64,000 nt of DNA from Macrostomum lignano (lineage: Eukaryota). Under the pieces are notes generated by a model. It was not told the origin of the DNA. It saw nothing but the letters and a program-made list of their open reading frames with translations, and did not search any database. A program made the translations under genes and the position numbers. Where the stretch lies: contig NIVC01000641.1 of NCBI GenBank assembly GCA_002269645.1, positions 62,001 to 126,000 on the forward strand. The letters run 5' to 3'. Every line of letters begins with the position of its first letter. Position 1 is the first letter of the stretch. This document shows, in pieces, positions 1-64,000 of this stretch.

Positions 1-162
1 AAAGCGAAGGCGCAATAAACTTTTCGCACTGCCAACTGAGAGCGACAAGGGCGAGCTGCAGTTCAAATCCGTCTGTTCTTTTCCTGGCACTAAATTATGC
101 CTCAGTTTTATTTGTCTCCGAGTCCGACTCAGACTAGAGACAATCGGCAGCTGCACTGACAC

Positions 163-596
163 TCAGTCGGACTCCATGCTGAGAGATGGTAGGGCCAAGA
201 CAGCGGGCAGTGAGAGCTGTGATTCTGCGGGAGTTCTGCAGAACAATTGGCTACATAAAGATGGTGAAAAGAAATCCTGCCAAATATGGCAAGCCTGGCA
301 GGGGGGTCGCGGTAGGGACAAAGCATACACAGGCGCATTCTTAGCAGTGCGCTGCAAATCGGTCTGGCAAGGCCTTGGGTAGCCTTGCGCCTGGCAAGCA
401 CAGGTAGACATGAATAATGAGCCTGTCCTATTCTCTTGTGAGCATGGAAATCTTTTTGGAATATTTTGCTCGTCCAACTGCGTCGTTAATTCTCAAATTG
501 TAAGAAGAATCTTGAGAACTTACGTGGTTTTTCAAGTTCTTTTTTACAAGCCAAAGCGAGAGAAGGCTTCGCTCTGCATCTTCTTCGCTCTGCAGT
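163..596 (-). CDS. Possible exon pair of an uncharacterised gene
   Basis: Segment 596-524 (LQSEEDAERSLLSLWLVKKNLKNH) ends in gtaagt. A 46-nt intron (523-478) ends in gcag and splices in frame to ORF 477-163. No recognisable motif. Confidence 0.25.
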
Positions 597-1599
597 CTGA
601 ATAATTATAGCAATCTTCTGCGTTTGTTATAAGAAACTGAATTCATTTTGCGCATTCTTATCTGAATTCCGAGTGCTGACCGGAGAGTCCAGTTGAGTTT
701 AAAACGATATCAGTCCTGCTTTTTTTCACCTATAGGTATAGATATCGCACACGGAAAACGATCCAGGAATTTGCCTTGTTTTTTTTGTTGATGTTTTGGT
801 CCACGCATAAGCAATAAATTTTAGCTATATGGCAACAACACCACGGTTGAGCATAAACACTCGAAACAGTTCGCTTGGCATGTTGTCAGAAGGCGTTCGT
901 GCCAGCTTGCCAGAGCGAAAGATTTTGGGTCACAGGTAATTGATACAACCCGTCGGACGGAGGGCTCCGCTAAACTGCGTACTTAGAGAGCATACGACAA
1001 TAAACCTTCGGGTGTGGGATTCTGCGGGAATTGGTGCGTTGCCCCGCACCGCAGGGCATTTCCTTGTTCTGTTTATCGATGCGACGATCAATCAGTCCCC
1101 TCAGGAAACGGAAAAACTGAATCTCAGCCATAAACATGCGGTCAGTGATTGTTGGAATTGACAGTAAATACGTAGACAGATAGATGGCTCTTTTGGCGAG
1201 CGAAAGAAGCGCAGGAGCCAAGTTGGAAAATTAGAAGCAGTGCTCGGACGGGATCTGGGGCACTGAAATCCCGATTTTCAGGACACGTCGAAAGGAAATT
1301 TGGAAAATTTCAGCAGTCTGAAAGAAGTTTTTCAAAGACGACTGACTTCTGGTACGAGTAAATGTAGTTTACGAACTTCTAAAGTTGTCCGGGATGACAG
1401 GAAGTAAAAATATGGCATTTTAGAGTTCGGAGTTCTTAATTTTTCTAAGATAAGAATTGCTAAAATGCTACATGGATACGAAATTGCTTCGTAGTCTGGG
1501 TTCTTGGCGTCTTAAAAATTTGATACCACATCCTAAAGATGGTAGTAGTCTCTAATTATAGATATTTTGATGGTAAATATGGCGAATTCCCGTCCCATC

Positions 1600-2780
1600 C
1601 CATCTCCTCCCATCTCTTCCTATCCTATCTCATCCCATCCCATCCCCTCCAACATAATCTCGTCCCACCCCATCTCGTCCCACCCCATCTCGTCCCACCC
1701 CATCTCGTCCCACCCCATCTCGTCCCACCCCATCTCGTCCCACCCCATCTCGTCCCACCCCATCTCGTCCCACCCCATCTCGTCCCACCCCATCTCGTCC
1801 CACCCCATCTCGTCCCACCCCATCTCGTCCCACCCCATCTCGTCCCACCCCATCTCGTCCCACCCCATCTCGTCCCACCCCATCTCGCCCCATCCCATCT
1901 CGTCCCACCCCATCTCGTCCCACCCCATCTCGTCCCACCCCATCTCGTCCCACCCCATCTCGTCCCACCCCATCTCGTCCCACCCCATCTCGTCCCACCC
2001 CATCTCGTCCCACCCCATCTCGTCCCACCCCATCTCGCCCCATCCCATCTCGTCCCACCCCATCTCGTCCCACCCCATCTCGTCCCACCCCATCTCGTCC
2101 CACCCCATCTCGTCCCACCCCATCTCGTCCCACCCCATCTCGTCCCACCCCATCTCGTCCCACCCCATCTCGTCCCACCCCATCTCGTCCCACCCCATCT
2201 CGTCCCACCCCATCTCGTCCCATCCGATCTCGTCCCACCCCATCTCGTCCCACCCCATCTCGTCCCACCCCATCTCGTCCCACCCCATCTCGTCCCACCC
2301 CATCTCGTCCCACCCCATCTCGTCCCACCCCATCTCGTCCCACCCCATCTCGTCCCACCCCATCTCGTCCCACCCCATCTCGTCCCACCCCATCTCGTCC
2401 CACCCCATCTCGTCCCACCCCATCTCGTCCCACCCCATCTCGTCCCACCCCATCTCGTCCCACCCCATCTCGTCCCACCCCATCTCGTCCCACCCCATCT
2501 CGTCCCACCCCATCTCGTCCCACCCCATCTCGTCCCACCCCATCTCGTCCCATCCGATCTCGTCCCACCCCATCTCGTCCCATCTCGTCCCATCCTATTC
2601 CCTCCCATCCTATCTCGTCCCATCCGATCTCGTCCCACCCCATCTCCTCCCATCCCATCCCATCTCCTACCATCCCATCTCCTAGCATCCCATCTCGTCC
2701 CATCCCATCCTCCAACATAATCTCTTCCCATCCCATCCCATCTCCTCCCGTCTCGTCCCATCCCATCTCGTCCCATCTGA
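1600..2780. repeat. 15-bp tandem minisatellite (CGTCCCACCCCATCT)n built from pentamer subunits
   Basis: About 60 near-perfect copies with degenerate CCATC-type flanks. It explains the five long low-complexity ORFs. Confidence 0.97.
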
Positions 2781-3625
2781 TCCCGACCCCAAAAAAATTA
2801 TACCATCCGAGCTCTAATCGGAAAAATACTCGCCTAGTCTACTAATAGTAGTGCCAGTGCTGAAAAGTTTCACAAGCACATGGCAGTAATCAAGTCTTAA
2901 ATGTCTCAATCTTGAACTAGTACACGTGTGAATTTCAACTATCCATTCTTGTTAGAACAATGAAGTCGATATTTAGCACTTGAGTGGCTTTAGTGGCTAG
3001 TAAGCCCTACAGCCAATCGGATCGCACCTGAACGGCAGCGTGTGAACCGCATGCACAGTCAGCACAGCCAAGTCGAATATGGTACAGCAAAAACATCGAA
3101 CAAAGCTGTTGTCTGAAAAAAAACTCGCTTAGGCCTTGCTAGCATGCAAATGCAGCTGCTCAGAGCTGAATGAATAAGGCGTGAAAGAAGTATTTTGCTG
3201 TCAAGTAGGACTCAAGCCTTCCCAGAATTCTGGTGAAACGCGACAGTCGTAAAATCGATATTAGCTCCAAGGCATTCACTGGCGCCAACTGCCACTCACT
3301 TTGCCCATCGCCCAGCCGTGCAAGAAGACGGCTGCTGCTGCCTCCCAGCTGCCGCATTTTCCGCCCCGTTGCCAGACTGCGCGTCTTCATCATTTGAAAT
3401 TCTGAGTGTTGAATTTCTGCTACTCTGGCTCTGGCTTCATCGTATCAAGCTCACCTTTTTCCGATTCATTGACAAACAGCAGATAAACTCTTTCTTTTAA
3501 GACGCGTTGGAACGGTTCTCTCGATTCTACCTCTTCTTTTTCCGTGGCTTGCCGGCAAGCGGATTCAACCTTCAAGTCAAGAGAAGCTGACATGGTCCAA
3601 AAAACAGTTCAAAAAGAGGTGCTGG

Positions 3626-4637
3626 TAAGAAGTAATGGAAAGATGCTCCTTGGTAGCAATGGTTAGAAGCACCTTGGAGAGGCCACAAAGAAGTAATGGG
3701 AAGATGCTCCTTGGTAGCAATGGTTAGAAGCACCTTGGAGAGGCCACAAAGAAGTAATGGGAAGATGCTCCTTGGTAGCAATGGTTAGAAGCACCTTGGA
3801 GAGGCCACAAAGAAGTAATGGGAAGATGCTCCTTGGTAGCAATGGTTAGAAGCACCTTGGAGAGGCCACAAAGAAGTAATGGGAAGATGCTCCTTGGTAG
3901 CAATGGTTAGAAGCACCTTGGAGAGGCCACAAAGAAGTAATGGAAAGATGCTCCTTGGCAGCAATGGTTAGAAGCACCTTGGAGAGGCCACAAAGAAGTA
4001 ATGGGAAGATGCTCCTTGGTAGCAATGGTTAGAAGCACCTTGGAGAGGCCACAAAGAAGTAATGGGAAGATGCTCCTTGGTAGCAATGGTTAGAAGCACC
4101 TTGGAGAGGCCACAAAGAAGTAATGGGAAGATGCTCCTTGGTAGCAATGGTTAGAAGCACCTTGGAGAGGCCACAAAGAAGTAATGGGAAGATGCTCCTT
4201 GGTAGCAATGGTTAGAAGCACCTTGGAGAGGCCACAAAGAAGTAATGGAAAGATGCTCCTTGGCAGCAATGGTTAGAAGCACCTTGGAGAGGCCACAAAG
4301 AAGTAATGGGAAGATGCTCCTTGGTAGCAATGGTTAGAAGCACCTTGGAGAGGCCACAAAGAAGTAATGGGAAGATGCTCCTTGGTAGCAATGGTTAGAA
4401 GCACCTTGGAGAGGCCACAAAGAAGTAATGGGAAGATGCTCCTTGGCAGCAATGGTTAGAAGCACCTTGGAGAGGCCACAAAGAAGTAATGGGAAGATGC
4501 TCCTTGGCAGCAATGGTTAGAAGCACCTTGGAGAGGCCACAAAGAAGTAATGGGAAGATGCTCCTTGGCAGCAATGGTTAGAAGCACCTTGGAGAGGCCG
4601 CAAAGAAGTAATGGGAAGATGCTCCTTGGCAGCAATG
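3626..4637. repeat. 61-bp tandem minisatellite, about 16.5 copies
   Basis: Unit AAGAAGTAATGGGAAGATGCTCCTTGGTAGCAATGGTTAGAAGCACCTTGGAGAGGCCACA. The register shifts by 1 nt per 60-nt line. Confidence 0.97.
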
Positions 4638-4889
4638 CCATGGTGATTTTCATATTCTCGCAGCAGAACTATCGTGTCCTGGTAAGCTACGAGCTACATG
4701 TACTATCAGCATCCAGTAAGCCAGACTGATCAATGAGATGATGAAGCCTGGGGATTGGCCCTAAGTTCTGATCTTTTCTCGTCTCCCCTCCACCACCAGG
4801 TCAGCAGCCAACGGGGGAACAGACGAGCCGACAGCCAACCAGCCGATTCGGAATTCACCACTAAATACGCAGTCACTTGCGCACAGGAC

Positions 4890-5482
4890 TCATTTTAAGG
4901 ATCCTGCGTTGGTCGGCGACTTTTTGAAGACTTCCTCGGCAACATCTATCATCAGCGTGAGTTTTTGAGCACTGCAGGATTTATATAATTTCTAGGTACA
5001 ATTCGAATTAAAATGGAAGACAGATTTGCAGATAATGTGGCTGGATATTTTAATTCAATTAACATTTCAGAGACACAATTCCGAGACACGGCATTGGACA
5101 CGACTATGGGGTAAATTTCGCAGTTTCATTTGTTTGTCGTCATAGTTACGTAGGTCAAGAAATCTTAAATCGACTTACAGTCTAAGGCACAGAGTATGTA
5201 CATTTCGTTAGGTGTGCTTGCTGAGGAGTCACATGGAGGAGCATTCTTGATTGCCTGCTCAATGGCTGCCAGAAGACACGCAGCAGCCACAGAGACCTCT
5301 GCAAACTTGGCTTGCCATCAAAAGTCTGAATACATTGTCGAAATCTTATTTTTGTTGCAGGATTCGATTCGTACTTATACTCAATCATAACGTGCCCCAT
5401 TAAGAACTAAGAATGGAGATGAAAATATAAGAATGCCTCACCAATGAGACACTCAGACTGCAATGTCTCAATCTTGAGAACC
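4890..5482 (-). CDS. Possible 3' exons of an uncharacterised gene
   Basis: Three phase-compatible segments (5482-5442, 5298-5202, 4971-4890) read VLKIETLQSECLIEVSVAAACLLAAIEQAIKNAPPCDSSASTPNEIAQKLTLMIDVAEEVFKKSPTNAGSLK*. The first acceptor is weak and no domain was recognised. Confidence 0.3.
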
Positions 5483-6213
5483 CTTCAGCAGCCGATTCTC
5501 AAAGCCGGCTGGGACGGAAACTTGATTGAAGAATCAACATCAGCAGACAATGACGCTGGCGGTGCTGCCTCTGTGTCTGTCATTGATTTTTCCAGACAAG
5601 AATAGCGCTGAAAGCTTCGGGCTCAGAGTCCGGGAATCGGAAACCCAATGGGCAGGGTGTACAGCGGCAAAATCGATCCCTATCGTGCTTTATTTATCTT
5701 CTGGAAGATGTTTGCAACCGCTGGAGTGCGGGTTTGTCTTCTAGACTGCCTGTTGGCGGTGCCGTCTGCTGCTCTCCCCCTGGCATCTGAGGAGGGCGGA
5801 AGCAAAAATTAATATGGCTGGCAGCTGCTGCCGATGCAGGGACAGATTGGCAGCTTCACTGACAGGAAAGGGCCAGGGCAGCAGCTGGATAATCTGTCGG
5901 CTAATTGAGAGATGGGGAGCTGGGATTTGGCGAGTTTAATAAGTCCAAAATAATCCCGAAAGAATCCCAAGTGAAAGTCGCTGGCAGAGTCAGAGTTCTC
6001 AATTCTTCATCAATTCTACTGAAAGGTCGAGCACCGGACACTCGTATAGAGTCTCCAAACCTGAACTCAAATATTTTTCAGTACATTTTTTCATTCCTGC
6101 CAGCCGGAACAGAAATTTCGCACTACGCGCGTATCGGTGACCATACTTTAAGTATTGAATTATTTAACACTTGTCATGACAGACTTAAGCACCGTATAAA
6201 TTATCAAGCAACC

Positions 6214-9200
6214 ATGGATTACAACGGAGAGTATTAAAAATTGTCAGAGAAGGCTCGAGTCATTCCTGAGAGAACTATTCTAGTTGAAAATGTCACCAGC
6301 TAGCCGAATGCAATTCATCGCTTTTCCTCCCCCAAAAAGTCTCCTCAACCAAATTCAGTACCGATGAGGGGCCACATATCAAGCATTTATTCAAATACTC
6401 AAAGACCTCACTTCTCCCAACTGTTTGCCTCCGCAGCGGAGAGCGAACTCAGAGGTGCTTCCACCGCACCGGCTCCGTCTCTGACACGGCCCGAGCGTTC
6501 CTTGAAAGCACCAGCATCCGCGGAGTTGGCAAGATCCTGAAGAGCCAGAGCAAGTTCCTGCGCAGACTGTGGGCCCTGTTCGTCCTGGGATCCACGTCGC
6601 TGCTGTTCTACAGCGCGTTCAAAGTCACCATCGACTACCTGCAATACGACGTGAACATTCAGACTCGCCTGGACATAGATGACGCCACCCCGTTCCCGGC
6701 GGTGAGCATCTGCAACAACCAGCCGTTCTCGGAGCGCGCCTACGAGGAGTGGTCGGCAAAGCGGATCAAGTCGCCAACGGTGTTCAACAGGGAGCTGAGG
6801 CAGCGCGGCCTCAAGCTGATGCAGGATCCCAGCATGCCGGACGTGTACGCCAAAGTGCGCAGCGGACAAGCTGATGAAAAGACGATGGCAAAATTTCACC
6901 AGCAAATGACGAACAGCATGAAGGCGCTGGTGGCCACGCTGTTCATGGACTCGTCGCGGCTGTACTATCAAAACCTATCGCCGGATGAGGCCGCGAAGCT
7001 GGGCCACGAGCGGAACAAGTCGATAGTTGACTGCATCTTCAAGTACAACTCGCAGCAGGTGCAGGGCACCAAGGGATGCTACGACAGCATGATCAAGGTT
7101 ACCAGCTTTAGCCACCCCAACTACTTCAACTGTCTGACGCTCGAATTCGACACGGAGAGGCTCACAGAGGTGCACAGCCTCACGCTGATCATGTGGCTGG
7201 GGCCGCGGGAAAACTACGACATCAGACATCGGCAGGGCTTCTTGTACGACATCTTTGAACAGGCGTATGGGCTTCGGGTGTCCATTCACGAGCCCTACAG
7301 CCACCCCAGGGTGAGCTGCAGATATAAACTCTTTGCTGAGAGGCTTTTGTTATTAGTCCACCCAATCCTCACCTACCCAATCCTCACCTACCCAATCCTC
7401 ACCTACCCAATCCTCACCTACCCAATCCTCACCTACCCAATCCTCACCTACCCAATCCTCACCTACCCAATCCTCACCTACCCAATCCTCACCTACCCAA
7501 TCCTCACCTACCCAATCCTCACCTACCCAATCCTCACCTACCCAATCCTCACCTACCCAATCCTCACCTACCCAATCCTCACCTACCCAATCCTCACCTA
7601 CCCAATCCTCACCTACCCAATCCTCACCTACCCAATCCTCACCTACCCAATCCTCACCTACCCAATCCTCACCTACCCAATCCTCACCTACCCAATCCTC
7701 ACCTACCCAATCCTCAACTACCAAATTCTCACCTACCCAATCCTCAACTACCAAATTCTCACCTACCCAATTCTTACCTACCCAATCCTCACCTACCCAA
7801 TCCTCACCTACCCAATCCTCACCTACCCAATCCTCACCTACCCAATCCTCACCTACCCAATCCTCACCTACCCAATCCTCACCTACCCAATCCTCACCTA
7901 CCCAATCCTCACCTACCCAATCCTCACCTACCCAATCCTCACCTACCCAATCCTCAACTACCAAATTCTCACCTACCCAATTCTCACCTACCCAATCCTC
8001 AACTACCAAATTCTCACCTACCCAATTCTTACCTACCCAATCCTCACCTACCCAATCCTCACCTACCCAATACTCACCTACCCAATCCTCACCTACCCAA
8101 TCCTCACCTACCCAATCCTCACCTACCCAATCCTCACCTACCCAATCCTCACCTACCCAATCCTCACCTACCCAATCCTCACCTACCCAATCCTCACCTA
8201 CCCAATCCTCACCTACCTAATCCTCACCTACCCAATCCTCACCCTCCCCACTTTTCGATATCTTCAACCATCTCAGCCTTTTCTCCTCGATCGCCAACGA
8301 ACCCCATACCGCATTCGCTATGGAGCGCGTGCGTCCCTATTTGCCACTAATTGGCCAGACAAACCTGTAAAGTCTCCGCTTCCTTTGCCGCCGAATAAAT
8401 TCTTGTCCGAAGCGCGCAAGCAGCATAAAAAGTTGAAGACAAGAAGCAACTATGCCGGCTCGCGGGAAAGCTGAGAGAGCCACTCATGAAGGCTCTCAAT
8501 CATTTTCCGGCAGCGGTGAACAGCTCGGGAAAATAAAGCCATAAAATAGCCAATGCGCCCGATAAAAAACGTATCGGCTGCTTATCCGGCTTCAACCAGG
8601 AGCCGGAGGCACTTCACCCACATGGAGTGCTGTGGCTGGCGTGACTCCATCGGCATCGCTTTTGTTCCTCACAGCCGCTGAGCTCCATCTTCTCGGGAAA
8701 TCCATGCCGGCTGAGCAGGCCAGAGACGAGAGACAGAAAGGAGTTAAGCAAGCAACTGTGAAAAAGTCCGCGGGGGTTCGAGAAAAAGGAAGCTGGAATG
8801 AATCGATGACGAAGAAAATAGGGGTGGGTGTCCATTAGCAGCCACCGGCGGGCTGGGAGGCTGCAGCAGATAACATGGCTGCAATTCAGCACGTGAGAGA
8901 CGCAGCAGGTTTCCGAGTGATTCTTCTCCCACACCTTGATTCTGTGAATCCCCCTGCAATCCTCTGCAGTTCTGCCTGCCTACATTTTCCTTTAGTCTTC
9001 CGTATACAGCCCCCCCCCTCCGCGTTGGTTCGCTCCACCCTCAACTTTTCACCTCTCCGGAGCGGCGCCGCCAATCTGGAACGGCTTCCGCAGGCATTCC
9101 GCATGGCTGCACTGATGAGCTTTGACAATAACAAATTCTAGTCCAACTTTCTCGTCTTCTGCAGCAGATTGGGGCAACAGGCTCAGAATGCTCGCCCCCA

Positions 9201-11881
9201 TTGCGACTCAGGAGAGTCGCAGCTCCTGCATTTTCTGCTATTGAGCTCAAAACGCATGAAACATTAATTAGGCAAATTGCTGCTCCTAATCCACTTTTTG
9301 CTGCTAGTTGCCCGCCGTCCATCGGAGCTCTGGGGGGGGGGCGGCTTTGACTGACAGATTCATGAGACAATCTGAACTCCGCCCCATCAGCGAGGCATTC
9401 AGAGCGGGCAAGAATAAATGGGAAAAGAAGCTCGATTTCGCTAATCAGACGGACAGAGATCCGATAAGAAAAATGAAAGTCAAAGACGGGAGCTTAAATT
9501 CTAGTCGATATTCTCAGAGCGACTCGAAATGCAGAGACATTGGCACAGCCGGATAGCGCGGTGGAGCGTGAACTCTGCCTTATTGAGTTTTGTCTCGCGT
9601 GCCTGGCCGCTTATCGAACCGCGCGCCAGAGAGCTCCGATGGCTTTGCCGGCAGACGGATTTCCCGTTGCTCAACCGGTGGTTGAGTGAAATTCCTGGCT
9701 GAGATGAATCGCGTTCACTGTTCAGCCTGTGAAGCTCGGAAACAATTGCAACAGCGATCCTGGCTGCTCACAAAACGCCACTTACTGCACTTTCACTTGA
9801 TCGCTAACTAACCAGATGGTGCTCAAGCTGGACCATCGCTAACTACCCGATGGTGCTCAAACTGAACCATCGCTAACTAACCCGATGGTGCTCAAGCTGG
9901 ACCATCACCAACCCGATGATGCTCAAGCTGAACCATCGCTAACCCGATGGTGCTCAAGCTGGACCATCACTAACCCGATGGTGCTCAAACTGAACCATCG
10001 CTAACCCGATGGTGCTCAAGCTAGACCATCACTAACCCGATGGTGCTCAACCTGGACCATCACTTACCCGATAATGCTCAAGCTGAACCTGTTAAAGCAC
10101 ATTAAGCGCCATGCTTTACAGTAATAATTCACTATTTTTAGTCAATCTCTGAGCTGAAATTGTATTTATAATGCCACCCTGGAACCCCCAGATCCTGGAA
10201 CAGGGCATCCAGACTGAGCCGGGCAAGATGAACGAGATCAATTACCAGCCAGTCCGCTTCATCCGGGCCAACACGCCAAAGAATCCGTGCGTCAGCGCTG
10301 AAGATGAGCGTCAAAGTTTTCGAAAATTTGTCGACTTTGGAAAACTGTTAGTTAAGCTTATGCTGGTCTCGTTTTTCTCCAAATTTACCAAATGTAGAGA
10401 AGGGGGTTGGCTGCGGTAGGAGAAGGGGGGTTGGCTGGGTAGGAGAAGGGGGGTTGGCTGGGGTAGGAGAAGGGGGGTTGGCTGGGGCAGGAGAAGGGGG
10501 TTGGCTGCGGTAGGAGAAGGGGGGTTGGCTGCGGTAGGAGAAGGGGGGTTGGGCTGGCTGCGGTAGGAGAAGGGGGGTTGGCTGGGGCAGGAGAAGGGGG
10601 TTGGCTGCGGTAGGAGAAGGGGGGTTGGCTGCGGTAGGAGAAGGGGGGTTGGCTGCGGTAGGAGAAGGGGGGTTGGCTGGGGTAGGAGAAGGGGGGTTGG
10701 CTGGGGTAGGAGAAGTGGGGTTGGCTGGGGTAGAAGAAGTGGTTTTGGCTGAGTCAAGGACCACTAGGAACACTTCGTTCTAGTCTAGTAGTCCTTGGAC
10801 TGGGGTAGGAGAAGTGGGGTTGAGTGGGGTAGGAGATTGGGGTAGGAGAGCTATTATTTTCTTGTAGCTGGTTCTTAGCTTCAAAACACGAACCAAGGGG
10901 TTTTACCTGTAGTTCTCCAGGCTACAGTCGCACTGACCTGCTCAGAACCGCATACTCCGCAGGTACGCCTACGACCAGGAGCTTTGTCTGAACTCCCGAG
11001 TCCAGGAGGCCTTCCTCAGCTCCTGCCGCTGCCTCTACGTGGAGATGCCTTCTGTGACGCCTCCGAACAAGACGCACCCATACTGCGCCCACCTGGACGA
11101 GAAAATCTACGAGAGGGCCGAATGCGCCAGCACTCTGGACCAGAGGAGAATCCGGCAGGCCTTCGAGGCCAGCGAGTGCCTGCCCAGATGTCAGCAGCTC
11201 AGCTACGAGAAGGAGCTGTCCGTGACCAAGTGGCGGGACACCCAGTGGATGCTGTACTGGATCAAGGAAGTCTCTGAGAAGTGGGCCTCGCACATCAACA
11301 GTCTTGAGAAGAGAAAAACACCGGAGGCGGAGTTCAGAAGCAACCTCGAGCAACTGCTGGAATACTTCAGGATGCAGAACATCACGGATCCGCAACTGCT
11401 GCGCGGCAGCGACGCCGGCACCTTCCAGTTTAACGACAGCTTCACGTACGTGGTGGTGAAGCGCCAGTCGAACAACACTCTGGTGCGCCAGGAGAAGATC
11501 GTGCTGACAATCAACGCCCTGTTCAGCCGGATCGGCGGTCTGTGCTCGATGTACATCGGACTGACTCTGGCCTTCTTTGTCGAATGCGTCGAGCTGCTCT
11601 ACCGAATGGTGTTCGACCGACGCTCCGAGTCGGCAGCGGCGGCTCGCGGCCAGACGCGAGATTCGTCGGTGGAAGCCGTGGATCTCGGACTGGACGAGCA
11701 GCAGCGAGTCCTCGACGTCACCGACGCCAGCCGTATAGGCCAGGATGAAGCTGCGGAGAAGCTGGACCTGCTAGAGGCTCGCGGTAGGCCGCGAGACCCG
11801 GCGACTGGAGCTGCCGGGTCGTCAAATGGATGCGACGACTTTGTGTGGATCCGGCAGGGCAGGAATCCGAGTGGCCTGTGA
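6214..11881 (+). CDS. DEG/ENaC (ASIC/pickpocket-like) amiloride-sensitive channel family subunit, about 654 aa, 4 exons
   Basis: Exons 6214-6230, 6437-7310, 10192-10346 and 10963-11881 have compatible phases. Pre-TM1 FLESTSIRG, TM1, post-TM1 FPAVSICN, SHPNYFNCLT, cysteine-rich thumb (YAYDQELC..Q...SSCRC) and TM2 LFSRIGGLCSMYIGLT..VECVEL. AATAAA near 11915. The short first exon and the exon 3 donor are less certain. Confidence 0.9.
7360..8245. repeat. 15-bp intronic minisatellite (CACCTACCCAATCCT)n
   Basis: About 58 copies starting about 50 nt after the donor at 7311. It produces the ILTYP repeat in ORF 6651-8474. Confidence 0.97.
9800..10090. repeat. 31-35-bp intronic tandem array with an internal inverted repeat
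   Basis: About 9 units of CCGATGGTGCTCAAGCTGGACCATCGCTAAC, with stem CGATGGT/ACCATCG. Confidence 0.9.
10395..10850. repeat. G-rich intronic minisatellite of about 24 bp (GGTAGGAGAAGGGGGGTTGGCTGC)
   Basis: Tandem copies begin about 50 nt after the donor at 10347. Confidence 0.93.
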
Positions 11882-13114
11882 CGAACTGGGACTCAGCTTT
11901 ATATTTATTGAAAAAATAAAACTGCGACTTAACTCGAACATTGATGATTGCGTATAGCTGCGAAATCATCAAGGACAACTAATAATTACACTTTTTAAAT
12001 AGAATTTAACACTTTGTTTTCGGTAAATCAGCGCTGAGTAGACAAGTTTTGTTGTTGTTGAATTCGAATTCGCGCCAAAACCACAGAACTGTTCTGTGGC
12101 CAAAACAGATATTGCTAAGCAACGCTAATATACCAAATGAATAATTATTCTGCCCATTCCGCTGACTTCTCAGAACACACAAGCGTGAATCACACGACAA
12201 CCCCCCTGGGCCAATTTTCCTGCACACGAGCCCCGAATGAATATGACAGCGCACGGAATCGAACCAGGGGTCGTCGTATGGCGCGAGAGTCAGTTGAGTT
12301 TACAGCGGAGCAGCTTAAATTTAAAATACATTTAGCTGAGAAATCTCATCTTAGAAAGTCGATTAATTGTTAGGCGTTTGATGGTATTTGAATGATGTTT
12401 AAAAGCTCGTAAACAGTTACGCTCTTTTGGCGCGAATTTGAAATTCGATGCGTACCGTGTGTAGTTTTTGCGCTTTTATTGACATTTTTGCCTACTTGAG
12501 AGTTCTGCTGTGCAATGAGAAGCTTAAAAGTAAAGATTGGTAATCTTTGGTAATTTTTTATCTCTTTCGAGTAATTGCAGCTTTTTGGCACAAGCATTAA
12601 TACTGCACATGCATCGAAATCAGAGACTAAGAAATTTAAGAATGGCTTGCCCGCAGAATTCTTCAAGACGCTTCATTCTTCAGTCGAAATTGTTACACTG
12701 TATTCTAACCATTGCAGAATTTCAACTGCGGGATGAATTTGCAAATGATCCTCAGTTCCGATACAATTTTTTTATTCATGAAATCTTAAAGCAATGAGAT
12801 TTGGAATTCTGCCCGCACAGAAGTCTGAATTTCCATATTTAGTTAGCCTGAATACGTGCTTCAGTTATCAGCTCCCCGTATGACGTAGATCTGAGCAGTC
12901 AGAAGGAGAACTGCATCTGTTGCTACTTTTTAAGCTGTAAAAATACACCACCGGATTAACAACGAAACACCAAGTGCATTTAGCAGCTGATACGAGTGTA
13001 ACCTGGGCATGCTTTGGCTAAGCTGATCTCGTATCGCTGAATTGATCATGAGTAACTGAGTCAGGCATTGGTCAGGAGGTTGTCGGTCAGAGGATCGATC
13101 TGTCAGGGGATTTG

Positions 13115-14185
13115 CTTGGTCAGGAGTCAGGGATTGATCGGTCAGGAGTCAGGGATTGATCGGTCAGGAGTCAGGGATTGATCCGTCAGGAGTCAGGGAT
13201 TGATCCGTCAGGAGTCAGGGATTGATCGGTCGGGAGTCAGAGATGGATCGGTCAGGAGTCAGAGATGGATCGGTCAGGAGTCAGGGATTGATCGGTCAGG
13301 AGTCAGGGATTGATCGGTCAGGAGTCAGAGATTGATCGGTCAGGAGTCAGGGATTGATCGGTCAGGAGTCAGGGATGGATCGGTCAGGAGTCAGGGATTG
13401 ATCGGTCAGGAGTCAGGGATTGATCGGTCAGGAGTCAGGGATTGATCCGTCAGGAGTCAGGGATGGATCGGTCAGGAGTCAGGGATGGATCGGTCAGGAG
13501 TCAGGGATGGATCGGTCAGGAGTCAGGGATGGATCGGTCAGGAGTCAGAGATTGATCGGTCAGGAGTCAGGGATTGATCGGTCAGGAGTCAGGGATTGAT
13601 CGGTCAGGAGTCAGGGATTGATCCGTCAGGAGTCAGGGATGGATCGGTCAGGAGTCAGGGATGGATCGGTCAGGAGTCAGGGATGGATCGGTCAGGAGTC
13701 AGAGATTGATCGGTCAGGAGTCAGGGATGGATCGGTCAGGAGTCAGAGATGGATCGGTCAGGAGTCAGGGATTCGATTGATCGGTCAGGAGTCAGGGATT
13801 GATCGGTCAGGAGTCAGGGATTGATCGGTCAGGAGTCAGAGATTGATCGGTCAGGAGTCAGGGATTGATCGGTCAGGAGTCAGGGATTGATCGGTCAGGA
13901 GTCAGGGATGGATCGGTCAGGAGTCAGGGATTGATCGGTCAGGAGTCAGGGATTGATCCGTCAGGAGTCAGGGATGGATCGGTCAGGAGTCAGGGATGGA
14001 TCGGTCAGGAGTCAGGGATGGATCGGTCAGGAGTCAGGGATGGATCGGTCAGGAGTCAGAGATTGATCGGTCAGGAGTCAGGGATGGATCGGTCAGGAGT
14101 CAGGGATGGATCGGTCAGGAGTTAGGGATTGATCGGTCAGGAGTCAGGGATGGATCGGTCGGGAGTCTGGGATGGATCGGTCAGC
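13115..14185. repeat. 22-bp minisatellite (GTCAGGAGTCAGGGATTGATCG)n, about 48 copies
   Basis: Direct reading. The unit contains a GTCAGG sub-duplication. Confidence 0.96.
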
Positions 14186-14434
14186 GCATGAGCCATCTCA
14201 AGATTTGCTATTATCAAATTCACAAACGCAGAGAAGCGGCCTCAGATTTGCTTAGATTCGAACGAGTTTCTGCACGAGAACCAGCTCGTATTGAGAAATG
14301 TAAATTTAAACACTATTTAAACAGAACTGGCTTTTATAAACACCTGATGACATAGAGTATTCTATCCCTGTTTCGCAAGCTGAGGACAAATGCTGCATCA
14401 CTATAATATATATTATAGTCCATTCTGGAAAGTA

Positions 14435-14740
14435 GCGTGGAGAAGTAGACTCGGGAAGGAGAGCTGAGAAGTAGACTGGCGAAGGAGACCGGAGTAGACT
14501 CGGGAAGGAGAGTGGAGAAGTAGACTAGGGAAGGAGAGTGGAGAAGTAGACTGGGGAAGGAGAGTGGAGAAGTAGAATCGGGAAGGAGAGTGGAGAAGTA
14601 GACTGGGGAAGGAGAGTGGAGAAGTAGACTTGGAAAGGAGAGTGGAGAAGTAGACTGGGGAAGGAGAGTGGAGAAGTAGACTTGGAAAGGAGAGTTGAGA
14701 AGTAGACTCGGGAAGGAGAGTGAAGTAGACTCGGGAAGTA
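14435..14740. repeat. 26-bp purine-rich minisatellite immediately 3' of the EFCAB11 stop
   Basis: About 11 copies of TAGACTGGGGAAGGAGAGTGGAGAAG. Confidence 0.92.
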
Positions 14741-14743
14741 GTC

Positions 14744-15217
14744 TCATTGCTGATCCGGGTCAAACTTCATGGCGAACTCGAAGTCCCGATAGGTGACTCG
14801 GCCGTCAGCGTCGGCGTCCACCTCGGCGAAGGCGCGGTCAACGGCGAAGCCGCCGGCAGCCAATCGCGGCGCAAGGAGACCGACAGCGCGGCGCAGGTCC
14901 TCGGCCCGGAGGAAATTCCGGCCGCCGGAGTCCAGCGCGGCAAAGGCGTGCCGGAGCTGACCATCAGCGTCCAGACGCGACATCCGAGCTGAAGCCAGTC
15001 GCCGGAAGGTGTCGAGAGTCACGAACTCATCAGTGGGGCCAGCAACTGCGGGCTGCGACTGCATGATGAGGTCGAGCTCCCGGCGGCAGGGCTTGTAGCC
15101 AAAGAGCTCGATCCAGGCGACCTTCACGTCACCACGGCAAAGCCGGCCATCCGAGTCGGCATCAGCATTCGCAAAGGCGTCATCAATGCGGAGCTGCCGG
15201 GTGGCCTCGCTTACCAT
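14744..15217 (-). CDS. EFCAB11: EF-hand calcium-binding domain-containing protein 11 (intronless CDS, about 157-160 aa)
   Basis: EF-hand loops DADSDGRLCRGD, DSGGRNFLRAED and DADADGRVTYRDFE, plus the family-typical LFGYKP motif. The start may be ATG 15226 or 15217. Confidence 0.85.
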   Translation of the reverse strand: MVSEATRQLRIDDAFANADADSDGRLCRGDVKVAWIELFGYKPCRRELDLIMQSQPAVAGPTDEFVTLDTFRRLASARMSRLDADGQLRHAFAALDSGGRNFLRAEDLRRAVGLLAPRLAAGGFAVDRAFAEVDADADGRVTYRDFEFAMKFDPDQQ

Positions 15218-18200
15218 GGAGTGCATCAGTGCGCTGCGGGTGGCAGAGATTATTAGCTTTATGATAGGGCTAGGGTAGGGTTAGATAGGGTCTTGGGTAG
15301 AGTTATACATAATTGAGAGAACAATCTGATTAAAGCTGTAACTGTATAGAACTATGCTTTATTTTAAACTATAGCTAAATCAAACATTTTGATTCGCAAA
15401 AAAGTTTGATAAATTGAATACAAATTCAACTGAATATTTAAATAATATTGACAATTAAATTGCATCTTTTTTATTAATATGTTTTACTCACTGATATAAT
15501 TAACTGTTCTGTACTAAAAATACAGTGAAAAAACTATGTTAAATGAACAAAACATGTCACATTTAAATTTAAATAAGATATTTAAATAAAAACCTGTAAG
15601 TAAGCTTATATAGAAATTATAGAAATATAGAAACTAATTGATGGTAAAATTGATTAGAATATCTATTTAAATAACCATATTAGCTTAAAATCTAATGCAA
15701 AAGCAAGAGTTTTTGGTTAACAATTAAATGATGTAGTAAAGTAGGCACTAATATGGTGCAATAACAACAAATTGAAGAGGGCTAAGCATATTGTTGTATA
15801 TAATATAATATTTTATTGTTTTCTGTTAAATAGGCCAACATAAAATTAAGCTGTCTTCGTCCGTCAGACAGTAATCATACAGATTTACAGTCATCTGTAT
15901 GGCGATAGGCCTAGCATTTATTAATAGTTTAACAATTTTTAAGTTTAGTAGATTGTAACAGAAAGTAATAATGTTTTCGAAAAAGAAAGCATTTCATTGT
16001 AACTTTAAAGATGCTTGTAACAGCTCCAATTGTCATATTGGGTAAAAGTTTGAGCAGCAAAACAATTCTACTTTAAAGAGCATAGCTAAGCCTAAAACAC
16101 TTATTATGCAGATATGCAGTTCTTTTAAAAAGACCATGTTAGAAACGGAGGTGAAGCTTTGATGAAAATACATGTTATAACAAATGCACACAGGTGAAAA
16201 TTAGGAAAAAGTGTATTTTCTGACGTTCGGGGACTCTATTTTGTCTAAATATTTTTTCTGAGCTAACAACCAAGCAGAGAGAGATAAAAACTTTAATTTT
16301 GAACTAATCTGTGTGTATAAATTAGCACTTCGATTGTTGCCTTTAAGCGCAGTCCCAAGTCACAAGTGGGTCTAAAATTTGGTGCACCAGAGAACGTAAA
16401 CAGTTCGAGCACAGGCTTCATAGAGGCTAATTAGACTAACATCATGCGCTTAGCGGGAAAGCAAAACAAAAAACTAAAATGTACAAAATGGAAAAGTCTT
16501 AAAACGCTAACGAGACATATATATGTGCTGTATGTATTGTACAATCAACCGAAATCAAGAGAACTCGGGTAGTTATAACTGGATTAATTTTTGCTATTGG
16601 CGCGTGATTTTTTTAGCGTAAAAAGGGATGAGCTTAGCAAAATGCGATAAAGGCGGAAAACTACATGAATAGTAATTCAGATCCGTTTAAAAAACAGGAC
16701 AGACTGGCTCGTATTTGCCTTGTCAATACAGTTCTTTATGTACCCAACGTAAAGAATTGTGCCCATGATTTTTTGAAGAAAGTCACACAGAGCATTTGCT
16801 ACCGTGAGTTCTTTAAAGCCCAAAAACCTACACGGAAGCTATACTAATATATTGTTTTGATTGCAATATCAAAATCCGTATCCGACAACATTTACATTTA
16901 ACCGTTTTTCTGTATGGATTGTCTCATTGAAGATGCATTCGTTCAACTTGGATGCACATTAGCTGCTTGAAAGTCATTTGTTAATACTTCTTCGAATTTG
17001 GATAGCTTACAAAAAACAAGTATAAGAATTTGGAATCTAGTAGGTGTGTGGCGTATTATGCAAAGAAAATGTTATAAGCAGAAGTTCCCCAAAGAATAGA
17101 TTTTCTAGGGGCAAGCATGTAGCATTGTGAACTGCGCTGTTACAGTGTGCTGTCAACACTACTGTCTAACTTAATTATCACCAGCGGCTTTGACTTTAAG
17201 CTGTTTGTTCGCGCCACGGAAACGACAGTTTTGAGAGCCCTGAATGCGGGCAAAACAAGCAGCCTGCCATAGCACTGTGTGACATAGCTATACGACAAAT
17301 GCAAATAACAAGTCTTTGAAAGACTTCTGCTTGTTGCAAACGACTTATTTCTGAAATTGAATTACTCTCGTGTGGACTATCGGAACTAACTTAAAATCCG
17401 GATGCTTTAGTTCTGTGCAGAGGCGTTCATTCAGAGTGAGAAATGCGAATTCCAAGTCAGTTCGCTGAATGGAAAAGAGATATACATTTGCATGTTAAGC
17501 ATAGGGAAGACTTGCTGCAGGCTTGCATGTCGCAACTCACTGCTGCCACAGCATACCCTCCTATAGATTTATTGAAGTTCGTTTTTTACTATGCAAGAGA
17601 CTTAACTCGAATTAGCTAGCGAAAAAATTTGTGAACTTCAAAAAGAGTTGAAATTATTGAAGTGCTGTCTAATACAAAACAGTTTTATAAAATTGCTGAA
17701 CATTTTGTTAATCCTTTAAGCTTTTATGCAGACAACGGAGGACAGCAACTTTAATGTTGGCACTATATTGGTAATAGCTCAGCTTCCAAACAAATAATTG
17801 GTCTATTGACATGCTGAAAAGTATTATTGGAGAGCAGCAAACAGTCCCAGAATGCAGCTGTGACCTATAAATGCAGCTCGAAGCGGAGAAATATCTAGTT
17901 AATATAGAATGCCAAGGCAGCCCTCGCAACTGAAGCCGCTCAGCGGGCACCTACTTTTGTCCCATAGACATCAGCAGCTGCCATAGTCTATGGGCCAAAA
18001 GGACATTTGATACATTTGTACGCCTGGTACATCTGCTTGCATTTTAAAGCTGAATCAGGGAAGCCTCTATCGTCACTGCGCTTTGACCATAGAGGCTTCC
18101 TTGGCTGAATTCAAAGCAAATACCGACTCAGTAGGCTTCTTAAATGTTCCTAATTTTGTCTTAAAATAAAGTCAACACAAACTGCAGGGAATTCTTGATG

Positions 18201-18679
18201 CAGCAAGTTTTGAACATAAATTATGAAAACCAGTGCTGCTGAATATAAATCGTTAAAATCGTTTTTATCGATTCTCAGGGTTGCTGTAAACGTTGCAAAA
18301 TTTAGAAGCATCCTAAAGGCCGTAAAATAGGACAATTGTGGAGAATAATTTTAAGCAGCATCTAACAGGCGAAAATTATCATCGCTGCGAAAGGCCAAAC
18401 GACCAATATAGATCTGCATCGTTCGAATTTATAAAAAAATTCACTTGCTACATACAGACAGACAGACAGACAGACAAACATCGCAGCAGTTTTAGTATTA
18501 GGACTTAGGTATTGTATTAATAGCAAACAAATCAGTACCAATGCAAAATGCTAAATTTCTGTCAAAAGAAAAGTCACGCCTGCTATCTCTTACGTACGAG
18601 CTGAGTAGTCTTTCAAAAAGCAGAGACAAATTATCAGAGTGATTCGGAAATGTCAGTTGATAAGCAAGCCTGTGTCTTC

Positions 18680-21600
18680 TCAATTCACAAAGCAGGCCGT
18701 CAGGGCCATCGCAGCGGCGGCCCACAGAAGCTGTCGCAGCGGCCCGGCGGCCAGCCAGCTCGAGTCCGACTTTGACCTCCCGATGAGTTGACAGCGCTCA
18801 GCCTGCGGAGACTCCGAGCAGAGAGTGTGCACGAGAAACCTGCGGAGTGGGCGAGATGTCTGTCTGATGCGGGGAACAGACCGAAACAGAACAGAGTTAA
18901 ATGAAAAAGACAGAATACTTATACTCTGCACTAGCACAATAACGCTCACAGCGGATTGTCCTGACAGTTGACCCGTACGCCCTTCAACAGCAGCCGCTGC
19001 CGCAGTCGCAGCACTGACGGATCCATCCGACATGCGCTGTAAGCAGACGCCAGACGCGGATCGTTGAGCGAGCGCAGCGGGTAGACATCGACCTGGCTGA
19101 TCCGCGGCGGGCTGAGCTGGGGCAGCTCGAACTGGCCGAAGATCCTCAATGGATTTTCAGGGCGAAAAAAATTATAGGCATTGTAATTTTTTGATTGTCA
19201 GTCTCACCCACCCGTCTAATTATAAACCCCAGCCTCCCCACCTGTCTAATTATAAACCCCAGCCTCCCCACCTGTCTAATTATAAACCCCAGCCTCCCCA
19301 CCTGTCTAATTATAAACCCCAGCCTCCCCACCTGTCTATTTATAAACCCCAGCCTCCCCACCTGTCTAATTATAAACCCCAGCCTCCCCACCTGTCTAAT
19401 TATAAACCCCAGCCTCCCCACCTGTCTAATTATAAACTCCAGCCTCCCCACCTGTCTAATTATAAACCCCAGTCTCCCCCACCTGTCTAATTATAAACCC
19501 CAGTCTCCCCCACCTGTTCAATTATAAACCGCAGTCTCCCCCACCTGTCTAATTATAAACCCCAATCTTCCCACCCACCTGTCCAATTATAAACCCCAGT
19601 CTCCTCCATCTGTGCAATTATAAACCTCAAGTCTCTGACATGCCTAATGGTGAGACGAAGACTAATTTGACAAGAACTTCGGTGGAGGTGGATAACTCAC
19701 GAGGTCTCTCGGAAGGGATTCGCCACAGATGCGTTCAGTAAGACGGACACTTTTCCTGTAGATTTGCCTGCAAACTTATTGATTGTCAAGGCAGAAGATT
19801 TTTGTTTATTCAGTATTGTTCAAATGTCATAAGAATTAACTGTGCTCTCCAAACCAGGATACTGTGAGCATAAAGTGAAGATAAATCGATTATTCATTCT
19901 CTTCTTAGCGCACTCAAATAAAGATGGGCATTTTCAAATATTTCAAGTGCGATAAGAAATTCTTCACGTTCTGGATAAGTGAGGTGTTTGACATTAGCAC
20001 TTATTGCCATGATAATCCTTTGCAAAAGATAACATCTCGAATTTAATAAGATTTTCTGGAATTCTCAGAGCCCCAGCTCGTCAAACCTCACCGACCCGCG
20101 TCTCTCTGTTTGCCTTGTCTGCAGAATCGAAATTAGAATCAACGGCGATGCTAACTATCACGCCTAAAATTACAAATGCAGTGAAAAATAATTGCAGCTT
20201 AGGGCGGCGAGTCCAGGGATTTGCTCCAGTCCCGGTGCTGCAGTTTTTTTAGCTGCTCAAAATTGCTGAAGAAGCACCTGGCAGATGACTGAAGACGATT
20301 TGCCGAAAGGATCTCCGTGTTATAAGTTACAGACACTGCCACACCAATCGGTACTCAGCAATGCACTCAGCAGAGACACTGCCACATCATTCGCTACTCA
20401 ATCATGCACCCAGCAGAGACACTGCCACACCAATCGGTACTCAGCAATGCACTCAGCAGAGACACTGCCACACCAATCGGTACTCAGCAATGCACCCAGC
20501 AGAGACACTGCCACATCATTCGCTACTCAGCAATGCACTCAGCAGAGACACTGCCACACCAATCGGTACTCAGCAATGCACCCAGCAGAGACACTGCCAC
20601 ACCAATCGGTACTCAGCAATGCACTCAGCAGACACTGCCACACCAATCGGTACTCAGTCGTGCACTCAGCAGACACTGCCACACCAATCGGTACTCAGTC
20701 GTGCACTCAGCAGACACTGCCACACCAATCGGTACTCAGCAATGCACCCAGCAGAGACACTGCGACACCAATCGGTACTCAGCAATGCACCCAGCAGAGA
20801 CACTGCCACACCAATCGGTACTCAGCAATGCACCCAGCAGAGACACTGCCACACCAATCGGTACTCAGCAATGCACTCAGCAGAGACACTGCCACACCAA
20901 TCGGTACTCAATCATGCACCCAGCAGAGACACTGCCACACCAATCGGTACTCAGCAATGCACTCAGCAGAGACGCTGCCACACCAATCGGTACTCAGCAA
21001 TGCACTCAGCAGAGACACTGCCACACCAATCGGTACTCAGCAATGCACCCAGCAGAGACACTGCCACACCAATCGGTACTCAGCAATGCACCCAGCAGAG
21101 ACACTGCCACACCAATCGGTACTCAGCAATGCACTCAGCAGAGACACTGCCACACCAATCGGTACTCAATCATGCACCCAGCAGAGACACTGCCACACCA
21201 ATCGGTACTCAGCAATGCACTCAGCAGAGACGCTGCCACACCAATCGGTACTCAGCAATGCACTCAGCAGAGACACTGCCACACCAATCGGTACTCAGCA
21301 ATGCACTCAGCAGAGACACTGCCACACCAATCGGTACTCAGCAATGCACTCAGCAGAGACACTGCCACACCAATCGGTACTCAGCAATGCACTCAGCAGA
21401 GACACTGCCACACCAATCGGTACTCAGTCGTGCACTTAGCAGAGACGCTGTCTGCACTAAAATTATGCATAGCAACAAACTCTGTTGCTCACCCAACTGG
21501 AAGCGGCAATCCAGAAAGGCAAGGTAAAGTTGGTGCAGCTCTCCCGACGCGTCACCTGACTGTTGGTTGATCGCCTTCTTCTCAGAGAAATTTTACTACC

Positions 21601-24600
21601 TCTGGTGTTGACGTCGCAGCGGTAGTTGCACCAGTCCATGGAGTTCATGATGAACCCTGCGGGTCGCATCGTTCAATGAAACATCAATTATTTTTACTTT
21701 AAGCGCGTTGCGATATTCACTGATTTCAGCCCTCAATCCCGAACGCCATTTCAGGAAAGCGCCGTTTCTTTTAAGGGTGGAAGGGGCTCGAACCCCAACG
21801 GCCTTGGGTTGTTTTCCTGGTAAAACAAGCTGAAGGCTTGTGTCACAAAAATAACGGCTAGGTGAGCAGCTCAACTCACCGATCAGAGTCTCCTCCAATG
21901 GGAAATACTCGGGCATATCGCGCACCCTGATAACCAGGCTGTAGGCGGTGCCTGACCAGAACACAAACTGCAAATTGTGTGTTGAGAAGCATTGCGGAGC
22001 GGTGTCTGAATAAATTTCATTGTTACATTGTGCGACATGTGCGTTGCTCTCTCAGGCTCATCAGGTTAAACCTGATAAAGATCAGTTTCCGTTTTACTGC
22101 CAGCAGATCTACCTTGCAGCAACTGACTAACAATTAGTTACTATGGGGATCAGAGGTGCGAACCCATGAAAGCCAGCTCGCAGTAGTGAACCCTCTCGAT
22201 CCAGCTAGTAGAGTCACCTTTGAAGGAATTGCTCTAACACCACTCATCACTCGCCAGTACAGCACATGCAGCACGTACTTCCTGGATCTAGCTCGTACTT
22301 CTAAAAACATTCAGAAAATAAATTACTTATCATATCTGCTATTGCACTTCTGTTATAAACTGGCATCACCTATAATATTAATAATAATTGATTACACCTG
22401 CGTTAATTGGCTGATGTGCAACCGACAGCTCAGCCGCAGCTATTGCGTACGGCTGCAAGGATTGAGGGGTCGCCACGCACACCCTCAATTAACCCAGCTA
22501 ATGGTAGTACCCATTTTACAGCTGGGTGAACTGAATCAATGCAGAGTTAAGTGTCTTGCTCAAGGACACAAATTGTTCCAGTGGGATCGGGAAAGAACCC
22601 CCGACCTTTCAGTCGTGAGTCCTTCGCTTTAACCACTAGGCTACAACCCCCTATGCTGGCCATGCGATTTCGAAGTTGACATGGTGCACGAAAACAGTCA
22701 TATTAGTCACACCTTGTCAACTGGAATTTCGTGATTGGCCATTTGCAGCAGCCCCGCAAAATCATCAGGCTCCGGCCGACAGTGGTCCGGTTGCAGGGCG
22801 ACGAAGCGAAACTCTTCCCACAGCCGGGAGCAGTTCTTTCGGCTGGATCTGCAAAGTGCGGGTTTCCAATAGCTAAATATTTGCTAGAATAGCAAGGCTA
22901 CATTGTGCACTTAAAGATTAATATACCTGCTATTTTCCTGTCTCAAGAGAGATTGAAGACTTGGGAATCCTTATTGACTCAAGCAGAGCCCGTGCATAGC
23001 TCTCTAGTCGAACGTAAAATTATCTTTTACAAGCAAACGCCTTCGGGCTTCATAGATAACCAGTCAGGCTCAAGGCCGCGGACTTAGAGGCCATGAAAAA
23101 CATACATGAAATACATACATACATCGTTCCATCGAGTGGCCTTTTGCCTGGCGGTCCAATACCTAGCTGTGCCATTGTTCAAAATGTCTATGGTAATTTA
23201 AGTTTAGGCAATGGCATTCAAGCAATGACCGGTCATTGTTTAAAATTGACAGTATAGCAATTTACCGGAATATCATTTTAGAAAACAAACAAGTCTAAGA
23301 GCGTAAAATGAAATAGTCTATGGTTGTAAGTGGGGGCTTCGCCCCACACCTTCATTTCCCCTCCCCATTCCTATCCTGGATGGACAAATTGACAAATGAA
23401 GTTAGCTGAAAGTGATAAAACACAATTCTGACTTCCAGACAACCCCCATTATCAACCCCGCAAATTGAGTGATAGAGAAAGCGCGAATTAGTTGATACAA
23501 CGAGCTGTCTATGGCCCGAACTCTAAGTGCATACCCGGAAATTCCTTGCTACGACCGAAGGGAGTTGATAGTGAGGTCCGAGGAACAATTTTGATGACGA
23601 ATTTCGATAAAGTTTCGTCCCTTGATTTGTGCCAGGTGTCAAAATGCGTAGAAAAGATGGAATTTTACAATGAAATAACAAAAACGGAAATTCGATACCT
23701 CTTTTGTATTCGAAGAATGCCAGAAATTTTTAAAACGGCCCTTTTCGGAGAAAATGTAACCCGCAAAAATAAGCAACTGCTTTAAAAAATTTGCGCATGG
23801 CCAATAAGTAGAGTCCCGGAAGGAACGAAAATCGGCTCCACTTTAGACTCCTCTATTGGCATTCTATGCATACTCGATATTCTCTGCTTACAACACTTAT
23901 TAAATCAGTAACGAATCCGATTATTGCACTTCTAAGTAACTGTCACCCATAGACAAGACTTGAATTTTCCCCCATAGTATCTGCTGAGTCGTGCGACTAA
24001 TTTCCCCCACTGATATGTAGAACACTCGGCAATATTGGCGCCGGACTACTCAACCAGCATTTTTACGATCATTCCCTCAAAAATTCGGTAAATGAGTTTA
24101 GGCGAAATGCGACGAACGTGTTCCCAACTCTTGTCTGGAGCTGATGGGGTCTGATATTTGCATTATTAAATTGCATTTTCCTTTGTTTCGGGAGGCGGAC
24201 ACAGAAGCGATTCTTAATAAAATAGTGCAAATCCACCATCGAATTGCTTTGTTTAAGTCAACAAAGTTGAGCATGAGATTCAGCCAAAAATAGTTAACTA
24301 TTAACTTCATTTAGGATGTTTATAGTAAGTTTTTATCTCCCAATAATTCGTGTTTAACCATTTTTTGGGCTCCAGTCAGCAACTCAATTCACTCAGCTCC
24401 AGAAATTTGCTAATGGCACCAATCAAACTGGACAATGAAGTTAATGGAGTAAATGAAACTTTTCCTGACAGTGCAAACAACAGAATATTGCTGTTTAATT
24501 ACCGTTTATTAACACACGCTATAAAATCCTTTCGCTCAGATGGTTCCCTCATCATGTGTCGCAATCAGTCAGACTTAGTCCGTCATGATTCCTCCCAGTT

Positions 24601-27600
24601 GCCTCATCGTCTTCTTCGCTGCTCTGCTCGCTGCTTCAACCACTGAAGCTGCCGATGTAGCCTCGCCAGACGCTGCCGTGATGGCGGCGCTGAAGCTTGG
24701 CACCGACTACAACAGGGCGGTCCGGCCGCCCCCGGACAATGGCACCGCAAACACTGTGACCTTGGTCATCTTTCTGTTCAGCCTCGTCAATGTGGTGAGT
24801 TGATATTTTCCGAAGCTCTAGGAGACATTGATTTAATTATTACTAGTCCTTGTCGATTTCACAGGACTCTGCGTCTCAGGAAGTGACACTGCAGTTTTCT
24901 CTTTCGAAGGTCAGTACTTGCTTGTATTGATTAGGGGGGAGAGATGCTTTGTCTAACTGGATTTCATTACGAAAAGAACCTGCTATAAAGAAGCTTTTCG
25001 AAACCTTGCCGCAGCAATGGCTCGACGCTCGCCTATCATGGATGACGAAGTCTAATTCGTCATTGGGCAGAGTGCAGAAAATATCCGTTCCCTCAAAAAT
25101 GGTCTGGATACCGGATGTTTCTGTTGACAATGTGTAAGTTGAGGCCCCGTTTTCTGAATCTCGCGGCAATTTAATAATGATGTTTCCGTATCTATTACAG
25201 GTTGGGGATAAAGGATATTTCACTGGATGAGCCACCTGTTTCAGTTTTTAACTATGGCTTGGTTCGACACGAGAAAGTGCTGCTTGTCACGTTTAAGTGT
25301 CAGATGGAGATGCAATATTTTCCGTTTGACAGTCAGAAATGCGGCTTTAGCATCAGGTCTAAAAATTCACCTGACCAAACAAAGCTGAAGATATATTTCG
25401 ACAGAGACTTTCCTCCGGAAAAATACTTGTCAAGGAACAACGAATTCTGCATCAAGAGAGTATTTTTAGAGGAGCATCGATTGGATGTAGTTGATGCAGT
25501 TATTCTTGTGCTTAAATTTCAGGTAAGAAATCATTATGTTCGCTAAACTTTCTAAGGATGATTTCGTAGCTCAGCGGTAAAATGTGTCTGACTCTCGCAA
25601 CAACACGGGTTCGATTCCGTGATTCTCACACCTGTGATAATCAATATCAAAGGCGCAGAGAATGTACCTGTCTCAAATCTGACGATTAGCAAGTCAGCTG
25701 GCCGCTGTACAGCCTGTGTGAGCGTGCTGTATGAGTGCGTCACTGTGCACAGTATTGGTGCGTGCTTGCATGTGCTCAGGAGTCAGCGGAGATGTCACTG
25801 AAGGCGTTGCGCCAGGGTGTCCACAGCATCCTGCGATTATTATTATTGACTTACGGGACTTCAGGCTTCTTTCAACCTATAGAGCCTATCTATAACTCAT
25901 ATGAAATACACATTTTAGCCCACTCATTAGAGCCGAAAGTAGGATCGTGGACCTGATGATTCAATCATTAAATGCAAACGTAGATTAGTTTATACACATT
26001 TACCATTTGATTTTAGCTCTAGGGACTGTGCAAGTTGCTAAACTTCGCGCGGAACTGATCATTTCGCGCGTTCAAAAAGCCTCGGTAGTCTTTTGAATGG
26101 ACCAATTTGAACACATCGACCTGAAAATATTTGATTGCATTGCTTCTTTTAAGAGACGGTCGGCGTTCTACGTGACGAACCTGCTCTTTCCGAGCATCCT
26201 CCTGCTCGCCATCTCTGCATTCGCATTCCGAATGCCTCCAGACTGCGGTGAGCGAGTCTCCTTCAGCATCACAATCGTGCTGTCGATGTGCGTGTTCCTG
26301 CAGCTGGCTGGCAACTACACGCCCACGCAGAGCGAGTCCGTACCACTCATCAGTGAGTCGCGAGATATTCGTTCTGCTGACCAAATCTCTGTACGTACAT
26401 GTACGCTCATGTGGTCACAATTTCCATTGCAGCTTGGTACTTCAGCATCGCAGCAGTGATGACAATTCTGAACGCGCTTTGCAACATATTCGTGCTGAGG
26501 TGTCACTCCAAGCAGCACAACAGCGCTCACGTCAGCAACCGGCTGATCCGTGCTCTATTCCTTAACCGACTCGTGACTGGGAGGAAACCACAGGTGCATG
26601 CTGCTCAAGATACAGCTGACCAGACTGAGGTCTCTGATGGAGACATCCCGCCAAGTCCCCTGCAAGACAATGAGTGGAGCATTGTTGTAGCGTCAGCCGA
26701 CAAAGTGTTCTTTGCGATGAACGTCTTCGTCACTGTGATTACAGCCATACTCACGACTGTATTTGCAATCAGTGCATATTCGGACAATTGCATTGAAGGA
26801 ACCTACTCTTCGGTGGTTGATTTGGTCAAAGATGAATAATTTCTCCTTGTTTATGCTATCATTAACCACGATAGAAATATTTTGCCATCGCTAGCAAAGG
26901 TGGTCTGGTCACAATTTTGGATGATGAATTTCGATAAAGAACTGCTCTAAAATTTTACGTCTGGTCCCTTAATTTGTGCCAGGTGTCAAAATGCGTAGAA
27001 AAGACGGAATTTTACAATGAAATATCAAAAACGGAAATTCGATACCTCTTTTGTATTCGAAAAATCTCAAAAAAACATCCAAAACGGCCCTTTTTCAGTG
27101 AAAATGTAACCCGCAAAAATAAGCAACTGCTGTATGTAGCAAACAATCTAATTAACTTAGATGATTAAAATCACAGGGAAATTATAGAATGATATTTGGA
27201 TTTTTGTTTAAATGCGTCAATTTTTATCTGCCCGTAATACCCAATTGAAGTACTAATTATGTACGAAATTTGGTTTTTTGCAGATAGCTCGAAAACTTTG
27301 CATACAAACGTATTGCGAAAATACTCCCATGCACTAAATCTATCAATTATCTACAAAATGGCACCTTATGTATCCACGGATTGAATGAAAACTGAGGGAG
27401 CAGGATGAGGGCGTGGGGGGCGGAGACAAAACAGTTTTTTTGGGGGCGGAGTTTTTCTTTGGGGGCGGAGTTTTTCTTTGGGGGCGGAGCCTTTAAAACT
27501 CAAACTTAAAGGAGACAAAGTTTTATTCTATGGCAAGATATACCGAGCATAGAAACAATTTAGTGCGCTTTCGATGTTTTTCTGTCTAATTTGAGGAAAT

Positions 27601-27944
27601 GTTCAGACTCCTGAATGCCGTTTTTTTATAGACTGGCTTTTACAAAAACTGACAGATCAACAACAGTAAGCCGCGATTAACTGATTGCGGACTGCGTTTG
27701 GCATTAACTACTGTCCCTATGAAATGATGCCCCCCGCGTCTCCCTGACAACTACTGCATTGACCGCCCGGCACTCACATCTGAGGGAATAGTTCCGGGTG
27801 TCGCAGCAGCTGGAATTCATTGCACCGTCCGACAAAGATGGCCATGAGCGATGCTTCATCAGGCAGCTGGGCCTGCTGAATGGGTAGGAAGTGAAGCACA
27901 ACCAGCAGCAGCAGTGGCAGCAAAACAGACTCCCTTGCTATCAT
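18680..27944 (-). CDS. ADP-ribosyl cyclase / NAD(P)+ glycohydrolase (CD38/CD157/SmNACE family), signal peptide and probable GPI anchor, about 327 aa, 7 exons
   Basis: Exons 27944-27778, 22848-22713, 21967-21880, 21656-21493, 19774-19701, 19144-18950 and 18839-18680 are all phase-compatible. Motifs: FVGRC..FQ, NCSRLWEEF, FWSG, PLEETLIGF (TLEDTL signature), DWC, FWIAAS, VLLNAS, FGQFEL (catalytic Glu), ten family-position cysteines and a hydrophobic C-terminal tail. Confidence 0.9.
19205..19640. repeat. 30-bp intronic minisatellite (CCCACCTGTCTAATTATAAACCCCAGCCTC)n
   Basis: About 14 copies filling most of intron 5 of the cyclase gene. Confidence 0.95.
20330..21450. repeat. 43-bp intronic minisatellite, about 26 copies
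   Basis: Unit CAGAGACACTGCCACACCAATCGGTACTCAGCAATGCACTCAG in cyclase intron 4. It explains three ORFs of about 385 aa. Confidence 0.96.
22445..22651 (-). mobile_element. tRNA-derived SINE
   Basis: The minus strand shows A-box TAGCCTAGTGG, a degenerate B-box GGTTCTTTCC, then GTGTCCTTGAGCAAGACACTTAAC...CACCCAGCTGTAAAATGGG, a body typical of metazoan SINE2 elements. Confidence 0.8.
23585..23781 (+). repeat. Dispersed repeat of about 200 bp, copy 1 (copy 2 at 26911-27131)
   Basis: Shared text GAATTTCGATAAAG...TTTGTGCCAGGTGTCAAAATGCGTAGAAAAG...GAAAATGTAACCCGCAAAAATAAGCAACTGCT. Confidence 0.9.
24585..26839 (+). CDS. Divergent nicotinic acetylcholine receptor-like Cys-loop channel subunit (cation-type TM2), about 433 aa, 6 exons
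   Basis: Exons 24585-24794, 24865-24909, 25015-25133, 25201-25522, 26154-26352 and 26433-26839. Signal peptide, YNRAVRP, QWLDARLSW, WIPDV, Cys-loop CQMEMQYFPFDSQKC, RRSAFY-TM1, PPDCGERVSFSIT-TM2, TM3 and TM4. Confidence 0.93.
25560..25810 (+). mobile_element. tRNA-derived SINE in intron 4 of the Cys-loop gene
   Basis: A-box TAGCTCAGCGG (25567-25577), B-box GGTTCGATTCC (25608-25618), then the GGCCGCTGTACA..GTGAGCGTG body shared with other copies. Confidence 0.75.
26911..27131 (+). repeat. Dispersed repeat of about 200 bp, copy 2
   Basis: Same orientation as 23585-23781, with an insertion of about 24 nt. Starts 72 nt after the Cys-loop stop codon. Confidence 0.9.
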
Positions 27945-28518
27945 GCTTTCTAAGATGCAAACCAGTTTCTGTTTTATGTCAAAAGCACTGAAAAACTGTT
28001 AAGGTTTGCCACTGCTTTCACGTACCGAATAAAGCAATATGTCGGGGTCTGTTGGAGCAATCGGCCCGCGACTAACATTAAAGTGGCGAATACATTAACT
28101 TTGTAGCCTGACCAATGCACAAAAAGAGGACATGCAGATTAGATTATTTGATATACCGTACCTTGTTGCATAAACAGTTTTGCACAGGCGCCAGTCTACA
28201 AATGGAATTATGCGAGAGAGAAAGCGAACTTAGTCAGCAGCAGCTACAAGTGCGACTTTCGCATACCCACGAGCTGAAAAATGGGGGGGGGCATTAGGAG
28301 CCGATAGCTCAGGGTTGATAGTTGCGTACCACACCCAGGAATGTTGAGAGTGATTGCTGACACTACTGACAGTGCCCAAGGTCAGTAGTAAGTATAGTTA
28401 TTTATTAACCAAACTAAAGATATCTGTTTATTTACATTTTATTGTTTAACCATTCTAACATCATCGCGAAGATTTTAAGCGGAACTCCTGAAGCAGTACC
28501 TCCGCAAGTGTAATTTCC

Positions 28519-28860
28519 GGGAGCAGTAGCCCAGTGGTCCAGGGCGGCGTTCCGATGTCCCAGCGGCCCAGGCTCGATTCCAAGTGCAGTCACATTAATT
28601 TGGAGCTAAATTAGAATCTCGGCTTGGCTCTGCTCGTGCAATTAACGCCATTTAGGGCCAACCCCCTCAAGGCACAGGGAAGTGTACATGCCTAACGATA
28701 AATAAAGTTAGGGCCACTGTGCACTCCTGTGTGAGTGTGTGCCTGTGCGTATGACTGCGTACGTATCCGCGCGCTTGTGTGCCTGATCAGGGGAGTCGAC
28801 GGAATGGGCAGTAATGCCTCTCGCCTTCAAGATCGTCGTCACCAAAACGGCACTTAATCA
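28519..28860 (+). mobile_element. tRNA-derived SINE (same family as 62262-62583)
   Basis: A-box TAGCCCAGTGG (28527-28537) and B-box GGCTCGATTCC (28571-28581). The body is colinear with the reverse-strand copy at 62.3-62.6 kb. Confidence 0.85.
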
Positions 28861-29417
28861 CCGCGCCGACCTAGTCCGTTCAAGCGACGTGTGCTATATC
28901 TTGACGTTGACGGCACCCTACAAGAGCGGACAAACGCGCATTCGGCGCTTTATCGACTGCCGCTGGCTGATGCCGGCGCCCCGGACTCTGTCCTACCTGA
29001 CAGAGAGAAGCGCCCAGGCCCTGGGGCGCGCACTGTGACACTGCCATTGACAGAAAGAAATAGTGTCAAATATTATCAAATAAAATAGGCCTCGAACATT
29101 TAAGTGCAAAATTGGAAGACTATTATTTCTATTAACTTACTAAAATTTATTGATTTATAGTGTAAAGGAATGATTAACAATGCCTGTATGTGTCTACAAT
29201 TAATGTTAGAAAAGGAATACAGTTGTGTTCGATTGCGTGTGCTCAGTAAAAACAGCCACTACTTTGAGTTGAATCACCAGGACAGTCTAGCAATTAAGGC
29301 GCCAAAGCATTCTTGGATCATTCTTGGATATTGCTAGTGACAACAATAGTGTTGAATCAGATGTAACTGCAAATCAATATTAGATCAACTTTGTCAAGCA
29401 TAATTCATTAAGCTTCA

Positions 29418-29816
29418 TCATTCGTCTTTAACGTCGCCAACAGCGGCTACAGCCTCAATCTCCACCAGGGCCTGCTTGGGCAAGCCAGCTGCCTGGTAGC
29501 AGGCCCTGGCTGGGAATGGCTCGCTGAAATGCTTGGCGTAGATGGCGTTCACCCTGGCAAAGTCGTTCATATCGGCCAGCAGCACCGTGGTCTTCACCAC
29601 CTTGCTCATGTCTGAGCCGGCCGCTTTCAGCACAGCCGCCATGTTAATTAGCACCTGCTCAGCCTGCGACTCAACATCTGGCCCGGCCATCTGCATGGTG
29701 GCAGGGTTGAGGCCGATCTGACCAGACATGTACAGAGTCTGGCCGAGCTGCACTGCCTGGCTGTATGGCCCAACTGCAGCGGGAGCAGATGTGGTTGCAA
29801 TGATTTTGCGAAGCAT
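29418..29816 (-). CDS. RIDA: RidA/YjgF/UK114 family 2-iminobutanoate/2-iminopropanoate deaminase, 132 aa, intronless
   Basis: APAAVGPYSQAV, YMSGQIG, VVKTTVLLADMNDFARVNAIY, PARACYQ (catalytic Arg) and LPKQALVEIEAVA. Confidence 0.95.
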   Translation of the reverse strand: MLRKIIATTSAPAAVGPYSQAVQLGQTLYMSGQIGLNPATMQMAGPDVESQAEQVLINMAAVLKAAGSDMSKVVKTTVLLADMNDFARVNAIYAKHFSEPFPARACYQAAGLPKQALVEIEAVAAVGDVKDE

Positions 29817-31716
29817 TCTATTCAGTCAGTAGCGCCCTGGCCTGGCTTGCTGAAGTAGTCAGTTTTGAAAAGATTCTGATTTTTTAATCAGTAAAACAAA
29901 CAATGATTAGAAATTAAATGAACCTTCAATTAAATATTTAGCATTTAGTAAGTATATTATTAGCCCAAATATAAGATTAAAATGATGCTGAAAAATTAAA
30001 AATATTCTTGTACTTGAGCAAAACATTCTATCCTTAAATAAAATTGAATATGAAGTTTAGATAAAACCACTTGGATAAAAATGAGAGTTTTATTGACTAT
30101 AAAAGTTAAATTAAATTATAAATTATCTACCTTGTCTTTTGCTACTTGAATTCATGATAATAGCTGCCAATAAACCTATTTTGAATATTCATCTGAGGCA
30201 TAGCTTTTTGTTTTGCTTCCATTTTTAGGTTGGCTTTGTCATAATATGCATAATCATGCTATAAATATTTGTCTTGTATACAAATTTTCAGATTTAGAAA
30301 AACAATAGAAATCAAATATATTCACATAAAAATTCTATCTAACTTAAAAAAAATTTTCCATATAGGAAACATATTATATCTCAAAAAAATTTAAAACAAC
30401 TATAACAAATATTTTATTTTACACCTAAAAAATTGAGTAGGATAATTCTGACAGCCTATAATACTAAGTTTCTACAAAATAAGTATCAAAGGTCCAGAAA
30501 TTTCTTGAGCAGGGCAAAAAGATATAAAAATAAAATTTTGGCTCAGCTGAACAAAGAATGGCCTCTTGCCCCTATTTCTGGATCTGTCAGTCAATGAGCT
30601 GAGGAGCATAGTTTAAATGTGTAAATTGCATTTATATTCGAAACAAAATAACCATTTCACTTTTTGCAGCGAAATCCCTTCATGGAATTATCGTATGTAT
30701 ATAAAGATACTTATTCTAAAACTTAAAGAATCCCCTCTTCAAGTGTTTACCGCCCGTTTTATAAATTGATAGAACACGGAAAAGTTAAATAGACAGGCTG
30801 GTTTAAACAGAATTTTTTTTATTGTTTTTGAAAGGCAATATTTATTTTATATTTTTTATCGTTAGCAAAAGCGTAATCAATTCAGCCTGAGATGCTATTA
30901 TTACTGCTTCGTTGTTGAATTTGTTAAAGTTACTTAAGTATTTACACTGACGATGAAGATTTCGAATTAGCCATAAGTTTCCTTTTTGAACCCGGCTGCC
31001 TTCAGGTGTTTCTTTTCTTATTTTCCTATTTTTTTATAAAATTTGCGAAAAAAATCTCCTCTAAAATTCTTTTAAAATATATCTATATAAAAAACAAGTA
31101 CTTTTAGTTTTCTTTAGTTCTTTGATAACGAATTTATCTATTGTTTTGGTTTTGGACAAAGAAATTTATAGCGAAAAGTCAAAGGGACGAAAAATAACAT
31201 AGTATGAAAAAATTACTATCGTCTTTAGCGAAGTAAAGCGAATGAATGATGACTGTTAAAAGAAAAGGTAAATTTATTGTTCTTGAATATTTATAGCATA
31301 AGTATTCGAAAGTGTGCATAGTTTTGCCTTTTTGGCTTTTCTGTTCTCTGAAGTTTGTTATACAATCGTACAGACTCTACAGACTGCTTCTATGCTGCTT
31401 CTATACTTCTAGACTCCCGAATGTTTTTATTTTGATTTATGCAATCTATTAAAATTGAGTTCATACCTCAATGATGCTTTAGTAGTCGCATTTATAGCTG
31501 ACAGTACGCATCTTCTGACAAATTTCGCTCAATATTTTGAGACTACGGATATTATCTGACTGTGTCTGACTTATGTACTGTAATTGACAATTCCCATGAC
31601 TTTTAAAAGTAAAATCATTGCTGTCCAGTTTAAAGTTTTATAAAATTGATTTATCAAATTTCATATGCAGCTTTTTAAAAAAATTTCACATTTTATTTGT
31701 TTTATATAAATATATA

Positions 31717-32108
31717 CAGGGTGTCCCATTAGTAACTTTACAACTTGTTTCGTGAATAACTTTGTGATTAATGCTTGGATCCCAACCAGATTTTAGCATA
31801 GGAAAATATATAGAGGGGGGATTTTTTTGACACCAAAAGCATGTTCATATCAGGCCCAGATTTCGCCTGAGACGCTTACCAAAGCCCTGCTGGACTTTCC
31901 GCGGCGGCTGGAGGCCTGCCTTACAAACGGCGGTGGCCACATCGAAGGACCCTGAACGGACTGTATTTTTTAACGTATGAACATGCTTTTGGTGTCAAAA
32001 AAATCCCTTTTCTATATATTTTCCTATGCTAAAATCTTGTTGGGATCCAAGCATTAATCACAAAGTTATTCACGAAACAAGTTGTAAAGTTACTTATGGG
32101 ACACCCTG
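31717..32108 (+). mobile_element. Non-autonomous Tc1/mariner element (MITE-like), 392 bp
   Basis: 133-bp TIRs (31717-31849 and 31976-32108) begin CAGGGTGTCCC and are flanked by TA on both sides. The interior 31854-31955 encodes a transposase C-terminus, AQISPETLTKALLDFPRRLEACLTNGGGHIEGP*. Confidence 0.92.
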
Positions 32109-32395
32109 TACATAGCATTAAAAGTTGAAGTCTAAATGTCAGCTAAGTTATGCTTCTTTCGATAATTCGAATTCAGATAGGAGAAGAAACTGAATATAAA
32201 GAATATGCCCTCGCTGTAATACCAGACCTCTGTTACGCGAATATTTGAACAATTACTGACGCTTAAAACATACTGAACATACAGTAGAAGCTCCATACTT
32301 TTGTTACATGTAGAAATTACAGGATAAAAGTAATATTCAACAATTTTCAAATCGACAACCCTAATTTAATGGTACCCTTAATTTTGTGCTCCCAG

Positions 32396-35300
32396 ACTTT
32401 CAAAAGACAGCGGCCTACATTCACCAGTTCCTATTGAAGCTGGACTTCACGCCGGAATGCGCCGAAGTTCGCGACGCTCTCAACCTGGCTCTTCTGTACA
32501 TGCAGAAGTACTACCGCTCCATGCGCAGGCGGGTGGAGACCCGCGGCAGGGAGACGCCGTCACTTCAGAGCGGCGCTTCCTCGGCTCGAGGCCTGCAGTC
32601 GCCGATGACGCCGTTCAGCGACTCGCCGGACAAGTTCCAGTGGCGCTGGCCGGAGGTCGACAGTCGAAGATTCGGCAACGTGGCCGCAACGCAGGACTCC
32701 GGCATGCAGAGCGGCGCGCCGCTGTCCGTGACGGTCAGCCGGAATGGCGATCTCGAGACGCTGAAAACGCTGTTTAAAAAAGGTGAGCTGCACTTTTCTC
32801 CACAACGAAAATAATTAATATTTTCCTCTAGAGAAGAATTCTAGCATCATGGGATTACGGTTTCCAAAGCTTTTCGAAAGCCTGATCGGCTGCAAATATA
32901 AAGTTAATATAAATACTCGCAGGAGGACTGTCGGGATGTGGTTTTGGGATGACGACACCGAATGGGGGGCAATGCTGCCCATCACATGACTCCTGAGCAC
33001 CAGTGTTGGGCAAGTTACTCAAAAAAGCAACTTGCATTACTGTAACTTAAGTTACCAATTTTTAAAAAGTAACTTACGTTAGCCTAGCTAGTAACTTTAG
33101 ACAAAAACCTGGTAACTTTTAAGTTACTGTCCGTTACTCACTTCCGATACCCATGTTATTACCAAAATTTTCACATTGCACATTTTTTCACATTGTTGTT
33201 ACCGAAATTTGCCATTGGGCAGTGGGATTAACCGATTAACAGACAGAGACAGGAATTGGTGACACGATGTGAGGCAAGTAGAAGGACCAATGGGCAATGG
33301 CAATCAATAATGAAAATTATAAATGATAAAATAAACGAATATCAATAATTCAATAGAGTAAAATAAATAGAACCGTATAAAATGGTGTAGTGTACTGCAG
33401 TGCCAGTGGAGGGACTTGTGGAGGCTACAGGTGAATTTCTCTCTTTGGTTGTTTGTTTGAATCAAACTTGAAAATTTTTAGTAACGAAAATGAAAGGCGA
33501 AAATATTTTACCGAAATTAACAAAGTAAAACATGTTTCAAGTATTTCTTCATTAAATAAGCGCAATACCATGATACTATTCACTTAATTTTGAATTTAGG
33601 AATGAAAAATGCAAAAACATGTGACAACCGGCGTACTAGCTAAGCATTTCAGTTTCAAATTTAAATATTGCGATTGTTGCAAAGTAACTGTAATGGACTT
33701 TCGAAATTTAGTAACTTACCGTTACTCCGTTACTAAAATAAAAAAGTAACTTTAAAAAGGAACGCTTTACGAAAAAGTAACTTGCGTTACCATTTGCAAG
33801 TTACTCGGTAATGGAAGTGCCCAACACTGCTGTGCGCATACAAGCGCGCGAATACTGTACACAGTCACGCACTCGTGCACACGCTCATTCAGGGTGTACA
33901 GCGGCCGTAAATTTATAATCTTCGAATGTTCGAGTATAATGTTCGAGTATAGGTATTCGTACTTCAATTGTCCTGTTAAAAATACATGCAAAACCAGTGT
34001 TACCAGCTTACTAATCATAATCAATGCGTCTATACGCTTTCCTTTAAAATACATCGCTGTCCATTTGGCTAGAGTATTTCGTGTCACATTGGAGAGACAC
34101 CAAGGGAGAGACGATCAGACAGAGCTAATTGCCTAGTAAAGCTTTACTCATACTCGGTGCGATGATGAGTATGTTGCTAGATGGAGCGTGAGCATTAGCC
34201 AGCTGCCGACTTTGAACTGCATGATAGGCACAAAAATTCAAGCCAAACATTGTAAAAGACTCGAAATTGGCTTGAGAATCTAATCAAATTCATTTCCAGA
34301 CCCTCGCACCATTGACGAGCCCGACTGTTTCGGCCGCAGTCCGCTGATGCACGCGGCGCAGCACAACCAGTTCGCCGTGGCCGAGTGGCTGCTCCGCTCC
34401 GGGGCCAACGTCAACGCCTGCGCGCACGGTTCGATACCTGAATACTACTATTAGTATCTTGATTATTTAGTCTGTTTAGGGTTGCTACTTTTATACAAAT
34501 GAAACTCAAATCCACTCCTCTGATTCCACAACAGGCCACTCTGATTCCACAACAGGCCACTCTGAATCCACAATGGGCCACTCTGAATCCACAACAGGCC
34601 ACTCTGAATCCAGAATAGATCACTTTAATTCCACAACAGGCCACTCTGAATCCACAACAGGCCACTCTTAATCGACAACAGGCCACTCTGAATCCACAAC
34701 AAGCCAGTCTGAATCCACAACAAGCCAGTCCGAATCCACAACAAGCCAGTCTGAATCCACAACAAGCCAGTCTGAATCCACAACAAGCGTGTCTGAATCC
34801 ACAACAGCTACTCTGAATCCACAACAAGCCAGTCTGAATCCAGAATAGGTCACTCTAAATCCACAACAGGCCACTCTGAATCCACAACAAGCCAGTCTGA
34901 ATCCACAACAAGCCAGTCTGAATCCACAACAAGCCAGTCTGAATCCACAACAAGCCAGTCTGAATCCACAACAAGCCAGTCTGAATCCACAACAAGCCAG
35001 TCTGAATCCACAACAAGCCAGTCTGAATCCACAACAAGCCTGTCTGATTCTACAGACGCCCCGCCCCACCCCAACCCTCCAGACCGGTCAACGGCCCTTC
35101 ACGTGGCGATCAGCCGTGGCCACGCGGACCTGGCGGAGCTGCTGGTAAAGTACGAAGCCAGCCCAGACGAGCGGGACGTGCTGGGCCGGGCGCCCATGCA
35201 CTGGTCGGTGACGTCAACCAGCACCGAGTGCTTGAAGCTGCTTTTGCGCCACCGGGCGGATCCGCGGGTTCGGGACGCGGACCAGGCCACGCCGGCGATG

Positions 35301-64000: not shown

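Follow-up and report, generated by a model that had tools for sequence, protein, structure and literature searches.

A seven-exon gene for an ADP-ribosyl cyclase/CD38 family protein, predicted to enter the secretory pathway, in the free-living flatworm Macrostomum lignano

The described enzymes of the ADP-ribosyl cyclase/CD38/CD157 family are presented to their substrate in several ways. The cyclase of Aplysia californica, found in the ovotestis, is soluble, either secreted or stored in granules; CD38 is a type II membrane protein; CD157 (BST-1) carries a signal peptide at its N-terminus and ends in a GPI-type C-terminus; and the schistosome enzymes SmNACE and SjNACE are tegumental, GPI-anchored NAD glycohydrolases. 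The documented switch between cyclase and hydrolase activities is the position of Phe174 in the Aplysia enzyme and Thr221 in CD38 (PMC2785692). SmNACE hydrolyzes NAD without output of cADPR and supplies nicotinamide salvage (PMC7252647).

We analyzed a 64-kb stretch of DNA (the window; all coordinates are window positions) from M. lignano, a free-living flatworm, in which an initial annotation made from the sequence had proposed a seven-exon gene for an ecto-NADase of this family. The gene is confirmed, and the core of that interpretation, that is, a seven-exon ADP-ribosyl cyclase/CD38 family gene in a free-living flatworm, is supported. The best explanation overall is that the locus, BOX15_Mlig028261g2, very probably codes for an ADP-ribosyl cyclase/CD38/CD157 family protein that passes through the secretory pathway.

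Gene structure and family membership

The gene occupies 27944..18680 on the minus strand; all seven proposed exons are present, are separated by GT-AG introns with phases that fit, and together give a 984-nt coding sequence and a product of 327 aa. The product is identical to GenBank PAA79305.1 (BOX15_Mlig028261g2; UniProt A0A267FZN5), and the coding sequence matches the GenBank model. The window matches contig NIVC01000641.1 at 100% identity across 29,265 bp, and the span of BOX15_Mlig028261g2 in that contig is exactly 9265 bp, equal to the length of 18680..27944. The gene had been described as hidden, which is accurate for the ORF track, in which exons 1 and 2 fall under the cut-off of 60 aa (the exon 1 ORF has 56 aa, and exon 2 sits in a 58-codon stop-to-stop frame that has no start codon), but not for the public record: an identical model is in GenBank, so the gene model is already known and the finding is correct but ordinary. 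The public M. lignano annotation comes from a StringTie/TACO RNA-seq-guided transcriptome (PMC5730564), a source that indicates that the gene is expressed; the UniProt models of the locus are already named after the family, and a near-identical second copy is also public (PAA59199.1). Our literature search found no paper on the locus tags or on Macrostomum together with ADP-ribosyl cyclase.

Exon 1 (27944..27778; aa 1-56) starts with the ATG at 27944..27942, encodes C41 (in GRC), and ends at the donor AT/gtgagt (phase 2). Exon 2 (22848..22713; aa 56-101) follows the acceptor tttgcag/A, encodes C62, C79, and the sequon N61, and ends at AAG/gtgtga (phase 0). The intron that separates these exons also contains an unannotated antisense gene for a channel of the 5-HT3/nicotinic type. 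Exon 3 (21967..21880; aa 102-131) encodes FWSG, with W105, and PLEETL (aa 124-129; 21901..21884), with E126 and E127; exon 4 (21656..21493; aa 131-185) encodes N135, C140, a displaced C144, a basic loop, C171, W179, and S183, and ends at TGG/gtgagc (phase 0). Exon 5 (19774..19701; aa 186-210, FAGKSTGKVSVLLNASVANPFRETS) lies between the acceptor aataag/T and the donor TC/gtgagt (phase 2), and its N199 is the conserved LN(G/A)S sequon of the family. Exon 6 (19144..18950; aa 210-275) encodes I211, F212, E216 (19128..19126), C248, and C270; exon 7 (18839..18680; aa 275-327) encodes C282, C291, and SKSDSS (aa 297-302) and ends with the stop codon TGA at 18682..18680.

The Pfam score is 165.9 bits with exon 5 but 105.5 bits for the exon-skipped model P0002. 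An alternative exon 5 at 20165..20086 (VIVSIAVDSNFDSADKANRETRV), used with a weak donor, GTTT/gttgct, after exon 4, appears to align without gaps with CD38, yet it scores 126.7 bits (versus 165.9 with 19774..19701) and is out of phase with exon 6 by one base; we prefer 19774..19701 because the public model fits all phases. The acceptor of exon 6 had been flagged as a rare GAG, and this is what is found at 19144: ttgag/G, with the rare G at -3, is the sole in-phase AG and is kept in the second genomic copy. For exon 7, the acceptor catcag/A (21 nt upstream, in frame, adding QTSRPLR) was rejected as the main form because the GenBank model takes ccgcag/G and the spacing that the family has between its last cysteines suits the shorter form.

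The HMMER comparison with Pfam PF02267 (Rib_hydrolayse) that the initial annotation had recommended gives a full-length match (165.9 bits with a cut-off of 25; E 1.4e-48) that extends over profile positions 3-241 of 241 in a single stretch and is far above chance. The PDB sequences that match are the Aplysia cyclase (2e-27), BST-1/CD157 (3e-23), and CD38 (~1e-15 to 1e-18). The AlphaFold2 model (pLDDT 87.1, pTM 0.79) is predicted to have the two-domain alpha/beta fold of the Aplysia cyclase and CD38: in Foldseek its top hits are the Aplysia cyclase (target-normalized TM 0.82-0.85) and CD38 (0.74-0.82), and each of the 50 matches listed is a chain of one of these two proteins (probability 1.00, target-normalized TM 0.73-0.85). 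Cyclases from molluscs, a hemichordate, nemerteans, and amphioxus score between 1e-22 and 1e-27; the best match from outside Macrostomum, P0006, derives from an Arctic eukaryote-fraction metatranscriptome (run ERR6338309). A profile search with a 52-sequence alignment in an index of 5.8 billion proteins returned at least six proteins, with no new named relatives among the matches listed.

Active-site residues and the expected reaction

The catalytic Glu is assigned to E216: both HMMER and MAFFT align IFGQFELP with FFGKYELP, so that E216 occupies the column of CD38 E226 and Aplysia E179, which is invariant across 52 homologues. The other residues that had been equated with CD38 W125, E146, W189, and S193 are also kept, that is, W105 (Trp in 138 of 153 aligned family sequences), E126 (Glu in 104), W179 (Trp in 148), and S183 (Ser in 142). 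E127 occupies the CD38 D147 column, in which Glu is also found in 10 of the 153 sequences, and N135 is at the position of Aplysia N107 and CD38 D155. Judged by alignment, the active site is complete: E216, the E126-N135-W179 triad of the nicotinamide site as in the Aplysia cyclase, W105, and S183. The initial annotation had drawn attention to PLEETL as a departure at the motif that tunes cyclase versus hydrolase activity; the motif is present at aa 124-129, but its tuning residue (the Glu of CD38 E146) is unchanged, and the changes are T144P and D147E. The F174/T221 switch position is occupied by Ile211; we know of no characterization of Ile at this position.

The enzyme would act on extracellular NAD(P)+, with the nicotinamide-ribose bond cut via a Glu216-stabilized intermediate to give ADP-ribose and nicotinamide. 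Some cyclic product would probably also be made, because the Trp that is replaced in schistosome NACE is kept and the Phe174/Thr221 switch is occupied by a hydrophobic Ile.

SmNACE had been named as the closest relative. By score this does not hold: the pairwise E-value for the S. japonicum NACE cluster is 2.7e-11, much weaker than the 1e-22 to 1e-27 of the mollusc and deuterostome cyclases. In a neighbor-joining tree of 138 family sequences, the M. lignano protein and P0006 adjoin five trematode sequences; the trematode clade alone has a bootstrap value of 99%, but the exact clade of M. lignano with the flukes has 11-13% (41% by a looser criterion), so the apparent link to the flukes is weak.

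That position beside a clade that includes S. japonicum NACE would nevertheless suit a different enzyme, one that resembles schistosome NACE in being purely an NAD glycohydrolase, has essentially no cyclase activity, and serves NAD scavenging (nicotinamide salvage) instead of the synthesis of a calcium messenger. SmNACE, with NAD hydrolysis but no cADPR, provides the precedent (PMC7252647), and the M. lignano switch lacks an aromatic residue (Ile211 versus Phe174 in Aplysia). We consider a pure glycohydrolase possible but on balance doubtful, given the low bootstrap values, the retention of Trp105 (versus His in S. japonicum and Tyr in Heterobilharzia), and Asn135, which matches Aplysia N107 at a position where CD38 and S. 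japonicum have Asp. In either case, scavenging of host NAD at a parasite surface is not the role of the M. lignano enzyme, because the animal is free-living.

Cysteines, termini, and coding constraint

The initial annotation had counted all ten family cysteines, which in the family pair into five disulfides. The domain does contain ten (41, 62, 79, 140, 144, 171, 248, 270, 282, and 291), but nine of these are in register with the family; at the position of CD38 C173 and Aplysia C125 there is no Cys, and C144 (in WCNYRC), four residues past C140, stands in. Because one canonical Cys is displaced to C144, one disulfide may deviate from the family pattern. A lineage-specific basic insertion of 10-12 residues (aa 145-170) adjoins the active-site cleft and has low pLDDT in the AlphaFold2 model. 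The exon 4 basic loop includes RRRR (aa 156-159) followed by S (aa 160); more speculatively, this sequence in a disordered loop could be a furin-type processing site. If it is cleaved, the enzyme would be two chains held by disulfides, a form of which we know no example in the ADP-ribosyl cyclase/CD38 family.

Hydropathy locates hydrophobic segments solely at the two termini (aa 5-23 and aa 311-327), and, with simple rules, it fits the signal peptide-like N-terminus and GPI-type tail proposed in the initial annotation. At the N-terminus (aa 1-25), just five residues precede the hydrophobic core (aa 6-22). At the C-terminus, the hydrophobic tail LLWAAAAMALTACFV (aa 312-326) is followed by one residue, and SKSDSS, ~10 residues upstream, could provide the omega site; the product has three NxS/T sequons. 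We infer a conventional route in which the N-terminal segment would be removed as a signal peptide, the domain would acquire its glycans and disulfides in the ER, and the C-terminal tail would be swapped for a GPI anchor, which would place the enzyme on the outer cell surface, like CD157 and schistosome NACE. Most invertebrate homologues in the alignment terminate in a similar hydrophobic tail.

The enzyme might instead be real but lack a GPI anchor, either as a soluble protein, secreted or stored in granules like the Aplysia ovotestis cyclase, or as a type I membrane protein anchored by its tail. The soluble Aplysia cyclase is the best match by both sequence and fold, and the tail is just 15 hydrophobic residues, within a helix (aa 308-326) in the AlphaFold2 model. 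However, the single residue past the tail provides no cytoplasmic stop-transfer segment, the run of small residues in SKSDSS has the spacing of the usual GPI signal, and equivalent tails are found in mollusc, nemertean, amphioxus, and fluke homologues although the Aplysia enzyme has none; we therefore judge an unanchored or tail-anchored enzyme to be improbable and retain the putative GPI-anchored one.

The coding sequence of the second genomic copy differs at 6 of 984 positions (five synonymous changes plus E169D, with exon 1 identical), whereas intron divergence amounts to 2.9% (125 of 4246 positions) plus 95 indel columns; the difference between coding and intron divergence is significant (Fisher p = 2e-6), and pN/pS is ~0.07. 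Both copies retain an intact open frame with the catalytic residues and all of the splice sites, and these comparisons indicate a seven-exon gene that is under coding constraint. A tblastn search with the product found no second copy within the 64 kb of the window. The public models of the locus conflict: P0002 lacks exon 5, P0005 is frame-shifted in exon 6, and P0004 includes an antisense exon. These conflicts, together with the weak GAG acceptor of exon 6 and a canonical CAG 18 nt downstream, could be taken to mean that the locus is a decaying or nonfunctional copy, either a pseudogene or one that mainly yields a transcript lacking exon 5 (as in UniProt A0A1I8JAG9) and encoding an inactive protein, but this is highly unlikely in view of the two intact copies and their low pN/pS, the phase mismatch between the downstream CAG and exon 5, the 60 bits that exon 5 adds against the family profile, and the RNA-seq-guided origin of the GenBank model.

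Comparison with known cyclases and NADases

SmNACE and SjNACE share with the M. lignano protein the family, the phylum, and, by prediction, an architecture of signal peptide and hydrophobic tail. The first active-site Trp (CD38 W125), which is Trp105 in M. lignano, is His in S. japonicum NACE and Tyr in Heterobilharzia; in Clonorchis, Opisthorchis, and Calicophoron the Trp is retained. Kuhn et al. in 2006 reportedly identified the His at this position as the cause of the poor cyclase activity of SmNACE. Tentatively, the M. lignano enzyme may represent the ancestral flatworm state, GPI-anchored and still NAD-cyclizing, with the change from Trp to His or Tyr confined to the Schistosomatidae; the change is placed within the blood flukes because the Trp persists in liver and rumen flukes as well as in Macrostomum. 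As a discovery the gene is minor, the exact protein and its second copy being already public, and its value is modest and comparative: it could help to date the loss of the cyclase-associated Trp from the schistosome enzyme, and M. lignano, a laboratory flatworm amenable to transgenesis and RNAi, could provide a harmless model for the role of a flatworm surface NADase/cyclase outside parasitism.

CD157/BST-1 and CD38 share with the M. lignano protein the Pfam family, the fold, and the equivalents of W125, E146, W189, S193, and E226. CD157 also has the N-terminal signal peptide and GPI-type C-terminus that are predicted for M. lignano; CD38 differs in its type II topology, with an N-terminal cytoplasmic tail and a signal-anchor, whereas in M. 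lignano five residues precede the hydrophobic core. The CD38-specific C119-C201 disulfide is absent (Val and Gly occupy those columns in M. lignano), and D155, D147, and T221 of CD38 are replaced by Asn, Glu, and Ile.

The Aplysia cyclase (PDB 1LBE, 1R12, 3ZWM) is the best match among solved structures by sequence (E 2e-27, end to end) and by fold, although the identity is only ~26-27%. The two proteins have the same triad (E126/N135/W179 in M. lignano, E98/N107/W140 in Aplysia), the same catalytic Glu (E216 and E179), the Trp of FWSG, and nine of ten cysteines in register. They differ in the residue that directs cyclization (Phe174 in Aplysia, Ile211 in M. lignano), in the basic insertion past the WC motif with the partner cysteine displaced to C144, and in the C-terminal hydrophobic tail of GPI type, which the soluble Aplysia enzyme lacks.

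Gene model and second genomic copy

The minus strand of positions 18000..28600 was read in all frames, with an Aplysia cyclase sequence serving as a tblastn lead only; the frame scan and tblastn located cyclase-like coding blocks at ~27.9, 22.8, 21.9, 21.6, 19.1 and 18.8 kb. Exons 1–4 (27944..27778, 22848..22713, 21967..21880 and 21656..21493), 6 (19144..18950) and 7 (18839..18680), all on the minus strand, were obtained directly from splice-site reading. The first choice for exon 5 (20165..20086) was dropped because it was one base out of phase with exon 6. A protein-collection search with the draft product returned five proteins of the free-living flatworm Macrostomum lignano, and the public protein of this gene (BOX15_Mlig028261g2, PAA79305.1) revealed the true exon 5 as 19774..19701 on the same strand. 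The final model has GT-AG boundaries at every intron and no phase conflict; its CDS of 984 nt encodes a 327-aa product identical to the public protein. Window 8680..37944 matches NIVC01000641.1 (assembly GCA_002269645.1, Mlig_3_7) with 100% identity across 29,265 bp, and the gene in the GenBank record spans 9265 bp, so the coordinates proposed in the initial annotation for a seven-exon gene at 27944..18680 are all borne out. Intron 4 contains a minisatellite with 26 copies of a 43-nt unit (20331..21450) and intron 5 another with 14 copies of a 30-nt unit (19199..19626); each array gives rise to long, spurious ORFs on either strand.

Three indirect lines of evidence support the seven-exon model, that is, the source of the annotation, a second genomic copy, and the family profile. 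The NIVC01 annotation in GenBank derives from RNA-seq by way of a genome-guided StringTie/TACO transcriptome (PMC5730564); therefore, the deposited seven-exon CDS reflects an assembled transcript. The second copy lies on NIVC01002287.1 (7520-23980, with the gene at 3001..13461 of that stretch; BOX15_Mlig004070g1, PAA59199.1). Such a copy is expected, since this DV1-line assembly is known to carry duplicated blocks amounting to 180 Mb (PMC5730564). The two CDSs differ at 6 of 984 positions, five synonymous and one causing E169D in a disordered loop, so that the proteins are identical at 326 of 327 aa. When the minisatellites and a gene nested in intron 1 are left out, 125 mismatches are counted over 4246 aligned intron positions, with 95 indel columns; CDS and intron divergence differ significantly (Fisher p = 2e-6). 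Between the copies, pN/pS is ~0.07 (binomial p = 0.004). The 30-nt array is expanded to ~1.9 kb in the second copy, and this accounts for most of its longer gene span (10,461 vs 9,265 bp).

All splice sites are kept in the second copy, including aataag/T and the acceptor of exon 6, ttgag/G, the rare GAG suspected from the initial reading. Sequence reading found no other AG between the upstream in-frame stop and exon 6, and splicing to the canonical CAG located 18 nt downstream would break phase with the phase-2 donor of exon 5; therefore, GAG is the sole acceptor workable with exon 5. The product matches the Rib_hydrolayse profile (PF02267), the family check proposed at the outset, across its whole length with 165.9 bits. 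The profile prefers this model over the UniProt model A0A1I8JAG9, in which exon 5 is skipped (105.5 bits, split in two stretches), and over our draft with the wrong exon 5 (126.7 bits). Another public model of the locus, P0005, has a frame shift in exon 6.

A single-exon EF-hand gene (161 aa; Pfam EF-hand_7, E 9e-13) is located at 14744..15229, 3.4 kb downstream of the cyclase gene and also on the minus strand; the proximity of an EF-hand calcium binder to a member of a calcium-messenger enzyme family may be coincidence.

A Cys-loop channel gene within intron 1

Intron 1 (4929 bp) holds a complete-looking Cys-loop cation-channel gene on the plus strand, antisense to the cyclase gene, with coding blocks at ~24585-24794, 24955-25134, 25229-25531, 26136-26375 and 26399-26839 (span 24585..26839). 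The encoded protein combines a signal peptide with the Cys-loop CQMEMQYFPFDSQKC and M1–M4; Pfam identifies the Neur_chan ligand-binding and membrane domains, and in the PDB the protein matches 5-HT3A (E 3.7e-29) and nicotinic subunits best. The gene calls of GCA_002269645.1 for this locus do not include the channel gene. It diverges less between the two genomic copies than the surrounding intron does (1.1% vs 2.9% mismatches, p = 6e-5).

The UniProt cyclase model A0A1I8JS25 (401 aa) carries a 112-aa insert between exons 1 and 2 (26037..26372, minus strand). The inserted stretch corresponds to the channel's transmembrane exon read on the opposite strand and is most likely a strand/annotation artefact. 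A ~170-nt direct repeat, 90-92% identical, flanks the channel gene (23612..23784 and 26959..27134, plus strand); the 64-kb window contains no further copy of the repeat, and the second genomic copy of the locus carries both as well.

Fold, active site and topology

In a sequence ranking against the PDB, the product matches Aplysia ADP-ribosyl cyclase best (E 2e-27), followed by BST-1/CD157 (3e-23) and then porcine, mouse, bovine and human CD38. The AlphaFold2 model (52 homologues; mean pLDDT 87.1, pTM 0.79) is poorly defined only at aa 141-170; using this model, Foldseek gives target-normalised TM scores of 0.82-0.85 for Aplysia cyclase and 0.74-0.82 for CD38. In the human CD38 sequence used for mapping, all twelve ectodomain cysteines as well as W125, E146, D155, W189, S193 and E226 were verified at their published numbers. 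MAFFT aligns CD38 W125, E146, W189, S193 and E226 (Aplysia E179) with M. lignano W105, E126, W179, S183 and E216, so all five residues anticipated in the initial annotation are present; D147, D155 (Aplysia N107) and T221 (Aplysia F174) correspond to E127, N135 and I211. HMMER, aligning the product with the Aplysia chains, gives the same mapping. Judged from the alignments and the predicted structure, the active site of the ADP-ribosyl cyclase fold is intact. The signature PLEETL had been noted as lying at the motif known to tune cyclase versus hydrolase activity; it differs from TLEDTL by T to P and D to E, the tuning Glu itself is unchanged, and Glu at the second acidic position is uncommon, not unique (10 of 153 aligned family sequences). 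The structurally documented determinant of cyclase versus hydrolase activity is Aplysia Phe174/CD38 Thr221 (PMC2785692).

The domain contains ten cysteines, and an eleventh (C324) is in the tail. Nine of the ten occupy family columns in the alignment; the column of Aplysia C125/CD38 C173 has no cysteine in M. lignano, and C144 is found in WCNYRC, four residues past C140. The earlier count of ten family cysteines was right, with the register wrong for this displaced one. Between C144 and C171 is an Arg/Ser-rich, lineage-specific insertion of ~10-12 residues, low-confidence in the AlphaFold2 model; its RRRR (aa 156-159; 21582..21571, minus strand), followed by Ser, fits the furin-type RX[KR]R motif and is kept in the second copy. 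Hydropathy identifies hydrophobic segments only at aa 5-23, preceded by the n-region MIARE, and at aa 311-327, followed by one residue; SKSDSS lies ~ten residues upstream of the hydrophobic tail. This layout suggests a putative signal peptide and GPI signal, as first proposed; CD157 and the schistosome enzyme are built alike. Most of the aligned invertebrate homologues end in similar tails. The product carries three sequons, N61, N173 and N199; the last is the conserved LN(G/A)S site of the family.

Relatives and proposed function

An exhaustive HMMER search over 1.84 billion cluster representatives identified 299 family members at E <= 0.001, none exceeding ~33% identity besides Macrostomum's own cluster. 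The top match outside Macrostomum, P0006 (33% identity, motif SLEETL), is encoded by a 1096-nt transcript contig (Logan ERR6338309_280662) from an Arctic eukaryote-fraction metatranscriptome; the best named matches are from frog, scallop, hemichordate, apple snail and nemertean. The schistosome NACE, initially named as the closest relative, does not hold that place by score: the S. japonicum NACE cluster (E 2.7e-11) is outscored by sequences from several other animals. Neighbour-joining on 138 sequences pairs the M. lignano protein with P0006, and the pair adjoins a clade of Schistosoma, Heterobilharzia, Clonorchis, Opisthorchis and Calicophoron. Bootstrap support is 99% for the trematode clade; for its union with Macrostomum it is 11-13% when the exact clade is required and 41% under a looser criterion. 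A common flatworm origin of the M. lignano and fluke enzymes is plausible. Among the fluke and Macrostomum sequences, the first active-site Trp is replaced in schistosomatids only (His in S. japonicum, Tyr in Heterobilharzia) and is kept in the other flukes and Macrostomum.

The exact protein and gene model are public with precomputed Pfam matches, the GenBank product name is 'hypothetical protein', and the literature searched held no paper treating PAA79305.1. We propose that the product would enter the ER, where its signal would be cleaved, glycans added and disulfides formed, and that GPI attachment would display it on the cell surface. There it would cut extracellular NAD(P)+ at the nicotinamide-ribose bond via a Glu216-stabilised intermediate, yielding ADP-ribose and nicotinamide; Trp105 and the hydrophobic Ile211 suggest that it probably also forms a cyclic product to some extent. 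The schistosome homologue supplies nicotinamide for NAD salvage (PMC7252647); the enzyme of a free-living worm could do likewise with environmental or released NAD, or could serve cADPR/NAADP signalling. In Aplysia cyclase the nicotinamide site is formed by the triad Glu98-Asn107-Trp140 (PMC2785692); the M. lignano protein has the same type of triad and differs by Ile at the switch position.

Follow-up and report, generated by a model that had tools for sequence, protein, structure and literature searches.

A Cys-loop channel subunit gene lying antisense within the first intron of an ADP-ribosyl cyclase gene of Macrostomum lignano

Introduction

The nesting of VAChT in the gene for ChAT is the textbook case of an arrangement that reflects a shared pathway, and both genes make use of common 5' exons and promoters. 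VAChT lies on the same strand as ChAT, consists of a single-exon open reading frame (ORF) in an intron, and is conserved in this position from nematodes to mammals (PMC3053374). Protein-coding genes within introns are common in animals, and include about 6% of Drosophila genes (PMC3786989). Among channel families, the nAChR-like expansions of molluscs consist largely of intronless retrogenes in tandem arrays (PMC6896357).

Here we describe a locus of the flatworm Macrostomum lignano in which a complete gene for a subunit of the pentameric ligand-gated ion channel (pLGIC) type lies within intron 1 of a CD38-family gene. The pair has, to our knowledge, not been described before. The window analysed is a stretch of 64,000 nucleotides that is 100% identical to contig NIVC01000641.1 of assembly GCA_002269645.1. 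In our judgement the locus is probably a genuine nested pair of independent units, in which a DNA segment was inserted in an old intron and later copied by genome duplication.

Results

The host gene

The host consists of seven exons on the minus strand (27944-18680; Table 1) and is annotated as PAA79305.1 (P0004, BOX15_Mlig028261g2). Splicing of these exons at their GT-AG borders yields a 327-aa protein with every residue matching PAA79305.1. This exact reconstruction bears out what an earlier note on the same DNA had given for exon 1 (27944-27778), the start of exon 2 (22848), the phase 2 junction and an intron of ~4.9 kb. Exon 1 ends in phase 2 and is directly followed by the donor GTGAGT.

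Table 1. Features of the nested locus, numbered along the 64,000-nucleotide window
Feature	Position	Strand	Description
Cyclase exon 1	27778..27944	-	167 nt; ATG, signal peptide, first conserved helix with GRC cysteine
Cyclase intron 1	22849..27777	-	4,929 nt, GT...AG; holds the entire channel gene on the opposite strand
Cyclase exon 2	22713..22848	-	SSRKNCSRLWEEF...; acceptor TTTGCAG before start at 22848
Cyclase exon 3	21880..21967	-	FVFWSG...LEETLIG; conserved Trp and Glu
Cyclase exon 4	21493..21656	-	FIMNSMDWC...PFWIAASSW
Cyclase exon 5	19701..19774	-	
Cyclase exon 6	18950..19144	-	IFGQFELPQL, including the catalytic Glu position
Cyclase exon 7	18680..18839	-	Hydrophobic C-terminal tail, then stop codon
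Direct repeat, upstream copy	23585..23784	+	~210 bp; brackets the channel gene
TATAAA	24520..24525	+	65 nt upstream of channel ATG; candidate guest promoter (motif only)
Channel exon 1	24585..24794	+	ATG, signal peptide, start of ligand-binding domain
Channel exon 2	24865..24909	+	45 nt, DSASQEVTLQFSLSK
Channel exon 3	25015..25133	+	QWLDARLSW...WIPDVSVDN
Channel exon 4	25201..25522	+	Cys-loop C158-x13-C172, C158-CQMEMQYFPFDSQKC-C172
Channel exon 5	26154..26352	+	TM1, TM2 with GERVSF motif, TM2-TM3 loop
Channel exon 6	26433..26839	+	TM3, short intracellular loop, TM4, stop codon
Direct repeat, downstream copy	26911..27134	+	~90% identical to upstream copy; start-to-start ~3.35 kb
ATTAAA	27164..27169	+	325 nt downstream of channel stop; candidate poly(A) signal within host intron (motif only)

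The protein matches the Pfam profile Rib_hydrolase (PF02267; 1.4e-48, 165.9 bits) over positions 3-241 of 241, which is the full-length domain. Exon 1 covers profile positions 3 to ~27, the GRC cysteine included, and the alignment to Aplysia cyclase (2e-27) is unbroken over residues 32-296, passing through the exon 1/2 junction. Four motifs are paired between the Macrostomum and Aplysia proteins (FVFWSG/MFWSG, LEETL/LEDTL, PFWIAAS/SFWGMAS and FGQFELPQL/FGKYELPNL). In this alignment the catalytic Glu and both active-site Trp positions are retained; the CD38 equivalents of the conserved active-site residues are E226, W125, E146 and W189. The host product is a member of the CD38/Aplysia-cyclase family with predicted ADP-ribosyl cyclase/NAD glycohydrolase activity. 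The hydrophobic tail encoded by exon 7 resembles a GPI-anchor signal, and the protein is probably secreted and GPI-anchored. By tblastn, the 64-kb window holds one cyclase gene and one pLGIC gene only.

The guest gene

The guest occupies 24585-26839 of the plus strand and is, as the earlier note had proposed, a complete six-exon channel gene antisense in cyclase intron 1. Its GT-AG exons join into an ORF of 1,302 nt (433 aa); 1,737 nt separate its ATG from host exon 2, and 939 nt its stop codon from host exon 1. The protein carries Neur_chan_LBD (PF02931; 5.5e-29, 101.6 bits, cut-off 26) followed by Neur_chan_memb (PF02932; 8.3e-19, 69.2 bits, cut-off 28.1), the domain order of the Cys-loop/pLGIC superfamily. 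The signature Cys-x13-Cys disulfide loop is present and contains FPFD. The closest solved structures are those of 5-HT3A (1e-39, residues 18-364) and nAChR beta-2. Alignment to 5-HT3A places TM1 at 237-257, TM2 at 271-285 and TM3 at 300-320, and a hydrophobic TM4 is found at 390-414. The GERVSF motif before TM2 is the same as in 5-HT3A and suggests cation selectivity.

The ligand-binding site is divergent. The roles of the aromatic-box and vicinal-Cys residues are known from 5-HT3A and nAChR. In the alignment to 5-HT3A the aromatic box is missing from the channel: the loop-B Trp is replaced by Lys179, the loop-D Trp by Ser, and loop C has no aligned aromatics. Loop C also contains no vicinal Cys pair, and the CC dipeptide occurs nowhere in the protein. 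As both the aromatic box and the vicinal Cys are absent, the protein is best filed as an orphan subunit and not as an acetylcholine or 5-HT receptor.

The host intron encloses the coding sequence, the candidate TATA (24520) and the candidate poly(A) signal (27164). Judging from these motifs, the channel appears to have its own promoter and poly(A) signal there.

The duplicate locus and the state of the channel gene

A second contig, NIVC01002287.1 (L002), carries a ~98% identical duplicated locus with the same nesting and both genes intact. At this locus the channel ORF is kept, and so is each of its 12 exon borders, which comprise 10 GT/AG splice sites plus the start and stop codons. The nesting is older than the recent M. 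lignano genome duplication and was then copied along with it. Between the two loci the cyclase shows five synonymous differences and one non-synonymous difference, and is under purifying selection. The channel shows four synonymous and 11 non-synonymous differences, giving a dN/dS of ~0.84 that is indistinguishable from neutrality, although 15 substitutions provide very low power for detecting constraint. Indels give a different picture: there are none in the 1,302 nt of channel coding sequence, as against 18 in 3,115 aligned non-coding nucleotides of the same intron. Approximately 7.5 would be expected in the coding sequence (Poisson P = 5e-4).

These observations bear on whether the nesting is real but the channel silent or becoming a pseudogene, in which case it would be a surplus copy within an expanding family, recently relaxed and without an independent role. 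The gene is missing from the RNA-seq-derived GenBank annotation at both loci and from every protein set searched. No protein more than 81% identical to it occurs in a database of 5.8 billion clusters; the 81% match is a third channel paralogue (P0005) from the older ML2 assembly, and the nearest proteins outside Macrostomum show 24-28% identity. Filtering of the GenBank annotation dropped transcripts that overlapped repeats (PMC5730564). An obvious RidA ORF at 29418-29816 was also missed by this annotation. Given the repeat filter and the missed RidA ORF, the absence of the channel from the annotation is weak evidence. The locus tags Mlig028261 and Mlig004070 gave no matches in a full-text literature search.

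Several further features would fit a decaying gene. Divergence in the channel coding sequence (1.15%) is near that of the intron (1.54%), and the copy on NIVC01002287.1 has the substitution C278Y in the pore-lining TM2, where four of the five retrieved paralogues have Cys and the fifth has Ser. A 192-bp indel also separates the two copies ~150 nt upstream of the channel ATG. However, the 433-codon ORF and its ten splice sites are kept in both copies, and coding indels are lacking where several were expected. On balance a silent or decaying channel is unlikely but deserves some weight, and the channel may be expressed.

Paralogues, other lophotrochozoans and functional linkage

A paralogous channel of the same Macrostomum clade (P0021, locus L003) has the same six-exon layout as the nested gene, and there is no cyclase within 10 kb on either side of it. 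A partial second copy lies downstream of P0021 on L003, and exon 4 is duplicated in P0005; the clade duplicates locally. The earlier note had suggested looking for the same nesting at paralogous loci, and the outcome is divided, with the arrangement repeated at the duplicate locus NIVC01002287.1 and lacking around P0021. The loop-B position varies among the Macrostomum paralogues, where K, Q, I/V and other residues occur.

For the cyclase, no match from outside M. lignano exceeded 33% identity in a HMMER search at full sensitivity, and the homologues from outside Macrostomum show about 30-33%. The best ten matches from outside M. lignano comprise five Logan transcripts and proteins from a frog, a scallop, a hemichordate, a snail and a nemertean. 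Synteny was compared in the three lophotrochozoan genomes among these matches. In Lineus longissimus, Mizuhopecten yessoensis and Pomacea canaliculata, intron 1 of the cyclase gene lies at about the same position as in M. lignano, where it directly precedes the conserved NC[ST]xLW motif. Since the nemertean, scallop and snail homologues share an intron at about this position, host intron 1 is old. No similarity to pLGICs was found in these three genes or within 10 kb on either side of them. The nested pair is specific to the Macrostomum lineage, its absence elsewhere having been observed in these three lophotrochozoans.

The earlier note had gone further and speculated that enzyme and channel could form a producer/receptor module, with possible co- or anti-regulation. 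Under this proposal a product of the ecto-NADase (ADPR, cADPR, NAADP or nicotinamide) gates the orphan channel, and the nesting has been selected for coordinated or opposed expression. The binding-site residues do mark the channel as a true orphan (Lys179, Ser, and a loop C with neither aromatics nor vicinal Cys), and the products of both genes would face the extracellular side. The nesting and both ORFs are kept at two loci, and a nested pair with a functional link has a precedent in VAChT, which lies in the first intron of ChAT (PMC3053374). However, the ~98% identity of the two loci extends to non-coding DNA, so that the common nesting is simply inherited and is uninformative on selection for linkage. 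In Lineus, Mizuhopecten and Pomacea the cyclase genes have no pLGIC inside or near them, P0021 lacks a neighbouring cyclase, and the variable loop-B position argues against a common specialised ligand site. No amino-acid constraint is detectable in the channel since the duplication. The antisense arrangement also leaves the pair with no shared promoter or exon, unlike ChAT/VAChT.

We therefore found no support for the module and regard it as very unlikely. The more specific claim, in which a product of the host ecto-NADase gates or modulates the channel and antisense nesting enforces reciprocal or coordinated expression, is highly unlikely. If true, producer and receptor would be hard-wired together in the genome, and the channel would be the first of the pentameric type with an NAD-derived ligand.

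The preferred reading is that of two independent transcription units. Because the genes lie on opposite strands, no shared promoter or transcript is possible. The host polymerase would run antisense across the guest, and the whole guest would be spliced away with host intron 1. The sole coupling expected between functionally independent genes of this kind would be generic transcriptional interference, if both were active in the same cell.

The exon 1-exon 2 junction of the host

Nesting also requires that the host splice across the guest. All five cyclase models retrieved as sequences contain the junction ...ELFPQ|ISSRKNCS...; two of them are transcript-derived GenBank models (P0004 and P0020) and three come from the older ML2 assembly (P0001-P0003). 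P0020 was reproduced exactly from the duplicate locus NIVC01002287.1. The GenBank annotation of M. lignano derives from a genome-guided RNA-seq transcriptome (PMC5730564), and use of the junction is predicted from the gene models together with this published method.

If the first exon of the cyclase instead lay elsewhere within 22849-24584, with 27944-27778 foreign to the gene, the two genes would be merely divergent neighbours. The earlier note had itself raised a different first exon in 22849-24585 as the observation that would overturn its reading. An in-silico scan of 22849-24584 found no credible alternative first exon, and the only stretch with a usable phase 2 donor (23175-23123, MAQLGIGPPGKRPLDGT) has neither a signal peptide nor homology. 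Exon 1, on the other hand, encodes the signal peptide and the start of Rib_hydrolase with its conserved helix and Cys, continues the Aplysia alignment over the junction, and is used by all five models from two independent annotations. Phase 2 and both splice sites match exactly at 27778/22848, and tblastn found no further cyclase exons upstream in the 64-kb window. Divergent neighbours are thus highly improbable. An assembly mis-join that placed the channel between cyclase exons 1 and 2 is the least probable reading, even in a genome that is redundant and rich in repeats (PMC5730564), since the separately assembled contigs NIVC01000641.1 and NIVC01002287.1 agree in order and orientation and remain collinear through the whole intron, and the junction is common to models from the older ML2 assembly.

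Origin of the nesting

At both loci the channel is bracketed by direct repeats (Table 1). We propose that a DNA segment of ~3.3 kb settled in the old cyclase intron 1 in the Macrostomum lineage, and that it carried a complete, intron-containing gene of the divergent cation-type Cys-loop class between the ~210-bp repeats. The five introns kept by the channel point to arrival at the DNA level, which may have been by duplication or transposition. Retroposition was rejected on the same ground and on the six-exon layout found also in P0021. Both the insertion and a role for the repeats are inferred from the two copies in 64 kb, and a dispersed element that inserted twice, independently, could also account for the repeats.

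Two other kinds of candidate feature were discarded. Possible tRNA-derived SINEs, noted by eye in channel intron 4 (~25560-25630) and cyclase intron 2 (~22490-22650), were dropped after ARAGORN and Rfam gave no matches; the suspected stretch has one weak relative only, within the window. At 20285-21570, a 43-bp tandem repeat gives rise to long ORFs (384-388 aa) that are reading-frame artefacts.

Discussion

The locus is a nested-gene pair of an ordinary kind, and none of the findings shows the two genes working together. As the evidence stands, it provides nothing new on NAD signalling or channel pharmacology, and the practical yield is small. The two intact Cys-loop subunit genes on NIVC01000641.1 and NIVC01002287.1 can nevertheless join the public annotation of M. 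lignano. The locus is also a clean, dated example of a gene-bearing segment that came to lie in an old intron and then passed through a genome duplication, and it lends itself to tests of transcriptional interference in a transgenesis-capable flatworm.

In its architecture the locus resembles Drosophila 2mit, which is likewise a complete gene on the opposite strand within one intron (intron 11) of an unrelated host, timeless2 (PMC3786989). The Macrostomum guest differs in being unannotated and known here from its sequence. The likeness to VAChT/ChAT is that the guest occupies the first intron of an enzyme gene (PMC3053374). However, the Macrostomum guest runs antisense to its host, contains five introns and seems to possess a promoter of its own, and the three other lophotrochozoans compared lack the nesting.

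The individual genes also have described counterparts. The channel is similar to the divergent nAChR-like expansions of lophotrochozoans in being a divergent cation-type Cys-loop subunit from a species-restricted clade that duplicates locally (PMC6896357). In contrast to the molluscan expansions, it keeps six exons and sits alone in the intron of another gene. The cyclase, like Aplysia cyclase, CD38, BST1/CD157 and schistosome SmNACE (PDB 1LBE, 3ZWM, 1ISF; PMC7252647), has a full PF02267 domain with, by alignment, the catalytic Glu and both Trp, and carries a signal peptide as well as a hydrophobic tail at its C-terminus. It is set apart from this group by an additional basic stretch inserted in exon 4, SKISLRRRRSTNSQVTRRES.

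Structure of the host gene

The minus-strand host, the ADP-ribosyl cyclase/NADase gene BOX15_Mlig028261g2, encodes PAA79305.1 (P0004, 327 aa). The GenBank locus of this protein (L001) matches window 37944-8680 at 100% identity over 29,265 nt, which places the window on contig NIVC01000641.1 of assembly Mlig_3_7 (GCA_002269645.1). GT-AG exon combinations were searched for exact translation to this protein, and a single seven-exon solution was obtained. This exact reconstruction confirms the exons 1 and 2 proposed in the earlier note, with a phase-2 intron of 4,929 nt (22849-27777) between them. Exon 1 translates to a signal peptide followed by ...IFVGRCNEFQLLRHPELFPQ, and exon 2 reads (I)SSRKNCSRLWEEF....

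P0004 is covered end to end by Pfam Rib_hydrolase (1.4e-48), and its alignment to the Aplysia ADP-ribosyl cyclase (2e-27) is unbroken over residues 32-296, starting within exon 1 and crossing the exon 1/2 junction (residue 55/56) without a break. The FWSG, LE(E/D)TL, FW and (F/Y)ELP motifs, in which the family has its active-site Trp and Glu residues, are kept relative to the Aplysia enzyme. This independent homology evidence agrees with the junction. Among 5.8 billion protein clusters, four M. lignano models named "ADP-ribosyl cyclase/cyclic ADP-ribose hydrolase" were matched, all with the junction ELFPQ|ISSRKNCS. Because the GenBank annotation of Mlig_3_7 was made from RNA-seq transcripts, assembled both with genome guidance (StringTie/TACO) and de novo, and not by ab initio prediction (PMC5730564), the junction also has indirect transcript backing.

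The earlier note held that another cyclase first exon, within 22849-24584, would undo the nesting. In an exhaustive minus-strand scan of this interval, a single stretch from an ATG to an acceptable phase-2 donor turned up (23175-23123), rejected for want of a signal peptide and homology, and by tblastn the 64-kb window holds just one cyclase gene. The nesting therefore stands.

A full-length homologue of RidA/L-PSP (YjgF/UK114) is encoded by an intronless 132-aa ORF that shares the strand of the cyclase and lies 1.5 kb upstream of it; the ORF matches Pfam PF01042 at 2.2e-42 and is missing from the gene calls of the GenBank contig. The 'g2' locus-tag suffix suggests that the cyclase comes second in a transcriptional unit, of which RidA could be the first gene. 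Two cyclase introns hold large tandem arrays; the ORFs of 384-388 aa in three frames of the intron 4 array are spurious.

Coordinates of features in the window (window position x = NIVC01000641.1 record position x + 62,000) and in the duplicated locus L002
Feature	Position	Strand	Remarks
Cyclase exon 1	27944-27778	-	167 nt; phase-2 end, then GTGAGT
Cyclase exon 2	22848-22713	-	preceded by TTTGCAG
Cyclase exon 3	21967-21880	-	
Cyclase exon 4	21656-21493	-	
Cyclase exon 5	19774-19701	-	
Cyclase exon 6	19144-18950	-	
Cyclase exon 7	18839-18680	-	
Channel exon 1	24585-24794	+	GT-AG splicing
Channel exon 2	24865-24909	+	GT-AG splicing
Channel exon 3	25015-25133	+	GT-AG splicing
Channel exon 4	25201-25522	+	GT-AG splicing
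Channel exon 5	26154-26352	+	GT-AG splicing
Channel exon 6	26433-26839	+	GT-AG splicing
Candidate TATAAA	65 nt upstream of channel ATG		motif only
Candidate ATTAAA	325 nt downstream of channel stop codon		motif only
Direct repeats, ~210 bp	23585-23784 and 26911-27134		
RidA ORF	29418-29816	-	
Tandem array, cyclase intron 4	20331-21450		43 bp x 26 copies
Tandem array, cyclase intron 5	19199-19626		30 bp x 14 copies; much longer in L002 (about 17991-19930)
19-bp unit, host intron	27435-27489		TTTCTTTGGGGGCGGAGTT x 2.9
Window-only segment, 192 bp	~24241-24433		~150 nt upstream of channel ATG
Window-only segment, 274 bp	~23172-23446		host intron
L002-only segment, 249 bp	near window 27605		host intron
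L002 cyclase exons (listed)	L002 10001-10167 and 14864-14999		
L002 channel gene	L002 13587-11337		antisense to cyclase

The nested channel gene

The six guest exons splice into a 1,302-nt ORF of 433 aa with a signal peptide and both Cys-loop receptor Pfam domains, far over cut-offs, confirming a complete plus-strand gene inside cyclase intron 1. The C-x13-C loop with FPFD spans C158-C172, TM1-TM3 align to solved receptors and TM4 is hydrophobic. Among solved structures, mouse 5-HT3A (1e-39) and nAChR beta-2 are the best matches; from the pre-TM2 motif GERVSF, the same as in 5-HT3A, we infer a probable cation channel. In the 5-HT3A alignment, Lys and Ser occupy the loop-B and loop-D Trp positions, and loop C has neither aligned aromatic residues nor a Cys-Cys pair. 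Since these usual features are missing, the earlier label of orphan channel is fair.

The closest paralogue, P0005, is 81% identical, and the closest proteins outside Macrostomum are 24-28% identical (5.8 billion clusters). Neither the channel protein nor its L002 duplicate is present in the protein-cluster database searched, and the gene is missing among those called on NIVC01000641.1. Because the candidate TATAAA and ATTAAA motifs both fall within the host intron, the guest may be a self-contained transcription unit. The same intron carries a G-rich, GC-box-like 19-bp repeat ~300 nt from cyclase exon 1.

Duplication of the locus and constraint

The P0004 cluster holds a second GenBank protein, PAA59199.1 (BOX15_Mlig004070g1, P0020), from contig NIVC01002287.1. 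This locus (L002) aligns collinearly to the window with ~97-99% identity and shows the same nesting, which the earlier note had proposed looking for at paralogous loci. The hidden polyploidy of M. lignano is recent, and duplicated blocks of at least 95% identity total ~180 Mb (PMC5730564; PMC10468722); the L002 nesting is therefore inherited and not an independent occurrence.

The two cyclase coding sequences show six differences, five synonymous and one non-synonymous, a clear sign of purifying selection. The channel shows 15 (4 synonymous, 11 non-synonymous). Its dN/dS of ~0.84 does not depart from neutrality (P = 0.48) and its coding divergence (1.15%) is near that of non-coding sequence (1.54%), as might be seen if the guest were a silent or decaying copy. 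This is a live but minority possibility, an unlikely one. Against it, the ORF and 10 of 10 splice sites are kept in both copies and the coding sequence has no indels, compared with ~7.5 expected (P = 5e-4) and 18 in the non-coding sequence aligned within that intron. The pattern reads as a reading frame still maintained, with amino-acid constraint weak or unmeasurable over so brief a time.

Through large indels, three segments of the host intron are present in one copy only; the 192-bp difference could affect the guest promoter. At L002 ~11900, Tyr replaces Cys at channel residue 278 in the pore-lining TM2 (SMCVFLQ to SMYVFLQ), a position held by Cys in four of the five retrieved Macrostomum paralogues and by Ser in the fifth.

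Origin of the nesting

In scallop (Mizuhopecten), snail (Pomacea) and nemertean (Lineus) cyclases, the first intron (~0.4-2.9 kb) lies a few residues before NC[ST]xLW, as in M. lignano; judged by this matching place, host intron 1 is old. By tblastn, neither these introns nor the 10 kb flanking each of the three cyclase genes hold a pLGIC. In the snail, a second cyclase copy (L006 15113-22437) adjoins the first, and its model joins Rib_hydrolase to a 7TM GPCR domain (7tm_1) in a single 630-aa product, either a mis-merged annotation or an enzyme-receptor fusion.

A retrocopy origin of the guest is rejected because its five introns are kept in the six-exon layout of the transcript-supported paralogue P0021, and the guest thus arrived as DNA. 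Local tandem duplication occurs in this channel clade, as shown by an incomplete further copy downstream of P0021 and by a doubled exon-4 segment in P0005. The former (L003 14665-16574) lies ~2 kb downstream of BOX15_Mlig027167g2, with just its exons 1-3 inside the fetched sequence. Direct repeats, ~90% identical and 3.35 kb apart, flank the guest on both sides. The most economical origin is that the host intron received, by insertion or duplication, a ~3.3-kb unit of a tandem channel array prior to the genome duplication. The repeat has just two copies in the 64-kb window, both at matching places in L002, and was not found in 22.6 kb of L003. We hold the insertion loosely, because the repeats could instead belong to a dispersed element that happens to be present twice, and not mark the edges of an inserted segment.

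Proposed functional coupling

The earlier note had suggested that enzyme and channel form a ligand-producer/receptor module. The nested antisense structure is borne out, but none of the tests run supported such a module. Host and guest lie on opposite strands, the nesting appears confined to the Macrostomum lineage among the lophotrochozoan cyclase loci compared, the 10-kb flanks fetched around the clade member P0021 (L003) contain no cyclase, and putative ligand-site positions vary freely across channel paralogues. Any mechanistic effect is expected to be generic only. Host transcription would run antisense across the guest, and both promoters firing in one nucleus could lead to interference or double-stranded RNA; non-overlapping expression is predicted if such interference occurs.

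In the best-known functional case of nesting, VAChT lies on the same strand as ChAT and shares 5' exons with it. Its location in the first intron of ChAT is reported to be shared by animals from nematodes to mammals (PMC3053374). Neither the shared strand and 5' exons nor the wide conservation applies to the M. lignano pair. Intronic genes make up ~6% of Drosophila genes (PMC3786989) and nested antisense genes are common; the cyclase/channel pair is a new, unannotated case of this well-known gene arrangement.

Follow-up and report, generated by a model that had tools for sequence, protein, structure and literature searches.

The Macrostomum lignano gene at positions 24585 to 26839 (plus strand) is, we consider fairly probable, a working gene for one cation-selective Cys-loop subunit that forms a non-cholinergic channel, either by itself or with the paralogues of its own family. 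Our alignments support its classification as an orphan cationic Cys-loop subunit that cannot build a canonical acetylcholine site. All positions given here are counted within the window, which is the whole stretch of 64,000 nucleotides that was analyzed.

Gene structure and locus

The sequence-only reading had placed the receptor between 24585 and 26839, and these positions coincide exactly with the start (ATG) and stop (TAA) of a six-exon gene whose coding sequence of 1302 nt gives a protein of 433 amino acids. All five introns have the GT...AG form, so that the ten splice sites are canonical, and the reading frame runs through 433 codons without a stop or frameshift; an open frame of this length over six spliced exons identifies a gene and excludes a chance pattern. 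Exon 1 ends at a GT donor at 24795 and aligns with the M. lignano paralogues. The features of the locus are the following:

23617-23784, plus strand: upstream copy of a direct repeat of ~170 nt, with 90% identity to 26964-27134
24520-24526, plus strand: TATAAAA, a putative core promoter element read from the sequence, 59 nt 5' of the ATG
24585-24794, plus strand: exon 1, with the ATG, signal peptide (MIPPSCLIVFFAALLAASTTEA), N-terminal helix, beta1 and the N-glycosylation sequon N52-G-T
24865-24909, plus strand: exon 2, a 45-nt microexon (DSASQEVTLQFSLSK) with AG acceptor and GT donor, for beta2 and loop D
24898-24900, plus strand: S82 (exon 2), in the loop D Trp column of the alignment
25015-25133, plus strand: exon 3 (QWLDARLSW ... 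WIPDVSVDN), with loop A
25126-25128, plus strand: D123 (exon 3), in the loop A Tyr column of the alignment
25201-25522, plus strand: exon 4, with loop E, the Cys-loop with FPFD, loop B, loop F, beta9, the loop C turn and beta10
25298-25300 to 25340-25342, plus strand: C158 to C172, the Cys-loop (exon 4)
25361-25363, plus strand: K179 (exon 4), in the loop B Trp column of the alignment
25448-25450, plus strand: C208, clade-specific, in beta9 (exon 4)
25481-25492, plus strand: four-residue turn of loop C, L219-V222 (exon 4)
26154-26352, plus strand: exon 5, with pre-M1 R233, M1, the M1-M2 loop PPDCGER, the M2 pore helix and the start of M3
26250-26252 and 26280-26282, plus strand: pore residues -1' E265 and 9' L275 (exon 5, which also holds 16' Q282 and 20' N286)
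26433-26839, plus strand: exon 6, with the remainder of M3, the MX helix (NRLIRALFLNRLV), a short intracellular loop, the MA-M4 helix and an extracellular tail
26789-26791, plus strand: C418, in the extracellular tail (exon 6)
26837-26839, plus strand: stop codon TAA (exon 6)
26964-27134, plus strand: downstream copy of the ~170-nt repeat, on the opposite side of the gene from the copy at 23617-23784

The direct repeat has only these two copies within the window, one on each side of the gene. The microexon is omitted from most database models of the paralogues. The RidA and EF-hand proteins of the window match M. lignano entries exactly. We describe the receptor gene as unannotated because no identical protein was found in a collection of 15 billion sequences; no assembled transcript was found either.

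Fold, pore and transmitter site

By its beta-sandwich ectodomain, four predicted transmembrane helices and pre-M1 arginine, the protein belongs to the Cys-loop (pLGIC) superfamily. Its Cys-loop, C158-QMEMQYFPFDSQK-C172, has 13 residues between the cysteines and an FPFD core, and the invariant columns of the paralogue alignment include W87, W94, C158, F165, P166, D168, C172, R233 and P245. A sequence search of the PDB gave 272 matches at E <= 0.001, and all among the matches listed were pLGICs. In addition, the paralogues carry the Pfam domains PF02931 and PF02932, and their AlphaFold2 models have 10 strands plus M1-M4. The Cys-loop, GER motif and 9'-Leu TM2 had been described as intact, and this proved correct: TM2 (GERVSFSITIVLSMCVFLQL) follows a D-C-G-E-R pore motif, and R233, E265 and L275 are kept. 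The -1' Glu is common to the candidate and 160 of its 177 nearest relatives, and from this residue, with no filter of the Pro-Ala-Arg type, cation selectivity is predicted. The M3-M4 loop, previously put at about 55 aa, measures ~48 aa between the predicted helices and ~60-65 aa between the hydrophobic cores, and the earlier figure was thus a fair one.

The transmitter-binding site was analyzed in a MAFFT alignment of the candidate with human/bovine alpha1, alpha3, alpha7, beta2 and beta4, mouse 5-HT3A and invertebrate nAChRs. The aromatic-box columns hold D123 for the loop A Tyr, K179 for the loop B Trp and S82 for the loop D Trp. The first two replacements had been noticed earlier in the motifs WIPDVSVDN (residues 116-124) and RSKNS (177-181); loop D, where beta2, beta4, alpha7 and a Taenia beta-like subunit have Trp, had gone unmentioned, and the loss of its Trp makes the case against a canonical acetylcholine site stronger than had been stated. 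Loop C, with EEHRLDVVDAV in the beta9-beta10 hairpin, is very short and has no YxCC, as had been stated. The beta9-beta10 span (24 residues, where the median is 29) is ~5 residues shorter than in beta2 and 8-9 shorter than in alpha1/alpha3/alpha7, with no vicinal Cys, and the AlphaFold2 models of the paralogues P0001 (84% identical) and P0003 pass from beta9 through a 4-residue turn to beta10. The candidate therefore has none of the alpha-subunit features (loop C Cys-Cys with its two Tyr, loop A Tyr, loop B Trp), and with S82 it also lacks the loop D Trp that non-alpha subunits contribute to the complementary face. Charged residues (D, K, E, H, R) occupy the former pocket positions. With S82, D123, K179 and a short loop C that has no YxCC, the acetylcholine/serotonin site is gone on both its faces, so that the subunit can have no role in the recognition of acetylcholine or serotonin of the known kind; its non-cholinergic character is well supported.

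The Macrostomum family and its relatives

Among the hits examined, the family of the candidate is found in M. lignano alone, with at least 10 copies (about 10-12), several of them in tandem. When a profile of the clade was run against 1.84 billion representatives, scores above 380 bits were obtained for M. lignano proteins only, including fused models of 2-3 tandem copies. We defined this Macrostomum pLGIC family by N-E-F-C after the beta9 aromatic, a Cys just after M4, the TM2 signature G-E/D-R-x-S/A-x-x-[IV]-[TA]-I-[VL]-L-S-M-x-V-F-L-Q-L and a beta9-beta10 span of 24-25 residues. The candidate has all of these signs (C208, C418, the TM2 sequence and the 24-residue span), which are common to P0001-P0005 and P0018-P0020. 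C208 is present in 10 of 10 Macrostomum pieces and in 0 of 177 other domains, mollusc orphans being among the relatives compared. The loop B Trp is absent from all Macrostomum pieces except the outlier P0050, being replaced by K, Q, I, R, A or V, and single aromatics are kept in some paralogues, namely the loop A Tyr in P0003 and P0004 and the loop D Trp in one P0019 copy.

In a neighbor-joining (not ML) tree of 282 columns, with no cephalopod CR sequence in it, the Macrostomum clade is monophyletic with 92% support (98% for its core) and, among the sequences included, consists of M. lignano proteins only; its branch is long and does not fall within the alpha/beta nAChR group. Against human beta2, the Taenia beta-like subunit P0008, which groups with beta2/beta4 in the tree, scores 392 bits and the candidate 125 bits. 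As far as sequence grouping goes, the candidate thus does not join the ordinary non-alpha subunits, an outcome that had been named beforehand as a refutation. The label 'nicotinic-like' stands in part: the candidate is a cationic Cys-loop subunit, but its best solved-structure sequence match is mouse 5-HT3A (PDB 6np0 and others; E = 1e-39, a weak 140 bits), and its deep position among cationic pLGICs has a bootstrap of 8-23% (22% for the sister grouping with vertebrate 5-HT3). M2 begins with GERVSF in the candidate and in 5-HT3A; however, TSWLH, IWYRQ and INEF of 5-HT3A correspond to RSKNS, FSLSK and VDNV in the candidate (HMMER pairwise, MAFFT). The 5-HT3 site residues (loop B Trp, loop D Trp/Arg, loop A Asn-Glu-Phe, loop C Phe/Tyr) are thus missing, and the shorter loop C forms a hairpin without an aromatic residue.

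The loss of the box is real, but it is less singular than had been implied: 25 of the 177 nearest non-Macrostomum receptor domains (~14%), mostly from bivalve/gastropod tandem arrays, equally have no aromatic at loops D, A and B. For the nAChR expansions of molluscs, Jiao et al. 2019 (PMC6896357) had already reported that most of the genes are without conserved binding sites, and the candidate is interesting rather than unprecedented, since site-less relatives are common in molluscs. Lophotrochozoan orphan subunits, such as the Elysia marginata 'alpha-7' P0168 and the bivalve tandem P0039 (Mactra), P0053 (Mizuhopecten) and P0047 (Mya), are likewise cationic Cys-loop proteins, lineage-specific and often in tandem, many without acetylcholine-binding residues (PMC6896357). 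P0168 shares with the candidate the lack of loop D/A/B aromatics and a 24-residue beta9-beta10 span, and its TM2, GERVSFSIT, is a further likeness. The mollusc orphans fall into clades separate from that of the candidate, and their expansions are said to consist largely of retrocopies with few introns; the candidate, by contrast, is split into six exons, one of them the ancestral 45-nt microexon. The orphan annelid Cys-loop receptor Alpo4 has a full aromatic cage (F103, W159, Y199, Y205, W65; PMC10338036), whereas none of the three positions checked in the candidate (loops A, B and D) is aromatic.

Possible roles of the subunit

The candidate and P0001, its closest paralogue, are 96% identical in TM1-TM3, where they differ at 4 of 90 sites, against 36 of 173 in the ectodomain (Fisher p = 2.5e-4); the four substitutions are conservative (L>F, V>A, V>A, A>I), and the candidate branch is not accelerated relative to P0001 (17 vs 14 polarised changes, p = 0.72). 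This bias away from the pore and the lack of acceleration argue, as far as sequence comparison goes, for ongoing purifying selection. In the reading that we favor, strong constraint has preserved the general fold, the pore and the gating interface (Cys-loop, pre-M1 Arg, M2-M3) throughout the family, while the classical transmitter site was dismantled on both faces, loop C was cut to a tight turn, and the family was amplified partly by tandem duplication. The subunit most likely assembles with itself or with family paralogues, and the channel may respond to a cue that opens it or sets its tonic level, acting either at the remodelled, charged, uncapped subunit interface or at another part of the ectodomain; protons, a metal ion or a small charged ligand are the most natural candidates.

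It is unlikely that the candidate is instead a silent structural subunit of heteropentamers whose agonist sites come from canonical acetylcholine-binding alphas or from aromatic-bearing family members. Vertebrate muscle beta1 and neuronal alpha5/beta3 are precedents in a non-binding position, and they and Taenia P0008, like the candidate, have no vicinal Cys, a short loop C and no share in the agonist site. The absence of binding residues on both faces fits this role, and the best Foldseek hits of a paralogue model are muscle beta1, gamma, delta and epsilon, with 5-HT3A and alpha7 nearly equal. The scattered aromatics of the paralogues (as in P0050) and the near-identical TM2 are compatible with co-assembly, and mixed pentamers could still make some site to which the candidate contributes nothing. 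However, structural nAChR subunits are close kin of the acetylcholine-binding ones, and P0008 retains the loop B and loop D Trp, of which the candidate has neither; its low score against beta2 and separate clade set it apart from ordinary beta-type subunits. Every core member lacks the loop B Trp, leaving no obvious 'alpha' within the core family, at least ten purely structural subunits would be unusual, and the C208/C418 pair and the TM2 signature, both specific to the clade, point to a channel type that is complete in itself.

A bolder version of the favored reading, which we hold only tentatively and consider unlikely, is that the family constitutes an independent class of cation channels without transmitter gating, responding to protons, metal ions or an external chemical and set apart mechanically by a C208-C418 disulfide that would fasten the ectodomain, at its base, to the end of M4. 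H+ is among the stimuli that gate ZAC. This channel, described as a vertebrate family and also gated by Zn2+, resembles the candidate as a cationic Cys-loop channel whose loop C is unusually short and which lacks a classical transmitter site (PMC11536092). It can serve as a model of how ions gate an ectodomain that has no pocket. The homology shown between it and the candidate is at the superfamily level, and ZAC is not among the best PDB matches.

An environment-facing chemosensory receptor in peripheral sensory cells, as an independent flatworm counterpart of the cephalopod chemotactile receptors (CRs), is distinctly improbable, and the likeness is an analogy only. According to the passages of PMC11526382 that summarize the CR work (van Giesen 2020; Allard 2023; Kang 2023), these receptors form a cephalopod clade with a hydrophobic pocket, occur in sucker sensory cells and are gated by hydrophobic compounds; CRT1 (PDB 8EIS) and its kin derive from nAChRs, have lost acetylcholine binding, expanded in one lineage and have a divergent ligand-binding domain, as in the candidate family. 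This precedent, the lineage-specific tandem amplification, the variable former pocket positions among paralogues and an ectodomain diverging much faster than the pore (31-37% identity in the ECD vs 50-83% in TM1-3 with more distant paralogues) would suit such a role. Ordinary pLGIC families, however, show an equal pattern of pore versus ectodomain conservation, and the family, at about 10-12 copies, is small. The charged/polar pocket of the candidate is unlike the hydrophobic CR surface and its bare loop C turn cannot cap a ligand, which argues against a close analogy, and no CR structure was found among its 60 best solved-structure matches.

A young non-functional duplicate, unexpressed or decaying with its frame still open, is very improbable: public collections hold no annotated or assembled protein for the gene, two copies of a dispersed repeat flank it and P0001 has lost the loop A Pro-Asp, but the uninterrupted codons, canonical splice sites, conservative and rare TM1-TM3 substitutions (p = 2.5e-4) and a rate not raised relative to P0001 speak against decay.

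Lophotrochozoan genomes hold hundreds of nAChR-like genes unable to bind acetylcholine; to our knowledge, the stimulus is known for almost none of them, the cephalopod chemotactile receptors being the best-worked-out invertebrate case. The Macrostomum family is a manageable entry point: it is well delimited, numbers roughly a dozen genes and combines strong conservation of the pore with a binding site that is completely dismantled. Its animal is a laboratory flatworm in which RNAi, in situ hybridisation and transgenesis are usable. If the candidate is a silent partner in acetylcholine-gated pentamers, the finding is an ordinary one. If a stimulus were found, it could be learned how gating is coupled to a pLGIC ectodomain that has neither an aromatic box nor a loop C cap, and whether transmitter receptors became other sensors repeatedly; should the family be an independent class, it would provide a second case, in a flatworm, in which a neurotransmitter receptor became a sensory or ionic sensor.

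Structure and surroundings of the candidate gene

The candidate receptor gene comprises six exons, all of its introns are GT...AG, and the splice sites, joined by reading, give a coding sequence of 1302 nt for a protein of 433 aa. The interval proposed by the sequence-only reading, 24585-26839, extends exactly from the ATG to the stop codon.

Exons of the candidate receptor gene
24585-24794, + strand, exon 1
24865-24909, + strand, exon 2
25015-25133, + strand, exon 3
25201-25522, + strand, exon 4
26154-26352, + strand, exon 5
26433-26839, + strand, exon 6

A TATAAAA motif is found 59 nt 5' of the ATG, and the product has an N-terminal signal peptide and two N-glycosylation sequons in its ectodomain. 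Beta2 and loop D are encoded by exon 2, a microexon of just 45 nt; vertebrate nAChR and 5-HT3 genes also have a 45-bp exon at this position. Using tblastn, no second or tandem copy of the gene was identified within the 64-kb window, tandem copies being present only in the database models of its paralogues. The public protein collection contains neither a protein identical to the product nor an assembled transcript that we could find there; since no identical protein exists in it, we consider the gene unannotated. Both sides of the gene are flanked by a direct repeat of ~170 nt (23617-23784 and 26964-27134; 90% identical, spacing 3347 nt, exactly two copies in the 64-kb window), which could be a dispersed element or, as the paralogues elsewhere are in tandem, the remnant of a ~3.3-kb tandem-duplication unit. 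A tRNA-like stretch in intron 4 (GTAGCTCAGCGG...GGTTCGATTCCG, 25566-25637) was called neither by ARAGORN nor, at E <= 1, by Rfam; it is probably a fragment of a SINE of tRNA origin that has decayed.

Other features of the window
6651-7350 and 11039-11881, + strand, long ORFs resembling exons of a DEG/ENaC-type channel gene
14744-15226, - strand, EF-hand protein gene, from motifs; single exon with an exact public entry, whose cluster holds an M. lignano GenBank protein
29418-29816, - strand, RidA-like gene, from motifs; single exon with an exact entry in the public collection
49021-50199, + strand, actin gene, from motifs only
54725-56882, + strand, S6-kinase-like (AGC) kinase gene, from motifs only; its last ORF enters a minisatellite
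61787-62179, + strand, Cys-rich ORF (…CRCRLFVFDACSH…LCPVGYSH…)
1539-2776, 10311-10773, 20285-21570, 34411-35069, 46378-46995, 56300-56882 and 59441-60496, long minisatellites

The ORF at 11039-11881 weakly matches the FMRFamide-gated sodium channel FaNaC1 (8on7, E = 2.7e-6), and that at 6651-7350 continues into a minisatellite with an 18-nt period (7353-8009). The density of minisatellites is striking for 64 kb; they are open in several frames and mimic long ORFs, which are spurious (e.g., the HLVPP, PILTY, and GATNRG repeats). The Cys-rich ORF resembles the non-receptor part that lies behind a receptor paralogue in P0020 (…CQCKLFLFDACSH…LCPSGYEH…), an entry listed in UniProt as a C-type lectin domain protein. 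Judging from these sequences, the receptor family and a Cys-rich gene family may be adjacent at more than one locus.

Binding site and pore

We aligned the candidate, using MAFFT L-INS-i, with the human/bovine alpha1, alpha3, alpha7, beta2, and beta4 subunits, mouse 5-HT3A (vertebrate sequences were taken from HMMER alignments), invertebrate nAChR-like proteins, and the Macrostomum paralogues. It had been claimed that the loop A Tyr and the loop B Trp are lost and that loop C is short and devoid of YxCC, and the alignment bears this out: the loop A Tyr column (PDxVLY-N) is occupied by D123 and the loop B Trp column (GSW-xY) by K179, the vicinal Cys are absent from loop C, and the beta9-beta10 span is ~5 residues shorter than that of beta2 and 8-9 residues shorter than those of alpha subunits. 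The loss also reaches the complementary face, which the sequence-only reading had not noted, the loop D Trp column (TNVW-L) being occupied by S82. AlphaFold2 models of two paralogues used as stand-ins, P0001 (the closest one, 84% identical) and P0003, both show beta9, a four-residue turn and beta10, and the loop C of the candidate would therefore be a bare hairpin turn; the confidence of these models is moderate overall (mean pLDDT of 62-64), with values of 75-88 for the ectodomain and 85-92 for the transmembrane domain of P0001. The Cys-loop (C158-x13-C172, with FPFD), the pre-M1 Arg, the -1' Glu (E265), and the 9' Leu (L275) are all kept, in agreement with the earlier claim of an intact Cys-loop and cation-type pore, and the pore has Gln at 16' and Asn at 20'. 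The defining residues rule out that the candidate is an ordinary subunit of the nAChR alpha, nAChR beta or 5-HT3 type.

A separate Macrostomum family

The best match of the candidate among solved structures is 5-HT3A (E = 1e-39, 140 bits), followed by the nAChR subunits beta2 (125 bits), alpha1 (121), and alpha7 (95). These similarity scores are weak: a typical mollusc nAChR (P0010, from Mytilus) reaches 237 bits to alpha7 and alpha1, and a typical flatworm non-alpha subunit (P0008, from Taenia) 392 bits to human beta2. Foldseek searches of the paralogue models against the PDB do not discriminate between non-alpha muscle subunits, alpha7, alpha4beta2, and 5-HT3A (all E ~1e-17, TM 0.4-0.49). 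In a neighbor-joining tree (282 columns, 200 bootstraps, with an anionic-type sequence as root), the Macrostomum family forms a clade with 92% support (98% for its core) whose long branch lies outside the group of alpha1, alpha3, alpha7, beta2, beta4, and the Taenia beta-like subunit; its pairing with 5-HT3A has a bootstrap of 22% and is not reliable. Thus, by sequence, the candidate does not group with ordinary non-alpha accessory subunits, which had been named as one half of the finding that would speak against the earlier reading. Of that reading, the non-cholinergic orphan stands, and "nicotinic-like" is justified only if it is taken broadly, for the cationic branch of Cys-loop receptors.

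All five of the candidate's nearest homologues are M. lignano entries in UniProt. With the exact public entries of the EF-hand and RidA-like neighbours, this places the window in M. lignano, and the sequence-only reading was correct in calling it flatworm DNA. A profile of its exons and five M. lignano paralogues, searched against 1.84 billion representatives, returned 17,105 ligand-gated ion channels of the pentameric type (pLGICs), and only M. lignano proteins (P0018, P0019, P0020, P0002, P0004, and P0005) exceeded 380 bits, apart from P0021, which does so only by summing four tandem domains, carries the loop B Trp and is without the clade Cys described below. Next came the M. lignano outlier P0050 (209 bits, loop B Trp kept) and then "alpha9/alpha10-like" proteins of Lineus, Lingula, and Pecten. 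A further word-indexed search with profile A1, which includes the paralogues, added just two mollusc sequences and P0018. Several database models, P0001 included, fuse two or three tandem receptor copies, so the copies of the family number at least ten, some of them arrayed in tandem. Most of the family's public gene models are in error: those of P0001, P0018, P0019, and P0020 in UniProt have two or three tandem copies or a neighbouring gene fused in, and nearly all skip the 45-nt microexon.

The family is marked by a Cys directly after the conserved beta9 aromatic (N-E-F-C), present in 10 of 10 Macrostomum receptor pieces and in none of 177 receptor domains from outside Macrostomum, which were taken from the 150 best representatives. 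In our alignments, the conserved "GEW" Trp of beta9 corresponds to Phe207 of the candidate and the clade Cys to the following residue, C208. A second Cys stands one to a few residues past M4 (C418 in the candidate) in the nine members with usable C-termini; among unrelated receptors, 29% have a Cys anywhere within their last 16 residues. Because the start of beta9 lies at the membrane-facing base of the ectodomain, where the end of M4 emerges, we suggest a C208-C418 disulfide that staples M4 to the ectodomain. TM2 (GERVSFSITIVLSMCVFLQL) is near-identical among paralogues whose ectodomains share just 31-37% identity. Core members differ in the residue of the loop B Trp column (K, Q, I, R, A, V), and single aromatics are kept by few paralogues: the loop A Tyr by P0003 and P0004, and the loop D Trp by one P0019 copy. 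The stripping has gone furthest in the candidate and P0001.

Possible gating and loss of the site in other lineages

We lean towards the candidate being a subunit of a within-family cation channel that is gated, or set, by neither ACh nor 5-HT but by something else. Its former pocket is lined by D123, K179, the E-E-H-R-L-D of loop C and the R-H-E-K of loop E and has no cap; such a charged, uncapped pocket would favour small charged ligands, protons or metal ions over hydrophobic contact chemicals. It is also conceivable, with a distinctly lower probability, that the candidate is a silent structural subunit. Gating by ectodomains of this type is shown by the proton-gated PBO-5/PBO-6 channels of nematodes. 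The zinc-activated channel (ZAC), with a very short loop C and gating by Zn2+, likewise indicates that they are able to gate (PMC11536092). By analogy with the cephalopod chemotactile receptors, the candidate might be a chemosensory receptor, which we hold to be improbable: the argument for it comes solely from lineage-specific amplification and a fast-evolving ectodomain, but both are common to many pLGIC families, and the hydrophobic molecules that those receptors are described as binding (PMC11526382) do not fit the pocket. A young dead copy is very improbable, the gene having canonical splice sites and no stop or frameshift. We examined constraint at the protein level with a relative-rate test and a domain contrast against P0001: the two proteins differ at 4 of 90 sites in TM1-TM3, all four conservatively, and at 36 of 173 in the ectodomain (Fisher p = 2.5e-4), and polarization with six outgroup paralogues assigns 17 changes to the candidate branch and 14 to that of P0001 (p = 0.72). 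Judged by these protein comparisons, the pattern is what a constrained gene would show and a decaying copy would not.

Among the 177 non-Macrostomum domains, 25 (14%) are devoid of aromatics in all three columns (loops D, A, and B), in some cases owing to microexons missing from gene models, and in 39 the beta9-beta10 span does not exceed 26 residues. Most of the named aromatic-less examples are tandem genes of bivalves and gastropods (Mactra, Mizuhopecten, Mya, Tegillarca, Pinctada, Bulinus, Elysia), and some are genes of nematodes. P0168 of Elysia marginata, for which the NCBI name "alpha-7" is a misnomer, resembles the candidate in its TM2 start (GERVSFSIT), its lack of aromatics in loops D, A, and B, and its 24-residue beta9-beta10 span; unlike the Macrostomum family, it has no Cys pair and groups apart, and it is possibly a convergent case. 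Bivalves have been reported to have 99-217 nAChR genes in tandem arrays, with the principal binding residues retained in only 13 of the 132 genes of oyster, and a broadening of ligand specificity has been proposed (Jiao et al. 2019, PMC6896357). Together with our 14%, this report makes an nAChR-like subunit without a binding site an expected kind of protein in a lophotrochozoan. That the family as a whole consists of sensors that evolved independently, are stapled by a disulfide, and are not gated by a transmitter is a tentative and rather unlikely proposal. What is new here is that there is an independent family in a flatworm, that it has this cysteine pair, and that the candidate has lost the site so completely.
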